NCBI GenBank assembly: GCA_040285855.1
Contig: JAUFOQ010000006.1
Location: 620,001-684,000, forward strand
Source of the DNA: Eukaryota sp. GEM-RC1
Lineage: Eukaryota
Direction: 5' to 3'
Length of the DNA stretch: 64,000 nucleotides
Part shown: positions 1 through 64,000 of the stretch, piece by piece
How the letters are laid out: every line of letters begins with the position of its first letter
How positions within the stretch are numbered: position 1 is the first letter of the stretch
The notes under the pieces: model-generated
What the model was told of the DNA's origin: nothing
What the model saw: only the letters and a program-made list of their open reading frames with translations
Database searches by the model: none
Program-made: the position numbers and the translations under genes

Positions 1-439
1 GGTCACTTGTAGACTTCACTTCACACAAATTTGTTCAATTTTTGTCTTCATAAAATTCCTCTCATTTGACGCTTTTGGCACTTCTTTTAGGTATACACAA
101 CGGTGACTCAATGTGATACGATTCACACTAAAACAAAAACTGTTCGATATACACCGTGGTGATGTCATCACAATGAATCTTTCTATTATTTTATGCAAGT
201 TTCAGCGCTTACTAAAGAAGAGTTTCAGAAATTATTTCAAAATCTGTGTTCAGAATTTGGTATGAAGTTTAAACAGGTCTTGTATGACGATAGTTTTATT
301 TTTTTTGGCCTTTTAAGCGAATGCATAGATAAGTATATTTTCTTTTTGGTCAATGATAACTACAAATGGTGTAACTGCCCTTGATATAGGTGCTTTTCGC
401 AAATTGTGGATAATACTTACTTAGGAATTCTAATGAAAT

Positions 440-575
440 AGCAAGTTTCACTCCAACTCGACTTACTCGTAGAATTTTGACAGAACTCCAACTCGACTCC
501 AACTCGTAGAAATTTGGAGTGAAGTGGAGTTTGGAGTCTTGGAGTAGAACTCGAGTGGAGTTTTGCCCATCCCTA
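440..575. mobile_element. Partial MITE end with CTCCAACTCGA/GGAGT sub-terminal repeats and a hAT-like terminus (...CCCATCCCTA)
   Basis: Direct and inverted ACTCCAACTCG motifs; the end resembles the CAGGGATGGG TIR of the element at 29195. The partner TIR was not found. Confidence 0.4.
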
Positions 576-1870
576 GTTATTTTGATCTTTGGCTTGATCA
601 TCGTTTTCTCTCATTCTCCCCGTGTTCATGGTTAATTGGTCTGCAAGATCAGATTGAGAACCTTGTTGGTGATATCTGGGCGTCTCTTTTCCCCATATCT
701 GTTACTGAGATCCATCAAAGAAGTTTGTTCTCCTTACCACTATATGTCCGTAAATTGCAGAAGCAATTTATTAACTATCAGTTTGTTCATTTAAGATCAA
801 TTATTCACAACAGTTTACGTGATCAATGTTTAGAATTGTTTACGAGCAATGATTTTCATGGGAAAATCGAACCATTTTTAAAAACCTTGTCTGACTCAAT
901 TATGAGAGATAAGACCAGAGGTGATTTGATTGGTCCTTGGTTGTCCTGTCAAGAAATACTTATGGACTTTCCTACGGTTGATCCTTGTAACTCAACTTCT
1001 GTTAACAAAATTTTAGACGAAAACTATTCAGCTCTTGACAGTGCTGAAAGGAAAAATTTAAATCGTTATGGCGAATCAATTTCCAAGATGAAATCTCGCC
1101 GACACAATCCTTTTGTTTTCCATCCTTTTGCTATTTTTCTTTATGGAACGTTTGGTTGCTTCGATCAACAATTTCTCACAGATTTTGGCAAATTGTGTAA
1201 ACAGTATGGAAAGAAAAGGGGATGGTGACTTCTATATCTAGCGCTTTATTATCTCTTGGCAGACACTATGAGGATAAGGTAGGTGAGAATTTCCAGATAG
1301 GCAATCTGGACTTTGAACTTAAACTTCAGTTTAGATCGATTTAACACAATGCTGTTCGTGATGTTACGTATGAAATGTTTAAATTTCATGGGTTTAATGG
1401 GAAAATCGAACCTCTTCTTAAGCATTATAGTGATGATAATATTACCAATTCTTGACAAGGTGATCTCATTGTTCCATATCTTGATTCTTGTGAACCAGTG
1501 ATAGATTTTACTACTGTTGATCCATGTGCAAAAGTATGTTTGAATTCAGTTTCAAGTGACACTGAAAAACATTTATCCAAAGCTGAAAAAAGAAAGATTA
1601 GTACATATTCTGACACAATGAACAAACTGAATTCCAATTTGTATTCTTCTTTTAAGTTCATTCCTTTTGCTATTTCAATTCTTGGAAATACGTATTGGAA
1701 TTGCTGCTGAAAATTTCTTTGATGCCTTTTTACAGTTGTGCCGTAACCGTAGGTAAAATATGAATCAGTCTCTTTGGCGCAATCGCATTGTTTTTTCCTT
1801 ATATAGAAGTTTTCCAAGGTATTTGAATCGTATTCTAAACAAATTGTATCGTGGTAGTTCAAGATTAGAT
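563..1870 (+). pseudogene. Two degenerate C-terminal fragments of a non-LTR retrotransposon with a restriction-like endonuclease (CRE/SLACS-like)
   Basis: Motifs RGDLI...MDFPTVDP...AERK..RY...FHPFAI..YG in ORF 563-1228; a second copy IDFTTVDP...AEKRKISTY...FIPFAISILG at 1498-1710, continuing RIVFSLYRSF. Confidence 0.65.
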
Positions 1871-1937
1871 GTGTATCATTTAATAATTTTTAAGTACTAG
1901 TTGTTTGTATTTCGGTAATTTACTAGTATATCTGTAC

Positions 1938-2562
1938 CATGGAACGCAAATGTTCCGTACCGGAGCGATTTTCGGCGTACCGTACCGTACCGTACGTACG
2001 GACGTACGGTACGTGTACCGGTACTGTACTTTTGATCGACTAAAATACATTATTACTATTTTGAGCATGATGATCCAATATGAGATTTTAACAGTTACCA
2101 TCGTCATGTATTCAACTGTTAGACATGGCTCAAGATATCAAGATCCCGATTGTTACACTCAGTCGAATTTGGGGTACATCATTGATGGTCACAACTTTCC
2201 CAAAATGACATTAGTTCACACGAAACTCATGAATCACATAAAATCAACAACAATATCATCTTCAACTTACAATGCAATAAACGAGTGAGTACTACGAAAT
2301 ATACCATAACAAAGAGCCCAAAAACCCAAAAATTGTATGTCTAAACTATTAGAATGCACAGAAGCCAATTGCAATAGTACTATGTTTGACGATGGAATAA
2401 ACTTCCACTCCAAAATTTGTATTGGTAAATCATTTTAGGTCATTCATAAATAGGCTTCAAATAAAATCAAATCACATCGGTACGGATAAACAAAATCGGT
2501 ACGTACCGATCCGTACCGTACGTACCGTACGTACGGTACGTACCACAGATTTGCGCACATTG
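1938..2562. mobile_element. Non-autonomous hAT-type element with GTAC/CGTAC sub-terminal repeats
   Basis: Imperfect TIRs (CATGGAACGCAAAT / ATTTGCGCACATTG); 8-bp TSD atctgtac/ttctgtac (7/8); CGTAC arrays at ~1975-2025 and ~2496-2544. Confidence 0.65.
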
Positions 2563-3272
2563 TTCTGTACTATTATTGTAAACTGTTTATTAAAAGTTTT
2601 TTACAATAGTTCTTTTTTTTGCGAACACGAAATAATTTACTGCCCTGAGACATACCTATATTGCTTTTCTTCGTTGATCATTTAACTTTCTTAAGTATAA
2701 AGCAGGATTCAAAAATAATCCTCCTCCCAGTAGCTGTACAAAGATTGGTACTTCATTCTCTGTTCAAATTAGTCATCAAACACATATTTGAGTGATTTAC
2801 ATCGTCGGAAAAAAAGAAACAAATATGGCTTTCTAACACCAATTAGTGTGTTAAGGAATAACTAAAACTGGTCTAAATTTATCATTTACATGAATTATAT
2901 AGACGATTTGACTTATATTACAATCACAATTGAATCACAAGTATGGTTAATACTATCATTATATCCAGGCTCTATAATATTGGATTGCAATATTGTGGTA
3001 TTGGGGTTTGTCCATCCAATCAATTGCCAATTCAATAAATTTTTTCCAAAGTCCTGCTTATATCGATGGTAGACTTCACACTCATAACTACTGTGCTCAT
3101 GATTTCGTAAACAGTAATCACATCTTCAATCTTCTCTTACACATATGTACACGCAAATACACTCCAGCTTCACCGTGACGATTTATATATCTGGAAAAAT
3201 TTCAACTTTGGACAAAACTTCCATGATACAAGATTAAAAATACACAGAAAAATACAATAAATTACAAATTAA

Positions 3273-4793
3273 CTACGAATCATAACGGACAAGTCTTCTT
3301 GGCCTGTACTTTGCCGATCTCAAACTCCGCTCCAAAGATTCAGGATGAAAGGAATATTTCAAAGATTGAGAACGATTTAAAGATTGATTATCTTCCACTT
3401 TCACAGGGACAGAAAACGTCATCCAAGACGATTCCATTGAATTTTTGATTGATGACGTATTTTTGATTGATGACGTGAAAGGTGATGATTCATTGTTTTT
3501 CTCCGCCTTACAGAGTTCCTTAGAATACCACGAGTTTGTTTGTTGTAGCATCTGTTTGCCTTCTTCCAAAGTGTCGACTTTAGAACACAATTTCAAAATG
3601 TGGGATTCCCTCTCAGAATTTTTCGATTGTTCATTCAACAACATTTCTTCCAACTTTTTAATTTTCTCCTCACTCTCATTAACCTTCTTTTCAAGCTTTA
3701 CAACTTTCAACTGTGCTTCTTTGCTTACAGTTCCAACTCTATTAGCTTCATCTCTGGACTGTGTTAGGTTAAGATTTCCTTGTTTAATTGTGTCTTTGAA
3801 TTCAAGATTTTCTAGTTCCAAATTGGAAATCTGCCGTAGCAAGTTTTTCTTTTGTTCTGAAAAAGACGATAAGGATTCTTGACAGCTAGTCAAGTTATCT
3901 TCAACTTCTTTTAACCTGGATTTAACACAAGTTAAATCAGACTGAAGAGATTCTGCCTTACTACTTAATTGGGCATTCAAAGCCTGTTGATCAGCCAGTT
4001 TTGAGGATAAAGAAACGTTTTCAGAGCGAAGGTCGACAACACGTGTTTCAGATTCTGATTGTTGACGTGAGAGATTGGAAATTTGATCCTTTAATTCTTG
4101 GATGGTATCGTTATTTCGTTGATTAGATGAGCTCAGCTCAGTTTCCAACCTAGTAACCTCTGATTGAAGATCACGTGAATGACTTTCCTTTTCCAACAAC
4201 TGAGTAGAGCTCTGTTGGCAAAAAGTCTCATACTCTGATTGAAGTCTGGAGAGTTCTTCTTCAAAAGAGCTCACAGTTGATTCAAAGTGATTGCTGCTAC
4301 TTTCAAATTCTTGTTGGAGTTTATGCAGTTGATTTCGATAACTTGAAACCTCTCCAATAGTACAGGCTAGTTTACTGGCTAAGAATTCCGCCAAAACAGA
4401 ATCGCTGGCACGTTTCAAGTTTAGTGACAGCTCAACATTCCGAGAGTATCTGGATTGACTCATAAAGTCAAATCTACAAGGAGATCCTAGATATATTTCA
4501 ACATAAGTTGATGATTGTTCTTCTTGACAATCTGCTAGAAGACAGCTAATCTTATCTGCGAGATCAGCAAAGTCAAAGTCTAACCGTTGGTTTTTTCGGA
4601 GAAGCGCGAAAGATGGGAAATCGAGGTCACAATAATACAAGAACATGGGATCAACATAAGGATCTTTAGCTACATAGAAACGGAGGAGAGAGGGTTTAAG
4701 TAAAACAAGATGGATGATGAGAGGACTGTCAGCAAGCAGAAGATTGGCTGAGGACTTGACAGTTACGTGGTGTTGGAGTAGTACCGTTTGCAT
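3273..4793 (-). CDS. SAS6: Spindle assembly abnormal protein 6 (centriole cartwheel protein)
   Basis: N-terminal head motif DPMFLY...F..L...Q.L..DF..L...I..LL..C and LSL.L.RASD..LA.FLA, followed by a ~300-aa coiled coil; intact 506-aa ORF. Confidence 0.8.
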   Translation of the reverse strand: MQTVLLQHHVTVKSSANLLLADSPLIIHLVLLKPSLLRFYVAKDPYVDPMFLYYCDLDFPSFALLRKNQRLDFDFADLADKISCLLADCQEEQSSTYVEIYLGSPCRFDFMSQSRYSRNVELSLNLKRASDSVLAEFLASKLACTIGEVSSYRNQLHKLQQEFESSSNHFESTVSSFEEELSRLQSEYETFCQQSSTQLLEKESHSRDLQSEVTRLETELSSSNQRNNDTIQELKDQISNLSRQQSESETRVVDLRSENVSLSSKLADQQALNAQLSSKAESLQSDLTCVKSRLKEVEDNLTSCQESLSSFSEQKKNLLRQISNLELENLEFKDTIKQGNLNLTQSRDEANRVGTVSKEAQLKVVKLEKKVNESEEKIKKLEEMLLNEQSKNSERESHILKLCSKVDTLEEGKQMLQQTNSWYSKELCKAEKNNESSPFTSSIKNTSSIKNSMESSWMTFSVPVKVEDNQSLNRSQSLKYSFHPESLERSLRSAKYRPRRLVRYDS

Positions 4794-5569
4794 ACAATAT
4801 GTTCTAATTTAGGATTTGGCAAGATGATTAGTTCTTCTAGTTGGAGGGATTGTCTCGTTTCTATATTTCGTTCAGTGGTTCAGTATTTCGACGGAATTTT
4901 GAAGAAACTCTTTGAGGTTCAAGACCATGTCATAGAATAGTATTGTTAATTTTGTTTACGTCTTTAGATTTTATGTATCTTTATGAGATAAAAGATTTGT
5001 TAATAAATATACACTGTCCAGAGTTTTCTGAAAAAATATATACTGGCAGAGTGAGAATTATTACTGTTTTTGACGAATGCTTGTAGATATACGTGTATTA
5101 CGAAAACGAATGATTCACCATACTTGTCAGTTCTATCACCACCACTAAGACTATACATTCACCTAAAACGATTGCAGAACAGTTTTTTACTGTTGCTTGT
5201 ATTAATGTTTGTACAATTCCTGGACAGGAGAGCAAAATAGCAGCAAATACCAACCGATCTTATCATGATTTAGACGTTAGTAACAACCCAGACTAAGTGG
5301 TTTAGCGGAACGGTATTTGAAACACTGTATCCTACATGTAAGTGTTGTTATCCTATATTTTTTCCAAGATAGACTTGGCAATAAAATGCTTCGAAAAACT
5401 TTCCACCAAATAATATTACAAGTATTGCAATTCATTCAGGGAGTACTCACAATTCTCTACTTCAGTGACTCGGAAGTAATCGAATAGACGACTACTGTTA
5501 CTATTAGAGGGACAAAACAATAAACTCAAATCGAATGACAGCAACACTATTACTAATACCAGTAATGCG

Positions 5570-6580
5570 AAGAAATTAATTTAAATTAAATTATTAATGC
5601 TTGACACCCTCAAGTTGACCTACAATTAATTAATTTTAATTCTCCAGTCGCACAATTGATTAATTACAATTAATTACAATTAATTCCATAGTAGCTTTTC
5701 ATCTGTTGTCAATTGTACTGAATTCTGTACCGTTGTCTCATGAGAGTTCTGGGTCACAATTGATTTGGAGTACATCAAAGTATCAAAAATAAGTGTTCTA
5801 GAGATGAAACAGATGCTTCGTTAGAGACCTCAAAGATTCTCTTGGTTGCCCTATGATATTACCATTATAATGAACCATTCGTCCATTCTATTGCCCAGTT
5901 ATGGAGTTTTTGCGTTTTGAATCTCAGATACTAAGCATTTTTTGACGATAACGTGTGATTGCTGATCTTTAGCAGTCTATGGTTGAATGTTTCCACTATC
6001 AAACTATGTATTTGTAAGGTTCTCATATGCACAAGTTGACCAGGGTCCGACACATGTAAACATGAACAATGCCTTCTTGTTGAACATTGGGGAAGATGGC
6101 ATAGTGCGGCTGACAAGAAATTAATAATAATTATCAATTATAAAATTAATTCTACTAATTAGTGTTAATTAATTTTAATTCTAAGGTGAAACAATTAATT
6201 AATTATAATTCTAAGCGGCTAGAATCAGTGAACGCTAACACGTTACAAAATTGAAGCCAACACGTGTTAACACGCCTGTTACGTGTTTGCTTTACAAGAA
6301 TTTTGTGTGTCTTCTTGCTCAACGATAAATAGCTGATTTCTTCAACACATTCATCCCTACGATACTCTACATCCCAGTAGGGGACTTTTAGAACTGCGTC
6401 CTTCCTTCTTTTAGCAACAAAAGACATTTTCACATCATATAGACCGAAAATCATAACCGATATTTGCGTGTTAGAAATCAGCGAAAATTCTTAACACGCG
6501 TGTTACGTGTCAGGCCGTGTTACGTGTTAACATTCACTGGCTAGAATTAATTAATTCTCAGAGAATTAATTCAATTAAGT
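5570..6580. mobile_element. Degenerate DNA transposon relic with AATTAATT-rich ends and a transposase-like fragment (CLHVSDP)
   Basis: TTAATTAA-rich blocks at 5570-5690 and 6120-6580; the HVSDP motif is shared with the internal relic of the 6805 element. Confidence 0.35.
6226..6539. mobile_element. hAT-type MITE (314 bp)
   Basis: TIR CAGTGAA(C/T)G(C/T)TAACACG; perfect 8-bp TSD GCTAGAAT (6218-6225, 6540-6547); ACACGT sub-terminal repeats. Confidence 0.9.
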
Positions 6581-6804
6581 TTTTTTAAAAAGGTATAGTT
6601 TTATTATAAATGTAATACAGTATATCAAACAACTAAAATTTGATATCATTAAAACAACACCCTTCGCTATCAAACCTTACAACAGCTTTGTCCTCATAAA
6701 AGGAACTCACTGCTAATAAAGCTTTGGAGATGATTAGGGGAACTGTTTTAAAAACAGTAAAAACGATCCGATTCAACCATAGCATATGATCAAAACGTTT
6801 GTTC

Positions 6805-7516
6805 CAGTGATGTACAAAAAATAGCGTACCGTACACTATTTGCCGTACACTACCGTAAAATACGGTACGGCACTATACTCGGTATCCGTAAAATACGGTA
6901 AATGTAAAAATACGGAAATTATTTACGGTAAATGTTTCCGTAGTGAGAATATAAAATACTCTTTTTTCATGCCCCGTAAATCGAAACATCAGAGCATTCT
7001 TGATCATGTTGATCAGTTCTGTAACAACTGCGCCATTCTATGTCGCCCTAGTACTTGAAAGAAGAGAATTGACTGGGTCGGATACATGACAAGAGCTGAA
7101 TTTCTTAAAAGCTGGTACAACCTTATTGTTTTTATTAATCAAATGTGAAAATCCTGCTAAGACAACTTGAAAAACCGTATTATGTTGATCATCGTCATCG
7201 TTTGAAGTGAAGACTTTTAAGACGTCAACATTTTCTTCTCTACATAGAAACTGCTGGACACTGTTGAAACGGTTCTGCATGCAAGTCATTCAGGGAATAT
7301 TAACATACCGATTCTGATTAGTGATGGATCACGGTTTTGATCTTTCTTTGCTCTTAGTTTTTGTAGTTTCAATTATAAAAATATTTTTCCGTATTTCGCG
7401 TATTCTCACTTCGTTTCAAACTTGCCGTAAATACGGAAACTGTAAAAATACGGAAATAATTTACGGCAAACTTACAAAGGTACCGTATTTACGGCTACTA
7501 TTTTTGTACATCACTG
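6805..7516. mobile_element. hAT-type non-autonomous element (712 bp)
   Basis: TIR CAGTGATGTACAAAAA; perfect 8-bp TSD GTTTGTTC (6797-6804, 7517-7524); CCGTAAA(A)TACGG repeats; the empty site is seen in a related repeat at ~9985-10030. Confidence 0.92.
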
Positions 7517-7587
7517 GTTTGTTCATCCTATTCAATTACTGTAATTATAATTAAATTAATTTTTTCGCATCACTGACTAATACTCTC

Positions 7588-9519
7588 ATGAATATTCGTT
7601 TACAATCGTCTTTGCTGGTTTTATCCCATACTCATCTGCTTCGGCATCTGCTGAAGTCTTCTCTGGTAGTTCATTGTGGCGATTCAAGTCAATTCCTGGT
7701 TGATCTATTGTGCAAACTTCCAACCTTCATCCTAACCGTCGGTCATGTCAGTCAACGCTTCTTAGACTCGGCAGTCCTGGCTGTTAGATGTTTCTTCAAT
7801 TCAACCACAGTCCCACTAGATCCTGAGCACTTCCCCCTACTCACTTCCTTAATTTCCTTCTTCGGAGCCAAACTGACCTCTGTCCACTTAAACGTCGGCC
7901 ATCCCTTTCATCTTCCAATGCTCCACAACTACACCTCCTTCATTTCAGAGTTAGGACTCAGTTGGTATTATGGAGGATTTCTTAATGAATTCCACTGTCT
8001 TTCCCCCTCTTCTTCTCTCTTTTTTTCAGGACTGAAGAGGTTAACTGTCACTGACATCCTTGATTGCGTGGCTTTTAGTGACGTGTGTAAGTCTCTCATG
8101 ATAAATTCCACCATTGAAGAGTTGAATCTTGCTTTTGACCAGTTGTCAACCTTTAATTCCCCCTGCTCTTAAACAAATGTTGACAACAAGCAAATCTTTA
8201 AAGAAAGTTTCGTTGGCTAACAAAGGTGTTTCATTTGAGGATGAGTGTTTGCGAATGGTTTTTAATACACAGTTGAGCCCATCGATTAAAATATTTGATT
8301 TATTTAATTTTTCAGTCCAGGATTCCACTGTAATCGTACCACTTTTAAAAGATTCGTGTGTTAAAAGATTGGTGTTTCCACGTGTACATTTTGTTGATTC
8401 CAAAGTATTCCAATCACTTAAAAACAATGAGTTTCTCCAGGAAATTTGTATTCATAACACTAATTTCAACTCTGAAGATCTATGTGATGTTTTACAATTC
8501 AATACATGTTTGAAAAAACTCGAGTTAGTATCATGTTCTTCTTCTTTTCACCTGTTTTTAAATCTCTTGAATCGAATTCTTCTTTAGTAGAGCTCACGGT
8601 TGATCCCAAAGAACCTTTGGATGACGTGGAAGTTCAATCATTGGTAGAAATGTTGCAAGCTAATACCACCCTAGTTGACTTCAACCTTGCTGGGTCAGGG
8701 TTAAATATGTTACATTTTAAAAAAATTGTTAAAATGCTTGAACATAATACAGCACTAAGACAAGTACATTTTCCATCATTGAATTTGAGTTGTTTGATCT
8801 TTATTTTGAAATGTTATTCCACTAAAAATCCAAAGTTTTACATCGATTTTGCCCCGCATTTTATTGATTTAACTCATGGATTCATTTACTATTACAATAA
8901 GGTTGAAAGCTCTGATTTAGCTATTCTGTTAGAAGCTTTGCAATCAAACGTCCCAATCAATCGAATTGAGTGTCTGGGAGTGTTTAATCTTTCTCTTTCC
9001 GGACTTCTTGCTGCATTTGAAATACTTGCCTTTAACAAAACAGTGATTGATATTGATTGTTCTCCTCACGTCATTGATATTGATAATGGATTATTTTGTT
9101 ACTCTCCTTTGTGGTATGTAGTTTCTGTTGATGAATTATCTACTCTATCCACCTTTATTGAGACACATAGCATTAAGCAGTTGGTCCTGAAACATTGTCA
9201 TTTTACTGATGGATCGGTCTCCGTATTGTTTGATTTAATTTCAGTTAATAGCTCATTGACTTCTGTTGACTTCAGTTATTGTGGACTTTCGGATGATAAT
9301 ATTTTTGTCATTATTGCCGCACTTCAGTCTAATAATAGCTCAAATATCATGAAACTTAATCTCAGTAATAATTCTATTAGTTCTGCAGGAGCTAATGCTT
9401 TAACAGAAGTTTTGAAGAATTTTCCCAGAATTTCTGTTTTTAATCTGAGAGGTAATCCTATTGACAGTTCAACTCAACAATCAAGTGAGTTGGAGTTTGG
9501 AACTCGTATAACTTTTTGA
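7588..9519 (+). CDS. RI-like leucine-rich repeat protein (NLRC3-like LRR family), split by two frameshifts
   Basis: Three overlapping ORFs with LxxNxxLxxLxL repeats; N-terminus similar to the LRR gene at 46147-48306; shifts lie at C5 and T4 runs. Confidence 0.75.
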
Positions 9520-10098
9520 AATTTTTGTTCCTAATTTTGATATTTGGTAATTCCTTTTCGAATCTCAAAAATATTCGGTACAATAAATGTTTGGCTTCTG
9601 TTTTGAATACTGACAATGGTCCATTGATGGCTCTAAAACATGTAAAACAGGTTGAATATGGATTATGCCCTTATGAAGACAGTTTATTGATGGAGGGTAC
9701 AAACATACATATAATAATAAAAGCTATGAAACACTAGACACCGAAGATTCCTGGTCAACAGTACCACAGTTTTTCTACAACTTTGTGAAAATTGATTTAA
9801 AAAACTTAGGCACCGAACGGAACAAAGAAAAAATCAAACGGTTATGCCAAATTGATAAGTTAAATCTCTTATTTTGAGACTTACACATAGATCCAAAATC
9901 AGTTAAAGCCCTTATGATGTATCCATCTACGGTCGTTTAGGAAAAAGTGCATTTTTTTAAACGATTTCGGAAAAATCGTAAAAAATAGGATGAACAAACG
10001 TTTTGACCATATGTTATGGTTGAATCGTATCCTTTTACTGAGTTTGAGACAATTCCCCTAATCATCTCCAAAGCTTTACTAGCTGTGGGTTCCTATTA

Positions 10099-10314
10099 AA
10101 AATTTAATTTTATTCGGCACCCAATAAGGTAACCTTCCTACAAAACTATGAAATTGTAAAAACAAACAAAAAATACTAAAATTAAATCCAAACGACTTCA
10201 TCACCACCCGGTAAAAGATTACGTTTATCAACATTAACCTTCACACCAAACTTGTACAATTTCTCAATTAATCTAGAGAAATAGACATGCATATTCCGAT
10301 ATATGAATATATAT
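10099..10314 (-). mobile_element. 5'-truncated 3' end of a non-LTR retrotransposon
   Basis: 9-bp TSD TTCCTATTA (10090-10098, 10315-10323); encodes the C-terminal FIYRNM..YFSRLIEKL and ends ...GGTGCCGAATAAA; near-identical copy at ~16137-16332. Confidence 0.75.
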
Positions 10315-10628
10315 TTCCTATTATGAACATAGCGGTTGTCAGATTTGATAGGGACTGGTGTTGTTAATGATATCACATTTTAATTGTTTAGCCTATTACT
10401 TTTATAGACATTGGTTCTTTAAGAACCAATATTTTAAATTATGCAACACAATCATTATTTTTGATATCTATGAAATAAATATAGTTGTTAAAAGGAAAAC
10501 GCAAAAATGTATAATAACACATCAAAACACTTGAGTCCACGAGCTACAACAACAAAGACCACAAAAACCAATACTAAAAAGTTATTCAAAAGAAATTCTT
10601 ATACATGTATCAATTACATAACAATTGT

Positions 10629-11311
10629 TTAAGATGAGAGCTCGATTTTCTTTAAAATCTGTTCGTAATTGAATCGCTTCAATTCTTCCCACAGAGTTTT
10701 TGCTGAGGTAGATAGCCAAGAATGCTTAATAAAGAACTCCAAATTACCTTGCTGCCATGACGATTCAGAAACATCTTTCTTAAAAACAGAGCTAATCTCT
10801 TTTCTTAAGCATTCACTTAAATGTTCAAAGTGTTTTGATGCTAAATGCGAGACATCTGCGTCCCTAATAATACACTGCATATGTTTTAATAAAGGATCTT
10901 GTGTATCGTCTACATTGTACTTCAGATTAGTGGCAAGAATCGTATTAGAAACTAAATAGGTATCCGTAGGAGAAAAACCTACATCAGTCATGGCATCAGC
11001 TGCCGCTTTTGCACCAATAGGTTCGTTATCTGTGTATTGTTCTGTGTAACCAACATCATGAAAAGAGCAGCAATTCTAAGAAGCAGGATATTGTGATCAG
11101 AGAGATTCTCGAGATGAGCAAGTCGATCGGTCCAAGGCAAGACCCAAGCTAGAGTATGATGTGTATTATGATAAGTAAGATGTCGAGGAAGTGAAGCAAG
11201 AAGTTCTGAAATGGTTTCAAACATAACATCAAAAGCACTGATGTAGTGTTCGCTAACCTTGAGAGGTGATAAGGCTACCGTTGGGGGGATTGGGTGAGTT
11301 TCATTGAACAT
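10629..11311 (-). CDS. HD-superfamily metal-dependent phosphohydrolase (one frameshift)
   Basis: LTYHNTHHT; adding one T to a T4 run restores AALFHDVGY...NE; then IIRDADVSHL. Confidence 0.8.
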
Positions 11312-11340
11312 GAAAACAAAACAAGTGAGCAGGCAAAAAT

Positions 11341-11414
11341 TGCTCTGTACAGGGGTCGAACCTGTGACCTTGGCGTTATTAGCACCACGCTCTAACCAAC
11401 TGAGCTAACAGAGC
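11341..11414 (-). tRNA. tRNA-Ile (AAT)
   Basis: Full cloverleaf GCTCTGT..GCTC/GAGC..TGGTG-CTAATAA-CGCCA..ACAGG-TTCGACC-CCTGT-ACAGAGC-A, followed by a T5 Pol III terminator. Confidence 0.97.
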
Positions 11415-11973
11415 AGATACCGGTACCGGTAACGCAATCGGTACGGTACCAAGAATGTTATGGTACCTGTAACTTTATCGGTTTGGTGTTGCAGTTTCTC
11501 AGCATTATCGGATATTTGCAAAACTCTTAAAGGGAACATTGAATTCAGTCAGCACGTATAAATCTGTTGTCACAAAATACTATAGCGTGGTTACTAACGC
11601 AACATAAACCATATTTTTTCCGAAATTTATCGCTTGGTACTTATTGCTCTATCGTGCCAGTAAATGGAAAGGTGTGTTATTTAATTACAACAGCAATCAT
11701 TAATTTTTATAAGCAAGTATTAATTTTTTCGTGTGAAGGTACAATGATAAAGTTAGTGCGAATAGAAAATCAGACTAAGAAAAATAGTTCCTGTGAGGAG
11801 AAATTTCTTACTCAAAGTATCAACACATACTAGTAGTAGTACTAGTAGGAGGAGCAATGAAACACACAGTGTAATAAATGTATTGAGAATACCAGTGTAC
11901 AGTGAACAAAAAGTTCCCTAAATTAAAACCTCAAATAATTGAAGCTCTTCAATCCCCACCCCCGAAACTTACA

Positions 11974-14900
11974 CTATTTCTTACTTTTTCCCTTACTTTT
12001 ACTTTTGGATTTTGATTTCTTTTTGGATTGCTTTGGTCTATTTCTTCCTTTAGATCTCATGGAATGAACGGCAGAGTTGTCAGTACTTGGTAATTCTACT
12101 TCAAGATTCTCAATAGGCTCTATTACTATCGAAGGCTTTTCCTTTCTTGGAGAAATAACATCAGCAAATTTGTCAAGAATCGACCGTCGCCATGGAGATT
12201 TAGTCGGTGAAAGAATTGAATGTGCGACACCGTCATCGTTGATCTCACGTAATTCTGATTGGTAGTCATTGGGCTCCATTTCAACTTCGATTGATTTGGA
12301 AAGAGAATCTGGAGTACAGTTTGAAACATCGTGATGACAGTCGTTAGTGACGTTTACATGGTCTAAATCAAGTTGAGGAGAGACATGAATATCTTGGTCA
12401 GCCGTTTCATCGTAATGTTCAACAGATTCATCTACAACAACTTCTTGTTCAACTTCCATTTGTTTACTTGTAGAAGTTTCAGAAACTTCAACAGATTCTT
12501 CACCAGTAATAAGCAGTTCTTGTTCAAATGGATAAGCACAAGTTTCCGCTTTAAGTAAAGACCTTCTAGACTGAACAGAACCTGGATTTGACACTAAATA
12601 AGCACCTATCGTTGGAGAATCTGTGTGTCGAATCACATCATCTCTTTCCTCATCTTGATTTTGTTCTGCTGTTTCCAGTATCAGAATGTTCAAAAGATTC
12701 ATCTACAACAATTTCTTGTTCAACTTCCATTTGTTTACTTGTAGAAGTTTCAGAAACTTCAACAGATTCTTCACCAGTAAAAAGTAATTCTTGTTCAAAT
12801 GGATAAGCACAATTATCCGCTTTAAGTAAAGACTTTCTAGACTGAACAGAACCTGGATTTGACACTAAATAAGCACCTATCGTTGGAGAATCTGTGTGTC
12901 GAATCACATCATCTCTTTCCTCATCTTGATTTTGTTCTGCTGTTTCAGTATCAGAATGTTCAGAATGTTCAAAAGATTCATCTACAACAACTTCTTGTTC
13001 AACTTCCATTTGTTTACTTGTAGAAGTTTCAGAAACTTCAACAGATTCTTCACCAGTAAAAAGTAATTCTTGTTCAAATGGATAAGCACAAGTTTCCGCT
13101 TTAAGTAAAGACCTTCTAGACTGAACAGAACCTGGATTTGACACTAAATAAGCACCTATCGTTGGAGAATCTGTGTGTCGAATCACATCATCTCTTTCCT
13201 CATCTTGATTTTGTTCTGCTGTTTCAGTATCAGAATGTTCAAAAGATTCATCTACAACAATTTCTTGTTCAACTTCCATTTGTTTACTTGTAGAAGTTTC
13301 AGAAACTTCAACAGATTCTTCACCAGTAAAAAGTAATTCTTGTTCAAATGGATAAGCACAATTATCCGCTTTAAGTAAAGACTTTCTAGACTGAACAGAA
13401 CCTGGATTTGACACTAAATAAGCACCTATCGTTGGAGAATCTGTGTGTCGAATCACATCATCTCTTTCCTCATCTTGATTTTGTTCTGCTGTTTCCAGTA
13501 TCAGAATGTTCAGAATGTTCAAAAGATTCATCTACAACAACTTCTTGTTCAACTTCCATTTGTTTACTTGTAGAAGTTTCAGAAACTTCAACAGATTCTT
13601 CACCAGTAAAAAGTAATTCTTGTTCAAATGGATAAGCACAATTATCCGCTTTAAGTAAGAACTTTCTAGACTGAACAGAACCTGGATTCGAAACTAAATA
13701 AGAACCTACTGCAGGAGAATTGTTGGGTGTAATCACATGATCACTTTCCTCGTCACCATCAGACATACCTTCCAAATCATTGACAGTCAACTGATTTGGT
13801 CCTGTATTGGAGCTAAATAATGACGAATATCCAAATCTGAAGATCCCTTGTATTGTTCCACTTTTGAGCAAGTAGAGAAAAGATGTAACTTATTAGGGTT
13901 GGATGAATGTGACGCTAACGGCTCAAAATCATCGTCAGAACAGGAAGGAGAACAATCAACAGGAAACTCATTGATCAGCCTGCCAAAAATGATTGAGCAG
14001 TGCTCATCAAGATCAAATTTAATTTCGTTGAAACGTTTGATACAAGTACAGAGTAAACGAGCAGTTGAAAAGACAACATTTGAAGCAGAAACATTAAATC
14101 TTTCCGACACATCGGTATAAAAGGAATGAAGGCTCAATATAAACGCTAAGAAAACTTCAGCATTGGTAGAGTCAAGTTCAGAAAACACAGGATGATTGTA
14201 AATACCTTCAGCTTTTAAAATAATTAAATTTGGTTTCATTTCAGTAAGAGGGCCATCTAAATCTAGTAAGTAATCAAATGTGTTATTGGCAAGTCCGAAT
14301 TTGTTATCGTGACTGATTGTTGCTAGCACGTGGACAACTGTTTCCAAAAAGTATAATCCATGAGAAGAATTTTCCTTGACTAGCCAAGACCCAATCAAAA
14401 ATAGAGACTCTGGAGAAAAAGAGTTGGAAAAATTTAAATTTGGTAAAGAACACTTGTTGTTAGCAAGACAAGTTTCCATCCAAAGAGAAAAATCGTCTTT
14501 TGAGCCAAGTAATTCTTTTGATCAATAGCTAGCAAGCAAATAACAGAATGAATTAAGGACAAATTTGAAATATTGTTAGGCTTTACTAATCCACAGTTTA
14601 ATAACTGACTACCAGAATCAAATATTGACCTGATTGTGTCGTGATTGGAAACTAGTTCGAAATGATTTTTGACGATATCTGAAACATGTGATACGGTTTC
14701 TCGAGTAAAATTGAGAATATTTGAAAAATGTGGAATACTGTATTGAAGTACAGCACTGGTGAAACTCAATTGCGACACAGTGAAAAGGTCTCTGAAAGTC
14801 AAACAACAATCAGAAAATGATTGCAAAATCGATGAGATTGGATAACTTCTAGAAGGCATAAGTGAAAACTTATCAAGATACTGAAGAGCTTTACTTGATG

Positions 14901-15957
14901 AAAACAAAATTCGAATGGCTTTAGGAGAACTGAAAGCTAAAAATTTCAAATTGATCCATTCAAAATCTTTCAAATCACTTGAATATTGAACTAAAAGAAA
15001 AGAAGTTATTGACAGAAGTCTAGAGACAATAATAGTTGGAGTTGGTAATAAAATAGAAGTTGAGTGAGATTTTGGATTTTCAATACCGAATTTCCAAAAA
15101 TCTTGAACAGTGAATTCAGCATTAGTAAGTTGCAAGAAAATAGAAGCAAATAATGATGGACAAATCAAACTGGATAGTTCATCACTGCAAACAAGAAATG
15201 ACGTCAACACCAAAAGACTTGCCTTGACTGAAAAAAGTTGGAGATATAAATTAATGAGAGCGTAATTGTGTTCAGAAAGGAACAATCTATTAGCTTCTAC
15301 ATAACTTTTAGAATTTTCAAGTATTGAGAGAAAGAAACTAATGACTTCTTCATGAGTGGAACGATCGTAAGTTTCAGATACGAGAGCTCTGAAAGCAAAC
15401 TCAAAAGAAGAGGAAAGCCATAACATGAAGTAGTTGAAAGAGTGAGATGCATAAGTATTGCTATTGAGAAGAGCATCGGATATGAGATAAGAAAGAGTTT
15501 TCCAAGGTTGTGGATTTCTAACAGCTCTGAGGACTGCTATACTATGAGAAAGAGATGAAAAGAAGCCGAAATGATTGAACTGGGTAAGTTGGGATTCAAA
15601 CAGAAGCAACCAACCTGAAATGGACGAATGATGGAGAGAGAGGAAGTGTTGAAGAGAAGCATCGTATGAGATCGATGATCCACAAACATTAAGTTGTTTC
15701 GATTTTAGCAAAGTAAAGATCTTGGGAGCGGCAGGGAGAAAAAGAAGGAGTGAGAACCAGTGATTGAGGTCCTGGTCGAAGGTTAACTGTTCTTTATCCG
15801 ATAGACTGTTATCTTGCCACCGATTGAGCATGTTGTTGATGAGGTCAACAACAAGGTTAATTTGTTCTTCGCTGGGAATATCTGAGGTATTAAAATGATT
15901 CCTCATAGCATGTAGCTGAGCAGAAACAGGAGTCATGAGTACTGGCATCGTAGTCAT
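11974..15957 (-). CDS. Large protein of unknown function: helical N-terminus, acidic ~90-aa repeats, Lys/Ser tail; paralogue of 19048-24776; several frameshifts
   Basis: ORFs 14434-15957, 13787-14479, 13470-13871, 12650-13531 and 11974-12702 are colinear with, and highly similar to, the plus-strand paralogue. Confidence 0.75.
12420..13700 (-). repeat. Coding tandem repeat, ~270-279 bp unit, ~4.5 copies
   Basis: Anchor TCATCTTGATTTTGTTCTGC recurs at ~12650, 12921, 13200 and 13470. Confidence 0.9.
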
Positions 15958-16136
15958 GTTTCAGATAATTCTAGTGCAAAACAGAAATGAGTGGAGGGAA
16001 ATTTAAAATGTACAATATAGAAACTCAATTAAAGATACAGGGTTGTACCATTGAACTTGAACGAAAACCAAAATATTAAAATACATACAAGGTTTTATCT
16101 ACAGTTAAAATAGTAAGGAAAAATATATATATAAAC

Positions 16137-16332
16137 TTTATTCGGCACCCAATAAGGTAACCTTCCTACAAAACTATGAAATTGTAAAAAAAAAAAACAA
16201 TACTAAGATTAAAACCAAACGACTTCATCACCACCCGGTAAAAGATTACGTTTATCAACATTAACCTTCACACCAAACTTGTACAATTTCTCAATTAATC
16301 TAGAGAAATAGAAAGGCATATTCCGATATATG
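16137..16332 (-). mobile_element. Second copy of the 5'-truncated non-LTR retrotransposon 3' end
   Basis: Near-identical to 10108-10305. Confidence 0.75.
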
Positions 16333-17170
16333 GAAAACACTATACGGTTTTTCCATTCAGCCATTCTAAACTTACGCTTCTTTAAAAAGTAAGGAAAAGA
16401 GAAAATCGAAAGATTTAATATTACAGTGTACTGTAATTAATTTAATTTACAGTACAGTACCATGTTCATAAACAATCAGATTACTAAAAAAACGATCTTG
16501 ATGTTTGCTCTGTCTGCATAAACTCTCTCCAAGCGAATTTCGAATCTGTATTTTTTTACTTTGTCGTACCAAGAACCAGTCAATCTACGATTTTTGTAAT
16601 AGCCAACTTCTGCTACTCGACTCTGAAATGCTTATTGCAAAAAGACAGCTGGTTCCATTGAAGTAGTCATTGTTTACCCTGACTCAAATATCAATAGTTG
16701 CTCATTCAGTAACGTCAAATTACTGGATATTGATTTATTTGAGTTCTTATGAAGAAGAATTGGTGATTTTTGGATATAACACATTTTGTTCTCTTTTTAC
16801 TGACATTTTTTTAACGAACAAATTATCGAACAGCCAATTTGCCAACACTGAAGTGTATTACGGTATAAAAGCTATAGATAGGCAGTCAAGCCAAACATTA
16901 TTGGGTAAAAGAATGATTTTGGAGCAATTTTCTCAAAACAAAGTTCTGGGATCCTTACTGTCAAAGACTCAATTCTTTCAAAAGTAATCTGAGTTTTTTA
17001 CAAAAAACACATGGTCTTTTTGTGAGTTTTTTGCAGTGTTTTAGAAAATAGGCTGTGTCGACGTTCAATACATGTCCACGCGTCTCTTCGGACACATGTA
17101 CACGAAGCTTTGTAATAAAAAAACGCTTCTGATGATCTAGAAGCACAATTAAAACAGAAAAGTGATCAAA

Positions 17171-18478
17171 ATGACTTTTGGCCTGATGACTGCCCAATCT
17201 CACTTTCAAAACATTCCTCAAGGCGCCCCTGACAAAATCCTCAGCTTAGTTTTTCAATACCTGGCTTGCAATGAACCCAACAAGATTAATGTGTCAATCG
17301 GTGCCTTCCGTGATGACAACGGAAAACCAGTTGTTCTTGATGTTGTACGTGAAGCAGAACAGGACCTTGTTGAAGCCAAGCATTTCTTTGAGTACTCCCC
17401 CATCGATGGAAGTATGATCTACTGGTCTAATTAACTCCAGCTCCCGCTTTCCAAAAGCTTTCTGCTGAATTGCTTTTTGGTCTTGAATGTCCCTTAATGA
17501 AAGCAAACCGTTTAGTATCTATGCAATCTGTTGCTGGTTCTGGTGCTTTGGCTGTTGGCTTCGAGTTCATCCGACAATATCTTTATGGTCGTCACATTTA
17601 CACATCAACTCCTACATGGCCTAACCAGTATGTTTATTGACCAATCTGACATGAGTATCGCTATGTTGGAAACCCGATTTCCTGCAGAAATGTTGAAGAA
17701 ATATCGTTACTTTGATACATCCACAGCATTACTTGATTTTGATGGTATGATGGAAGATCTTAGAAATGCACAGGATGGATCCGTTGTTCTCCTTCAGCCT
17801 ATTTGTCATAATCCCACCGGTGTTGATCCCACTAGAGAACAATGGAAAGAAATCTGTGAACTTTGTATCCAAAAGAACTTCATTGTCTTCCAAGATTGTG
17901 CATATCAAGGATTTGGTTCAGGAGATTTAGATGAAGACGCTTGGGCTATTCGTCACTTTGCTGAACGAGCTGCTGAGACAGGCATGGAAATCATCTGCTC
18001 TTACTCATTCTCCAAGAATATGGGTCTTTATGCCCAACGTATAGGAGCTCTTCATGTCGCTTGCTCAAAGGCTGATGTTGTTGAACCGGTTCGATCTCAA
18101 CTTAAGCGTATTGTAAGAACAATGTATTCTTCTCCTCCTGTTCAAGGAGAACGTCTTGTCGTCAATGTTTTGTCTGATGAAAGAAAGTATAAGGATTGGA
18201 AGATTCAATTGAAACAAATGACTGATCGAATTTTACACACCAGAAAAGCTCTTTATGATGGACTCATTGCCAACGAAACTCCTGGAAGTTGGGAACATGT
18301 CATTAAACAGTGTGGAATGTTCAGTTATACGGGTTTAACTGCTGAGCAATCAGCCAAGATGAAGAACGAAAGATTTGTGTTCTTGACGGAAGACGGACGA
18401 ATTTCCATTGCTGGAATTAATCCATCTAATGTAAACTACATGGCCGATTCCATTAAGGCTGTTGTTTCTGAGAACTAA
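17171..18478 (+). CDS. GOT: Aspartate aminotransferase (class I PLP); exons 17171-17411, 17441-17627, 17656-18478
   Basis: Motifs GAFRDDNGKP, YSPIDG, PTWPNH, CHNPTG, DCAYQGF, SFSKNMGLY (PLP lysine) and GRISIAG; splicing two short introns gives one continuous ORF. Confidence 0.95.
17412..17440 (+). other. 29-nt spliceosomal intron
   Basis: GTATGA...TTAACTCCAG; removal restores YSPIDGTPAFQKLSAELLFG. Confidence 0.9.
17628..17655 (+). other. 28-nt spliceosomal intron
   Basis: GTATGT...CTGACATGAG; removal restores PTWPNH and the frame of the last exon. Confidence 0.9.
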
Positions 18479-19047
18479 GAGTCCATTGTTTTTCTACAAG
18501 CGATTTGTAATATACTGTAAATCTAACTAATTCTTGTCTCAGCGTTGATACTTCCGTCAGTATAGCATTCATACATGCCTAATTACAGTAAACAACATTA
18601 TTTTGCCGTATAGAATTCAGTTCATATGAATTTCCAAATATAGAATGAGATGAAATTACGTGTTAAATTGCGCGCATTTGACATTTTGAAACAGTGCTTA
18701 AAACACTCAAGATCATGAAAGTGTGGATTTTAATTTTTGATTTGTTTAAGCAATTTACGCTGCTTCTTTAAGTTCTCCGGATGTAAAACAGTTTCACGAA
18801 AACGTGGAGTAGAAGCACTGATGAAGAAACAAATACATAGAATGTACGAGTTTTAGTTTGTAGGTGAGATTATCATATGACATCACAAAGAAGCGTAGAG
18901 AACGAAGGATTATGTTTCACTGGTATACTTGATTAATAAAAAGATGTGTTTATTGGTATATGAACATTTAGATGTACTTTTGAAATACCCAATTAAAAAT
19001 CCTTCGTCCAATTTCTACTACAGTTTCTTCTTTAGAAGAGTAGTCAC

Positions 19048-22000
19048 ATGACTGTGATGTCTCCACTTGAAACCCCCGTCTCTACGCACTTACATGCCAT
19101 GAGAAACTATCTCAATACCGCAGATATTCCCAGCGAGCAACAGATTCACCTAGTTGCTGAACTCATCAACAACATGCTAAAGCGGTGCCATGGTAACATT
19201 CTGTCCAACAAGGAAGAATTTACCTTCGACCAGGACCTCAATCACTGGTTCTCACTCCTTCTTTCCCTCAGTGTCTCTCCCAAGCTCTTTGCTTTGCTGA
19301 AAACAAAGCAATTCCAGATCTGTGGTCCCTCTGCTTCATTCAATGCTTCTCTTCAACACTTCCTCTCTCTACATCCTTCGTCCATTTCAGGTTGGTTGTT
19401 GCTGTATGAATCCCAACTTACCCAGTTCAATCATTTTGGCTTCTTTTCATCTCTTTCTCATAGTATAGCAGTCCTCAGAGCTGTTAGAAATCCACAACCT
19501 TGGAGAACTCTTTCAGATCTCATTTCCAATGCTCTTCTAAATAGCAATACTTCTGCCTCTCATTCTTTCAACTACTTCATGTTATGGCTTTCCTCTTCTT
19601 TTGAGTTTGCTTTCAGAGCTCTCGTATCTGAAACTTACGATCGTTCCACTCATGAAGAAGTCATTAGTTTCTTTCTCTCAATACTTGAAAATTCTAAAAG
19701 TTATGTAGAAGCTAATAGATTGTTCCTTTCTGAACACAATTACGCTCTCATTAATGTATATCTCCAACTTTTTTCAGTCAAGGCAAGTCTTTTGGTGTTG
19801 ACGTCATTTCTTGTCTGCAATCATGAACTATCCAGATTGATTTGTCCATCATTAGTTGCTTCTATTTTCTTGCAACTTACTAATGCTGAGTTTATTGTTC
19901 AAGATTTTTGGAAATTTGGTGTTGAAAATCCAAAATCTCATTCAACTTCAATAATATTACCACCTCCTGCTATTATTGTCTCTAGACTTCTGTCAACTAC
20001 TTCTTTTCTTTTCGTTCAATATTCAACTGATTTGAAAGATTTTGAATGGAGCAATTTGAAATTTTTAGCTTTTAGTTCTCCTAAAGCCATTCGAATTTTG
20101 TATTCATCAAGTAAAGCTCTTCAGTATCTTGATAAGTTTTCACTTATTCCTTCTAGAAGTTATCCAATCTCATCGATTTTACAATCATTTTCTGATTGTT
20201 GTTTGACTTTCAGAGACCTTTTCACTGTGTCGCAATTGAGTTTCACCAGTGCTGTACTTCAATACAGTATCCCACATTTTTCAAATATTCTCAATTTTAC
20301 TCGAGAAACCGTGTCACATGTTTCAGATATCGTCAAAAATCATTTCGAACTAGTTTCCAATCACGACACAATCAGATCAATATTTGATTCTGGTAGTCAG
20401 TTATTAAACTGTGGATTAGTAAAGCCTAACAATATTTCAAATTTGTCCTTAATTCATTCTGTTATTTGCTTGCTAGCTATTGATCAAAAGAATTTCTTGG
20501 CTCAAAAGACGATTTTTCTCTTTGGATGGAAACGTGTCTTGCTAACAACACGTGTTCTTTGCCAAATTTAAATTTTTCCAACTCTTTTTCTCCAGAGTCT
20601 CTATTTTTGATTGGGTCTTGGCTAGTCAAGGAAAATTCTTCCCATGGATTATTCTTTTTAGAGACAGTTGTCCACGTGCTAGCAACAATCAGTCACGATA
20701 ACAAATTCGGACTTGCCAATAACACATTTGATTACTTACTAGATTTAGATGGCCCTCTTACTGAAATGAAACCAAATTTAATTATTTTAAAAGCTGAAGG
20801 TATTTACAATCATCATGTGTTTTCTGAACTTGACTCTACCAATGCTGAAGTTTTCCTCGCGTTTATATTGAGCCTTCAGTCTTTTTATAACGATGTGTCT
20901 GAAAGATTTAATGTTTCTGCTTCAAATGTTGTCTTTTCAACAGCTCGTTTACTCTGTACTTGTATCAAACGTTTTAACGAAATTACATTTGATCTTGATG
21001 AACATTGTTCAATCATTTTTGATAGACTGGTCAATGAGTTCCCTGTCGATTGTTCACATTCCTGTTCTGACGATGATTTTGAGCCTATAACGTCACATTC
21101 ATCCAATCCTAATAAGTTACATCTTTTCTCTACTTGCTCAAAAGTTGAACAATTCCAGGGATCTTCTGATTTGGATATTCGTCCTTATTTAGCTCCAAAT
21201 GCAGGATCAAATCAGTTGACTGTCTATGATTTGGAAGGTATGTCTGATGATGACGAAGAAAGTGATCATGTGATTACACTCAAAGATTCTCCTGCATTAG
21301 GTTCTTATTTAGTTTCAAATCCACGTTCTGTTGAGGCTCGAAAGTCTTTTCTTAAAGCGGGAGCACAAACTTATCCACTTGAACAAGAACCAGTTAGTAC
21401 TGATGAAGAATCTGTTGAATTTTCTGAAACTTTTACAAGCAAACAAGATGAATTTGAACATGAAGTTGTTATAGATGATGAATTTCTTGAACATTCCAAC
21501 GCTGGACAAAATCAAGATGAGGAAAGAGATCACGTGATTACACTCAAAAAATCTCCTGGATTCGGTTCTTATTTAGTTTCAAATCCAGGTTCTGTTGAGT
21601 CTCGAAAGTCTTTACTTAAAGAAGAAACTTGTGTTTATCCATTTGAACAAGAACCAGTTAATACTGATGATGAATTTTTTGAAACTTCTACAAGTAAACA
21701 AGTTGAAGATGTACATGGCGAATCTTTTGAACATTCCGATTCTAAAACAGGTGAAGTTACTACTGATGATGAACAAGTTGTGCAAGAACAATTACCAGTT
21801 GAAACTGTCGTTGAAGAAGAACAATCAGTTGAAGTTACTGCTGATGATGATCAAATTACTCATGAACAATTGCCAGTTGAAACTGTCGTTGAAGAAGAAC
21901 AATCAGTTGAAGTTACTGCTGATGATGAACAAGTTGTTCAAGAAGAATTGCCAGTTGAAACTGTCGTTGAAGAAGAACAATCAGTTGAAGTTACTGCTGA

Positions 22001-24776
22001 TGATGAACAAGTTGTTCAAGAAGAATTGCCAGTTGAAACTGTCGTTGAAGAAGAACAATCAGTTGAAGTTACTGCTGATGATGAACAAGTTGTTCAAGAA
22101 GAATTGCCAGTTGAAACTGTCGTTGAAGAAGAACAATCAGTTGAAGTTACTGCTGATGATGAACAAGTTGTTCAAGAAGAATTGCCAGTTGAAACTGTCG
22201 TTGAAGAAGAACAATCAGTTGAAGTTACTGCTGATGATGAACAAGTTGTTCAAGAAGAATTGCCAGTTGAAACTGTCGTTGAAGAAGAACAATCAGTTGA
22301 AGTTACTGCTGATGATGATCAAATTACTCATGAAAAATTACCAGTTGAAACTGTCGTTGAAGAAGAACAATCAGTTGAAGTTACTGCTGATGATGATCAA
22401 ATTACTCATGAAAAATTACCAGTTGAAACTGTCGTTGAAGAAGAACAATCAGTTGAAGTTACTGCTGATGATGATCAAATTACTCATGAACAATTACCAG
22501 TTGAAACTGTCCTTGAAGAAGAACAATCAGTTGAAGTTACTGCTGATGATGAACAAGTTGTTCAAGAAGAATTGCCAGTTGAAACTGTCGTTGAAGAAGA
22601 ACAATCAGTTGAAGTTACTGCTGATGATGAACAAGTTGTTCAAGAAGAATTGCCAGTTGAAACTGTCGTTGAAGAAGAACAATCAGTTGAAGTTACTGCT
22701 GATGATGAACAAGTTGTTCAAGAAGAATTGCCAGTTGAAACTGTCGTTGAAGAAGAACAATCAGTTGAAGTTACTGCTGATGATGATCAAATTACTCATG
22801 AAAAATTACCAGTTGAAACTGTCGTTGAAGAAGAACAATCAGTTGAAGTTACTGCTGATGATGATCAAATTACTCATGAAAAATTACCAGTTGAAACTGT
22901 CGTTGAAGAAGAACAATCAGTTGAAGTTACTGCTGATGATGATCAAATTACTCATGAACAATTACCAGTTGAAACTGTCCTTGAAGAAGAACAATCAGTT
23001 GAAGTTACTGCTGATGATGAACAAGTTGTTCAAGAAGAATTGCCAGTTGAAACTGTCGTTGAAGAAGAACAATCAGTTGAAGTTACTGCTGATGATGAAC
23101 AAGTTGTTCAAGAAGAATTGCCAGTTGAAACTGTCGTTGAAGAAGAACAATCAGTTGAAGTTACTGCTGATGATGAACAAGTTGTTCAAGAAGAATTGCC
23201 AGTTGAAACTGTCGTTGAAGAAGAACAATCAGTTGAAGTTACTGCTGATGATGATCAAATTACTCATGAACAATTACCAGTTGAAACTGTCGTTGAAGAA
23301 GAACAATCAGTTGAAGTTACTGCTGATGATGAACAAGTTGTTCAAGAAGAATTGTCAGTTGAAACTGTCGTTGAAGAAGAACAATCAGTTGAAGTTACTG
23401 CTGATGATGAACAAGTTGTTCAAGAACAATTGTCAGTTGAAACTGTCGTTGAAGAAGAACAATCAGTTGAAGTTACTGCTGATGATGAACAAGTTGTTCA
23501 TGAACAATTACCAGTTGAAACTGTCGTTGAAGAAGAACAATCAGTTGAAGTTACTGCTGATGATGATCAAATTACTCATGAACAATTGTCAGTTGAAACT
23601 GTCGTTGAAGAAGAACAATCAGTTGAAGTTACTGCTGATGATGAACAAGTTGTTCAAGAACAATTGTCAGTTGAAACTGTCGTTGAAGAAGAAAAATCAG
23701 TTGAAGTTACTGCTGATGATGAAGTTGTTCAAGAAGAATTGCCAGTTGAAACTGTAGATGAAGAAGAAATATCAGTTGAAGTTACTGCTGATGATGAACA
23801 AGTTGTTCAAGAACAATTGTCAGTTGAAACTGTCGTTGAAGAAGAAATATCAGTTGAAGTTACTGCTGATGATGATCAAATTACTCATGAACAATTACCA
23901 GTTGAAACTGTCGTTGAAGAAGAACAATCAGTTGAAGTTACTGCTGATGATGAACAAGTTGTTCAAGAAGAATTGCCAGTTGAAACTGTCGTTGAAGAAG
24001 AACAATCAGTTGAAGTTACTGCTGATGATGAACAAGTTGTTCAAGAAGAATTGCCAGTTGAAACTGTCGTTGAAGAAGAACAATCAGTTGAAGTTACTGC
24101 TGATGATGAACAAGTTGTTCAAGAAGAATTGCCAGTTGAAACTGTCGTTGAAGAAGAACAATCAGTTGAAGTTACTGCTGATGATGAACAAGTTGTTCAA
24201 GAAGAATTGCCAGTTGAAACTGTCGTTGAAGAAGAACAATCAGTTGAAGTTACTGCTGATGATGAACAAGTTGTTCAAGAAGAATTGCCAGTTGAAACTG
24301 TCGTTGAAGAAGAACAATCAAATGAATCTTCTGAACATTACGATACTGAAACAGCTGTCCAATATTTTCAGGTCTCTCCTAAACCTGATTTAGACCATGT
24401 AAACGTCACTAACGACTGTCATCACGATGTTACAAACTGTACACCAGATTCTCTTTCCAAATCAATCGAAGTTGAAATGGAGCTCAATGACTACCAATCA
24501 GAATTACGTGAGATCAACGATCAAGGTGTCGCACGATTACTTCTTTCACCAACTAAATCTCCACGACGACGGTCGTTTCTTGGTAGAATTGTTGATGCCG
24601 TTTCTCCAAGAAAGGAAAAGCCTTCGATAGTAATAGAGCCTATTGAGAATCTTGAAGTAGAACCACCAAGTACTGACAACTCTGCCGTTCATTCCGCGAG
24701 ATCTAAAGGAAAGAATGGACCAAAGCAATCCAAAAAGAAATCAAAATCCAAAAGTAAAGGAAAAGGTAAGAAATAA
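19048..24776 (+). CDS. Large acidic repeat protein of unknown function (~1900 aa with one frameshift near 20515); paralogue of 11974-15957
   Basis: ORFs 19048-20571 and 20526-24776 join if one T is added to a T5 run (TIFSLWMETC); contains the 26-aa acidic repeat and a basic tail. Confidence 0.8.
21753..24320 (+). repeat. Coding minisatellite, 78-bp unit (EVTADDEQVVQEELPVETVVEEEQSV), ~33 copies
   Basis: GAAGTTACTG recurs every 78 bp (e.g. 21831, 21909). Confidence 0.97.
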
Positions 24777-26330
24777 TGTTTTAGTGATTGTTGTAATTTT
24801 AGCTAGGTTTAGATTGTGACCATCTTCGTTTGTTGGTCACATCGCTATTATTTGATATTAAATTATTACCGAACGATTAGTTATTTGAGAGACAAAAGGT
24901 CATTTGAATTAGTTACTTTTGCTTTTACTGTCAGTTTGTAAGTTTCCAATAAACAGTGTACGACAAGAACAGTGGTAAAAACCAAAACACTGAACTGTTT
25001 TAACATACCAGTACTTGATCGTGGTATTTCCCCTTTACAATGGCTCCTGATGCAACTGAGGAGTTTCAGTTGTCTGTTGATCGGAGCGCTCAATGCAACT
25101 TTAGACCAAGATTGATTTGTTTCAGACAATATTGAATATTTCTATTTATATATTTATATTTAATATATATATTCTAAGTTTTCATTTGTTCCATTTGCGA
25201 TTTCAATTTTTGGTAATATTGATCCAGCCGGTTTAAAGTTTTTCTGTGTTTTTAGTCTTTTATGTCGTTCTAATGGCAAGGTGTTTAATAGTGCTGTAAG
25301 GATCAATCAAATTATGTTCGCTCTTTATAGAAGCATTCCAAAGTATTTATGTTCCATTTATTCGAAGTTGTATAGGGTTAATTCTCGTGTTGATGTGGAG
25401 AATTTAACTTGTTTCATTTTCTGAATTAGTATGTATTAATTTATTGTTGCAAATAAACTCTAATATATTTTGGGTTATGGGTATAATGTTTAAAAGGGTT
25501 AATTGTCAAAACAAAACATATTCCGTAGTGAATCAAGTTTCGATCTGTGACTGACGAAAAGTATGCAACTGGCCTAAGTGAAACTGAAACTGAAGTGAAC
25601 AAATATCATATCAATCATTGAATCAAATATATGAAAAATGGTGAGTCTTATACAATTTAGAATTCGGTTATGTAAATGTCAAATCATTTCACATTTGAGG
25701 GAATTGTTCTATTCACTTTTATGTACGGAATCAAAGTTTACATTTAACACAAAGCATTTTACGGTTTCAAAATACTTGCCCTAATCATCTCCAAAGCTGT
25801 TCGAGCTGTGAGTTCCTATTATGAGGACAAAGCTGTTGTAAGATTTGATAGTGACGAGTGTTGTTTTAATGATATCACGTGTTAGTTTTCTTTAGTATCA
25901 AAGTAGCTGCATTAAATTGGCGAAGACACAATAATATTGTCTTTCCGCCTTTTGTGATATCTTTGAACGGATATTTTTGTTCTTCTACTTAGGAGTTTTT
26001 TATTTGTCGAAGAATTTGGTAAGAAGCTTACCAGGTCGTACGGGAAGAATAAATTTGTTTTTTCGATCCTTAAGTTTATGTACAGTTCTGTTGATTCCAT
26101 TTTGGCCAAGATGTTTGGTGGTAAGTACATTTCATAGTTTGTTTTAATAGTCTCTATGTTTTCAGCTGTTTTCTCGTTGTGTGTTTTCCTTTTTTATTCG
26201 CCCATAAAATCCAGTTATAAATTACAGTTCATAAAAAAGCAATTTACTTTATTATAAATCATTCAAATGGACTAAATAACAACAAATAGGAAAACCACCT
26301 AACATTAACACGTCAACATGTATGTGACAC

Positions 26331-28770
26331 TCACACATCAATGTTGAAATCAGAATCAAAATCCCCAACTGATTCCCCATCTGTCCAATCAAAGTCCGAG
26401 ACAAATGCAGTAGACCTTGATGAGAGACAATCTGACAGGTTAAACTGTTCTAAAGGAGACATACGCTCCTCCTCTTCAAATGAAACGACACTCCTACAAG
26501 ACGAATGAGTTCCAATGGACGGCGGTGCAAGTGCTTTTTCTAGTAATGAATGAAGAGAAGAGTCAGGTTGAAGTGATGGGGATGAGCCATTTAATAACTT
26601 TTCCCTCTCACCAACTACCTCTGGATCCGTTACTGTAATTGAGTCATTGCAAGGACCGTGGATAATCCAAGGATGAGTCATTAATTCATTAGCAGTTGTC
26701 CTAGTTTTAGGTTTCTTATCAAAGATTGAAAGTAACAAGTTTAAAAGCAAAGGATCAATAAACTGGGGAAAAACAGGTTCATCTTTACAGATTTTACGAT
26801 AAACAACCATGACTTGCTGGTCATAGAAAGGAAGTCGTCCAAAGAGCATAAAGTACAATGTCACTCCAGCTGCCCAAACATCAGAAGCTTTCCCTGCTCT
26901 ATCTGTATATCCAGAGACAAGTTCAGGAGCAACGAAAGCTAAAGATCCTGTTAATGCAAAGGAACTTCGGTTGTTTGAAGTGATATCTATGGACACTACA
27001 AAATCAGACAACTTGACATGGCCATCAGTAGTCAAGAGGAGGTTGCTTGGTTTGATATCTCTATGGACAATGTTCAGATCATGAAGATAGTTCATGGCAT
27101 CAATCAAATCACGAAAGTACACCCAGGTAAACAGGTAGAGGTTGACACGTGATATAAGAGTCTGAAACCAAAGAACCACCGGGAACGTACTCTAGAACAA
27201 GATACCGTTTGTTGGTCTCTTCATTTTCAAACGAATTTAATAATTTAACAATATTTGGGTGATTAACTTTCTTCATGAACGAAACTTCGTTCAAATTCAT
27301 CTTTTCTAACATGATTGCATCAGAGGAGATGAATGATTTTGATTTGAGACTGAATGACTTGATTACAACTTTCTTATAAATGGGATGATAGCCAAGAAGA
27401 AGAGTCGTAAGATTAGACCTGGCCAAGGTTTTCAAAATTGTAAAATTATCAAGAGAAATAGGAGTCGGCGATGATTCCCTTGGAAAATCACTAACATGAT
27501 GCTGCTCAGGAATTCTGTTATTTACTGAAGCTAGGGATTTTGTGGATGACCTATGCAAGAGTGTCAATGCAACAAGACGACTGCTATCAAAACATTCAGA
27601 CAATGGTGAATGCCACATCAGCAACGGTGCTGACGTGGCATCCAAAGGAAGGAAGTTGGAATGGCAACAATTTTGGCCTGATGTTGGAAAGCTAATAAAC
27701 AACTTGCACATAAGGAAAATGACAATCATGATGCAAATCTTCCACAAAAGATTGAACTGGAGAATAGAATTAGCAATACAGATAAAGTGTCCCAATAAAC
27801 AGCATACAAAACCAAAGAACAAAATGATGCCAATAATGATGAACAGTTTGAATCCACCATTCCTCATCATTTGAAGATAGCTCTCACAACAGATAGAAAT
27901 GATGATGAACACAAAGACCACTCCAGTGAGCAACCAACAGGATTTGATTGGAAACACAAACATGAGGAGAACGAAAAGAAAAACACTCGAAAAGATGGAG
28001 AAGAGAGCTATACTGGTGTCAGAATTACACTTGGCATGTATTAAAACTCTATTCCCTGAGTAGTCGGCAAACCATAGAGAAGAAAGTAAAGAACCCAAAC
28101 CAGAAAGTTGCTCACCAAATAAAGTTCTGGTAGCTTTCAATACCCACCATCCAATGAACAGTACCATCAAGGCGAAGTAACATAATAGCCAGCTAAAGAT
28201 CTCCAAATGATCAGAGACATTGTTCTTATTAAAGTCTCTTGGACAAAGCTTCTAGATGAGACACAAAACAAGGAAAGGAAAAAAGATCAAGATCCACACT
28301 GAATAATCTCTTATTAATTCATGTTTCCTATCAAATTCACAAAAGAAAAGAGTGGATTGTTCATAAAAACTCCACTCACTTGGACCTAGTATCTCAATAC
28401 AAATCCAGAACTGGAAAAAGATGACGATAACCCATGTCAGCATCTTCTTGATAAATGTAGAAACAGCTGAGATAGAAAGCGTAGAATCAAACATTAGTAG
28501 AAGGTCGTTGTCTGGGGTAATTAGGCAGGTTGACGTCATAATGCCGAGAAAGTTACGACAAGACTACTTGTACCATTTAGAACGTTTACTGTAGTTTAGT
28601 CTACAGTCTACAGTAGAGTGTATCAGTAAAGTCTTCTTAAAAATAGGTAAGAACTGTCGTAGTAAACAGGGTATCATAATCGATAGTAACTTAAGCCACA
28701 CATTCAGATCAGAGTTTTCTTGAGATTGAATTGATGGAGAAAATGAGAAGAGAGTACTAGGGTATGGCAT
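26331..28770 (-). pseudogene. Multi-pass membrane protein fused to a CAMKK-like Ser/Thr kinase; two in-frame TAG stops and a frameshift
   Basis: VVIK, HPNIVKL, LVLEYV, HRDIKPSN, DFV (for DFG), APE and DVWAAG; hydrophobic N-terminal segments; same-frame TAGs at ~28564 and ~28252. Confidence 0.65.
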
Positions 28771-29194
28771 GTAGATGAGAGAACTGACAGTGTACTACTT
28801 TGAGAGTGGGAAAGAAGGAAGGAATCAAAGGATTACGAGTAGGAGTATGAAGGAGAAGTGGCAGACCTTATTGTCGGAGATTTACCAGTTTGTTTTTACC
28901 AGTTGTTTTCAAGAGAAAGAAATGTGAGTGACTTCAGAACTAGCATTCATGTACTGCGGTTTCGGATTATAGATTCTGGATGAATTCGATTGGTTACGAG
29001 GACGTGAAGAACTGTATGGGTTACATGACTTGTGGTTCCAAATTCGAACATGAGATTACAATGATATGATGACAGAACTTCTAAATCTGACGACCTTAAC
29101 TCATCTTATACTTCAAAATAATCAGTAATGAGATCAAAATACATGTATCAATTGTTTTTTGATTGTAAATTGTATATACATATTGAACTATATA

Positions 29195-29902
29195 CAGGGA
29201 TGGGAAATAATGAATTGCCAGTCCAATATTGCCAATCAATAGCAATATTTATTGATTGATCCGCTGTTTTTCAATATCAGTATATTACCAATATTGCCAA
29301 TACAATATGTCTCTAATAAAACAACAAATTTACTTTTTCTTCCCTTACATGCCTGACAACAAAGTCGTTTGTGGCGTCTTTTTAACCCTGCAGTCAACAA
29401 TTGACAGCCAGGACATCTGACAACGTGTGTGCGGAGAGATCCGAAAACGGTAAACTTGGAGTTCATTCCTGCAACTTCTGTTGAAGTGGAAAGATTATTT
29501 TCTCGCATTAGGCTTTGTACGTGCCAAAATCGATTTTGTTTATCGTCATAAAGCCTTGAGCAACAGTTATGGCTGTACTACAATTGAAGTCTTTGGAATG
29601 TGAAAACTACTGGAAGTGCTTGCCAATCCCACTGGTCTGAAGAAGATGAAATCGTTGATGAAGATGGAGTTTAGACTATTTGTTCGGAACAAATTGTTGC
29701 ATTACTTTTGTAGTATAGAAATTCGATAGGTTTTGCATTTGTTTTTTTTAAGTACTAGGAGCATGTCTTTCTTTAATTTAAGTGTATTAACCATACAACC
29801 TGTTTATTGCAATATTGGCAATGTATTGGAGCCGATACTGTATTGATTGGTGAGCTGTCTTCCGATACCAATACATTGCCAATCCAATATTTCCTATCCC
29901 TG
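29195..29902 (+). mobile_element. Non-autonomous hAT element with a transposase C-terminal dimerisation relic
   Basis: TIR CAGGGAT(G/A)GGAAATA; perfect 8-bp TSD ACTATATA; PATSVEVERLFS motif at ~29468; CCAAT repeats. Confidence 0.92.
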
Positions 29903-31315
29903 ACTATATACAAACTGTAGTATTTTTTATGTGTAGTGCTACAGCAAGGTTCCAACAATTTCAGCCATACTTGCAAAATTCCGCCACTCCCAGTAAAAAA
30001 AATACAGCAAACACACTTAATACAGAAAATGCAAAAATGCAAAATAACTCGAACTTAGTCGACTTTAATGAAAGTCAGGGTGAGAACTGTTTCTATTTAA
30101 AAGTGTCAATGACTGTAATTATATGTGTTTCACAACCAAACTAAACATAACAAAACACAAACAATACCAAAACAAATAACAGACATCGACTATTTAGTTT
30201 TCCTCTGTTCTAGTCGGCTGACATTCTAAAACACTTTCCAATCATTTTTACAGATTGAGACTCCTCAAAAACATCAAGAGGATCCATCATTAGACGAGTG
30301 TGTGATAACAATAAATTAATCAAGGGTAACTGCTTATAATTCATCTTCCAATAAAGACAAAGTTGTATATGGTATCATCATTATCATTATCAAAAACAGC
30401 TACAGAACAGTCAAAAACTCTTCTTTAAGTAGTTCCTCAAGAAGGTGATCTTGGATGATCCCTAATTTCATATACTAGTATGCAAACCAGTACTCATACC
30501 TCCATTGGTAGTTAATTACTGAGTTTCACGGAATCAATAGTGTTGCCTGTTTTCTAAAGTTGTAGTATATTAAATTGTAGGCCTAGAGACCTATCCAATG
30601 TTGTGTGTCAAGGACATTTCGGCCTTGTTGACTCTTAATGGTCAAGATACGACCAATTAGCATCTATTATGTTTCAAAAATAAGACCAACACGTAGAAAT
30701 AGAGTAAATTGATCAATACATGGTCATCAAAAGATTCCTGTAGTAGCTTTTCATTCATAAACACACAAAAAACTATCATATTATTTCAGTATAAAGAAAA
30801 ACAAAAAGCACATGAAATACAAAAATACAAAAAATACAGTATATGTATTTTCCAAGTATGATTTGAACCTCTATAAATTCAAGGATCCTCTAATTTCAAA
30901 GTCCGAACAAGGTTGAAATCGCAGGAATATCGAATTAGCTTGGCTATAATTGAGACTCCTGTTTCCAAAGAAATTCACATCTTTCGAAAAAGTGTGTTAG
31001 TAGGATGGAAAGAATTTTAATGAAAGTTATTGGATACGAAGGCTGTCATTGTCCTTCTTCAACGCATTGTTTAGGTGCTTTGATTCGATTTTCGTCTCTT
31101 TGCTTTGAAGCATGAATATAGGACAATGGAGAGGTCGTTGTATGTCCTGTTAATACTGATGATGATCTTGATTTGTATGAGTAAATTAAGGGCGTTTTTA
31201 GGAACCTTACTGTATTAATCACGTTCAATGACTAGCAAGTTAGTGAATGAATCTAATGGTAGATGATACTGAAACTATATATAGAAATTTGTCGAATTTT
31301 ATTGAACAAAGTATA

Positions 31316-34300
31316 TTAACAATTTTCAATGAAATCTCTAATAACTTCTACAGAATCAATGGCTTTTTGTGGTAACATTTGAAGTAACAACATTACAGTT
31401 TGTTCTTCTTCGGACAATTGATTAATCATTGTTCTAAAGATAAAGAAATATTCCAACAAAATGACAACAAGAATAGAAAAGAACACAATTATTGCAAAAT
31501 TTCTGAACTGGTTCAAAAATGATTGACAATCATCCCGATACACTGCTAAAGATTCATATAGCAAAGTTGACAAAGTTCTCGATTGGGAAATTAAATCATG
31601 TAAAAGAGGATTGTTATTATCAATTACTGTATCAAAAGAAGCAAGTTCTCTGGAAATTTGAATGAAATTTTCAAACAAAGCATGAATGCCACTAGATGAG
31701 ATTGAACTGCTTAATGAGAAACCACTATCAAACAACATTGAGTCTTGAATTCCATCAACTCCAATTGAACCTAAAAGTTCATCATCACCAAACAACAATT
31801 GCAAATGTTTTTCTCTTAATTGTTCGGCAATAAATGAAACAATACTTGATTGTAAAGGAGAATCATTGTCAAGTAGAAGCAACGATCCTGCAGTCACACT
31901 CTTGGTCATGATAAACCGTTCTCCAGCTAACCACATGGAATTAACCCTAGGAATAGACTCAAGAGACATAAAGATTGCAAGGTAATAGAAGAGAGAAATT
32001 AAAATAGCCAAGAAAGTAAGAGCCGAAATATACTTGATTTTTAAAATTTTCATAGCTGGAAAGACAAGTTTCTCTCTCACGTGACGTTTCTTATTTGATT
32101 GTTTAGAAAGAGAGAAGTAGAATAGAATAATAGAGAGAGTAATTAAAAAGCAAGCAATCAGAAGAGATGCAATCAATAAAAAGAAATTAGAATTAAAAAC
32201 AAATTCTGATTGTTCAATCAGTTCATCAGTAACAGAGTCAAAAATGTCTTCAATATTGGTCAAGAACTCATGATCAATAGACAAAACGTGATAATAGATA
32301 TCAGAAACAATAATAGACTGAGCCAATCTAATTTGATTGTTGACTGACAGCGACAAATCATGGCTATTGTTGGAGTAAAACGTACTCCAATCAATAAAAT
32401 GAAATCTTGTTTTAAAATTCCAATAATCTGACTCATTTGAAAAATTCCATTCTAATGATCGATCAATAATCATTTCTGGAATGTTGAATCCACTGGAAGC
32501 TAGAGTAATTGCAACATCTTCAATAAATCTAGAATCGGCAAACGCAAACTCTTTAATAGTGTTATAAAAAATTGACAAATTTTCCCAAAATTCTGGGGTG
32601 ATTTCTGAGTTCAAAACCGTTTCAGAATTTTTGAAAAATTGATCAAGAATTTGTCGTCTTGTAGATATTTCATAGTAAGCATTGGTGTCTCCAAATTGAA
32701 CAAATATGGAAACATAATATTCATTAATGATTTCATTGGCTTCAATGGTATCAAAGGAAGAAGAGATTTCTAATTTTCCTGAAATACTTGAAAACAGAGA
32801 CGTAAATGCATTATTCGTGGTAATTACAAAAACAATAGATGCCACCAAAGAAGTTGCAATTAAGATCAAAAATATGAGTGATGGAATCTTGAGGGCAAAA
32901 AATGAATAAAATTTGAAACTCGCAAATATTAAAAAACTTATGAGAAAAACACTTGCAATTAGAACAGTATAGAAGATTGAGGCCCGGGATTGAACTGCAT
33001 CATTTACAGATTCAACTCCTACAGAGACCTCCTCAGATATTTCACTGACAAATTTTAAAATATTTGAAATTCGCTTAAAATCCAAATCCATGTGTCGTCG
33101 ATTAGTAACAATTGATATAGAAAGAGTTCTTAATTCTTCTGGTTCTAGTTGAGAATCTGTTTCTAAAGAAGAATACCAATAATCAATAATAGAATATTCC
33201 AGATCAATCAATTGCCAATCAGTTTCTTTGGTGACGTCATAAGTGATTGAAGCAACATTGGGCATGTCGTAATCAGAATAATTAAAAGCTAATTGCGCGA
33301 TTTTAAAAACAATAAAGTCTTTGTGCTCCATTGTTTCTTGATAGTAATTGAAATTTCCTAAATATTCCATCTACATGGACTCTTTGTAGCGTAGAAAACG
33401 CGTTCGATTGTTCCACTGAATGATAAGACGAAAAATAGCGGTGATAATACCTTAAATCACCTGTACTAGCAAAAGCAACAACACTTTTAGACATTTCTAG
33501 AACATTGAAAAGGAGAACCTCAACACTTTCTGAAATTATTGAAATTTCAGCTGATCGTTCAGTTAAATCGTGCACATGATCAGCTAATTGAAACATCAAT
33601 GAAGAAATTGAAATAATTCCAATTAAAATTAAAAATAGGGAACATAGAATTGCCCAGAACTTCCAACCATTAGATGTTCGTTGTTCCTTTACGATAGTTT
33701 TTTCAGATTTTAGATCAAAATTGGTAATAATTTCTAAATCTATTGCTTCATCCTGACTCCGGTGAGACCTTGGGGAGTCAATAGAAGGTAATTGGAAAGA
33801 GGCACGAGCGTGATCTCCAATCAAATTTTGATTGGTCATGATACTACCAGAGAACTTTTCTTGATCAAGAATTTCAGACACGGAGTCAGGTGGAACATAT
33901 AGGAATAAATTAAAAATTTCGATCTTATTTTGAATAATACCCTGTAAAGTTCTTCCAAACAGGAAAACTCCAATAACGACAACAATAACAAGAGATGCAA
34001 TAATGGAAACGACATTGATTATGACAATCAAACTTAATTGATCAAGAACATGATTTTTTAGACCAGCGGGAAATCCCAAGACTCCATCATAAACTTCTTC
34101 TCTATTTTGAACTAGAAAGAAAACATTAGAATGGTGAGAATCAAGGACATGATCGACTCTTTCAGTTTCATTTCTGCCAAATAGGAAAGCTCTTCTACAG
34201 TAATCAAATGATAGCTCCCATAAGGAAACTATTTCTGATTGGGTGACGTGAGGATATGAAACGGAAGGTGATTCTCTAAAAATGGAAGGTACTATTAATT

Positions 34301-36095
34301 GTTTTAAAACTTCTTGAGAAGTCAAAGCAGGGATATCACTAACGTCACCAATACAATCAAAAGATTGGTGACAATCGGTGAAATAGAACTACCGATCAAC
34401 AATCTTCTAAGATGAAACATCGCGTGTTCTGCTTCTGAAATTACTTCTAATCTTAATTGTTCAACTGAAATACTGAAATTATACCCCAAAATTGAATTTG
34501 ACAAAGAAGTGATTGGACTGTGACGTCCTGTAGAGCTCCACCATAGTGATCAGCTTCAAATAAATAGGAAAATTGTTCTGAAATTGATTGAACATCAGTA
34601 ATTAATTGAACAAATGAGAAAATACAAATAACAATAAGAATAATCAAGGCAATATGAACACTAACTCGAAGTTTCTCAGCACTGGAAGCATTTTCACTAG
34701 ACCTATCACTGCCTAAATAAAGAAGAATTGATTGGCCTTTTCTTCTTCTTTTAGACTTTCTTTTTTTGTTCCTGGCACTCGTGAATGATTTCCCAGTCAC
34801 TGATTGATCAACGCTTGATTGATCCCCAGCTGAGGATTGACGGTCAGAATCGGCAAGTTCCATTTGAGTGAGTAAGGAGTCTGCAAACTCATCGTCGAGT
34901 GTAATTTCCCTTACAAATTTGGAATAAGCTTCAAGAACTTCTTTATTACCAGGATGTTGACGAAGAAGCTTTGTAAAGTAAGATTCCGCTTCAGTTTTAC
35001 TTTGATAAAATTTTTCAGCAATTGATGGTAAATTGGTCAAAGTAATTTGAGATTGATCATCCACAAGTAATTGTTTCCAAAAAACGCTCAAAAAATCAAG
35101 ACAATCTTTGTGGAGATCAATGGCAATTTTTAACTGTCGTTGTAGAACAAGGAAAGAGCTAGAATCAAGAGATTGACCAGTTGATTGTTCTCTTCTTAGA
35201 TTGTCTGCCATCTTTTTGATTGGAAAAGAAAAAATCATAATTCAATCGGATATCAATTTCTAATTGAGTGACTTGATTGACAATCGAGAGTGATGCGATC
35301 GGATCCTTTCCATAACAGAGCTCAAAAATAGATTTACATAAGTAAACGTGAACTGAAGTTGGAAACTTTTCGATTGCAAAGTCAAAAAACGATCGATGAA
35401 ACGAAATATCTTGTTCTAAAACCGACCCTTTTTGATAGATTGGTCGAATATAGAGCTCAGATTGATACGGATCACTTAACAACCGATCAAAAACAGCAAC
35501 TCTACGTTCTTCACAAGACGTGAGATCACCACCTTCCTCTTCTGTTTCAGGAGGGCTCACAGGAGTTGTGAAACCAAACTTCCAAAATGAAGATTGACTA
35601 GGCAAAAGACCCAAGCTTCTAGGTAAAACAAAAAGTTTAAGTGTCAAATATTTTCGAAATATTGTAGCCACGACAGACCCAGCAACAAGGGGAACGACAT
35701 AAACAACAAAAGTTCCAAGCCAAAGATGAACATTAAATCCAATAATTTCAAATATAAACCAAATACATGAAATACTCAAATAACTTGTACAAAGGAAAGC
35801 CATTAATGTATTAGCTCGTATTCTAAAAAAAGGAGAATGTTTAACGAGAGTAAAAAGAAGAAAAACACCAGAAAGAGGAAAAGAAATGGGTAAAAACAAT
35901 GGGCAAATGATCAAACAAAGTCAACGAGATAGCAAGAAATACCTTGATCAAGAGCAGATAAATCAAAAATCTTCGATCAAGGGAGGCGAACAATCTTTTA
36001 GATGTAGGAAGAATCTCAGTAAACATGGAAGTTCTAATTAAAGAAGTAATAAAGATAATAGACCAAGAAAACAGAAATAATGCTTTAACAAACAC
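31316..36095 (-). CDS. TmcB/TmcC-like large multi-pass membrane protein (about five frameshifts; 5' end cut off by a retroelement)
   Basis: Colinear ORFs with many TM helices, a TPR-like YFTKLLRQHPGNKEVLEAYSKFVREI segment, and repeated LFLYVP/LLQMLP coiled-coil ends. Confidence 0.65.
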
Positions 36096-36099
36096 GTTT

Positions 36100-37320
36100 T
36101 GAGTAGACCAATTTTGTCCAAACTATTGGATAATTCTTGAAAATTTTAAGAACATTCCCAAGCCAGCATCCTAGAAAACGAAAAGCATCTTCAACATAAT
36201 TGATCAATAAATGGAATCTGAACTCCATTAATTAATAATTCTTGTGCAGATCTACCAATTAATAAACATTTGTCTGGGTTCAGAGATAAACCCAATGTTT
36301 CATAAATATCAGCCACTTCCACAGCGACTTTTTTTAACAATTCAAGGGGACCAATAATAGAAATATCTCCAGATCCATATAGCCAACTATCTTAAGGTCT
36401 GTGTATTTTTTTAAGATACACAAAAGCGAATCATGAATAGCCAAACAAAAGAAAAGAGGACCAAGAGGATCTCCTTGTTTAACACCAGACATAGATTTCA
36501 ATGAATATCAATCATAAATTAAATCGCTTGGTTTTCCATAAAATAATAACAGTAGGACGTCAACTCAGGAAAGTCTTTTCAATAGCAGCAAAAACAGATT
36601 TACGACTAACTGAATTATAGGCATTTTAAAAATCAAGATTAAAAATGAAATTATCATCATGTGAATTGAAGAACAAATCTGATGTTAAGGCACCAACAGA
36701 AGCCCCGTCAATTGTCTTAATTGCAAATTGAAATGGAGACAAAAAGCGACCCGCTTTATCGAACACTCGATTAAACACAATTGATGCGAATAAACGAGAA
36801 ATTGATTCTCCAACTGCAATTGGACGGATTCCATCAGGCTTAATTCCGTTACCTGGTTTTACTAAAGCAATAAGTCGAGCAGCAGTCAATTCAATTGGAG
36901 GAATAACTTTCAAACAAACCATCTGCTGAAAGTAATTTGCAAGATCTTAAGAAATTTCTGGAGCTGCCTTGCAAGCAGCTTTCAACAAATCAAATGAAAT
37001 GCCTGAAGGTCCAGCTGCTTTACCTTTAGGAAGTCTAGCAATAGCACTTGAAGCTTCAGTTGGGAAAATAGGATTATCAATCCAGAATTGACAAATTTGA
37101 GGTTTAACGCACAAAAACTCTTCTTTTGGATGCAATTTGACCCCTTTCTGAACCGTTTCAGAATTTGGAATAGCCATTGCTGAAGAAAAGAGGACTTAAC
37201 TCCAGAACCATAACGACCACGAAGACATAATTTCCGGACCACCTTACTGTTGGAAAATGATTTAGCTCATTCAGAACTTGATTTCCTTAACATCATTTGC
37301 AAAAATAGGATTGCACATAC
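36100..37320 (-). mobile_element. Degenerate non-LTR (CRE-like) reverse transcriptase
   Basis: GKAAGPSG, ARLIALVKP, IRPIAVGE, QFAI, FNLDF..AYNSVSR and GVKQGDPLGP motifs across broken frames. Confidence 0.85.
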
Positions 37321-37714
37321 TACACACTCTTCACAACAATTAGTCTGGATCAGACTAATTATGAATATTCACATTTGAACAAAAATCCCAAACAAAAATA
37401 TTTTCATTGTAGGAAGGTTAGCTTATTCGGTGCCGAATAAAAAGTACATGTATATATCTTTTCATTGATCATCAAATCTTGCTATTTCTTCGTAAATGTT
37501 ATGTTGTACATCAGGATCGTTGTTTGCACCTTAAATAGAGGTATAAGACCAAAGAAATTCAGAAACAGGACTGATCAGCTATCAAATTGCCTCTTCAAAA
37601 TTGATTAGTGACCGAATTGTCTTTCAAGGAAGTGCGAACAATGTATGACATGGATTGTTGGCAATTCAACAACAGTCTAGGAAGAAAAATGAAAGAAATG
37701 GCTGTATGACTCAT

Positions 37715-38449
37715 CAGGGATAGGAATTATTGGATTGACAATATACTGGTATTGGAAAACAGCTCACCAGTCAATTCAGTACAGGCTCCAATATATTGCC
37801 AATATTGCAATGTGTATAGATCGTACGTTAATACACTTAAATTAAATTAATTTATTTATAAATTAAGAAAGATATACTCCTAGTACTTAAAAGATATCAA
37901 ATGCAAAACGTATCTAAACATTAATGCAACAATTTATTACGAACAAATAGTCTAACCTCCATCTCCATCAACGATTTCGTCTTCTTCAGAACAGTGAAAC
38001 TGGCAAGCAATTCTAATAGTTTTCACATTCCAGAGATTTCTACTGTAGTGCAACCATAACTATTGATCACGACTTTCTGACGATAAACAAAATCGATCTT
38101 GGCCCGTACAAAGCTGAATGTGAAAAATAATCTTTCCACTTCAACAGAAGTTGCAGGAATGAACTCCAAGTTTTCCGTTTTCGGATCTCTCCGCACACAC
38201 ATATCCAGGTTTCCTAGCTGTCATTTGTTGACTGCAGGGTACAAAAGACCCCACAAACGACTGTTGTCAGGTATGTAAGGGAAGAAATAGTACATTTGGT
38301 ATTTTATTAGAGACGTACTGTATTGGTAATATTGGCAATACATTGATATTGAATAACAGAGGATCAATCAATATGTAGATTAGTAATATTAAAATTATAT
38401 TATTATTTTTGGTAATATTGGATTGGCAATTCAATATTTCCCATCTCCG
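37715..38449 (-). mobile_element. Second, inverted and diverged copy of the 29195 hAT element
   Basis: Starts CAGGGATAGGAA; the reverse complement aligns with 29195-29902, including the PATSVEVER relic at ~38135-38160. Confidence 0.8.
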
Positions 38450-38486
38450 TGGATGACACAGTTTAATTGAATTTTTTACAAATGTT

Positions 38487-38615
38487 GTGTTACATATCTT
38501 GTATTACATATCTTGTATTACACATCTTGTGTTACAGATCTAGTGTTACAGATCTTGTATTACAAATCTTGTATTACAAATCTTGTAAAACACATCTTGT
38601 GTTACACATCTTGTG
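38487..38615 (+). repeat. 14-bp tandem repeat (GT[AG]TTACANATCTT), ~9 copies, upstream of the secreted Cys-rich gene
   Basis: Read directly from the sequence. Confidence 0.85.
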
Positions 38616-38733
38616 ACAACTAAAAGACAATAGATAGTGACAATAGACTGGCATAAGTGACTTAACTTTATGAACAAAAGAAAAACATAATGAATCACGC
38701 TTTCTTACCTAAATCTTGCTCATCCCCACTATC

Positions 38734-39252
38734 ATGATGAAACATGTTCTCGCTATTGCGATGCTTATTATCCTGACATACGCTGGCTGCCGTTGTCCCA
38801 ATACTTGTGGAACTGGATATCATGGGTCCCGTGCTGATTGCTTCTGTTTTTGCCAGAGACAGGCTTACTTCCTACAAGTATCACCTAATGCCAGATGCAC
38901 CCATTACGAAAAAGCGCCATTTGTCCCTGGTGGATGCTCCTTGTGCGATTCCACCATCAGTACGGCATCTGAAACTTCTACTACTGAGATCTTCGAAAAA
39001 AGCCTTTCAGATGCCTTTTTGGGGATCACAGTCAACGACGAAATGATTTTTCCTTTACGTCAATGTAAGTGCTACGATATAACTTGCGATAGGGGTTTTT
39101 CTGGCACCCTCAACCAGTGCATTGCTTGGGCTAAAACCCACGCTTCCAGTTTCTTAAATGGACAATTTACGTATACCTATTTCCCTCATACAATGTGGTC
39201 TACCGGAGGTTGTAGTGTTTGCGGGCTTACTGATCCTTGTAAGTGGTTTTAG
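38734..39252 (+). CDS. Secreted cysteine-rich protein with two internal homologous domains
   Basis: Signal peptide MMKHVLAIAMLIILTYAG; two CxC...C..G..G....C...GGCS.C units. Confidence 0.75.
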   Translation: MMKHVLAIAMLIILTYAGCRCPNTCGTGYHGSRADCFCFCQRQAYFLQVSPNARCTHYEKAPFVPGGCSLCDSTISTASETSTTEIFEKSLSDAFLGITVNDEMIFPLRQCKCYDITCDRGFSGTLNQCIAWAKTHASSFLNGQFTYTYFPHTMWSTGGCSVCGLTDPCKWF

Positions 39253-39451
39253 TTTTGTAAATTCTATAAAGTCGTAACTCTGTTGGCCTTAAGAAAAGAA
39301 TCAACTTCCATGTTCTAGAGGATCTGATGATTGCAAAAGGATCGTTTTGGACGTACAAATCTAGTCAGTGCTTACAGGCACAGCTGTTGAATACAAACAC
39401 TATGTAATATACATAGGCAGCAATGCAAAGATACACAAGAAAACTTTCAAG

Positions 39452-39529
39452 TGTTGGTCTTTGGTACCATGTAAAGAGATAAAGTGAATTTATTATACAA
39501 TTAAGTCCTGATGAGTCATGACACTAACA
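39452..39529 (-). repeat. 3' LTR (78 bp)
   Basis: Identical to 45619-45696. Confidence 0.95.
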
Positions 39530-42500
39530 TTACTTCTTCCCCTTTTTCGAGGACCTAGTCCTCTTAGCAGGTGGAGTAGTGAGAATGACGGAATTAGGAG
39601 TGTTACTAGAGTTTGGGTTACGATTACGACTACTTCTAGGTTTACCTTTAGGTTTAGATTTGGGTTTGACGTGAGGGTTTAATTTAATAAAACTTGAGTA
39701 AGCCTTAGTATTCTTTACCAGACTCAGGGGTTCCTCAGTAGTATCACCATCGAACCATACGACGGAACATATGGGACCCGTAGGAGAATCACGTTGATCG
39801 AGGATCTCAGTGATGACCATTTCTTCAGAGTCAAAAGATGCCACTGCTTTGTGGAACTCGTCGGAGGAGGGTTTGTCAGAAAGGTACTTGGTGCATAAAT
39901 GAATGCTAGAGCGGAAGCGATGTCCAGTGACAAAGTTCTGCAGTTCAAGCGAGCTTTTGGAAGGTATATCAATGACGAGGTACGGTCCTTCTTGTTTGCC
40001 ATGTAGCTTCTTAGCTGCTTTGTTACTTCGTAGTACTAAGTCACCGATAGCAAATAGCGAGGGGGTATCGACTGTAGTAATGGAAGATTTGATAGATGAT
40101 TGGGTAGTTTCTGCTTCTTCCCGTTTTTTCCAAAATTCTCGTTAATTTTGATTGGTAATCAGCTAGAAATGAATCTTCTGAGATCTGGTTCTGAGTGAGG
40201 CAAGATATGATTTTACTCGGATCACTACCAGGGCTGGTGTCAGATCCAAACATCAATTCGTACGGTGTAAAGCCGGTTACTCTACTCTTCGTAGTGTTTA
40301 CCAGCAGTTGTACTAATGGGATGTTTTTACTCCAGTTGTCATAGTCATTGAAGTCTATGAGCATCTTTCGTAAAGCTTGTAGGATGTCTCTGTGTCGTCG
40401 TTCAACTAAACCGTTGCTAGGAGAGTAACTAGGAATAGATTTATTAGTTGTGATGTCAAATTGATTGCAGACGTCAGTTAAGACGTGATTAGCAAATTCT
40501 TTGCCATTGTCACTATGAATGATATCTGGAATGCCGAAGATGGCGCAAACGTTACACACCAACGAATATGCTGTTTCGTGATCATTCAGTTTCTTTAGTG
40601 GGCATAGGATTGTGAATCTGGTGAAGGAATCTATGAACACTAGTAAGTAAATGTTTCCCGATGTGTCAGTGGGAAGTGGTCCTATAGTGTCGACGTTCAT
40701 CTTTGCAAATGGTTTGTCGGACCACAAATTACCCGAAGATTTGATAGTTGTTTTGACAAGGGGAGCTGTCTTTTGACAAGCTGGACATTGCCTGCAGTGA
40801 GTTTTCATGTCGTTGATCATGCTGGGCCAGAAGTAGTCACTAGATTTTGGCCGATCAATGCTATCTTTAATGCTGGGGTGACCTGCATGTGGAAAACCGT
40901 GTAAGTGGTTCAAAGTGGTTTTCACCAAGGCACTTGGTATCAATATCTTGTTGTGGCTATTCATGTATAGCTGGAACTCTTCATTAAACCAAGTAGACGG
41001 ATGTTGGAATAATGGATCGTTATTTTTGATGGCTTCTACTTGTGTAGAGCGTACTTTCGAAAGCCAAGCATCGAGTAACTTCGATTTGTTGATGAGAGCA
41101 TCGTCAATCATGTTGATCCTCTGTTGATAAAGTTTGATATTCTGTATCCTCATCAGTAGGACATAGGCTATCGGTTATAGAGAACAAATGCTCGGGACAG
41201 TTTGTGACTATGTTGTTTATAGACCCTGTTGGTACGTCTTTGATAACGTTGCGTGACAACATGTCAGCCCAATGGTTGTCTTCGCCACTAGTGTGGACTA
41301 TAGTGAATAAGTATTCGCTGAGAATAGGGATCCATCTTTTGACCATCCTATTCTTTTCAGGTGCTGAGATTAAGTAAGCAAGGTTCTTATGATCTGTGAA
41401 GATCGTTAGTTCTCTGCTGATAAGGTATGATGACAGTTGTGATTCCGTTGAAATCAGGAGAATGGCGTACAATTCCTTTTGGATCGTGGCCCAGTTAGTC
41501 TGTGAGTAGTTTGCTGTAGAATGCTAGTGGTTCTACTTTGCGTTCGTTCAGTGGAGTTCCCTAAGGTGAGTGAGGGGGTGCATTCTAGCCAGACGACACC
41601 ACCTACGGCGATATCGCTGGCGTCTGCGCTAATCAGTATGCGTCTGTCTTTGTCTGGTTGACATAGTGGCATGTGATTCATTATCCTCTTCTTGATTTCA
41701 TCAAAATTTAATTGAGTTTGAGGTGTCCAGTGAACTGTTCGTGCATTGTTCTTTACTAAAGCTATTATGGGAGCTAGTAGGTCAGAAGCATCTGCTATGA
41801 AATCTTTGATGTAGTTGATTGAGCCGACGAAACTTCGAACTTCTTTGATGGTGGTCGGTGTTGGTATGTTTACCAAAGCTTCTACACGTTCCGAATCTAT
41901 TCGACGAGTGTTGTCGATGTATTCGCAACCTTAGATAATTATAGGATGATTCTTTGTTATGAACTTGCACTTGTGTAAGCCATGGTTGACTCTATAAAGT
42001 TGAGCTCTCTCAAGAACGAATTTTATTCTAAATAAGTATTCATCGAAAGTCTTAGCGACTGTGATGATGTCATCGATGTAAATGAATATACCTTCGTGGT
42101 CGAAAATATCCATCATCAAGTTTTGAAAGATTGCTGGTACGTTCTTTTGGCCAAAACAAGCTCGTTTAAATCGAATGGCTAGGCCGTGGATGACTAGAGT
42201 TGTCTTGTCACGTTCGTGATCCGCAGATTCAGTTGCCAAAATGCTTTTGGCAGGTTGAGAGTGGCTATGTAATTAGTTTCACTTAGAAATTCTTGTATGT
42301 CTGCGATTCTCGGTAGATTCGGTTCGACAGTCTTAGTAAGTTCATTGATTCCTCCAGTACCACTGAAGTCACCCGTAAGTCTAGGCTTACGATGATCGGG
42401 GTAGACCACAAGTACTACTGGGGAGCTGAATTTTCCGTTGGGATTAGTATACTCAGCGTATCCCAAACGGACTAGTTCATGAAAAGTTTCTTCGGCTATC

Positions 42501-45500
42501 CTTTGTTTGACAGGATTAAGCCTCCGAGGTTTTCGTTTCACCGTGGACTCTTCATCGTGGAAGTCAATTGTCATCGGTGAACAATCGATGCCATCTTTGT
42601 GTGGAACGGAATCGAAGATAGTTGAGAACTCGCTAAGTAGGTTCAGTAAACGATTGGTTCTGTCATCGTCATCTAATTTGATTGAACAGCCGGAATCATA
42701 AACAAATTTATTGAAATCTGTATTGTCTATAATAGAAGAGCTATTGGGCATAGATATGTTGGAGTCGAACTCAGACTCGTCGTTGCTATGAGCTAACATA
42801 GTTTGTTGAACTGGGATGATTAGTCCCTCTTCAGTCAGTAAACCTAACTGCTTCATGAGATCAATACCTAACAAATATTTGTTGGATCCAGGGATGCTAG
42901 GTAGAGTCTTCGTCACAGATGTTAGGTGTGACACCTTACTGAACTTGAAGGTCAAGATCCCGTGGGCGCTACCCAGTGAGTGAGATCTGACGTTGTTTGC
43001 TGATGTGAAGTGAACCTTCTTGTTGATGAAAGTCATTGAACATCTATCGACCAGGTCTTGTGTGATGACGGACATTGATGCTCCACTGTCCCATAAACCC
43101 TGAATCGAAACACCATTGATGGTCAGACTGCAACTGAGGAATGGTGGTGGATCCTGGTGATCGATAATGCTGAATATCGAATTCAGGCTTAGTGAGTTCG
43201 TACCACTCGAATTACTGATGTTGTGGAGTGGATTTGCGTATGGATTATGTGAATTCGACGATGATGTATTGTTGTGAATATGGTTTATATGTTGAACGTT
43301 ATACTTACTATATTTATTGTGTTTACGTGAACTATTACTACGAGAGGGAGGTTTCTTTGCCTCAGATCGTGGAAGGCGTTGATCAGCGGGAAGTTCACTT
43401 CTACGGCAGTCAGGGTGATTACAGTGAATGATCTTATGATCAAAAAAATCACAGAAACTGCATTTGTTGGGGTCTTTCTCAGTTGGGTCTTTCTTCTCGG
43501 ATCGGTTCTTCTTTTTGAAGGAAGGGGATGGAGAAGGAGCAACTCTTTGATCAGTTGATCAAAGTTTGTGACCGGCGGAAGTAGAGAAAGATTTGGTGGC
43601 TGATCTCTGCATAGCTTTGGGTAGGTCGTTCCATGAGTCTTTGTCTCGGTGGACTAGAATTTCAACGTCTTTCTATTCACGTTGAACATGTGCAGGGGGA
43701 GTGTTCCCATCTCTTACACCACGTGTTGTAGTGTTCGAGGGCGACGGCGAAGAACGTGTGGAGGTCCTTGGAGTCTTTGTACTTCTGGCCAGAGGGTTAG
43801 GTAAACGGAGGCGATACCGACATTCGTGAGTAGGGCTTTGATGATTACTCTTTCTTCGAGACTCGAGTAAACATTGGCCTTTGAAGTGCGCATCGGTGTA
43901 CTGCGATTTAGGATTTTGTCGAAACGTCTAATAAAAGTCCAGCCATCGGTCTTCATGGTCTCTAATGTTCCAGTTCATAACTACTTCATTGATCTTGTTC
44001 CTTGCTGTGATGTATTCTCGGAACTGTGTTCTGAGAATGATTTCAATAAAGAGGTTGCGGTGATCTTTCGTTGTTTTGCCTAGGTAGGACAATTGTTGTT
44101 GAACTCGGAAGTCTATCAAACGGGGAACCCATCTCGTGTCAGCGTCGCTGGCGGCAATACGGCCAATGTCGAAGAAAAAAGTAGCTTGACCCAAAGGTTT
44201 GTCGGTCGGTTGCTTGTAATCCGGTTGAGGTAAGCAAAAGCTCATGTAGTCTCCAATCCAATAAATCATGACGTCAGGGTCGTCAAGAGTTTTAAGGACG
44301 GGAGGAGTAATTGATTTGTTTAGCTCACTGTTGATGTCCGAAGGTAGTCTTTCATTGAATTTCAGTACCGAGTATGGTGTCTGAATTGGAGGAGGATTAT
44401 CCGACTGAGAGGGAGTGTGAGGCTGAGCTTCTGGAGATACTGAGAGGGCTCTTACCCTTTGACGGATGTTGAGGTCAGCATGGTCTCGGGGTCCAAAAGG
44501 CAATAGAGCTGGGTCTCTGGGCATTGAGTGTGGAGAAATTCCACCTGTACAATTCTCCGATATTCCACCGGGACTATAAGGAGCGTCTTCAACCAAAGGT
44601 GGAACAGTGTCCGAAGGGTTGGAGTTTATCGCAGGGATGCTGTAAGACGGAACTTCTACATCTGCGTAACTGCTGAGATCGTCTATCTGTCTTTCAATGT
44701 CTTCTACTTGTTCTTTTGAAAACGGTGTTTTCAGCAGATTGTAGGCTTGGGGTGTGGTCACTAGAGAATTTACACGGTTCTTGTCCATAATAAATCCTAA
44801 GAGTTTCCCCCTGACTGTGCAGATAGTAGCAATCTCTGGGTAGAGATTGATTCTGTTGTTGAAATACCTTTGGTAGACTCTCTTGAGCTGTTTAGCCGGT
44901 TTGAGGAGAAAACTGTCTTTCTCGTATTCAAGGTAAGTCTCACCGTTGAGACGGGCTTGTGTTCTGAACTCTTGCCATTGTACGGCGTCGAAGTTCTGAT
45001 ACATTCTGCGTTCCGCTTCATGAATTTCTTTAGCCGAGGAACTCGTGGTTAACAAACCTGGGAGATTGGGATCTGTTCCAGGCATGGTAAATCCTAGTAC
45101 CGTAGTAGGAGGCTTTGGAGCCATTTTAGGTTTGTGGGAGTTCCGTGGAATTGGCTTGGGTAACGGCGAAATTGAAGGGCTGGAGGCAGGGTTTGTCTAA
45201 GGTGTGACGGTGACAGGAGACGTTTTCTTAGGAGGAGTATTTCTATCCGCCTTTCCTGAAGAGGGAGGGTATTCGTTCTCGACGGGTGGGTCGGTGACCA
45301 CCGGGGAGTATACAACTTGGTGAATGGTTTCCTCGGGAGGATGGTCATCTTCGAAAGAGGAGTTAGCAGGAGATTCGAGACCCTCGTCGAACTCCACCGT
45401 GTCGTCCCAAGGTTTCCCGTCAGGTCCCAATTCGGTGTTTGGGGGAGGGTTATCCTTGGATGCCAGGTCGGAACTGGGCTTAGTAGTACCTAGGTCGGAA

Positions 45501-45618
45501 CTAGGGTTATGAGTCTTGCCTAGGTCGGAACTAGGGCTTGGGTTAGTGTTGTTTCCAGGAGTGAAATGCTCCGGAGTACATACGCATTGAGACTCTTTAC
45601 AGAGGCCACAATAATTAT

Positions 45619-45696
45619 TGTTGGTCTTTGGTACCATGTAAAGAGATAAAGTGAATTTATTATACAATTAAGTCCTGATGAGTCATGACACTAACA
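45619..45696 (-). repeat. 5' LTR (78 bp)
   Basis: Identical to 39452-39529. Confidence 0.95.
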
Positions 45697-46146
45697 CAAG
45701 TACATAAACATAGACATAGACATATATAAGAGAGATTATCTATGTCTAATGAAATACAACTGACTTCATAAGCATTGTGTCGGTTTTTGTTCTTCGAATC
45801 ACTTTTTTTACCCAGGCTATCCTGCTTCTTTACGATAATCTTCACAAAACTGATAGGAGAAGTCCAATTAGACATTGTCAGCACAGTACCAATAGGTTAT
45901 ATTTGTTATTCAATGTGGAAGTTTGCCAGGCAAGTTAATGACATGTCATTGTGTGTACCAAAATAGTATTTCTGTACTCTATGTTCATTAAATCTACGAG
46001 ACTTTGTGCAGCACAAACAAACAGTTATCCTGAGTTATAATACATATTCATTTTCTAGAATAGTTCTTGTTCGACAATTTTTAAAGAATAGTAGGATAAA
46101 TAAATAAAATTGTAAACACACTACGAATGATAAAAGAAAAACTTTA

Positions 46147-48306
46147 TCAGCACCAGATTCGATCATTTACTTCGCTTCTCATAACAGATTGAGTTGTAGG
46201 ACTAATAACGTTACAATGAAAAGTGATTTCAGTAAGTGTAGAATTGGATTTTAGAGCTTCACTCAAGGCAATAGCACCATTATCCCCTATTGAATTTGAC
46301 TCTAGATTAATACAAGAGAGAGTCGTATTAACTTTGAACGATTCGCTCAAGGCAATGGTACCATTATCTGCTATAGAATTCTTCTCAAGATTAATATCTG
46401 AAATACTAGTATTAACTTTGAACGCTTCGCTCAAGGCAACAGCACCTCTATCACCAATACAATTGTGATTTAGATTAATCTCTGATATTTTAGTGTTCAC
46501 CTTGAACGCTTCGCTCAATGCAATGGCACCAACATCTCCAATAGAATTGTTCCCAAGATTAACTCTAGCAATTGCGGTGTTAACTTTAAACGCTTCGCTC
46601 AATGCAACGGCACCATTATCACCCATAGAATTATTCTCAAGAATAAGGTGAATTAGAGTAGAATTGAGCTTCAACATGTCAGCTAATCTCAAAACTCCTT
46701 CCACTCCAATTAAATTATTCAAAAGATTAATCCTAATAATTGTAGAATTAACAGTGAGTGCACTTGCTAATGCTGAGGCACCTTTTTTACCAATAGAGTT
46801 ATTCTGTAGGTCGAGAAAAGTAAGTGTAGAGTTAACTTTCAGTGCATTTGCAAATGCTACGGCTCCTTCTACACCAATAGAATTGGACTGCAAATCAATT
46901 TCAATAACTGAAGAATTAATTTTCAAAGCTTCTGCTAATGCTATCGCTCCTTGCGCTCCAATAGAGTTTGACTGGAGATAGATCACATCAACAGAAACAT
47001 TAACCTTCAACGCATCAGCTAACGAAACTGCACCTTCAGTACCAATAGAGGTACGTGTTAGGTCTAAAACACCAATGGTAGAATTCGATTTCAAGGCATT
47101 TGACACAGCCAGAGCACCCTCAACTCCAATAGAGTTATAGGAAATGTTAAGCTCCATCAGCGTTGAATTTGACTCTAACGCTTTAAACAATGCCACCGCA
47201 CCTTCAGCTTCAATTGAGTTAGACATTAGATTGATCTTAGTCAGGGATTCATTTACTGATAAAGCTTCTGCAAATGCTACTGCACCTGCACTTTCAATAG
47301 AACTGTTGAACAAACTAATATCAGTAATAGTTTCATTATCTTTCAACGCTTCAGCTAAAGCCACTGCTCCTTCAACGCCAATAAAGTTATACCCTAGATT
47401 GATCTTCTTAAGAGTAGAATTCCCACTCAAAGCTTCCGCTAAAGCCACTGCTCCTGCATTTGTTATAGCGTTAGCACCAAGATCAAGCTCGGTAAGACCA
47501 GTGTTGACTTTCAGTGCACCTGCTAATACAATTGTGCCTGTGTTTCCAATAGAATTTCCCAAAAGCTCAAGACAACCAACACTTGTATTGACTTTCAAAG
47601 CCTCAGCCAATGCCGTTGCTCCTTCAGTATCTATATCGTTAGTGGGAAGGCGGAGTTCTTTAAGAGTGATATTGTTCTTGAGATGTCTGCAAAAGGACTT
47701 AAAGGACGGATTGGAGGGAATCTGGACATAGAGGTGTTTAAGGTGTGGTAGATAATATGTGGAAGAGTTGCTTAGAAATTCAAAGCTCAGATAAGCTGAT
47801 TTTAATCTTAATCCTGTGATGACGTGAGAATAATTGAGAAAGTCCGTGACTGCAAAGGAATCATGTGCATCCAGGAATACAGAATGAGGTTGAGTGTCAA
47901 AGAGGGAAGCAATGGAACAAAGTCGAGGAAGATCTTTAGAAACAACTGGAAATGTACTTGTCTGGAAAAACAGTTTTACTGTCAATAAAGCGCATTCAAA
48001 GAAGGACTGGCTTACAAAGGCAACAATGTTGAAGAAGGAGCGTAGTTGATTTCGAAACTGACGAAAAGGTCTTTGAGGATCCCAGAAATTCTCTTTAAGA
48101 GATGATTCTGAAAGAGCTCTCAGTAGATGGGAATCGATCAACACTAGTAAGGATCGCTGAAAATGGATAGGATTGCAGATAGGTTCATCATTCAAGGTGT
48201 TTAATGGTGAAACTGTACGAATTGCGATGTTGGATGGCTGCTCTGTTTCTAAACTGCATTTGACTGTGTTTGCATCATTCAAAAGCTTTGAATGTTGTGG
48301 ATCCAT
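46147..48306 (-). CDS. RI-like leucine-rich repeat protein (NLRC3-like)
   Basis: ~18 28-aa repeats NSIGxxGAxALAEALKVNxxLxxLxL; intact 719-aa ORF. Confidence 0.9.
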   Translation of the reverse strand: MDPQHSKLLNDANTVKCSLETEQPSNIAIRTVSPLNTLNDEPICNPIHFQRSLLVLIDSHLLRALSESSLKENFWDPQRPFRQFRNQLRSFFNIVAFVSQSFFECALLTVKLFFQTSTFPVVSKDLPRLCSIASLFDTQPHSVFLDAHDSFAVTDFLNYSHVITGLRLKSAYLSFEFLSNSSTYYLPHLKHLYVQIPSNPSFKSFCRHLKNNITLKELRLPTNDIDTEGATALAEALKVNTSVGCLELLGNSIGNTGTIVLAGALKVNTGLTELDLGANAITNAGAVALAEALSGNSTLKKINLGYNFIGVEGAVALAEALKDNETITDISLFNSSIESAGAVAFAEALSVNESLTKINLMSNSIEAEGAVALFKALESNSTLMELNISYNSIGVEGALAVSNALKSNSTIGVLDLTRTSIGTEGAVSLADALKVNVSVDVIYLQSNSIGAQGAIALAEALKINSSVIEIDLQSNSIGVEGAVAFANALKVNSTLTFLDLQNNSIGKKGASALASALTVNSTIIRINLLNNLIGVEGVLRLADMLKLNSTLIHLILENNSMGDNGAVALSEAFKVNTAIARVNLGNNSIGDVGAIALSEAFKVNTKISEINLNHNCIGDRGAVALSEAFKVNTSISDINLEKNSIADNGTIALSESFKVNTTLSCINLESNSIGDNGAIALSEALKSNSTLTEITFHCNVISPTTQSVMRSEVNDRIWC

Positions 48307-48314
48307 TATCGGTA

Positions 48315-48476
48315 ACTGAATTTCCCCTTACTACTTAGTAGTAATCTGTGCTTTTCATATAAAATGAAAACCCCAGAATTTCTTTTATAGATTAATCCAG
48401 ACTGAATTTCCCCAATGAATCCTAAGATTCAATAATTCTACAGATTCACTGTAGTACATAAAGGCTATGACTATGA
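48315..48476 (-). ncRNA. Candidate omegaRNA-like structured region: two hairpin-hairpin-GGGGAAATTCAGT modules
   Basis: Immediately 3' of the Fanzor stop; 13-nt direct repeat at 48315-48327 and 48401-48413; four short hairpins. Confidence 0.4.
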
Positions 48477-50600
48477 CTATGACAAATAACTGGGTCTAAT
48501 TCCTAGACCCCGCTCCAAATGATGCTCCACAATTGTCTTGATGTTGATACATGCTAACTTGTTACGATTCCAAACCTTGGCGCTACCATGACATTCTTCT
48601 CTACATTCTTGGGACTTGCATCTCAACAAAGCGTGACACTTTACTAGAGGTTTCTTCTCTCTTTTCGATGGTCTTGGATTACTGATTTCTTTGAACACTT
48701 TGACTGGCCTCCAACAAGTAGGACACTTTGAAGACGTGTAACTCTCATCTACCAGAACAATATTGTAACCATTTCTCTTAAAGAAGTTTCTCCAACCCAC
48801 ACCTCTACTTGATCGGAGGTGTTTTAGGTTCTGCGTCTTATTAACATTGTCACCAAACATCAATACACAGCCATCTTTATTCCATCCTTTTGCAGTCATA
48901 TTTTTCAACAACTTACTTTCTGTTTTTTGAATATGGACATATCTTTGCATTTTTGAATGCGCCATATCATCAAACAGTAGTAGTCAAATGTTGATTCAAT
49001 AACTGTCAGTTTGGAACTCACATAGTCATAGAAGGTTTCATAAACGGTTGACTTCGAGTTTTCTTTGGATAATGTTGACTCTTCTTCTTCAACTGTCTTT
49101 CCATCTAGGAGAATAAATTCTTTTTTCTTTCCCCTTCTAAACTTTTGATGAACCCTTGACCATCTGGACCATTCTGTTTCTGTCAATCTTAGCCACTCAT
49201 ATTCTTTGTTTCTTCTTTCTCGGGCTTTTTGTTCAGGAAATGGCCTATTCACTTTCTCTGAACAAAAATAGAGTAAATCTGTTTTTCCAGGTTCAATAAA
49301 AACTTTTGTGTTCAATGAAAACTCTTCAACAACATAGTCTTGAACATATTCTTGTTTACTGGAGAACTTTGCACTGTCTGGTTTAAAGGACATTCCAACA
49401 CAGTCCTCTCTAGTAAGTTCAACACAAGCAGAGAAACCATCAGTTTTAATGGTATTGTTATACTTATAACCTTTCTTTAAAAATGGACGATTGAAGTTGA
49501 AAAAATGTGACCAGAATAAGTTTTGTTCAGCAGGAGACATGTGTTCAATTTCAACTTTTGTGTTCCACTCAGACATTTTCTTCTTGACATTCACTTGTTT
49601 TGTTGACAAAGTGGAACGTAATATTCCCCAAAGACCTTGTGTGTCTATTTCAAAGAAACCTGGTGTGACGTGACGAACAATAGGAATTACATTGTAAGCA
49701 CTTGCTCCTTCACTTTCAAGATAGTTATTTATTTGAATCGCAGATTTAATAAAGGATTGAGGATGTTCACGAACTGATGTTAGTAGAGATTTAACGACTT
49801 TCTTTTTATAAACACCATTAGCATTTTGAACATCAATTGACGGTGGGAAGAGAACATCAATAAAATATTTATCTCAAAAACAATCCTTCAACATAGTCGT
49901 TAGTTGCCCACAGAAGTTTAATTTTACCTGCAATGTTCAAACTTCTATTACTGTCGTCTTGAAGAATTTCTGTATTACATCTTTGAATAAATTGTTTTAT
50001 TTCTGCAGGGGTTTTTGGAATGTCATTTCTGTTACCTTCAAGAAAGACATTTTTAACTTGTCTAAGTCTCCAACAAAAAACAGACAGTTCTTTTTTTGAC
50101 ATTTTTTCTTCTTGATCAGTCTTTTGAAAATAAACATTAATAAATTTGTCAATTTATTGAGCATATCGCATTTAAATATTGGTGTCCAGATTCTCTTTAA
50201 TAGTTTCACCAACCATTGCCATAAGTCGTGAGGAATGACAGGCTGGAAAGAGTGGAATTCCACCATTGTTGAGCATTACTTGTTTGTATTGATTTATAAC
50301 AAATGTTCTCAAGTGTTCATTAAATGTAGGAGGTCGTCCTTGATTACATAATTCAATCTCATGATGTTCAGCAGAGATGTTTCTTAACAGAGTTTGAACA
50401 TGTTCAACTTCCTTCCTTGTATTTAAAGGTAATTTTTCACCATTCTTATCCATGTGTAATAAAAACAGCTTCAAACAATAGGAAGTGTGCATTCTAAGTT
50501 TGTGAACCAATTGAGCATAATAATCGAGTAATAACGTTAATCCAAAATGTTTGACAATAGACTTTAGTGTAGTTTTATGTGTTACAAAAGTTGGACGAAC
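48477..50600 (-). CDS. Fanzor (eukaryotic TnpB homologue, Fanzor1-like) domain of the polyprotein; RuvC-I D>E and RuvC-III D>N
   Basis: KTTLKSI...HTSYCLKLFLLH; NVIP....PGFFEIDT; IKTDGFS; IEPGKTDL; MFGD; VLVDESYTSSKCPTC; HALLRC....C; WNRNKLACINI. Two in-frame TAAs near 50150-50175 and two frameshifts. Confidence 0.88.
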
Positions 50601-50639
50601 GATTTTATTTGATTGAAACAATAAAAACAACTTCAATGC

Positions 50640-51345
50640 TAGTACACTGTCTTTGAAGCAATAGTTCCCAACTTCTTGAGGTCTTTCAACAACACAATCA
50701 ATAGGCAATAAGTCGTGAAATTCGTCATGAAGACGTCCTTTAGATTCGTTTAATAAAAACCAACTTAATGTTCTTAAAGACTTGGAACATTTTGAAACAA
50801 TAAATTGCTTAGCATAGACGTACGAATCACATACAATTCTACCAGCCCATTCAGAACAAGCATTTTGCCATAGATGAGATAGATGAGATTTAGTTGTTTC
50901 ATCTAGCATTGGTTCTGGAAAGTTGACTCCAAGTGTAACAATCCCGTTGCCTAAAACAACTACATCGAAGTCAGTTATGTTAAATCCAGTTAAAACTGAG
51001 GGATTTTTATCATTCAAATAGTTGACAAAAACTCTATTAACTGTTTTTCGTTTTCAAAAAATCGAAGGTTGCTACAATCAGGTGGCAGTTCAACATCAGA
51101 TTCATGAGTCAACTCTGAAGTTGCAACAAAATTGTCTTGAAGGTAAAACTGATCTTTTATAAAATGACCAAACACTCCAGAAATCATGAAAACTTGTTGG
51201 TTTTGAATCCACACTTCTTTTCTGCATCACTTTTCATTTTGAGAGATTTATTCTCGTTCTTTCTTTGATCATCCAACTCCTCTGTAAGTGTCTCTGCAGG
51301 GATTTGATCAATTTCTCTAGTTTCAATATCAAAAGACAATATTGA
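50640..51345 (-). CDS. Family-B DNA polymerase-type DEDDy 3'-5' exonuclease domain, in frame with the Fanzor N-terminus
   Basis: ExoI SFDIET, ExoII NPSVLTGFNITDFD and ExoIII YCFKDS; ExoII, ExoIII and the Fanzor start lie in one unbroken ORF (50172-51017). Confidence 0.82.
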
Positions 51346-51701
51346 ACAATGATTAGAGTTATTTGGTAATTGGGAATGTTTGAGAAACTCAATCATTGGT
51401 TTTTTAGGAGGTTTCAAACTCTTTATCGCATTTGATACTCCACTTGCTTTTGGTTTGGTGGTTTTCCTTTTGGCAACTGTTGACTTTCTATTTCCTGCTG
51501 CTGTTGTTGTTTCAGTGGTGTCGGATGATTCAATTGTTTCTTTTTCTGTTGTATCAGGTTTCTCACAAGCCGCAACATTTATCTTTGGAGTTGGTAAATT
51601 TATTTCTGGAAGATCTGTCAACTCTGGACGACTAAAGTTATGATAACTTTCTTGAAATAATTCTTTAGCTTCTTCCAGCGCTTGTTCAATCATTTTTAAC
51701 T

Positions 51702-53496
51702 TCAAAAGACGTTTCTTTTCCGGTTAGATAAATTTCCAGGTAAACTTTTGGGAAAGTTTTGATAAGTGAGCTTTGACACCGTTTCCTTGTAACTACTATC
51801 ATCTAACATTGTTTCAGGAGTTGAACTTTCAGATTGACACTGTACAGGTTGATTAACAGGTGATTCAATCTCATCAGAATAAAACTCACCTTGGGCATGA
51901 GTACATACATATTGTCGGTATTCATCAGGGTGATCTTCATCAGGGTGAGTAGTAACGATTTGAGACAGTATTTGTTTTCTCATTTCTAATGCATTATAAG
52001 CAACACAATTAGAGACTTTAGACAGAATTTCGAAAAGATTTGTTGATGTTGATTCACACTCGACAAATTTATTCATATACATTAGAATAAATGGACCACA
52101 GTCATTAAGTGTTTGGACTTGTTGAACTGGTACTCTGGCTATATAGCTGAAATTTGCCATATCAAACAGGAATTGCTGTAATTGTGAAATGACATTGTCA
52201 ATACGTGATAAAGTGTTAGAAAACTGAGAATGTTGATCTTCTGTACACATTGAGTCAATAGAGAAGTATTGTTTATTTTGAATATCACAAATTAACAGTG
52301 ACCAGTGAGTGGCTGTTGTATCAAAGAGACCGTCATGTATTGGAATAAACAAGAAACGTTTCTTACACTTTTTAGTGTGTCTTTTACTGGATTTTTCCAT
52401 TGATAATTGAACCTCTCTAAATTGTTCAAACATTATGTTATACTGTGAAAGATTGATTGCATCTTGAATGTTGGCTACTTCAAAGAACTCGCATCGATTA
52501 CTCTTTTCAACAATGTACTGACCAACAAAGTCAATGACAGAATCATGAAGCAGCACATTAGGTTTCAGAGTGTCAATTTGATCAGATCTTAGTAAAATTG
52601 GTCTAGGACGAGATTGTGTTAGAATTCCACGATGTTGATGTTGTATAATTTGATATTTTTGAGAAAATTTCTTCTTTTTTGGAGGATATTTTCTAGATTT
52701 ACGAGTTCTTCGTGTACGATTTGAGTCTATAAGTTGATGGGGAGTAGTCAATGGCACTTGTCGAGTTTCATCAGGAGATGAAATTACTGTTGGGGTTGAA
52801 TGTGCTTGAGTGCTGTTTGAAAAGCACTCATTGACAATACTTACAGCAAGTATAGCAAAAGGCGTAGGATGAGTAGTTCCTATTAGATTTAGAACTTGTT
52901 TTCTCATTTCAAAAGCATCATAATCGACATAACCTTGGACTTGAGACATAGTTTCCTGGAAATTGTCAGATGATGATGCCAAATGAACAAATCTTTGCAT
53001 ATACATTAAGATATATGGTCCACAGTCGTTGGGAGTTTGCTGTTTAATAACTGGGAGCTTTCCTAAATTGGAAAAATTACCAAAATCTCGCAAATATACC
53101 TGTAAAGTACTGACAACTTGATCATTGTGAGTTGAAAGGTCAAATGAAAGTTGAATTGAACTGTCAGTGTACATTGGATCAATTAAAAAAAATGACGTAC
53201 TATCAATGTCACAAACAAGTAGAGTCCAATGAGTTGCTGTACCACGAAAGACACCATCGTTTATTGGAATAAATAAAAACCTTTTCCCAGTCTCTCGCAT
53301 TGAATTTTTGAACATTTAGAAATTCAAGAGCTAATGTGTCAAAATCGCCATAACTCACTGCAGCATGAAGATTCCCGATACAGAAAAACTGGCATAACTC
53401 ACTATTCTCGGTGATGTACTCACCATAAAAGTCAACAACAGAATCATCGAGCCATACGGAGGGCTTCAATGTAGTGATTCCTTCCTGAGTGACAAA
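51702..53496 (-). CDS. Tandem Ulp1/SENP-like (C48) cysteine protease domains of the polyprotein
   Basis: WLDDSVVDFY...FIPIN...HWTLLVCD...QQTPNDCGPY, and LLHDSVIDFV...FIPIH...HWSLLICD...QTLNDCGPF; both His-Asp-Cys triads intact. Confidence 0.88.
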
Positions 53497-53739
53497 AGGA
53501 CCAGGGTTTGATTCTATGTGTCCATCGATAGTCAAATCACAGAGAAATTGTGATGACTGGAGACTTGATTGTAGAAAAACCATACAAGTGCTGACTTTAT
53601 GATCGTAAAAACAAAACAACGACTGAGACGAACTCAAGACTTTCCTTAACAACAACAAAAGAAGAAACAACATAGAATAATTCGAGAATCCATGAGGAGA
53701 AAAAGGAACGCCTCGAGAAAATATGTTCTCTTGGCACAT
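53497..53739 (-). other. Leader peptide MCQENIFSRGV-hydrophobic-2A-like motif (DLTIDGHIESNPG|P)
   Basis: Matches D(V/I)ExNPGP except His for Asp; lies directly before the first Ulp1 domain. Confidence 0.7.
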
Positions 53740-53899
53740 CCTTAAACACGTGATCGTGTTTGGTTGATGAAAAGAAGAAGGAGAGAGATCTCAGGACACA
53801 AGTATCCATAGACATCTCTCCAAGCAATTGGACTCAAATATAAATTCAGACTATTTATAGATGTTGTCTACAGTGACATCTTGACATACTGAAACTGAC

Positions 53900-54012
53900 A
53901 ACATATGTAACAACAACATTTAATAGTACAACATTTAATAGTACAACATTTGTTACAACAACATTTGGTGACACAACATTTGTTACAACAACATTTGGTG
54001 ATACAACATTAG
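53900..54012. repeat. 15-bp tandem repeat (ACAACATTTGTTACA-like), ~7 copies, upstream of the polyprotein gene
   Basis: Read directly; a TATA-like CTATAAATA lies on the minus strand at ~53852-53860. Confidence 0.75.
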
Positions 54013-54475
54013 TTGAAAACTATAAGATACAAAGTATACATGATTTATGAAAGTATTTATAATTTATCAACTACTAGTACCATCTCAAGAAAACAACTCT
54101 TATGCTCCCAATAATAAATTGTGAATATATTCTTTCAAAGATTTAATAATGCAGATAATTACATTGACTTGTCAAGTGTTTATATTGATAGATTCTCTTT
54201 AGACGACTAGTATCAATTAAGTCAACTGTATTTTCTTTAATCTTTTGAGTTTCTTTTATTGTAACAAATATGACCTTTTGTGCGAAAAAATCTATATAAA
54301 TAAAAAGAACAAAAAATAAAAAAACGGAAGAGAATGTATTCGAGAAAGCAAAGAGTAACATCTAGATGTAGGAACAGAAGTAGAGCCCACACGTGTCTTC
54401 GTATCTTAAGGTTATAGTATTGGTTCAGCAGAGCGATGACGGTCCAAGGTTTTGAGGATGGAGCGCCTTCGACGT

Positions 54476-56987
54476 TATATCTTTACTCTGTTGACTCTAG
54501 TAAAATAGCGTCCACACTTATCATAGAACTCTAGAAAAAGTTCCTGGACCTGTGCTCTGTATGGAGTCAAAACAGCCACTGTCACTTTTCTATCCAACAA
54601 TTGCTCCATCTGTGATTTGTGATTTTTTTACAAAATTAGTAACTTGTTCCACAATGGCATTACATTCAGCCTTATTCAATAGACTCCCTGAAAGTTCGGC
54701 AGAAGACTTGTGATGAGAGCCAATAGTACTCACAAATTGTCTCCCTGGCAAATGTGAAGTGACCTTTGTAGGGTTCAATGGTACTAATTTTGTCATCATA
54801 AAATTGGGTATCAGAAAAATTCCACAATTCTGAAAATTGTCGATATTGTGGATTAAGCTGAGTATACCTGTTATTGTCTATCATTGCAGAGGTCAGTCTT
54901 TCCATAAGAGAAATCGACAATTTTGAATTCTTACTGATTACCACTGGTGGTAATTGTTGGGGATCTCCAACAATCACGACTGAAGTTTCGTCGCTTTTTA
55001 AAGCAGATACAATTTCTGGTTCAGTTGCTTGAGCAGCTTCATCTATGATAGGGACACTTGTAGGAAAAATCTTTTCTTGTCTGTCTGTATCCACTTGCAA
55101 GAGCTAATGTAGTAAAAACAACATCAAATTCATTCTTAATCTAACTCAAGTCGAGCTTTTCTTCTTTTCATCAGCAGTGATAGCACTGACAGATTCAACC
55201 GTTTCAGCATCAGGATTCAAGGCTTGTCCAAAAAATTCATCAACTGATTGTGGAACACGAGATAGATTGTGACCGATAGCGTTTTTTCTTTGTTTCTCAT
55301 TTTCAATTGCATCTCTGTCTTTCTTTTCTTCAATTCTTTTTGGCAGTAGAAATTCTTGAATTGATGGAGGCGGATCTCGATTCTGAGCACTGATACGGAG
55401 TAGCTTGTTTCTATCAATGTTGGGTTCATTTGACAGCTTCTCAAGAATGACTTCAACGGCATTATTTGAAGGTGCCGCAACCCATACTGGACGTTTATCA
55501 GCGATTAATGACATAATTAGTTTCACAATTGTCATTGTTTTACCAGTACCAGATCCACCATGTATGAAATACAATCCTGGTCTAGAAACGTGTAACTCTC
55601 TAATTCTTCCAACTGAGTGTCTTTGTGAATTATTCAAATTTTTGAAAATTTCTGGTGAACCTGGTGTAAGATTCGCTTCACATGGAGAAATTGGATCTGA
55701 TGATCCAGCAATGTTCAATTGATATTGAAACCGAGGAGGAACTTTCAAATCTAACATGGCTGAAATTTGACGTAAGAAATTGCTGCCAGAACCAACTTTA
55801 ACTGGAACTTCAAACGTTTAAATTTAAATTCAATAATGCAAAAACAAGTTATCTGAAGACCCAACATTTTCACAAGGACGTGCTTTTGAAAACTCTGCTG
55901 CAAAAGATATTTGAACTAATACTTCATACATTGGCAGATTTAGTTCATGAATTGTATTCAAAAAAGTTTCAAAACTACTGATATTGTCGCGAAATGATGG
56001 ATTTTTAACTCTATCAGCCAAAATAAGACGAATTTTGGTCAAATATCCATGTTTGTGTTGCCGTGAAGGTTGTAAAGAGTATTCCATGAAGCATTCCTGT
56101 TTATCAATGTTGTTCAGACCAAGACAACAGTTTGCAACCGTTTCATCTAAGAGTTTATTGATCCACTCAACTGAATATTCATTTGGAATTGCAGTGTGAT
56201 AAAGCTCACTAATGAATTCCTTCTTTTGATCGTCAGGCAATTGAATTTGGTGTCTAATATTTTCAGAATTTTCCTTGACAATAGCCCAAAATTTGAACAT
56301 ATATGGCACATATAAACTATTCACAGATGGTTTTTTGTCTCTGAGAGGGGCTTGTTGAGAAGATGGTTCAATCTGAAAGAAATTTTGGCCAAAAATATAA
56401 GAAGAACCAGAATCAATGTTTTTCGAGGCAAAAACATCGATAGCAATTCTAATCTATCAGTTTCAAGAAAATCGTTGAGTTGGTTTTCAGACCAAAAAGG
56501 TACTACTTTGCGCTGACTCATTCGATCTTTTTGCAGTAAGGGATTAGGTGTTTCAGATAGGAAAGGTCTGTTATGGTCGGCGAGATCAGGCAAGTCTTGT
56601 GGTGGGGCACTAACTTCATATTCTGCTGTTGGTGGTTCATTCTTGTGAACCTCTTTAATCTGATTAGTGGCCCAGGTTTTTCCTTCTGATACTGATTTAA
56701 CCCTGTTATGTCTAAGCTTTCCTATAACATAGTCAGCTTTAAACGATGTTCGATTATGGTTTTTGTACCAATATGTTTTATTTTCGACATCTACTAAGAA
56801 AAAAAAGAACAATATCAGGTTTGCGGGGACCAGGGTTGGCTTCGATATCACCATGCTGAGTAAGATCATGTGCAAAAGGTTGTGCTGATGAAAGAAGAGA
56901 AAAAATGAAGGAGATGGAAGGAAAGATAAAGAAGTTTGGGAAAAGCCAAGACACAACGCCTCGAGAAAATATGTTCTCTTGGCATTG
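54476..56987 (-). pseudogene. 2A-leader plus Upf1/DNA2-like SF1B helicase gene, frameshifted, C-terminal motifs V/VI not evident
   Basis: Canonical 2A DLTQHGDIEANPG|P (56826-56870); LNNSQ; GGSGTGKT; AAPSNNAV; IIDEAAQATE; VGDPQQLPP; QYR; N.AE; VLTPYRAQ. Confidence 0.82.
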
Positions 56988-57239
56988 GTCTGAAGAACTG
57001 ATGTTCTTTGTGAGACTAAAAAGGGCAAGTGGAGTAGTAGCATATGATGAAATGAAATGGCGCTTTTTTATGGTGGAGTACCATTTGCATAATTTCGAGT
57101 GTTGATTTCTTCCATCAATCAACAACTAAGAAGACGTTTCTATGTAGCGATTTTTGATTAATCATGTCAGTAATGATCATGATATTGTTGAGTTTTATGG
57201 ATATTTTGAGAAAATAGTTATGTTTCTCTTATATATATA

Positions 57240-57844
57240 GTAGGTGTCCCAATACAAGCAAAGTTCCAATACAAGCAAGGCCCCAATACAAGCAAGTAAA
57301 AGTGTTTGCTTGTATTATTCTATTGCATTCGGGATGTTGAGCGGGTTATACTTCAATACAAAGTTTGTTAAGGTGAATTACGACGTATGGAGCTGTGGAC
57401 GAACTTCATAGTGTCCAATTAAGTGCCTAAATGTTGTTGCGGATTTTTACCCGAAGAACTCCATGGAGTTATTGTATTGTTTGGCATTTATAAAATCAGA
57501 AGCACAAAATGGCGTTTTAAAACCAAATTATGGAACATTAGGCAATAGAATCCCTGTCATTAGAACTTTGCTCCTATAAGACAAATATTGTGTACTTGTA
57601 GAACAAATTAAAATACTGTTATTAAAGCATGTGTCATAGTGTGTTGTTATAAATTTTTGTTCTATTTAGAATACAGTGTACAAGTAGCATTACGAATTAG
57701 AGTATGTGATCCTGTAATATATTGAAAATAAAGGTGTCGTCGCTTCACCGTATAATAGGGTCCCAATACATGCAAGGTCCCAATACAAGCAAGAAAATGT
57801 GTTTGCTTGTATAAGATATAAAGTTGCTTGTATTGGGACACCTA
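57240..57844. mobile_element. MITE with 22-bp TIRs (Tc1/mariner-pogo-like, in TA-rich context)
   Basis: GTAGGTGTCCCAATACAAGCAA ... TTGCTTGTATTGGGACACCTAC; internal CCAATACAAGCAA repeats. Confidence 0.85.
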
Positions 57845-57988
57845 CGATATTCGCATATCAAAGTGATGTGTCAAATCAGTGCCATTTCAAGATTAAGATT
57901 GTATAAGAGTTCTCCTTACGTTTCCCACAGTGCAGTGTTTTAGTATTTTTTCACACGTTTCTTCCAACTTAGAAGTGACGCTTGACCT

Positions 57989-58900
57989 ATGAATTTTCGC
58001 CAAGCGGGACAAGCTGTTCCACAACGATTCTTCTTCAAACCTCGTTTCAGCACTACAAAGGACTCCCAGCCTCCTCCTTTCGGATCTTCATCACCCCGAT
58101 TCTCTTCCATAACTCAAAAACATCAGTATGATCTTGGTCCTGGAAGCTATGTAGCTGGTAACATATCAAATCCATCGTTTTCTGAAAAAGGATATGGTGC
58201 TCTCTGCAGTCGTACTAAACGCTTTCGACGTGCTCCAAAATCCGCTGCACCTGTCTTACAATCTCATACTTCTCCTTCATCTCCCAAATACTCAAAACCT
58301 TCACCATGGTCATACCAACCTTCTACATCTCGTCTCATACCCCCTGACGATTCAGCACCTCCTGACTTCTACAACACGTCAACTTCCTCTGCAGTTCCTT
58401 TCCTAGCCTCCATCTCCTTCAAATCATCTTCCTCCCGATCTTCTCTTGTTCCTAGAGATGCTCCTGACCTTCCTGGTCCTTTTGATTACTACTCTACTGA
58501 TTCTTCTACCACACAGACCAAAAGTCCAAGGACATCGTTCTTCTTTGCGAAACCTGTTGAGAAACCACAAAACAAAGGCATATTTCCTATTGGTACTAAG
58601 CCACGATCCAGTCCTGGTCCTGGTGACTATGACGTTCCCAATTCAATCAAAATCTCTAAAGTTAGTCGACCGTCTCCTTGTTTTCAAAGTTCAGTGAAGA
58701 AACCAGACACAAACAAAACAGTCAATGATGTTGAACCTATTGTTGACTTGAATCCAGATAAACCATCTCGGAATGTCCCTTCTTGTACACACGTGTTTAA
58801 GAAGTCTGATACAAAACCAAGAAGGAAGATTTCGACGTTTATTCCAGGACCTGCAATGTATCAACCCACCCCTCTTTCTAAAAAAATCATTTCTAATTAA
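57989..58900 (+). CDS. SHIPPO/PGP-repeat (ODF3/STPG-like) axonemal protein
   Basis: Repeated LGPGSY, PGPFDY, PGPGDY and PGPAMY motifs. Confidence 0.75.
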   Translation: MNFRQAGQAVPQRFFFKPRFSTTKDSQPPPFGSSSPRFSSITQKHQYDLGPGSYVAGNISNPSFSEKGYGALCSRTKRFRRAPKSAAPVLQSHTSPSSPKYSKPSPWSYQPSTSRLIPPDDSAPPDFYNTSTSSAVPFLASISFKSSSSRSSLVPRDAPDLPGPFDYYSTDSSTTQTKSPRTSFFFAKPVEKPQNKGIFPIGTKPRSSPGPGDYDVPNSIKISKVSRPSPCFQSSVKKPDTNKTVNDVEPIVDLNPDKPSRNVPSCTHVFKKSDTKPRRKISTFIPGPAMYQPTPLSKKIISN

Positions 58901-59120
58901 TAAGAATGGAAAATTTGTGTAAATATTTGATCGACAGTTCAGAAAGTTCTTGTTTTATTGTTATTTCGGATTGTTTGCATGTTTTTTCTTAATGATGGAC
59001 AATGATTTGAATGTGCAGAACGATAATACATGAGAGGATTTTTTTTTTGAAAAAAGGTTTTTCACAAAATATAGTCGGTAACCTCCTAACTGTTTGAATA
59101 ATATTCAATATTTTGTAAAA

Positions 59121-60082
59121 TTAGTCAGAGAATTCAGGTCGATATTTGGGAGTTTTTTGAAAACCTTCCATTATTTGTTGGCATAAATTATTAATTTCAC
59201 CGTCAGTAGTTAGATTTCTATTTCGTTTCCAATATTTTAAATATTCCAGAAGTTCTTTCTCTTGACCTAATCTTTCCACACCTTCTACATGCATAATTAA
59301 AAGGCCAACACTCGTAGAGTGTGTCTCTTGCATTTGGAGAAGGAAAATGATGTGGAAAGAAATGGAATGAAATCTAAGGATAAAACTAAGTCGTACCCTT
59401 TAGGATATTTCACTAAATTTTCAAGAATTTTTAAAAGTGGAAGCATAATAAAGGAAATAGTTGTTAGTTCCTTGATTTTTGAAAAATGTGTTTCATTTAA
59501 AAGAATATCAAAACACTGAACCTCTTTATGAGTTTGCATTAAAGCAACCATAGCATTCAATGCATCGTGTAATATCTGTTCACTCATGGAAGTGGAGAGA
59601 CAATTCAACAGTGGTGGGATGTAAAAGAAACAAGAAAAAGAGCTGGGTTGTTTGATTAGAAACGAAGAACGAAAGAGGACTGAAGAGAGGAGAGAAACAA
59701 CATGAATTGAGAAGGGGGAGGGCTCTTCGTTAGGCAGGAAACGTACTAATTGAGAAGGAATGGGAGAAGCGAGTATGAAATCAAGACACTGGGGTATGGT
59801 AACTAATTTCTGAAAGCAGGATATAAGATATTCTGTTTGGAAAGAAGGTAACTCAAGAAGAGAAGAAAGTTGAGTGATTCCAGGATCTGAGAATAGTAAC
59901 TTATCAGAATCAGTTGTTAGAATAGATGGAATAAGTTTAATGATGGAGGTAACATTGTCCTCAGTTATCTCAGAAGATTTATTCAGAAAAGAATGAAGTT
60001 GTCCCAGAACTTTAAGAACAGATTGTTCACCAAGTGCAAGACTAGGCTCACTGGGAGAGGACAGCTTCTGGGGAAGCAACAT
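59121..60082 (-). CDS. ARM/HEAT-repeat-like helical protein (one frameshift near 59335)
   Basis: Leu-rich amphipathic helical pattern; two overlapping ORFs. Confidence 0.5.
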
Positions 60083-60126
60083 TGAGATTCGAAGAAGAGG
60101 TTTTGTAACAAATTGTCGTTGATCAA

Positions 60127-61434
60127 ATGTCCTCAACTGCTTCTCATGATGAACGGCTTCTTTTCCCACCAAATGATGGATGCATCAATTATCAACCTCC
60201 TCGTCCTTTTCAAGTAGATGACATATCCAAAACTGGTTTTGTCTTCAAATACTCCAAAAGTGTTTTTTTCTTCAAAGTGGACTCGGTGTTACCTACAACT
60301 ACGTGGTGTTCTACTCGAGTTCTTTTCCACCGACAACATCACTGAACCTACACTGTCACTGCCTGTCTCTGGCTGCACCTTCTCATCTATCACTAAAAGC
60401 AATCAAAGCTGCATTATTATCACATATGATGAAGTTCCTGACATCTTTTTCCACACTTCTTCTTACAAGGAAAATCTGGATTGGCTAGCGGCCTTACAAT
60501 CCTCTCAAGCCCTTGGAAAATACCTCAACCTATGTGACATTGAAGGTTGTAACTCAGATCCAGATGTTCTCAAAATCTTCTCTTCCGATCTCAACAATCT
60601 CACTGCTTTCTCTCTCCACAACAAATCTCTTCCAGTCAACATATACTCTGCCCTAGCTGTCCCCCTTGAATGCTCCCATCTCAACTCCCTTACAATCTCC
60701 CACTGTTCTCTCACTGACGAAGCTCTGTCCTTCCTTGAAAACCCTCTCTCTAGGATCACCTCGCTACTTGACTTTGATCTCTCCCACAACAACCTCACTG
60801 AAATTGGCGGGAACATCATTGGAAGAGTCCTATCACGTTCACACTCCATCCGCAAACTTCTCCTTGGCAACAACTCTCTTGGAGATGGGGGTTTAGAGGC
60901 GATCATATCAGGCCTGTCTTCTCATCGAGTAGCCTCTACTACTGGACCAGTTGCTTTACAATGTCTGTCTGTTGCTAATAATGGTATCTCAGCCCAAGGG
61001 GTGTCGTTAATGGTAGAATCAATGGTGGTTGACTCAGAAAATGGTGACGTTTTTGTGGAGGTTCCGATAGAACAGCTGGATTTGTCTGGTAATAAGTTTG
61101 GGGATTTAGGGGTGTCTTTTTGAAGAAAATAATATTTAATGATTTTTTGAAAACATTGAGTATTTCTAGTTGCGGTGTAACACGTGTTGGGTGTGAATTA
61201 ATTACATTGATGTTACAAAACAATGAGAGTTTAAGTGAGTTAAATCTATCTCAATCAGAACTTTCAAATGTAGCAGTAGTACAATTATCCAAGACAATCT
61301 CCCTGCATCCTAGACTAAAACGACTCTACCTCAACGATTGCTCAATGTCTTCTGAGATTGTAGAGATCTTGATGAGTGTTTGTAGTACTAGATCCTTTGG
61401 AACAAGTGAGCTAGTCATCGAACGGTCTTTGTGA
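60127..61434 (+). CDS. PH domain plus RI-like LRR protein (two frameshifts in T runs)
   Basis: KTGFVFK...KWTRCYLQL...ENLDWLAAL (PH domain), followed by LxLxxNxL repeats. Confidence 0.75.
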
Positions 61435-61976
61435 TGAGATTAACTGGAGGGGTTTTAAGTTTTGTGGACATTTGCCGATGAGTAAACATCAGAACATTGT
61501 GACAGTATCAGTTTAGTGTTTGGGGAAAGTGTATTTCAATTTGATCGATTGTCAATCATGCTTTTGGGCTGTTGTTCCACCATGATTATTACATTGATGA
61601 TGTTTGTATCATTTCTTTGACTCGGTCTCAACCTTTGCTGTGTTACAAATACACATTACATTGCTATTCTAATGATTATTGAGATTAAACTCACCTGTTG
61701 GCGTATTCCTTATTCATGTCTGTCAAATTAGTGGAACTTAGAAGGAGTGTACAGTATTGAGATTAACTGTTCCTAGCCCTTCTAACCTACTCTTCAATTG
61801 CCATCTTTTGTACAGTACATTACTGGTGGTGTTGCTAGCCAGTATTAGATTATACAGTATTTCTCGTATTTAATTCATGTTGATTGAGATCAAAATGCAG
61901 TAGATATTTGATTGAGATCAGAAAGAGTTTGATCGAGGTTTATGAACATAAAATCAAACAAATTTATTCAGAAATA

Positions 61977-62300
61977 TCAACAGCGGAGGAATACCTTCCA
62001 CATTGTAGTAGTAATCGTGTGTACGTTACAACCACAGCCATCACACTGAAGGCCGTCGGGACCAAAATTGATAGTAGCGATGTTTGTTTTGGCTCTATAT
62101 CTTACAGAGGAGGATCCTGTATTACTGGCATAAGCCCATTTCTTTGGATAAATTTAGTACTCAGGAAAGTCTTCCCATTGACCAGAAGTTGATGTGTATA
62201 TACGTTCGATGGTAGAAGAGGAAAGATTGTGGATCACAACCCGATACAGAGTACACTCGGACAACACAAGAAGGAGGAGGAGGCCTAGAAGAATAGACAT
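61977..62300 (-). pseudogene. Tandem paralogue of the small secreted protein at 62615; one in-frame TAA
   Basis: Translates MSILLGLLLLLVLSECT...FPEY*IYP...ASNTGSSSVRYRA...FGPDGLQC.GCGC...WKVFLRC. Confidence 0.8.
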
Positions 62301-62614
62301 GACGAGAAGAAATTTGGCCCCTTTGATTCAAAATGTACAATCACACCACAATGAGATGTGGAACCTCCTGCGGATGATCAATCCATGTTGACCAACCTTA
62401 GTGACCGACGCATTGTTAGTTCCTGTCCGGAAAGGAATATAAAGCTGCTGAAATTGCGGCAAAGGGATGAATCTAATCTGTATTGTCGTATCGAACGATT
62501 GGAATGAGAGATCTTCCTTCACCCATTGGATTTCCACCAAGTCTTCGCCTCAACTTGATTGATATCAGAAAGAGTGTTATGAACTTAAAATCGAACAGAA
62601 TTTATTGAAACACA

Positions 62615-62938
62615 TCAACATCGGAGGTAGACCTTCCAAGCCGTAGTAGTAATACTGGAAGTTGTACAACCACATCCATTACATTGAAGGCCGTCCGGAC
62701 CAAATTTGATAACAGCAGTGTTTCCATTGGCTCTATATCTTACAGAGGAGGATCCTGTGTTACTGGCATTAGCCCATGTCATTGGAAAAATTAAATGCTT
62801 AGGAAACTCTTCCCATCGACCAAATGACGATGTTTGTAGACGTTCGATTGTATTAGTTGAACGGTTGTGGATCTGAACCTGATAAACAGTACACCCAGAC
62901 AACACAAGAAGGAGGAGGAGACTTAGAAGAAGAGACAT
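62615..62938 (-). CDS. Small secreted beta-rich protein (107 aa)
   Basis: Signal peptide MSLLLSLLLLLVLSG; conserved with the adjacent paralogue. Confidence 0.75.
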   Translation of the reverse strand: MSLLLSLLLLLVLSGCTVYQVQIHNRSTNTIERLQTSSFGRWEEFPKHLIFPMTWANASNTGSSSVRYRANGNTAVIKFGPDGLQCNGCGCTTSSITTTAWKVYLRC

Positions 62939-63273
62939 GATGTAAAGAACATCGAGGCGAGTTGTTGAAATTGGAGTCATGTGTATTATGAAGACTCGTA
63001 CATTCAAAGCTGAACCAAAAATATATCAATAGTAAACAAAAGTGATGGTCTGTTTACGAGCAATGGTAATACGTCAAAAGTAATAGTGATTCCAAATGCT
63101 GGAGAACGACTTGGATGCGAAGTAGTCTAAAAGTAGATTCTAGGACTCTTGGAGAATGCAATAGAATGAATAAGAGGAGGTTTGTCTTGAAAGGAAAACA
63201 AGCACGAATTTAGGAAAGAAGACGTGCAAATTCTCTCTTGGGAAGGTCAAGTGGAAACCCACATCATCAACGC

Positions 63274-64000
63274 ATGAGCGCCTTCCAGAAAGCCTCTGAG
63301 GACTCCCACGCTACTACCACCAATTTTGGAATACGAAGCGCTTCTTTCTTGCATAAAGCTGAACAAAGGATATTCGTGCTTTTTCAAGCAGTATCATCAG
63401 ATGTCACGCGATTCGACTTCTTTGCCACGTTAATATTGCTGCTAGAGGTATTGCAGATGATCGGTCTCGTGCTCAATCGCTACAATTTCCCACTATGGGA
63501 CTCCCTATTTGACATGAGATTCGTTCATTGGCTTACTGTTCCACTCCACCTCTACTGAGTTTGATGTTCGATTATGGTCACTTTACGTTATTACAGTTGT
63601 TGCAATGACTGTCATTTTCTTATCGCTTTCCCTTATCTTAGCTCTTACATCTGAATGCCTTGAATACTCCCTCAAACTCGTTCTTGTCAAAGGCTCGTTT
63701 CATCTCTTATGTACACTCTTTTATATACCACTGACATCCGTAATTTTGTCCTTTATGTTCTGCTCTCCTCAAAATGATGACGTTTCTCTCAACTTTCGAA
63801 CCCTTTTCGATGAATCAAACTGTTGGGGAATTCAGTCCATTTTAATTCGATCGTCCCTTCTACTACTTCTAGTTTTGCTCTTCAGTTGTGTTCTCAGCTA
63901 TCACCTGTGTTGTTATGATGGTAACCCATGTTCCAAAAGACCCTTTGCTAGAGCACACTCTCATGTCCAATTCTGGTTGTTTCTCTCTAAATCTGTTCTA
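63274..64000 (+). CDS. N-terminal part of a TmcB-like multi-pass membrane protein (frameshift near 63550; runs off the window)
   Basis: Successive TM helices with LEVLQMIG, FYIP...L....C...CWG and PFARAH motifs. Confidence 0.55.

What the first reader, a model, noticed from the sequence alone, without database searches (positions are those of the whole stretch)
48310..48476. Duplicated hairpin module after the Fanzor stop: possible tandem omegaRNA or mini guide array
Seen, on the minus strand: hairpin CTACAG/CTGTAG, hairpin TGAATC/GATTCA, GGGGAAATTCAGT, a 26-nt unique stretch (CTGGATTAATCTATAAAAGAAATTCT), GGGG, hairpin TTTTCAT/ATGAAAA, hairpin TTACTACT/AGTAGTAA, GGGGAAATTCAGT, then TACCGATA and the ATG of the host LRR gene. 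Stem sequences differ between the two modules but the layout is conserved. Known: TnpB/Fanzor omegaRNAs derive from the element 3' end, and the guide is the adjacent flank. Inference: two scaffolds each followed by a guide, the second possibly matching the start of the LRR gene. I saw no target for the 26-mer elsewhere in this window.
Basis: partly seen in the sequence, partly recalled or inferred. Interest (0 to 1): 0.75.

Follow-up and report, generated by a model that had tools for sequence, protein, structure and literature searches.

The report
Two stacked Fanzor guide-RNA ends
Behind a broken gene for an RNA-guided DNA cutter (Fanzor) in a single-celled eukaryote lie two unrelated hairpin pairs, each followed by the same 13 bases; they are likely the guide-RNA ends of two different jumping elements, stacked by a cut-and-repair accident and aimed at the same flank, rather than an array of different guides.

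Summary
In detail: two hairpin pairs, each followed by the identical 13-mer, 86 nt apart, right behind a Fanzor1 stop (0 of 5000 shuffles). This gene copy is dead (two nonsense codons, frameshifts, RuvC-I D to E) and belongs to a multicopy protist family in which Fanzor1 is fused to a PolB-type exonuclease behind 2A-like and Ulp1 modules. The two modules share layout but no sequence apart from the 13-mer. In solved Fanzor1 RNAs and in 73 of 74 giant-virus loci the scaffold is paired to its last bases and the guide follows at once; here the last stems end 2 and 0 nt before the 13-mer. So the 13-mer is more likely the guide/flank, duplicated around a 73-nt right-end fragment of another family (a repair scar like Chlamydomonas CRe-1), than a repeat framing a 26-nt spacer (0.38). 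Rivals: two ends sharing a conserved terminus (0.25), one long four-stem RNA (0.2), a fixed two-guide cassette (0.1). No other copy's DNA could be fetched; aligning the copies' 3' ends would decide.

The parts
48477..51720 (-). Broken exonuclease-Fanzor1 coding region (PolB-type DEDD exonuclease, then Fanzor1 with RuvC and zinc finger), in several frames; two in-frame TAA codons between 50140 and 50190, RuvC-I D read as E (FIEPGK, 49292), frame change at WRIQK|MQRY (~48950); stop TAG 48479-48477
48492..48510 (-). 7-bp hairpin GGGTCTA/TAGACCC in the last codons (P 0.99); role unknown
48465..48482 (-). TCATAG three times (includes the stop), likely slippage that lengthens this copy by up to 12 nt
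   Evidence: slippage inferred
48414..48456 (-). Module 1: stem CTACAG/CTGTAG, linker AATTAT, stem TGAATC/GATTCA, TT; likely the omegaRNA scaffold and right end of the Fanzor element; alternative single long stem 48452-48413
48401..48413 (-). 13-mer GGGGAAATTCAGT, copy 1; likely duplicated flank/guide (rival: conserved element terminus)
48328..48400 (-). 73-nt unit with no sequence likeness to module 1: CTGGATT (can pair with AATTCAG), A-rich stretch, extended stem 48377-48345 around TTTTCAT/ATGAAAA, stem TTACTAC/GTAGTAA; likely the 3' piece of another Fanzor-type element
   Evidence: origin inferred
48315..48327 (-). 13-mer, copy 2; likely the original flank and first 13 nt of the guide
46147..48306 (-). 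Host LRR gene (LRR_6 repeats), ATG 8 nt after copy 2
51702..53739 (-). Upstream part of the same polyprotein unit: CQENIFSRGV leader, hydrophobic stretch, 2A-like motif DGHIESNPGP (53508), two Ulp1 (C48) protease domains
53842..53852 (-). AGT+CTGAATTT: 8-nt inverted match to the 13-mer core, 110 nt before the unit's ATG; weak candidate left end under the shared-terminus rival
   Evidence: post hoc
54590..57125 (-). Second unit with the same 30-nt leader, a 2A-like motif (56837), an unassigned region and a broken Upf1/DNA2-like SF1 helicase; same element or a sister element, not settled

Best explanation
The region likely holds the omegaRNA-type right ends of two different Fanzor1 elements, with the 13-mer as host flank (the first 13 nt of the guide) duplicated on both sides of a 73-nt end fragment, a scar that would be left when an RNA-guided cut is repaired by copying from an occupied site and the copying stops early. 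Shown: two hairpin pairs, an exact 13-nt direct repeat, no other likeness between the modules, a dead Fanzor1 gene in front. Inferred: (1) each module is a scaffold (SL1, short linker, SL2) whose guide starts at or within 2 nt of the first G of the 13-mer; (2) an element with end 2 once sat at this flank, its nuclease cut the unoccupied or differently occupied allele about 13-17 nt into the guide-matching sequence, repair copied the guide match and 73 nt of the end (from the DNA donor, or from the omegaRNA itself) and rejoined, giving repeat-fragment-repeat; (3) the large element's end abuts the first repeat. Both scaffolds would then point at the same sequence, so this is a by-product of mobility, not a store of different guides; any RNA would have to be loaded by an intact sibling protein, since this copy cannot make one.
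For: Guide position: in the omegaRNA tables of Xu 2024 and Saito 2023, read by eye, the last stem of Spu, Pp and Gt Fz1 closes within about 0-5 nt of the variable part; Spu/Pp have SL1 (7 bp) plus one further stem. In giant-virus Fz1 loci the terminus is paired to within 4 nt in 73 of 74. In the window, ends placed before the 13-mers score 10.0-10.2 and 9.2-9.4 paired bases of the last 13 (viral median 10.4), the end after copy 1 only 1.5-4.6, below the viral minimum 5.9. First stem lies 43 nt after the RP codon (31 without the two extra TCATAG) against a viral median of 33 (42 of 54 loci with such a hairpin). Modules are unrelated in sequence (1994 of 2000 shuffles align as well or better) and likeness stops sharply on both sides of the 13-mer. 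13 nt fits native guides of 14-15 nt and Fz1 cuts at 14-21 and the 7-19-bp duplications around 5'-truncated, 3'-intact CRe-1/2/3 Fanzor1 copies (Bao and Jurka). No left-end inverted copy of the 13-mer within 3 mismatches inside 48.5-58 kb.
Against: It needs two unrelated ends at the same base of one flank. The scaffolds would be 41-50 nt, shorter than any published one (PpFz1 75 nt with guide). Viral Fz1 subfamilies show the rival pattern, diverged stems with one conserved terminal motif (74 of 76 loci), and 1 of 74 (L079) has a gene-less element with a second right end just behind. The 7 nt after copy 1 can pair with the 13-mer, which 785 of 63,988 window positions do (1.2%), and close the 86-nt unit with P 0.96 when folded alone; an end after copy 2 also passes the pairing test (7.9-8.6 with 100-130 nt). 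RP-to-end distances in viruses (138-195 nt) fit the second module, not the first. No second copy, empty site, parent of the 73 nt or RNA was seen. The homing-scar reading of CRe-type duplications is my inference; Bao and Jurka and Craig do not state it.
Confidence: 0.38

Rival explanations
1. The 13-mer is the conserved right terminus of a transposon group. The large element ends at copy 1, and an 85-bp gene-less ('ghost') element of a sister family, bounded by CTGGATT...AATTCAG, has landed directly behind it. Two scaffolds with different flanks exist, but by accident at this locus only.
For: Viral Fz1 subfamilies keep a ~22-nt terminal motif while inner hairpins change; L079 has a gene-less element with the same termini 27 nt behind its end; the junction is palindromic (1.2% of positions); AGTCTG[AG]ATT occurs only twice in the window, at this junction and at 53852, 110 nt before the polyprotein ATG; ghost elements are known for SpuFz1.
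Against: Copy 1 is predicted unpaired; the left matches are 6 of 8 and 8 of 13 nt and were found after the fact; no full left inverted repeat; SL1 of the small unit would sit inside a junction, unlike the solved RNAs; a 13 of 13 match between families with no other likeness is more than the more distant viral subfamilies keep (1-6 mismatches in 22 nt).
Confidence: 0.25
2. Both modules are one long omegaRNA of about 155 nt fixed in this family: SL1, SL2, then a junction closed by CTGGATT/AATTCAG with two inner stems; the element ends at copy 2 and has one guide (TTACCGATAATGGAT). Copy 1 is an inner repeat of the end, as in transposons with inner and outer direct repeats.
For: GtFz1 has a 150-nt RNA with four stem-loops and, like this family, N at the third catalytic position; viral scaffolds are SL1, linker, three-way junction; RP-to-end 170-183 nt falls in the viral range 138-195.
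Against: The closing stem has P 0.19 in the full region because copy 1 competes; the nearest solved relatives (Spu, Pp) have 75-90-nt RNAs; the near-equal spacing of the two modules (41 and 43 nt from first stem to 13-mer) is unexplained; a covariance model of the viral ends does not hit.
Confidence: 0.2
3. A fixed, functional two-guide cassette: every copy carries scaffold 1 with a built-in guide and scaffold 2 with the flank guide, processed at the 13-mer.
For: Exact repeat with parallel layout; omegaRNA-like arrays exist for prokaryotic TnpB; the fused exonuclease could trim RNA or DNA ends (inference).
Against: Only two units; the supposed spacer is partly paired and has no target in the window; 0 of 74 viral loci show an exact second end and the one near case is a separate element; the gene here is dead.
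Confidence: 0.1

Closest known systems
SpuFz1 (Spu-1, with ghost loci) and PpFz1 Fanzor1-omegaRNA systems (PMC10432273, PMC11423790; PDB 8gkh, 9cf0)
   Same: Protein family and fold (profile E 7.7e-32 and 2.5e-27; model of relative P0002 TM 0.81 by target length); stem-linker-stem layout right behind the stop; gene-less guide-RNA ends exist.
   Different: Two unrelated ends in tandem; shorter modules; no terminal inverted repeat found; N-terminal exonuclease, Ulp1 and 2A-like motifs; third catalytic residue N; this copy is broken.
CRe-1/2/3 Fanzor1-Helitron2 copies of Chlamydomonas (Bao and Jurka 2013, PMC3627910)
   Same: 5'-truncated, 3'-intact end fragments flanked by 7-19-bp duplications; here 73 nt between 13-nt repeats.
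   Different: There the left repeat follows a T-rich target motif in host DNA; here it follows another element's end (CATT). No Rep/HUH protein or Helitron2 termini were shown here.
GtFz1 (Guillardia theta)
   Same: N at RuvC-III; a four-stem, ~150-nt RNA would match the long-RNA rival.
   Different: Weaker protein match (E 5e-4); no internal direct repeat described in the sections read.
Giant-virus Fanzor1 elements
   Same: SL1 about 33 nt after the RP codon; paired terminus; one locus with a gene-less element right behind.
   Different: Their ends are 22-nt inverted repeats closing a three-way junction; their covariance model does not match the window.
omegaRNA-like arrays of RpoE-linked TnpB (Altae-Tran 2023, PMC10691335)
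   Same: More than one scaffold-like unit in tandem.
   Different: Those are long (>60 bp) sequence repeats with sharp guide boundaries in prokaryotes; here only 13 nt repeat and the scaffolds are unrelated.

Membership tests
Fanzor1 protein | Homology and fold of Fz1 (WED, REC, RuvC, TNB) | tested here: met
   (on intact relatives that align to the window at 50-94%)
Fanzor1 protein | RuvC-II E six residues before the zinc finger, C4 finger | tested here: met
   VDESYTSSKCPTC ... C..C in the window; definition
Fanzor1 protein | Catalytic triad D-E-D/N in one open frame | tested here: not met
   This copy: E for D at RuvC-I, two nonsense codons, frameshifts. Relatives keep D-E-N (34 of 35 with the motif have N)
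Fanzor1 omegaRNA | 7-bp SL1 plus at least one further stem at the element's 3' end | tested here: met
   6-7-bp first stems and 6-7-bp second stems in both modules; module 1 has a competing fold
Fanzor1 omegaRNA | Conserved scaffold with a sharp boundary to a variable 14-15-nt guide across copies | not testable with these tools
   no genome held; no related DNA found
Fanzor1 omegaRNA | Expressed as a small RNA, bound by the protein, TAM-dependent cleavage | not testable with these tools
   needs small RNA-seq, pull-down and TAM screen
omegaRNA / CRISPR-like guide array | Repeated scaffold or repeat sequence with distinct free spacers of regular length | tested here: not met
   scaffolds unrelated; one 13-nt repeat, two units; 'spacer' partly paired
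omegaRNA / CRISPR-like guide array | Spacer matches a target next to a TAM | tested here: inconclusive
   no match better than 3 of 15 or 8 of 26 mismatches in the 64-kb window; the rest of the genome could not be searched
TIR (cut-and-paste) Fanzor element | Left inverted copy of the right terminus and a fixed TSD | tested here: inconclusive
   no copy within 3 mismatches inside the element's span; only an 8-nt core at 53849
Helitron2-Fanzor (CRe type) | RepHel transposase or asymmetric terminal repeats with 5' and 3' hairpins | tested here: inconclusive
   helicase is Upf1/DNA2-like, no Rep domain by Pfam; a 9-nt inverted match near 53870 scores no better than the other comparisons
Known RNA families (Rfam) | Match at gathering score | tested here: not met
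   best relevant: IS605-orfB-I 14.1 bits against 94.2, E 1.4

The most novel reading that the evidence does not exclude
Every copy of this exonuclease-fused Fanzor1 family ends in two sequence-unrelated scaffolds joined through a 13-nt repeat, giving a eukaryotic RNA-guided nuclease a built-in second guide: a first eukaryotic step from a single omegaRNA to an array, possibly grown by copying a guide RNA back into the site it cut.
Probability: 0.12. Interest if true: 0.85.

Novelty: new variant of a known kind. Interest (0 to 1): 0.5.

Why it matters
What Fanzors do in their own genomes is open: homing is argued by analogy with TnpB (Kojima 2026, passages). If the leading reading is right, repeat-fragment-repeat scars whose repeat equals the guide are a readable record of cutting and aborted repair in a eukaryote, and they can be counted genome-wide in this multicopy family and in CRe-1. 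The modules would also be the smallest natural Fz1 scaffolds (41-50 nt), useful for editing if they work. Independently of the 3' end, the family itself is unusual: Fanzor1 fused to a PolB-type exonuclease behind 2A-like and Ulp1 modules, with D-E-N, in relatives labelled as three related protists; I did not find it in print (passages of four Fanzor papers). If copies simply end before the 13-mer or after it, the tandem is a one-off and of modest interest.

Tried and rejected
No whole genome is held. Sequencing runs: none was listed; this is no evidence on expression. Scans for related DNA found nothing in metagenome contigs (2 scans; the first used a poor pattern spanning the frameshift), viral contigs (3 scans) and prokaryotic genomes. 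Earlier notes: none for this genome, sequence or relatives. Homologue search with the LRR N-terminus to place the host junction: no hit; the in-window paralogue starts ~46 codons further in, which does not place the junction. Exact look-ups to test whether helicase and Fanzor units travel together: 3 of 10 found, each a single-member cluster, so no test. Atlas search of the unassigned ORF: no usable hit. Rfam and a covariance model of 23 viral ends: no match at the modules on the right strand. Rejected: simple tandem duplication of one module (no likeness outside the 13-mer); chance; Helitron2 asymmetric repeats (match no better than background); tRNA-primer or polypurine tract of the LTR element (it ends 2.6 kb away). 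Errors of mine not used: three helix probabilities at the end had wrong coordinates (redone); the 'one long stem' energy was out of register. Dropped rows: 4 of 80 viral loci had no stop in reach, 2 of 76 lacked the motif; many loci are near-duplicates (53-64 distinct, by test). The exonuclease part of the model is low-confidence (pLDDT mostly under 60), so its fold rests on Pfam only.

Full report
Observation. The 13-mer occurs exactly twice in the window, 86 nt apart. Of 5000 dinucleotide shuffles of the 170 nt between stop and ATG, none had four perfect hairpins of 6 bp or more, two tandem pairs, or a 13-nt direct repeat, and 2 of the 6 tandem pairs on that strand of the whole window are these. 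The feature is real. Its overall folding energy is unremarkable (z -1.46), module 1 has a competing single stem in longer RNA contexts, and Rfam has nothing.

The gene. The upstream frames align to a multicopy family of predicted proteins whose source labels are Eukaryota sp. GEM-RC1, TZLM3-RCL and TZLM1-RC; I take these labels to be free-living metamonads from their likeness to names in PMC11316075 (passages). P0028 equals the window's translation over two stretches and is not an independent copy. A profile of relatives hits SpuFz1 and PpFz1 (E 7.7e-32, 2.5e-27) and a model of P0002 matches their structures: this is Fanzor1. In 9 of the 16 proteins scanned, a PolB-type exonuclease domain above the Pfam cut-off lies in the same predicted chain as the Fanzor C-terminus (gene models may hide introns); 2A-like motifs and Ulp1 domains precede it. 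The third catalytic position is N in 34 of 35 labelled relatives with the motif, against 79 D and 3 N among 142 further hits (60 without the motif); N is compatible with activity in GtFz1 (Xu 2024, passages). The window copy is dead: two nonsense codons, E for D at RuvC-I, several frame changes.

Where do the scaffolds end? No other copy's DNA could be obtained, so I used published RNAs and a baseline. In the tables of Xu 2024 (supplement S3) and Saito 2023 (supplement 5, part 1 of 2), read by eye, Fz1 RNAs are SL1, a short linker and a last stem that closes within a few bases of the variable tail; section 5 of Xu 2024 says SL1 has seven pairs and Spu and Pp have one further stem; Kojima 2026 (passages) adds that the 3' TSD lies in the scaffold and there is no pseudoknot. 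I fetched 80 giant-virus Fz1 loci: 74 of the 76 with a stop share a ~22-nt terminus after which copies diverge, paired to within 4 nt in 73 of 74. By the same measure the window's ends before each 13-mer score 10.0-10.2 and 9.2-9.4 of 13; the end after copy 1 scores 1.5-4.6, under the viral minimum of 5.9; the end after copy 2 scores 7.9-8.6 when the whole 86-nt unit is included and 1.5 when it is not. The first stem sits where viral SL1 does relative to the RP codon (43 nt, or 31 without two extra TCATAG, against a median of 33). The modules share nothing but the 13-mer.

Leading reading (0.38). Each module is a small scaffold and the 13-mer is the start of the guide, that is host flank, duplicated around a 73-nt end of another family. 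Native Fz1 guides are 14-15 nt and cuts fall 14-21 nt from the TAM (Saito 2023, passages). Bao and Jurka (parts 1-4 of 7) describe 5'-truncated, 3'-intact Fanzor1 copies between 7-19-bp duplications, and Craig (passages) suggests tentatively that Fanzor cutting is involved. My inference is that a cut in the guide-matching sequence, repaired by copying from the occupied site or from the RNA and stopped early, leaves repeat-fragment-repeat. The four bases before copy 1 are CATT, which fits the ATN TAM listed for PpFz1; this is a lead only. The cost is that two unrelated ends must meet at one base, and the scaffolds would be shorter than any published.

Rivals. A shared terminus with a ghost behind it (0.25) has real support: viral subfamilies keep their terminus while stems change, L079 carries a gene-less element 27 nt behind its end, the junction here is a palindrome seen at 1.2% of positions, and AGTCTG[AG]ATT recurs once, 110 nt before the polyprotein start. 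One long four-stem RNA ending at copy 2 (0.2) fits GtFz1 and the viral RP-to-end distances. The first two readings agree that the tandem is an accident at this locus (together about 0.6).

Novelty. Fanzor1 RNAs, ghosts and truncated copies with duplications are known; omegaRNA-like arrays are known for prokaryotic TnpB (PMC10691335, passages). Word searches within Jiang 2023 and Yoon 2023 found no 'array', 'tandem' or 'exonuclease', and library searches (listings and abstract starts only) showed no stacked Fanzor ends, no exonuclease-fused Fanzor and no Fanzor from this lineage. Subscription papers, Repbase, figure content and the large supplements I did not open (Saito supplements other than 5; Xu supplemental figures, too large) could hold such cases. 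2A-like motifs in mobile elements are known from non-LTR retrotransposons (PMC3708506, listing only). Inner and outer direct repeats at transposon ends, and inverted templated insertions at repair junctions, are recalled, not from a call.

Verdict. A real, non-random pair of Fanzor1-type RNA ends behind a dead gene of an unusual family; most likely a by-product of mobility with one shared guide rather than an array; decidable in an hour with the assembly. New variant of a known kind, interest 0.5.

Noticed in passing
window 48477-53739 (-); P0002, P0004, P0189, P0197: Multicopy Fanzor1 family fused to a PolB-type DEDD exonuclease, behind 2A-like motifs and Ulp1 proteases, with N at RuvC-III and no transposase seen; several subfamilies in three related protist labels. 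Not found in print in my searches; probably more novel than the 3' end itself.
   Followed up: partly
window ~48953 (-), ATTCAAAAATGC: The same frame change at WRIQK|MQRY ends 6 of 6 gene models of this subfamily that reach it (one is this locus), while 30 other models read through: programmed -1 shift or slippage on the A run, a shared old mutation, or a systematic long-read error.
   Followed up: partly
window 54590-57125 (-): Second unit sharing an exact 30-nt leader (53707-53736 / 56955-56984) and a 2A-like motif, with a broken Upf1/DNA2-like helicase and an unassigned ORF; a hydrophobic stretch precedes each 2A motif.
   Followed up: partly
window 57241-57844: TA-flanked ~600-bp element with ~20-bp inverted termini and internal repeats (MITE-like) at the far end of the unit.
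   Followed up: no
window 39452-45696 (-): Ty3/gypsy-like LTR element with gag, protease, RT and integrase in pieces; the two LTRs share only 78 identical nt by blastn, so one looks truncated.
   Followed up: no
window 20484-24776 (+) and 11974-15960 (-): 1430-codon frame with ~34 copies of a 78-nt repeat, and a 2.15-kb inverted duplication at 93% with a related broken copy.
   Followed up: no
window ~35165-37400 (-): Broken non-LTR-like reverse transcriptase region (RPIAVGE motif seen), a possible source of reverse transcriptase in trans.
   Followed up: no
L079:3656-3860: Giant-virus Fanzor1 right end followed after 27 nt by a ~155-bp gene-less element with the same termini.
   Followed up: partly
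L001-L080, last codons to right end: Giant-virus Fz1 omegaRNA ends fold as SL1, an A-rich linker and a three-way junction closed by the terminal repeat; SL1 shows many paired changes across subfamilies.
   Followed up: partly
window 6800-7520: MITE-like stretch with long inverted arms directly upstream of a second, frameshifted LRR gene (7589 onward).
   Followed up: no

What the first reader, a model, noticed from the sequence alone, without database searches (positions are those of the whole stretch)
48310..57230. Helicase plus Fanzor polyprotein form a ~9 kb cassette with no recognisable transposase or capsid
Seen: a co-oriented Upf1-like SF1B helicase gene with a ~350-aa unassigned N-terminal region lies directly upstream of the polyprotein gene, between ordinary host genes. 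I found no DDE transposase, HUH/Rep, tyrosine recombinase, polymerase domain, capsid, TIR or TSD. Inference: a new mobile element or endogenous virus fragment. A dead RNA-guided binder plus helicase plus exonuclease would be functionally reminiscent of Cascade-Cas3-style recruit-and-degrade logic.
Basis: inference. Interest (0 to 1): 0.7.

Follow-up and report, generated by a model that had tools for sequence, protein, structure and literature searches.

The report
Fanzor nuclease fused to proofreading exonuclease
This is a broken copy of a repeated protist element whose one large gene joins a protease, a DNA-proofreading exonuclease and a Fanzor RNA-guided nuclease that is likely active in intact copies, while the helicase gene beside it is likely an optional passenger rather than a required partner.

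Summary
Both genes exist and are co-oriented, but both are broken pseudogenes about 0.8 kb apart. The downstream gene is a 2A-like peptide, two SENP8-like proteases, a PolB-type 3'-5' exonuclease and a full Fanzor1. It belongs to a young multicopy family: 49 named gene models in three related metamonad assemblies, 9 unbroken from exonuclease to RuvC-III.

The 'dead binder' premise fails. The family triad is D-E-N (D 29/30, E 30/31, N 29/29), and D-E-N is natural and active in GtFz1. This copy's RuvC-I glutamate is seen in only 1 of 30 relatives.

The helicase's 'unassigned' N-terminus is probably in part the ordinary stalk and 1B barrel of Upf1-like helicases. Eight relatives turned up, all in one assembly and none in the relative with 28 Fanzor models, so it is not obligate. 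A locus-number linkage test gave 0 of 8 but failed its control. The two genes do share an exact 30-nt block and a 2A-like leader. No transposase, Rep, capsid, TIR or TSD joins the ends; a 616-bp MITE abuts the 5' edge.

Verdict: a real new Fanzor1 variant (exonuclease fusion, not found in my literature searches), not Cascade-Cas3 logic.

The parts
57235..57850 (.). 616-bp MITE-like insertion with 27-nt terminal inverted repeats and 17-nt subterminal repeats; hides or abuts the 5' end
   Evidence: (I2 96% complementary, D5); no Pfam hit in its frames
56955..56984 (-). 30-nt block identical to 53707-53736, in the leader of gene A
   Evidence: 100%, E 9e-12 pairwise; 18-nt core occurs exactly only at these two sites
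56826..56852 (-). 2A-like motif of gene A, fitting GD(V/I)ExNPGP, after a hydrophobic leader
   Evidence: motif definition from PMC3708506; activity untested
56325..56825 (-). Unassigned N-terminal stretch of gene A (about 165 codons, frame-broken)
   Evidence: no Pfam or PHROGs hit
55650..56324 (-). Likely stalk helices and 1B beta-barrel of an Upf1-like helicase, with about 35 aa missing near 55800-55850
   Evidence: relatives P0026-P0032 and P0175; low-confidence model of P0175 matches Sen1/SETX first, Z 5.9-6.6; Atlas leads
54478..55650 (-). Upf1-like SF1 helicase core, frame-broken and 3'-truncated
53740..54477 (.). AT-rich spacer with a 15-nt tandem array (53898-54014)
53707..53736 (-). 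Second copy of the 30-nt block, in the leader of gene B
53497..53523 (-). 2A-like motif of gene B (H in place of the usual D)
   Evidence: a 2A-like motif also precedes the protease in P0010 and P0017
51978..53490 (-). Two tandem Ulp1/C48 protease domains nearest SENP8/NEDP1; His and Cys motifs present in both
   Evidence: Peptidase_C48 E 1.4e-20, 2 stretches; PDB best hit SENP8 E 4.2e-05
51334..51977 (-). Low-complexity, basic linker
   Evidence: 27% to P0010
50649..51333 (-). PolB-type DEDD 3'-5' exonuclease; ExoI, II and III acidic residues present; two frame breaks
48480..50600 (-). Full-length Fanzor1; RuvC-I E (family D) at 49283-49300, RuvC-II E with zinc finger at 48714-48752, RuvC-III N at 48549-48572; two stops and frame breaks
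48310..48483 (-). Hexamer repeat at the stop codon, then hairpins and a 13-nt direct repeat; candidate omegaRNA and right end
   Evidence: the whole 201 nt gives z -1.5, hand-picked parts z -3.3 and -3.5; no Rfam match here

Best explanation
Gene B is a decayed copy of a multicopy element whose protein fuses a SENP8-like protease, a PolB-type 3'-5' exonuclease and a Fanzor1 that is likely an active RNA-guided nuclease in intact copies, and the upstream helicase is likely a variable 5' module rather than a required partner. Shown: the domain order, conserved catalytic residues, copy number and dispersal, and differing 5' modules on near-identical 3' cores. Inferred mechanism: an omegaRNA from the 3' end guides Fanzor to cut element-free sites, as described for other Fanzors. 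The fused exonuclease would trim the short 3' tail between the cut and the insertion point so that host repair can copy the element in. The protease would remove NEDD8/SUMO-type marks from repair or silencing proteins, and the 2A-like motif would drop the hydrophobic leader. Movement to new sites would rely on a transposase supplied in trans, or on the same cut-and-copy route; these could not be told apart.
For: Fanzor1 identity: best PDB hits of P0003 are SpuFz1 (E 5e-24) and PpFz1, then Pol delta exonuclease (E 3e-06). Fusion: 9 of 28 RCL models run unbroken from exonuclease to RuvC-III, and 4 of 20 GEM-RC1 models join ExoIII-region sequence to RuvC-I. Young: 95-98.5% identity within one RCL subfamily and 94-97% among GEM-RC1 models, against 48-53% between these subfamilies; the window is 634/666 identical to P0196. 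Residues over 49 models: Exo D 11/11, E 10/11, D 13/13, D 17/18; RuvC D 29/30, E 30/31, N 29/29. D-E-N is active in GtFz1 (PMC11423790 passages). Variable 5' modules: P0010 and P0017 are 98% identical in the core but 33% in the 2A-protease part; P0022 carries a DEAH helicase; P0005 carries repeats. Precedents: MCi-2 (variable 5', near-identical 3', no TIR); Spu-1 lacks a transposase; the T4 polymerase 3'-5' exonuclease affects intron homing; Ulp1 domains occur in several transposons.
Against: No DNA of any other copy was available, so ends, TSDs, omegaRNA conservation and empty sites are untested. The 5' variation rests on automatic gene models that may join neighbours: P0006 carries a host DM10 domain and P0017 skips the linker. 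No activity was measured, and D-E-N activity is extrapolated from two other Fanzor1s. The exact 30-nt block and 2A leader shared by genes A and B argue that the helicase is more than a chance neighbour. The exonuclease's role is inference. A review argues that Fanzor benefits only elements that excise, and no excision enzyme was found here.
Confidence: 0.6

Rival explanations
1. In this lineage the full-length element is the two-gene unit. The helicase is a working part that unwinds or remodels the RNA-protein complex during copying, and most other copies are 5'-truncated.
For: Exact 30-nt block and 2A-like leader in both genes. The helicase family is itself a dispersed, fragmented repeat (8 models). 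One RCL model has a different helicase (DEAH) fused upstream (P0022). 5' truncation is common in CRe-1/2/3 Fanzor elements.
Against: No RCL or TZLM1-RC member among the 7 best non-self hits looked up, and none at 392-2000 aa. No helicase relative above 71% identity, although Fanzor copies are 83-95% identical to the window. 0 of 8 helicase models lie within 10 locus numbers of 20 Fanzor models (nearest 53), but that test has low power. The DEAH part occurs in 1 of 4 models of its subfamily and may be a host gene.
Confidence: 0.2
2. A non-autonomous Helitron2-like or retro-mobilised element, copied from its 3' end by an enzyme encoded elsewhere, with captured 5' cargo.
For: Constant 3' core and variable 5' part, no TIR, 3' hairpins, internal tandem array; CRe-1/2/3 precedent; Ulp1 domains in Helitron-like elements; 2A-like motifs in non-LTR elements.
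Against: No Rep, RT or APE hit. The helicase scores AAA_11 1.9e-17 against PIF1 0.008. No asymmetric inverted repeat between the ends. A review reports no evidence for retrotransposons that encode Fanzor.
Confidence: 0.1
3. A fragment of an endogenous DNA virus or Polinton-like element.
For: 2A-like motifs, a deubiquitinase-like protease, an SF1 helicase and a PolB exonuclease are all virus-like parts.
Against: No capsid, integrase, packaging ATPase or polymerase core. Three viral-contig scans gave one distant Fanzor (26%, L001) without these neighbours among its six ORFs, read by eye. The exonuclease is nearest Pol delta. Ordinary host genes flank it.
Confidence: 0.06
4. A Cascade-Cas3-like system: a dead Fanzor binds the target and recruits helicase and exonuclease to degrade it.
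For: An RNA-guided module, a helicase and an exonuclease lie in one 9-kb stretch; this copy has E at RuvC-I and N at RuvC-III.
Against: RuvC-I is D in 29 of 30 relatives, and D-E-N is an active triad. The helicase is not found with the RCL copies. Helicase and exonuclease polarities oppose each other (established knowledge). The locus is a pseudogene in a dispersed repeat family.
Confidence: 0.04

Closest known systems
Fanzor1 (SpuFz1, PpFz1, GtFz1)
   Same: DPG RuvC-I, glutamate just before a C4 zinc finger, homology over the SpuFz1 length; D-E-N triad as in GtFz1; no transposase inside, as in Spu-1
   Different: N-terminal fusion to a PolB exonuclease, SENP8-like protease(s) and a 2A-like leader; no terminal inverted repeats found
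MCi-2 and CRe-1/2/3 Fanzor1 elements (Bao and Jurka 2013, PMC3627910)
   Same: Near-identical 3' Fanzor core, variable or truncated 5' part, no TIRs
   Different: Those have TSDs and Crypton or Helitron2 links; none was detected here, and no exonuclease fusion was described in the parts read
Homing endonucleases using T4 43Exo/DexA
   Same: A break plus a PolB-type 3'-5' exonuclease contributes to copying an insertion (PMC2988022)
   Different: There the exonuclease is a separate phage protein; here it is fused to an RNA-guided nuclease in a eukaryote
[quoted passage not shown]
   Same: Mobile elements carrying proteases, exonucleases and helicases
   Different: Those accompany a transposase; here they accompany a Fanzor only
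Type I CRISPR Cascade-Cas3; TldR dead TnpB
   Same: Only the presence of a guided module near a helicase and a nuclease
   Different: Nuclease triad is retained; SF1B rather than SF2-HD; linkage is not conserved

Membership tests
Fanzor1 | Homology to Fanzor1 across REC/WED/RuvC | tested here: met
   SpuFz1 E 5e-24, two stretches from P0003 residue 239 to 939
Fanzor1 | DPG at RuvC-I | tested here: met
   D in 29 of 30 relatives, DPG in the motif scan and alignment; the window copy itself has E
Fanzor1 | Rearranged RuvC-II glutamate six residues before the zinc finger | tested here: met
   E in 30 of 31; definition from PMC10711439
Fanzor1 | RuvC-III D (or N as in GtFz1) | tested here: met
   N in 29 of 29; N form active in GtFz1
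Fanzor1 | Conserved structured omegaRNA at the 3' end with a variable guide | tested here: inconclusive
   Hairpins in 48310-48480, one copy only; z -1.5 overall
Fanzor1 | RNA-guided DNA cleavage | not testable with these tools
   needs biochemistry
Helitron / Helitron2 | HUH Rep fused to a PIF1 helicase | tested here: not met
   No Rep hit; helicase is AAA_11/Upf1-like
Helitron / Helitron2 | Asymmetric terminal inverted repeats and terminal hairpins | tested here: inconclusive
   3' hairpins present; no matching repeat above chance; true ends unknown
Polinton / PLV / giant-virus insert | pPolB core, integrase, capsid, TIRs | tested here: not met
DDE or Crypton transposon | Transposase or recombinase inside the element | tested here: not met
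DDE or Crypton transposon | TIR/TSD shared with an autonomous family elsewhere | not testable with these tools
   no genome held
Cascade-Cas3-like system | Non-cutting guided binder | tested here: not met
   by residues and published mutants, not by assay
Cascade-Cas3-like system | Conserved linkage to the helicase | tested here: inconclusive
   not found in RCL or TZLM1-RC models; GEM-RC1 locus test underpowered
Upf1-like SF1B helicase | AAA_11/AAA_12 core | tested here: met
   C-terminal motifs missing in this copy
Upf1-like SF1B helicase | Stalk and 1B barrel before RecA1 | tested here: inconclusive
   model pLDDT 42; top three rows Sen1/SETX, Z 6.6/6.0/5.9, rmsd 3.1-3.8, 87-91 aligned; unrelated barrels reach Z 5.3

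The most novel reading that the evidence does not exclude
A transposase-free, self-propagating eukaryotic element. One polypeptide makes an RNA-guided break and trims the ends with its own proofreading exonuclease, so host repair copies the element into new sites from its 3' end. It swaps 5' modules (proteases, helicases) that share a 30-nt signal and a 2A leader.
Probability: 0.2. Interest if true: 0.88.

Novelty: new variant of a known kind. Interest (0 to 1): 0.58.

Why it matters
A natural fusion of a Fanzor1 to a 3'-5' exonuclease, kept with its catalytic residues across three metamonad assemblies, suggests that end processing is part of how some Fanzors spread. That bears directly on the open question of what Fanzor does for its element. 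Intact, near-identical copies exist as named proteins (P0003, P0005, P0010), so cutting, trimming and repair outcome can be tested at once, and the family is a second natural D-E-N lineage.

Tried and rejected
No whole genome was held and no sequencing run was listed (no evidence either way).

Scans for related DNA: the Fanzor alignment found nothing in metagenomes or prokaryote genomes. The helicase scan of metagenomes gave 2 loci; the one opened (L002) has its match inside an ORF that reads like a fatty-acid oxidation enzyme (my reading, not searched), so I rejected it; L003 was not opened. Viral scans gave 0, 1 and 0 relatives.

The structure model of the exonuclease-Fanzor was unusable (pLDDT 39). 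Foldseek on the helicase N-terminal model found nothing at E 0.001. Rfam gave only sub-threshold mir-3149 hits on the MITE.

The locus-number linkage test was rejected as decisive: none of the 12 N-half and 8 C-half Fanzor models are neighbours either (smallest gap 23), and repeats were masked before gene prediction (PMC11316075). The single-member cluster of the helicase piece is not evidence, since the linker piece is also single.

TIR and TSD searches gave matches of 10 nt at most, as by chance. Four look-ups in earlier scan notes returned nothing. No complex prediction was run, as binding is not claimed.
Full report
Observation. Six-frame reading and Pfam show two minus-strand genes between an LRR gene and a SHIPPO-repeat gene. 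Gene A (about 57000-54480) has a hydrophobic leader, a 2A-like motif and an Upf1-like helicase core. Gene B (53739-48480) has a similar leader and 2A-like motif, two Peptidase_C48 domains, a linker, a DNA_pol_B_exo1 domain and a Fanzor. Both are broken. Gene B has two in-frame stops and a frameshift against P0196 alone (634/666 identical) and further breaks against P0010. Gene A lacks about 35 aa that its relatives have and stops matching AAA_12 at position 133 of 195. The genes are about 810 bp apart, with a 15-nt tandem array between them. No transposase, Rep, recombinase, polymerase core or capsid was hit, and no repeat joins the two ends beyond chance. A 616-bp element with 27-nt TIRs touches the 5' edge.

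Gene B family. Two protein searches and two cluster look-ups gave 50 named gene models: 28 from TZLM3-RCL, 21 from GEM-RC1 and 1 from TZLM1-RC. One (P0191) agrees with the window letter for letter over its blocks and was dropped as not independent, leaving 49. Five further cluster members were not listed, and two environmental Fanzors (24-27%) were left out of the counts. The best solved relatives of P0003 are SpuFz1 and PpFz1, and its N-terminal part matches the Pol delta exonuclease (Atlas 10 of 10 PolB exonuclease). The protease is nearest SENP8/NEDP1. Nine of 28 RCL models run unbroken from exonuclease to RuvC-III, so the fusion is not peculiar to this copy. Copies are 94-98.5% identical within three subfamilies and 48-53% between them, and they lie on many contigs.

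Is it dead? Among models covering each site, RuvC-I is D in 29 of 30, RuvC-II is E in 30 of 31, and RuvC-III is N in 29 of 29. The exonuclease acids are kept in 11/11, 10/11, 13/13 and 17/18. The window's RuvC-I glutamate is thus a rare change in a decayed copy. Passages of PMC11423790 state that GtFz1 naturally has N at the third position and cuts, that SpuFz1 D606N cuts better than wild type, and that the reverse change in GtFz1 lowers activity. The family is therefore likely active, which removes the premise of the Cascade-Cas3 comparison.

Frame breaks. All 5 other GEM-RC1 models that reach the A-run near 48950 break there as the window does, while the RCL and TZLM1-RC models checked mostly read through. 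This is either a long-read homopolymer error (those assemblies are Nanopore with Illumina correction) or an inherited lesion. The stops and the deletion in this copy are not homopolymer events.

Gene A. An exhaustive profile search (188 hits at E 0.001, 7 at 1e-10 including self) gave 7 non-self relatives above the generic background. I looked up those 7 of the 150 listed; all, plus one cluster member, are fragmentary GEM-RC1 models at 37-49% identity, one short piece at 71%. A search of 392-2000 aa proteins found none at 1e-20. So the helicase is a dispersed, lineage-limited family, not found in the relative with the most intact Fanzor models. A low-confidence model of P0175 (pLDDT 42) has two helices and then a beta-barrel whose top three structural matches are Sen1/SETX (Z 5.9-6.6), with IGHMBP2, Dna2, ZNFX1 and UPF1 lower and unrelated barrels up to Z 5.3. 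Given its place just before RecA1, I read it as stalk plus 1B. About 165 codons remain unassigned.

Linkage. By locus number, 0 of 8 helicase models lie within 10 genes of 20 Fanzor models (nearest 53; chance 0.23). The control failed: N-half and C-half Fanzor models are never neighbours either, so the lists are sparse and the test is weak. For linkage: genes A and B share an exact 30-nt block and a 71-79% similar 2A region. Against an obligate role: the RCL data, and the variety of 5' parts on similar cores. P0010 and P0017 are 98% identical in the core but 33% in the protease module, P0022 has a DEAH helicase, and P0005 has repeats. These are automatic models, and some may join neighbours.

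Mechanism (inferred). Other Fanzors use a 3'-end omegaRNA to cut element-free sites and are thought to promote copying back by repair (PMC13565253). Hairpins follow the stop codon here, but the stronger z-scores come from hand-picked windows in a single copy. Such nucleases cut some way from the insertion point (recalled), leaving a short non-matching 3' tail. A fused proofreading exonuclease would remove it; T4's polymerase exonuclease affects intron homing (PMC2988022), and a similar role for yeast Pol delta is recalled, not checked. How the element reaches new sites is open.

Novelty. Fanzor1 elements without a transposase, with variable 5' ends, and transposons carrying Ulp1, exonucleases or helicases are all known. 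I found no report of a Fanzor fused to a PolB exonuclease in seven full-text searches (listings only unless read) or by term search in the supplements of three Fanzor surveys (one scanned file and all figure images unseen). Many relatives carry a precomputed Pfam accession, PF26935, that my Pfam scans did not return and that I could not name.

What I read: PMC3627910 parts 2-4 of 7; PMC11316075 passages and section 6; PMC13565253 passages and section 20; passages only of PMC10711439, PMC10432273, PMC10530073, PMC11423790, PMC2988022, PMC11417382, PMC3708506 and PMC2836005.

Verdict: new variant of a known kind; interest 0.58.

Noticed in passing
window 39452-45696: LTR retrotransposon with identical 78-bp terminal repeats, aspartyl protease and rve integrase hits, yet a pol region broken into several frames; hints at assembly indels in repeats.
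   Followed up: partly
window 57235-57850: MITE-like element with 27-nt TIRs and 17-nt subterminal repeats in an AT run; no second copy in the window.
   Followed up: partly
window 57205-57227: A loose third look-alike of the hairpin-forming core of the 30-nt block just inside the MITE; seen by eye, not recovered at 3 mismatches without gaps.
   Followed up: partly
window 13219-15959 and 19046-21750: Inverted duplication of a host gene (90% identical); the second copy continues into a 78-nt tandem array, 21745-24326.
   Followed up: no
window 29199-29903 and 37714-38445: Inverted pair of about 720 bp, 80% identical, around a membrane-protein region.
   Followed up: no
window 6627-6804, 9992-10389, 16115-16332, 25757-25887: Short dispersed repeat family in intergenic DNA.
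   Followed up: no
P0204 (residues 1-78): A C-terminal piece of this Fanzor family is preceded by foreign sequence that looks like part of another Fanzor (motif recalled, untested): possible insertion of one Fanzor into another.
   Followed up: no
P0180, P0181, P0006: More distant Fanzor subfamilies in the RCL assembly (35-44%) also have RuvC-III N; whether they carry the exonuclease is unknown.
   Followed up: partly
L001 77-2515: Giant-virus contig with a canonical Fanzor1 directly after an ORF with an IS630/Tc1-like motif (recalled, untested).
   Followed up: no

What the first reader, a model, noticed from the sequence alone, without database searches (positions are those of the whole stretch)
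48477..53739. Fanzor fused into a 2A-Ulp1-Ulp1-exonuclease polyprotein: a candidate RNA-guided effector system
Seen: minus-strand ORF fragments are colinear and join into one ~1750-codon frame: leader/2A, two Ulp1-like proteases, a linker, a PolB-type 3'-5' exonuclease and a full-length Fanzor. Five of the six frame junctions are single-base changes in A/T runs (e.g. IEFF|VNYLNDKNP, WRIQK|MQRY). The exonuclease-Fanzor junction needs no correction because it lies inside ORF 50172-51017. Known: Fanzors are omegaRNA-guided TnpB homologues, usually stand-alone cargo; Ulp1 domains are recurrent transposon cargo. Inference: Fanzor may act as a programmable targeting module that delivers deSUMOylase activity (anti-silencing) and exonuclease activity to chosen loci. 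I do not recognise this architecture. Caveat: two in-frame TAAs and one non-homopolymer shift (~49870) suggest this copy is decaying.
Basis: partly seen in the sequence, partly recalled or inferred. Interest (0 to 1): 0.95.

Follow-up and report, generated by a model that had tools for sequence, protein, structure and literature searches.

The report
RNA-guided Fanzor fused to proofreading exonuclease
This is a broken copy of a multi-copy gene family of free-living protists in which a Fanzor, a protein predicted to cut DNA under RNA guidance, is joined directly to a DNA-polymerase-type trimming exonuclease that likely chews back the cut end, while the proteases in front are swappable extras; I found no description of such a natural fusion.

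Summary
The architecture is real. Fragments at 53739-48477 (minus strand) read as leader/2A-like, Ulp1, Ulp1, basic linker, PolB-type DEDDy exonuclease, Fanzor1. Relatives from three named protist records hold exonuclease plus complete Fanzor in one protein (11 records; 3 also with Ulp1). The window copy is broken as assembled: six frame breaks, two TAAs, RuvC-I D to E. The constant unit is exonuclease-Fanzor: 2-3 residues apart in the model, one clade (SH-aLRT 100), exonuclease catalytic residues kept at 27-47% identity, and a D-E-N RuvC triad like active GtFz1. The proteases are not constant: two, one or none follow the 2A, one record has the protease before the 2A, and two copies with 97-98% identical cores carry 32% identical proteases. 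They score best against deNEDDylase SENP8, narrowly. So 'guided deSUMOylase delivery' is weakly supported. Most likely (inferred): a selfish homing nuclease whose exonuclease trims the 3' end left by the cut. No omegaRNA, element ends, expression or activity shown. Not found in the literature searched, nor earlier in this scan.

The parts
53700..53860 (-). Structured 5' leader region with a TATA-like box at about 53858 and three hairpins; the last (53707-53736) is a 30-nt sequence shared exactly with the leader of the upstream 2A-helicase gene
   Evidence: (z -3.4 to -4.4, 40 shuffles)
53527..53739 (-). First ATG and hydrophobic leader peptide
53497..53526 (-). 2A-like motif DGHIESNPGP (H instead of the conserved D); skipping untested
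52866..53490 (-). Ulp1/SENP-family (C48) protease 1, His 53231, Cys about 53024; split by the first frame break (53315-53269)
51936..52598 (-). Ulp1/SENP-family protease 2, His 52307, Cys about 52100; 54% identical to protease 1 (tandem duplicate)
51350..51935 (-). Acidic then Lys/Arg-rich linker with a conserved helical motif; frame break at about 51712
50600..51349 (-). PolB-type DEDDy 3'-5' exonuclease: ExoI 51336, ExoII 50987, ExoIII 50663; frame breaks at about 51215 and 51030
48477..50591 (-). Full-length Fanzor1: RuvC-I EPG 49294 (D in 23 of 23 relatives checked), RuvC-II E 48746, C4 zinc finger, RuvC-III N 48563; TAAs at 50171 and 50153, frame breaks at about 49870 and 48950
48301..48476 (-). 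Candidate omegaRNA/right-end region: locally structured (z -3.1 at 48301-48400; whole 201 nt only z -1.5), with a 13-nt direct repeat at 48401-48413 and 48315-48327; unverified
   Evidence: no Rfam match
54480..57125 (-). Upstream frameshifted gene with canonical 2A motif (56837) and an Upf1/IGHMBP2-like SF1 helicase; shares the 30-nt leader hairpin; may or may not belong to the same element

Best explanation
The locus is a broken copy of a multi-copy, likely selfish, gene whose core is a Fanzor1 fused at its N-terminus to a PolB-type 3'-5' exonuclease; intact copies are predicted to cut DNA under RNA guidance, and the exonuclease would then trim the 3' end left at the break. Shown: the fusion, its single origin, conserved catalytic residues, and a variable front cassette (2A-like peptide, 0-2 Ulp1/SENP8-like proteases). 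Inferred: an omegaRNA from the element's 3' end guides the nuclease to the element-free site; SpuFz1 cuts the non-target strand 16-17 nt beyond the TAM, so the TAM-side end carries a 3' tail that has no match in the element-bearing donor; the tethered exonuclease would remove it so the end can prime copying of the element (homing), and would also stop simple re-ligation. The proteases are cargo that likely blunt host ubiquitin-like (NEDD8 or SUMO) control; in some lineages they are tethered, in others released by the 2A or absent.
For: Fusion in one protein in 11 records with ExoI, ExoIII and RuvC-III, from records of three named protists. AF2 model of P0015 (pLDDT 82, pTM 0.73): residues 131-380 match PolB exonucleases (Z about 16) and 383-1096 match SpuFz1 (Z 26.3, rmsd 3.2 A over 569 residues; TM 0.82). 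DxE, NxxxFD and YxxxD kept in 8 of 8 exonuclease seeds, 27-47% identical between subfamilies. The 12 family rows form one side of a branch among 114 (FastTree 0.995) and among 62 (SH-aLRT 100). RuvC D-E-N; GtFz1 cuts with D-E-N and SpuFz1 D606N is more active (PMC11423790 passages). Many 90%-identical copies per genome (clusters of 1-11 gene models). Fanzor/TnpB as homing nucleases (PMC13565253 passages); cut positions (PMC10432273 passages). Precedent: the PolB proofreading domain of T4 gp43 and DexA affect td intron homing efficiency (PMC2988022, PMC12153337 passages). Protease swap: P0019 vs P0025 exonuclease 97%, Fanzor 98%, protease 32%.
Against: No activity, omegaRNA, expression, element end or empty site was seen; no transposase or terminal repeat encloses the gene in the window, so what is excised or homed is unknown. 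Relatives are gene models that may hide predicted introns (P0003 lacks two short stretches present in P0012) and their DNA could not be seen. In the window's own subfamily two of three rows have E at RuvC-I (the window, and P0033 with further changes around it), which would fit nuclease-dead offshoots. 3' trimming can also favour deletion over homing.
Confidence: 0.55

Rival explanations
1. Cut-and-chew deleter: the exonuclease makes Fanzor breaks non-religatable so that targets (rival elements, viruses, or empty alleles) are mutated or destroyed rather than converted.
For: Same anatomy and catalytic conservation. Engineered 3'-5' exonuclease TREX2-Cas9 fusions raise editing rate and deletion size (PMC13370227 passages).
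Against: Multi-copy, young, frequently broken copies look selfish rather than domesticated; no guide matched to any foreign target could be tested.
Confidence: 0.17
2. One reading: Fanzor is mainly an RNA-guided address module that delivers deSUMOylase (or deNEDDylase) and exonuclease to chosen chromatin to lift silencing.
For: Protease(s) with intact His-Asp/Asn-Cys lie downstream of the 2A, hence tethered, in the window, P0003/P0012 (two) and P0019/P0025/P0030/P0006 (one). Tandem duplication seems to have happened twice (54% within the window pair, 33% within the P0012 pair, 17-23% between). RuvC-I is E in the window and P0033.
Against: No protease between 2A and exonuclease in P0082/P0194/P0195 and P0186/P0189; P0189 has a protease Cys motif upstream of the 2A (domain E 1.9e-5). 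23 of 23 other relatives checked keep RuvC-I D. SENP8 outranks SUMO proteases (51.8 vs 45 bits).
Confidence: 0.12
3. The exonuclease matures the 3' end of the omegaRNA guide, or turns over RNA, rather than acting on DNA.
For: DEDD enzymes include RNases (general knowledge); guides are trimmed to 14-15 nt in Fanzors (PMC13565253 passage).
Against: All sequence and fold matches are to DNA polymerase proofreading domains; stand-alone Fanzors mature guides without it.
Confidence: 0.07
4. Accidental read-through of adjacent cargo genes, or a gene-model artefact, without functional coupling.
For: Relatives are automatic gene models from long-read assemblies (PMC11316075 sections 6 and 17); P0014 and P0007 join unrelated DEAH helicases to the core and may be mis-spliced.
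Against: The junction is inside one ORF in the window's DNA, has the same short length in 8 of 8 seeds, and is kept across subfamilies 25-50% identical.
Confidence: 0.07

Closest known systems
Fanzor1: Spizellomyces punctatus SpuFz1 (PDB 8GKH, 9CEU-9CEZ), Parasitella PpFz1 (9CF0), Guillardia theta GtFz1 (9CER)
   Same: Whole-length fold (TM 0.82, Z 26 to SpuFz1), DPG RuvC-I, shifted RuvC-II glutamate, C4 zinc finger; D-E-N triad as in GtFz1.
   Different: Other complete-looking hits are stand-alone (77 of 78, median 654 aa, at most 791). This family adds an exonuclease directly on the N-terminus plus a basic linker, 2A-like peptide and optional proteases; no terminal inverted repeats or transposase seen in the window.
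Family B DNA polymerase proofreading exonuclease (Pol delta, alpha, epsilon; T4 gp43 43Exo in td intron homing)
   Same: DEDDy motifs and fold (Z about 16); 43Exo and DexA act in homing after an endonuclease cut.
   Different: No polymerase domain; here the exonuclease is covalently tied to the (predicted) RNA-guided endonuclease instead of being supplied in trans.
SENP8/NEDP1 and Ulp1/SENP1-2 (C48 proteases); Ulp1 cargo of plant Mutator-like and other transposons (recalled; only search listings seen)
   Same: His-Asp-Cys triad with oxyanion Gln; best hit SENP8 in four searches.
   Different: Only 17-36% identity among family copies, exchangeable, fused to a nuclease; substrate unknown.
Engineered TREX2-Cas9 and exonuclease-Cas12 fusions
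   Same: 3'-5' exonuclease on the N-terminus of an RNA-guided nuclease.
   Different: This one is natural, eukaryotic, and has almost no linker.
Nuclease-dead TnpB derivatives (TldR, Cas12k)
   Same: TnpB-family targeting scaffold joined to other functions.
   Different: RuvC catalytic residues are kept in this family as a whole.

Membership tests
Fanzor1 | D-X(125-275)-[TS][TS]-XX-C4 zinc finger-X(5-50)-RD motif (Bao and Jurka 2013) | tested here: met
   Present with spacing about 187 in P0012; last residue is N (RN), the variant shown active in GtFz1
Fanzor1 | DPG at RuvC-I | tested here: met
   D in 23 of 23 relatives in the list checked (DPG or DLG); not met in the window copy (EPG) nor in P0033 (EPD), which was outside that list
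Fanzor1 | RuvC-II glutamate six residues before the zinc finger | tested here: met
   ESYTSSKC at 48746
Fanzor1 | Fanzor1 fold and sequence affinity | tested here: met
   phmmer E 1e-27 PpFz1, 8e-27 SpuFz1; Foldseek E 4e-28, VIA Z 26, on relative P0015/P0011
Fanzor1 | Conserved omegaRNA scaffold after the stop followed by a variable guide | tested here: inconclusive
   Local structure z -3.1 but no second copy of DNA to compare
Fanzor1 | RNA-guided, TAM-dependent DNA cleavage | not testable with these tools
   needs RNP biochemistry
Fanzor1 | Residence in a transposon with defined ends | tested here: inconclusive
   Multi-copy in relatives but no enclosing TIR, TSD or transposase found in 38000-64000
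DEDDy PolB-type 3'-5' exonuclease | ExoI DxE, ExoII NxxxFD, ExoIII YxxxD | tested here: met
   window 51336, 50987, 50663; 8 of 8 seeds
Family B DNA polymerase | Polymerase (palm) domain after the exonuclease | tested here: not met
   Fanzor begins 2-3 residues after the exonuclease; no DNA_pol_B match
C48 Ulp1/SENP proteases | His-Asp-Cys triad and oxyanion Gln | tested here: met
   both window domains; Asn replaces Asp in P0018/P0019
SUMO-specific proteases (Ulp1, SENP1/2) | Closer to SUMO proteases than to NEDD8 protease SENP8; SUMO cleavage | tested here: inconclusive
   SENP8 ranks first (51.8 bits) over SENP2 (45) and Ulp1 (37.9); margin small; activity untested
2A/StopGo peptides | D(V/I)ExNPGP motif | tested here: not met
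   window copy has HIESNPGP; motif is canonical in 9 of 13 relatives with a 2A-like site and in the upstream helicase gene; skipping untested
Nuclease-dead TnpB effectors (TldR-like) | Family-wide loss of RuvC catalytic residues | tested here: not met

The most novel reading that the evidence does not exclude
A eukaryotic, naturally modular RNA-guided platform: a constant exonuclease-Fanzor cut-and-trim core onto which the element swaps different front cassettes (one or two deNEDDylase/deSUMOylase-like proteases, possibly DEAH helicases), with 2A skipping deciding which effectors stay tethered, so that host ubiquitin-like marks are stripped at the very site being cut and converted.
Probability: 0.22. 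Interest if true: 0.9.

Novelty: new variant of a known kind. Interest (0 to 1): 0.72.

Why it matters
How Fanzor breaks are processed in eukaryotes, and what Fanzors do for their elements, is open. A clade that has kept a proofreading-type exonuclease welded to Fanzor through deep divergence makes this testable with one point mutant, and links RNA-guided homing to the end-trimming known from phage intron homing. It is also a natural counterpart of engineered exonuclease-Cas fusions, on a scaffold with the D-E-N triad that improved SpuFz1, so intact relatives are ready candidates for a compact deletion-biased editor. The swappable protease cassette is a lead on how protist mobile elements counter host ubiquitin-like control.

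Tried and rejected
No whole genome is held for the window; sequencing runs and encoding contigs could not be obtained, so error versus decay and the element's ends stay open. The search for related loci found no relative in viral contigs or metagenome contigs; a 3' motif scan of viral contigs gave 0. Rfam: only two sub-threshold miRNA hits in the TIR element. ESM Atlas: nothing for P0015, only PolB-exonuclease leads under 0.9 for the junction. TAA read as glutamine: rejected, since neighbouring long genes are open in the standard code and a paralogue has K and Y at the two sites. RuvC-III N as inactivation: rejected. Self-processing of the polyprotein at a SUMO-like GG before the exonuclease (seen in the P0012 subfamily): not conserved in the window or P0019 subfamily, dropped. 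13-nt repeat as target-site duplication of the whole element: no upstream copy in the window. Polinton or Helitron membership: no polymerase, integrase or Rep domain found beside the gene; not excluded beyond the window. Homologue search with the upstream helicase gave only two distant hits, so its link to the element is untested.
Full report
Observation. The minus strand from 53739 to 48477 holds eight colinear open fragments spanning 5263 nt, about 1754 codons. Six are 168-537 aa; 0 of 300 shuffles gave six runs of 160 aa or more. Pfam finds two C48 (Ulp1) stretches, a PolB exonuclease and a weak TNB zinc finger. tblastn of relatives tiles the fragments in order. There are six frame breaks and two TAAs. 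Four breaks are one base short in an A or T run relative to proteins that read through; the first is one base long and not exactly placed; the one near 49870 is not a simple run change. The exonuclease-Fanzor junction needs no correction. In addition RuvC-I reads EPG and the 2A-like motif has H for D.

The fusion is real. A search for longer homologues of ORF 50175-51017 gave 6 proteins among 1565 candidates; a second search added one; cluster look-ups gave 30 gene models in 7 clusters, all from records named Eukaryota sp. GEM-RC1 or TZLM3-RCL. The nearest (88-96% identical over long stretches) are P0001, P0008, P0010. Of all proteins fetched, 11 hold ExoI, ExoIII and RuvC-III in one chain and three of these (P0003, P0012, P0019) also hold Ulp1. 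A profile search of 1.84 billion representatives gave 2022 hits at E 0.001 or better, of which the best 150 were listed; 7 of the 150 carry this exonuclease. Five of those seven were looked up by name and one (P0004) was already named; all six belong to these two records or to TZLM1-RC; P0042 was not looked up. Hits ranked below 150 were not seen, so a distant fused relative elsewhere is not excluded. PMC11316075 (sections 6 and 17 read) describes Skoliomonas, free-living soda-lake metamonads that include the GEM-RC and TZLM3-RCL strains, with nanopore assemblies corrected by short reads and 28-55% repeats. I did not determine where the window itself comes from.

Error or decay. Relatives' gene models break at the same runs (P0010 at the 51712 site, P0002 at the 48950 site), and the neighbouring LTR element with identical 78-bp LTRs is also in pieces, while SAS-6, an aminotransferase and the LRR gene are open over 320-726 codons. 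This fits homopolymer errors in repeats, but inherited slippage is possible. The two TAAs and the D-to-E change are substitutions not shared by P0002, so this copy is probably dead. Reads were not available to decide.

The Fanzor. The C-terminal half matches PpFz1 (E 1e-27), SpuFz1 (8e-27) and GtFz1. An AlphaFold model of relative P0015 on a 124-row alignment (pLDDT 82, pTM 0.73) matches SpuFz1 over residues 383-1096 (TM 0.82; Z 26.3) and PolB exonucleases over 131-380 (Z about 16); viral matches are stand-alone Fanzors and, separately, polymerases. RuvC-I is D in 23 of 23 relatives listed; P0033, outside that list, has E with other nearby changes. RuvC-II E is kept. RuvC-III is N throughout the clade. 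GtFz1 cuts with D-E-N and SpuFz1 D606N is more active than wild type (PMC11423790, passages). Twelve family rows, some of them C-terminal fragments linked to exonuclease-bearing cluster mates (none for P0033), form one side of a branch among 114 rows (FastTree 0.995) and among a 62-row subset (SH-aLRT 100); no sister group is resolved.

The exonuclease. DxE, NxxxFD and YxxxD are intact in the window and in 8 of 8 seeds that are 27-47% identical between subfamilies, and the distance from ExoIII to the first Fanzor strand is constant. Best solved sequence match is Pol delta (E 7e-4). No polymerase domain follows.

The front end is variable. Between 2A and exonuclease there are two proteases (window, P0003, P0012), one (P0006, P0019, P0025, P0030) or none (P0082, P0194, P0195, P0186, P0189). 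P0189 has a protease Cys motif upstream of its 2A, where skipping would release it. P0019 and P0025 are 97% identical in the exonuclease and 98% in Fanzor but 32% in the protease. The window's two proteases are 54% identical to each other and 17-23% to those of P0012, so the doubling likely arose twice. P0014 and P0007 join two different DEAH-type helicase regions to the core, which may be mis-splicing. SENP8/NEDP1 is the top solved match in four searches, but by only about 7 bits over SENP2. The 2A motif is canonical in 9 of 13 relatives (motif from the abstract listing; classes from PMC12338488 passages).

RNA and ends. The 100 nt at 48301-48400 fold better than shuffles (z -3.1, one of 28 windows tested; the whole 201 nt z -1.5) and a 13-nt direct repeat lies at 48401 and 48315. 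This is where an omegaRNA would be, but with a single DNA copy it is unproven. No enclosing TIR or transposase was found.

Mechanism. Shown: fusion, single origin, catalytic conservation, multi-copy state, exchangeable front cassette. From established work: Fanzors use a 3' transcript with a 14-15 nt flank-derived guide and OMEGA nucleases act as homing endonucleases (PMC13565253 passages); SpuFz1 cuts the non-target strand after base 16-17 (PMC10432273 passages); T4 43Exo and DexA affect intron homing (PMC2988022 and PMC12153337 passages; the primary 1999 paper was not held). Inferred: the cut leaves a 3' tail that does not match the element-bearing donor, and the tethered exonuclease removes it, blocking re-ligation and allowing the end to prime copying. 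I put this at 0.55, a deletion or destruction role at 0.17, guided protease delivery at 0.12, RNA trimming and mere read-through at 0.07 each.

Novelty. Searches for Fanzor or TnpB with exonuclease, Ulp1, DEDD, fusion or protease terms listed nothing describing this; 'exonuclease' occurs 0 times in the main texts of PMC3627910, PMC10530073, the Yoon preprint and PMC13565253, and 'fused/fusion' 0 times in PMC10432273; the ESM preprint does not mention the lineage. Only passages were read. I did not examine the supplementary Fanzor tables of these papers, which could list such proteins, and most subscription journals are not searched. The scan's own notes held no such finding. Verdict: a new variant of Fanzor1; interest 0.72.

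Noticed in passing
window 54480-57125 (-): Frameshifted gene with a canonical 2A motif, an unknown N-terminal region and an Upf1/IGHMBP2-like helicase; shares an exact 30-nt hairpin (56955-56984 = 53707-53736) with the leader of the Fanzor gene, hinting at a common regulatory module of 2A-led genes.
   Followed up: partly
window 57235-57850: About 615-bp non-coding element with 27-nt terminal inverted repeats (96%) and internal 16-17 nt sub-terminal repeats; MITE-like, directly upstream of the 2A-helicase gene.
   Followed up: partly
window 39452-45696 (-): Ty3/gypsy-like LTR retrotransposon with very short (78 bp) identical LTRs, TG...CA ends and a 4-bp target duplication, yet protease-RT-RNase H-integrase split over many frames.
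   Followed up: partly
window 53898-54017 and 38448-38629: Two small tandem arrays (15-nt and 14-nt units) with similar TGTTACA-type cores; the first lies just upstream of the Fanzor gene's leader.
   Followed up: no
P0014, P0007 (relatives): Gene models joining two different DEAH/HrpA-like helicase regions to the linker-exonuclease-Fanzor core; real cassette or mis-splicing unknown.
   Followed up: partly
P0033 (relative): RuvC-I region is altered at several positions including D to E while the rest of the Fanzor C-half is conserved: a possible nuclease-dead offshoot next to the window's subfamily.
   Followed up: no
window 46147-48327 (-): Intact 726-codon NLRC3-like LRR gene starts about 170 nt after the Fanzor stop; its 5' end would be the guide source if the right end lies at the second 13-nt repeat.
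   Followed up: no
window 11974-15960 (-) and 19036-24776 (+): Inverted pair of paralogous genes ending in long acidic tandem repeats.
   Followed up: no
window 61961-62311 and 62599-62949: Local duplication of about 340 nt at 80-82% identity, 638 nt apart.
   Followed up: no

Follow-up and report, generated by a model that had tools for sequence, protein, structure and literature searches.

A Fanzor1 gene family with 2A motifs and predicted hairpin leaders in Skoliomonas

Two genes behind one leader

The window, a 64,000-nt stretch of a contig from Eukaryota sp. GEM-RC1, carries two minus-strand genes headed by the same 30-nt repeat, each copy of which stands 87-168 nt ahead of a 2A motif. 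The original prediction placed identical copies of this 30-mer at 53707-53736 and 56955-56984, and this was confirmed, with both copies on the minus strand: searching the window with up to 3 mismatches returned 2 matches, compared with 0 in 100 shuffles. Pfam analysis of 48 window ORFs showed that a single broken ORF accounts for the pieces between 53739 and 48477, with two Ulp1/C48 domains, a PolB exonuclease and a TnpB-type C terminus. The genes and their associated features are as follows.

48314..48476, minus strand: 3′ region with predicted structure (z -2.2), holding short hairpins and two occurrences of a 12-13-nt motif at a distance of 86 nt; candidate omega-RNA and right end
48477..50640, minus strand: Fanzor1 nuclease part, with frameshifts and in-frame TAA at 50172 and 50154
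50640..51340, minus strand: PolB-type DEDDy 3′-5′ exonuclease domain with ExoI, ExoII and ExoIII motifs, frameshifted, ends approximate (PF03104, E 8.9e-6; fold)
51960..53496, minus strand: two Ulp1/C48 SUMO-protease-like domains with His and Q..DCG motifs, frameshift at about 53307, ends approximate (PF02902, E 1.4e-20, two stretches)
53497..53538, minus strand: 2A motif of gene 1, DLTIDGHIESNPGP, core at 53497-53520, D-to-H, predicted inactive in this copy
53813..53815, minus strand: ATG that in relatives lies in the 2A frame (MSMDT/MFMDT); likely start of copy-1-type genes
53898..54014, no strand assigned: tandem repeats of 15 nt ahead of leader 1, perhaps subterminal
54480..56825, minus strand: UPF1/IGHMBP2-like SF1 helicase gene with several frameshifts, truncated before the last motifs (PF13086, E 1.9e-17 and 5.4e-15)
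56826..56867, minus strand: 2A motif of gene 2, DLTQHGDIEANPGP, canonical core at 56826-56849

Judged from its sequence, gene 1 is the decayed gene of a Fanzor1 polyprotein, which the original prediction had not noticed, with the order 2A-Ulp1-Ulp1-PolB exonuclease-Fanzor1; its Ulp1 region shares 91-93% identity with GEM-RC1 proteins. The window is eukaryotic and rich in indels. Since frame changes without an intron, at base runs, are also seen in host genes such as those for a PH-LRR protein and a kinase, its frames are not trustworthy as they stand. The idea that all frameshifts of the element are read errors was nevertheless partly rejected: several lie at base runs, but the element also has two in-frame TAA codons and two substitutions in active motifs. 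The two stops, the D-to-H change in the 2A motif and a D-to-E change in RuvC-I thus indicate that the window Fanzor copy has decayed. In its active site, RuvC-I reads EPG for the DPG found in most relatives (one subfamily has DLG), while the rearranged RuvC-II glutamate before the C4 zinc finger (E..TS..CP.C) is present in 9 of 9 aligned rows and also in the window. The RuvC-III position is occupied by N, as throughout its clade (33/33 parsable Skoliomonas proteins), whereas 112 of 117 other proteins have D. A nuclease-dead Fanzor, suggested by this RN motif, was dropped, since GtFz1 carries the N and is active and SpuFz1 D606N is more active (available text of PMC11423790). We found no reverse transcriptase, AP endonuclease, transposase or binding factor in the element ORFs, the first two being absent from the scanned relatives as well, and no TIR joining the element ends within the window.

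The helicase gene gave PDB matches to SMUBP-2 and UPF1. Among 1365 candidate proteins 392-2000 aa in length, none was a long relative of the helicase at E 1e-12; the Atlas offered no usable match for 55833-56453 and only generic AAA_11 clusters for the helicase core, and the fusion of leader and helicase rests on one locus. The claim that both genes belong to one modular system was supported. If leader-2A and cargo have been shuffled, the helicase gene would be a partner or derivative module with the same tag.

A predicted two-hairpin unit with exchanged stems

RNAfold reproduced the mRNA fold drawn earlier for the 30-mer. The flanks, described as unrelated, turned out not to be so: an ungapped match extends to 67 nt at 73% identity (repeat family D3) and takes in a second hairpin, and the two leaders align without gaps across 79 columns, with a sharp 3′-side edge to the 30-nt identity. 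The conserved unit is predicted to be a two-hairpin structure of ~60 nt, of which the 30-mer is the fixed tip.

53539..53702, minus strand: U-rich spacer from hairpin to 2A, copy 1 (46% T), with an extra base at about 53695 relative to relatives
53703..53743, minus strand: full hairpin 2, copy 1, with its own basal stem (RNAfold)
53707..53736, minus strand: invariant 30-nt tip of hairpin 2, copy 1, with a 4-bp stem, 2x2 internal loop, 5-bp stem and 6-nt loop
53744..53761, minus strand: hairpin 1, copy 1, 7 bp with ATCA loop
56950..56990, minus strand: full hairpin 2, copy 2, with a basal stem unlike that of copy 1
56955..56984, minus strand: invariant 30-nt tip of hairpin 2, copy 2; the ATG of MPREHIFSRR starts one base upstream
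56993..57008, minus strand: hairpin 1, copy 2, 6 bp with ATCA loop, three pairs differing on both sides from copy 1

Hairpin 1, with its ATCA loop (AUCA in RNA), lies at the same offset upstream of the 30-mer in both copies. Between these two copies, the n=2 of DNA on which the covariation rests, 3 of the 6 pairs of hairpin 1 are changed on both sides and none is broken. In the same comparison 0/16 pairs were broken, and slid controls were 41-63% paired; a shuffle control on pairing (60/500) was uninformative at n=2. Stems of at least 6 bp closed by ATCA sites are rare in the window (4/1080), and 2 of these 4 are the leader hairpins. The basal stem of hairpin 2 is lengthened by different bases in each copy. 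Folding of the window leaders showed a small asymmetry between sense and antisense (-22.7 vs -21.8 and -25.8 vs -24.1 kcal/mol), and their fold z-scores refer to stretches picked after the fold was seen. The leader of the second copy had been read as ATGCC, as if TG were lost; instead, the gap-free copies fit the D-(M/V)-P alternation of relatives, in which M or V corresponds to A-U or G-U at one hairpin pair.

All other leaders were read through predicted proteins, which may include gene-model joins and reveal only units that stay in frame. On such evidence, a second Skoliomonas genome (TZLM3-RCL) repeats the pattern of a fixed tip and an exchanged basal stem in other sequence. Its leader DNA, deduced from two gene models in different frames (16 compatible sequences if the loci are identical there), comprises two units with one common 17-nt tip and 6-bp basal stems in which 3 of the 6 pairs have both bases changed, and both units fold better in sense than in antisense (-8.2 vs -5.7 and -6.5 vs -5.1 kcal/mol). 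In three other GEM-RC1 proteins the 2A-Ulp1 gene is the same but is preceded by another repeated leader, and the TZLM1-RC members have a third type, a repeat of ~30 residues. Taken with the tandem units of relatives, the two-sided stem changes support the view that the hairpin is a selected structure. A CRISPR-like repeat-spacer array was rejected, as one and the same pair of spacers is reused, both between loci and inside them. Neither the exact 30-mer nor its 26-nt core was found in metagenome and viral contigs.

The peptide CQENIFSRGV is indeed in frame with both 2A motifs as assembled, but this is not the frame used by relatives. Five GEM-RC1 (Skoliomonas) proteins encode the 30-mer as (M/V)PREHIFSRR, in frame with an intact 2A; they have 4, 3, 3, 3 and 1 such units, spaced by 31 or 35 aa, and the last unit lies 67 codons before the 2A. 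QENIFSR, by comparison, occurs in 0/217 proteins, which speaks against a conserved CQENIFSRGV peptide. From the His codon of the hairpin to the Gly of the 2A there are 201 nt in the five relatives, 202 in copy 1 and 121 in copy 2 of the window. Alignment with two relatives revealed a single extra base at 53695 in copy 1; copy 2 has a 3n+1 offset like that of copy 1. The proposed ATG-TGC start was likewise not supported; copy 2 has no ATG in the CQENIF frame, and its ATG opens MPREHIFSRR. The start-codon hairpin survived in part: copy 2 does have an AUG or GUG at the hairpin base, as do some of the units in relatives, but elsewhere tandem hairpins lie behind an upstream ATG. In copy-1-type loci this in-frame ATG is ~26 codons upstream of a hairpin that is repeated up to four times, and for this reason an array of binding sites fits better than a single start-codon switch. 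The TZLM3-RCL units have no fixed start codon.

A membrane or secretion leader, also proposed, was not borne out. This U-rich DNA is just as hydrophobic when read in other frames (peak hydropathy in copy 1, 2.16 and 1.89 vs 1.52 in the 2A frame), and several relatives lack a hydrophobic stretch, the peak before the 2A being 0.45-0.77 in P0032, P0035, P0036, P0228 and P0231. The stretch before the 2A is 46-47% T in the window copies, and we attribute its hydrophobicity to this U-richness. A splice-acceptor (gene-trap) leader found no support in a weak test: a pyrimidine tract and AG are present, but the AG positions differ between the copies, and the one host intron seen in the window is 29 nt long and has no pyrimidine tract.

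The Skoliomonas Fanzor1 family and its 2A motifs

A search with the nuclease part returned 5 proteins, all from Eukaryota sp. GEM-RC1 (82%) or TZLM3-RCL, whose clusters comprise 22 proteins. The GEM-RC1 and TZLM labels belong to Skoliomonas, a group of free-living metamonads in which repeats make up 28-55% of the nanopore assemblies (available text of PMC11316075). Long family members are collinear with window gene 1, and the layouts include 2A-Ulp1-exonuclease-Fanzor in one ORF (P0009, P0016), 2A-exonuclease-Fanzor (P0068) and Ulp1-like-2A-exonuclease-Fanzor (P0231, P0228). In a quick tree of 55 rows, from which the window copy was left out, the 13 Skoliomonas rows formed one group (SH-aLRT 100). 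The closest solved proteins by sequence were PpFz1 (E 5e-43) and SpuFz1 (E 9e-41). Consistently, the top 7 PDB fold matches of a P0002 model (pLDDT 88) were PpFz, SpuFz and GtFz (E 3e-29 to 4e-18), and the model also matched PolB exonuclease domains. By these sequence comparisons the family is a multi-copy Skoliomonas clade spread across three genomes, with 2A in all three, and it is likely to be mobile. Among candidate DNA loci for Fanzor relatives, 0/78 viral and 0/88 metagenome ones were confirmed.

Further links to other genes come from gene models, which may be joins. In TZLM3-RCL, P0021 contains a DEAH helicase by Pfam, and DEAH-like fragments were recognized by eye in P0025 and P0062. 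In P0063, a leader-2A-Ulp1 part is joined mid-linker to a MULE-SWIM transposase (PF10551, E 7.6e-17), perhaps by a gene-model join or a nested insertion.

That the 2A motifs are a real family trait was upheld. A 2A-like motif is present in 33/95 fetched Skoliomonas-labelled proteins from the three genomes (19/52 TZLM3-RCL, 8/24 GEM-RC1 and 6/19 TZLM1-RC), a count that is enriched by the 2A-containing query, includes many downstream fragments among the remaining proteins and leaves out P0065 and P0069, which fell into the clusters but have no relation to the family. A 2A is absent from all 147 further Fanzor matches listed. Within the family, the motif stands before Ulp1, directly before exonuclease-Fanzor (P0068) or after an Ulp1-like end (P0231), and in P0228 and P0231 it has no leader directly ahead. 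The canonical D(V/I)ExNPGP core is found in 22 of the 33 motifs and in window copy 2, whereas copy 1 departs from it by H for D, a position that is D in 8/8 GEM-RC1 relatives with a 2A. As no D12 substitution in P2A or F2A stayed active (available text of bioRxiv 10.64898/2026.09.24.754024), the 2A of window copy 1 is predicted to be inactive. The commonest variant in the Skoliomonas family is E-to-H, and E14H is the sole E14 change tolerated in P2A according to the same source. In the available supplement of PMC13405545, some reporters of similar 2A cores skip (ATEWLRDLTKDGDVESNPGP) and many do not among the matches listed, with one DLTVDGD peptide among them being non-skipping.

A near-identical 14-residue 2A of the DLTxDGDVExNPGP type occurs in 4 IMG/VR loci; scanning 3 of them turned up domains of picorna-like capsid, RNA helicase or RdRp type in each. 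Unlike these RNA viruses, the Skoliomonas family consists of genomic DNA elements without RdRp, and the 30-mer had no match in the IMG/VR loci with that 2A (best 18/30). A totivirus origin of the 2A was not adopted: P0038 and P0040, with tandem 2As, have no Pfam match, and picorna-like contigs contain 2As of this type too.

The family resembles the Fanzor1 proteins PpFz1, SpuFz1 (Spu-1) and GtFz1 in fold, sequence, the DPG motif and the RuvC-II Glu six residues before the C4 finger, and shares the D-E-N triad with GtFz1 (available text of PMC11423790). As in Fanzor1 elements, a structured region lies between stop codon and flank and the element has no transposase of its own, which also holds for Spu-1 elements (available text of PMC10432273). 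In contrast to most Fanzor1 proteins, which are 600-700 aa (PMC11423790, same text), the family members reach 1200-1600 aa or more; they add a PolB-type exonuclease, 0-2 Ulp1 domains and a 2A in one ORF as well as a tandem hairpin leader, and no TIR was found.

A putatively 2A-processed Fanzor1 family with a common hairpin tag is apparently undescribed. No literature that combines a Fanzor with 2A, with Ulp1 or with an exonuclease fusion, or that deals with Skoliomonas elements, was found in a search whose scope excluded most subscription papers and Repbase. The available text of PMC10530073 has 0 mentions of exonuclease, and those of PMC10711439 and PMC12846837 are likewise without such a Fanzor. 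Fanzor and metamonad have 0 mentions in the available text of PMC13405545 and Skoliomonas labels 0 in its 4 supplements; the supplements of the September 2026 bioRxiv 2A survey could list these motifs. Because 2A recoding has been described for RNA viruses and retroelements, a 2A-processed Fanzor1 clade that also carries SUMO-protease-like domains and an exonuclease of the proofreading type would extend StopGo to RNA-guided DNA elements. It would also offer a natural nuclease-exonuclease fusion to test, with a bearing on Fanzor self-spread and editing tools, and a covarying, family-specific tag on unlike genes as a handle on the factor that mobilises a transposase-less Fanzor1.

Possible roles of the leader

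In the reading we favor, to which we give about an even chance, the hairpin tip is a binding signal in the element RNA and the 2A behind it trims off a read-through leader peptide. The tip is 30/30 identical in otherwise diverged leaders, the stems swap pairs and other subfamilies keep other tips, which together point to a trans-acting factor that would read the tip. The signal would work in single-stranded form on the sense strand, with RNA the likeliest carrier. Translation would begin in or before the hairpin array, so that reading through it would yield a disposable peptide of variable length; the 2A would then release this junk peptide and leave the enzyme with a constant N terminus whatever the array length. 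Leader-2A and cargo would be shuffled, as suggested by one leader with two cargos in the window and two leaders with one cargo in GEM-RC1. The nearest working analogy is offered by the trypanosomatid L1Tc/ingi non-LTR retroposons, whose Pr77 signature is likewise a short, conserved and structured 5′ tag on unlike members of one mobile system, with an in-frame N-terminal 2A behind it (available text of PMC5814959). The family differs from L1Tc/ingi in having no reverse transcriptase, AP endonuclease or HDV fold, in its tandem tag and in its Fanzor or helicase cargo.

A bolder version is speculative and improbable. It envisages a multipartite system of 2A-headed modules (Fanzor-exonuclease-protease; UPF1-like and DEAH helicases) with a common, co-evolving hairpin tag, by which one factor would copy or package them together like virus segments. 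Fanzor would then spread via RNA, and the fused exonuclease would trim its own cuts.

The main alternative takes the hairpins for signals in single-stranded DNA close to the left end, to which an HUH-type transposase would bind in trans in the style of Helitron2 or IS200/IS605; tandem units and leader swaps would come from re-used origins, and the 2A would only tidy translation. We consider this possible, if on the unlikely side. Fanzor1 rides Helitron2 with hairpins at both ends and compensatory changes, and the Helitron2-borne copies (CRe-1, CRe-2 and CRe-3) resemble the present elements in their flanking hairpins, compensatory changes and variable 5′ ends (available text of PMC3627910). Here too there are hairpins at the 3′ end, the antisense strand folds nearly as well, the P0030 leader joins foreign sequence at the hairpin loop, and helicases are associated (window; P0021, P0025 and P0062). 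The helicases, however, are UPF1-like and DEAH rather than PIF1, and an HUH domain was found in 0 of the scanned proteins. The first hairpin is not terminal, being preceded by at least 20 codons of common sequence in the window, P0031, P0050 and P0054, and comparison of the leader with the 3′ end gave no inverted match. In contrast to Helitron2, the elements showed no asymmetric inverted repeats, their hairpins are not terminal and no RepHel was seen in cis. Conversely, the available text of PMC3627910 describes no 2A, protease or exonuclease for the Helitron2-borne Fanzor1 (0 mentions of protease and exonuclease).

The original prediction had the hairpin at the start codon control translation of a conserved peptide and a hydrophobic signal, to be freed by the 2A. 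We judge this decidedly unlikely. In its favor, the frame of relatives places an AUG or GUG at the foot of hairpin 2 on the 5′ side, which in copy 2 is the first in-frame AUG, and 2A behind signal-like leaders occurs in sea urchins. Against it stand the missing QENIFSR peptide, a hydropathy no higher in the 2A frame, the up to four hairpins after an in-frame ATG and the lack of a fixed start codon in the TZLM3-RCL units.

That the two-hairpin unit forms part of an uncatalogued self-cleaving ribozyme, freeing the element RNA from host transcripts as L1TcRz does, seems very improbable. Its position 5′ of the 2A is as in L1Tc (available text of PMC5814959), and the invariant loops and exchanged stems would also fit. 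Yet no Rfam ribozyme was found over 47500-58000 at E up to 5, and HDV and hammerhead descriptors, run without a positive control, gave 0 matches on both strands of both leaders. From one subfamily to another the tips are entirely different, which is unlike a catalytic core.

Last, a functionless scar of target duplication or short gene conversion would account for the exact 30-nt identity and its sharp 3′ edge, but is largely refuted by the covariation, that is, by the adjoining compensatory changes, together with the tandem copies at five other loci and the parallel pattern in another genome.

3' region of the Fanzor1 element

The decayed polyprotein gene that encodes Fanzor1 on the minus strand is followed by a structured region, which stops a few bases ahead of the ATG of a host LRR gene:
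48314-48476, minus strand: a hairpin and a 12-13-nt motif in two copies, 86 nt apart
The doubled motif may represent either nested right ends of the element or two omega-RNA boundaries.

Leader junction and fusions in relatives

Predicted proteins of the same Fanzor1 family showed further arrangements. At residues 60-70 of P0030 (GEM-RC1), a single case taken from a gene model, unrelated upstream sequence meets the leader at the hairpin loop, leaving HIFSRR without the PRE of the peptide (M/V)PREHIFSRR read from the hairpin tip. In TZLM3-RCL, P0063 joins a MULE-SWIM transposase to leader-2A-Ulp1 and is a candidate autonomous partner, or a gene-model join. P0021, one 2027-aa model from TZLM3-RCL, fuses the exonuclease-Fanzor with a DEAH helicase.

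Other features of the window

The window also contains the following mobile elements, repeats, and a host intron:
39452-45696, minus strand: Ty3/gypsy-like LTR element; its 78-bp terminal repeats are 100% identical, and its pol is frameshifted
57241-57846: MITE-like element, which has inverted arms of 27 nt and subterminal repeats of 17 nt
19048-24776, plus strand, and 11971-15959, minus strand: long ORF containing a 78-bp tandem array, together with its inverted paralog, ~90% identical
29199-29903 and 37714-38445; 6627-6804, 9992-10389, and 25757-25887: other dispersed repeats, 80-90% identity
about 17410-17440, plus strand: 29-nt host intron in an aminotransferase gene
Pfam gave no clear family for the long ORF or its paralog. 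The MITE-like element sits just upstream of the two-hairpin leader of the UPF1-like helicase gene. In the aminotransferase-gene intron, the 3' AG is closely preceded by a branch-point-like motif.
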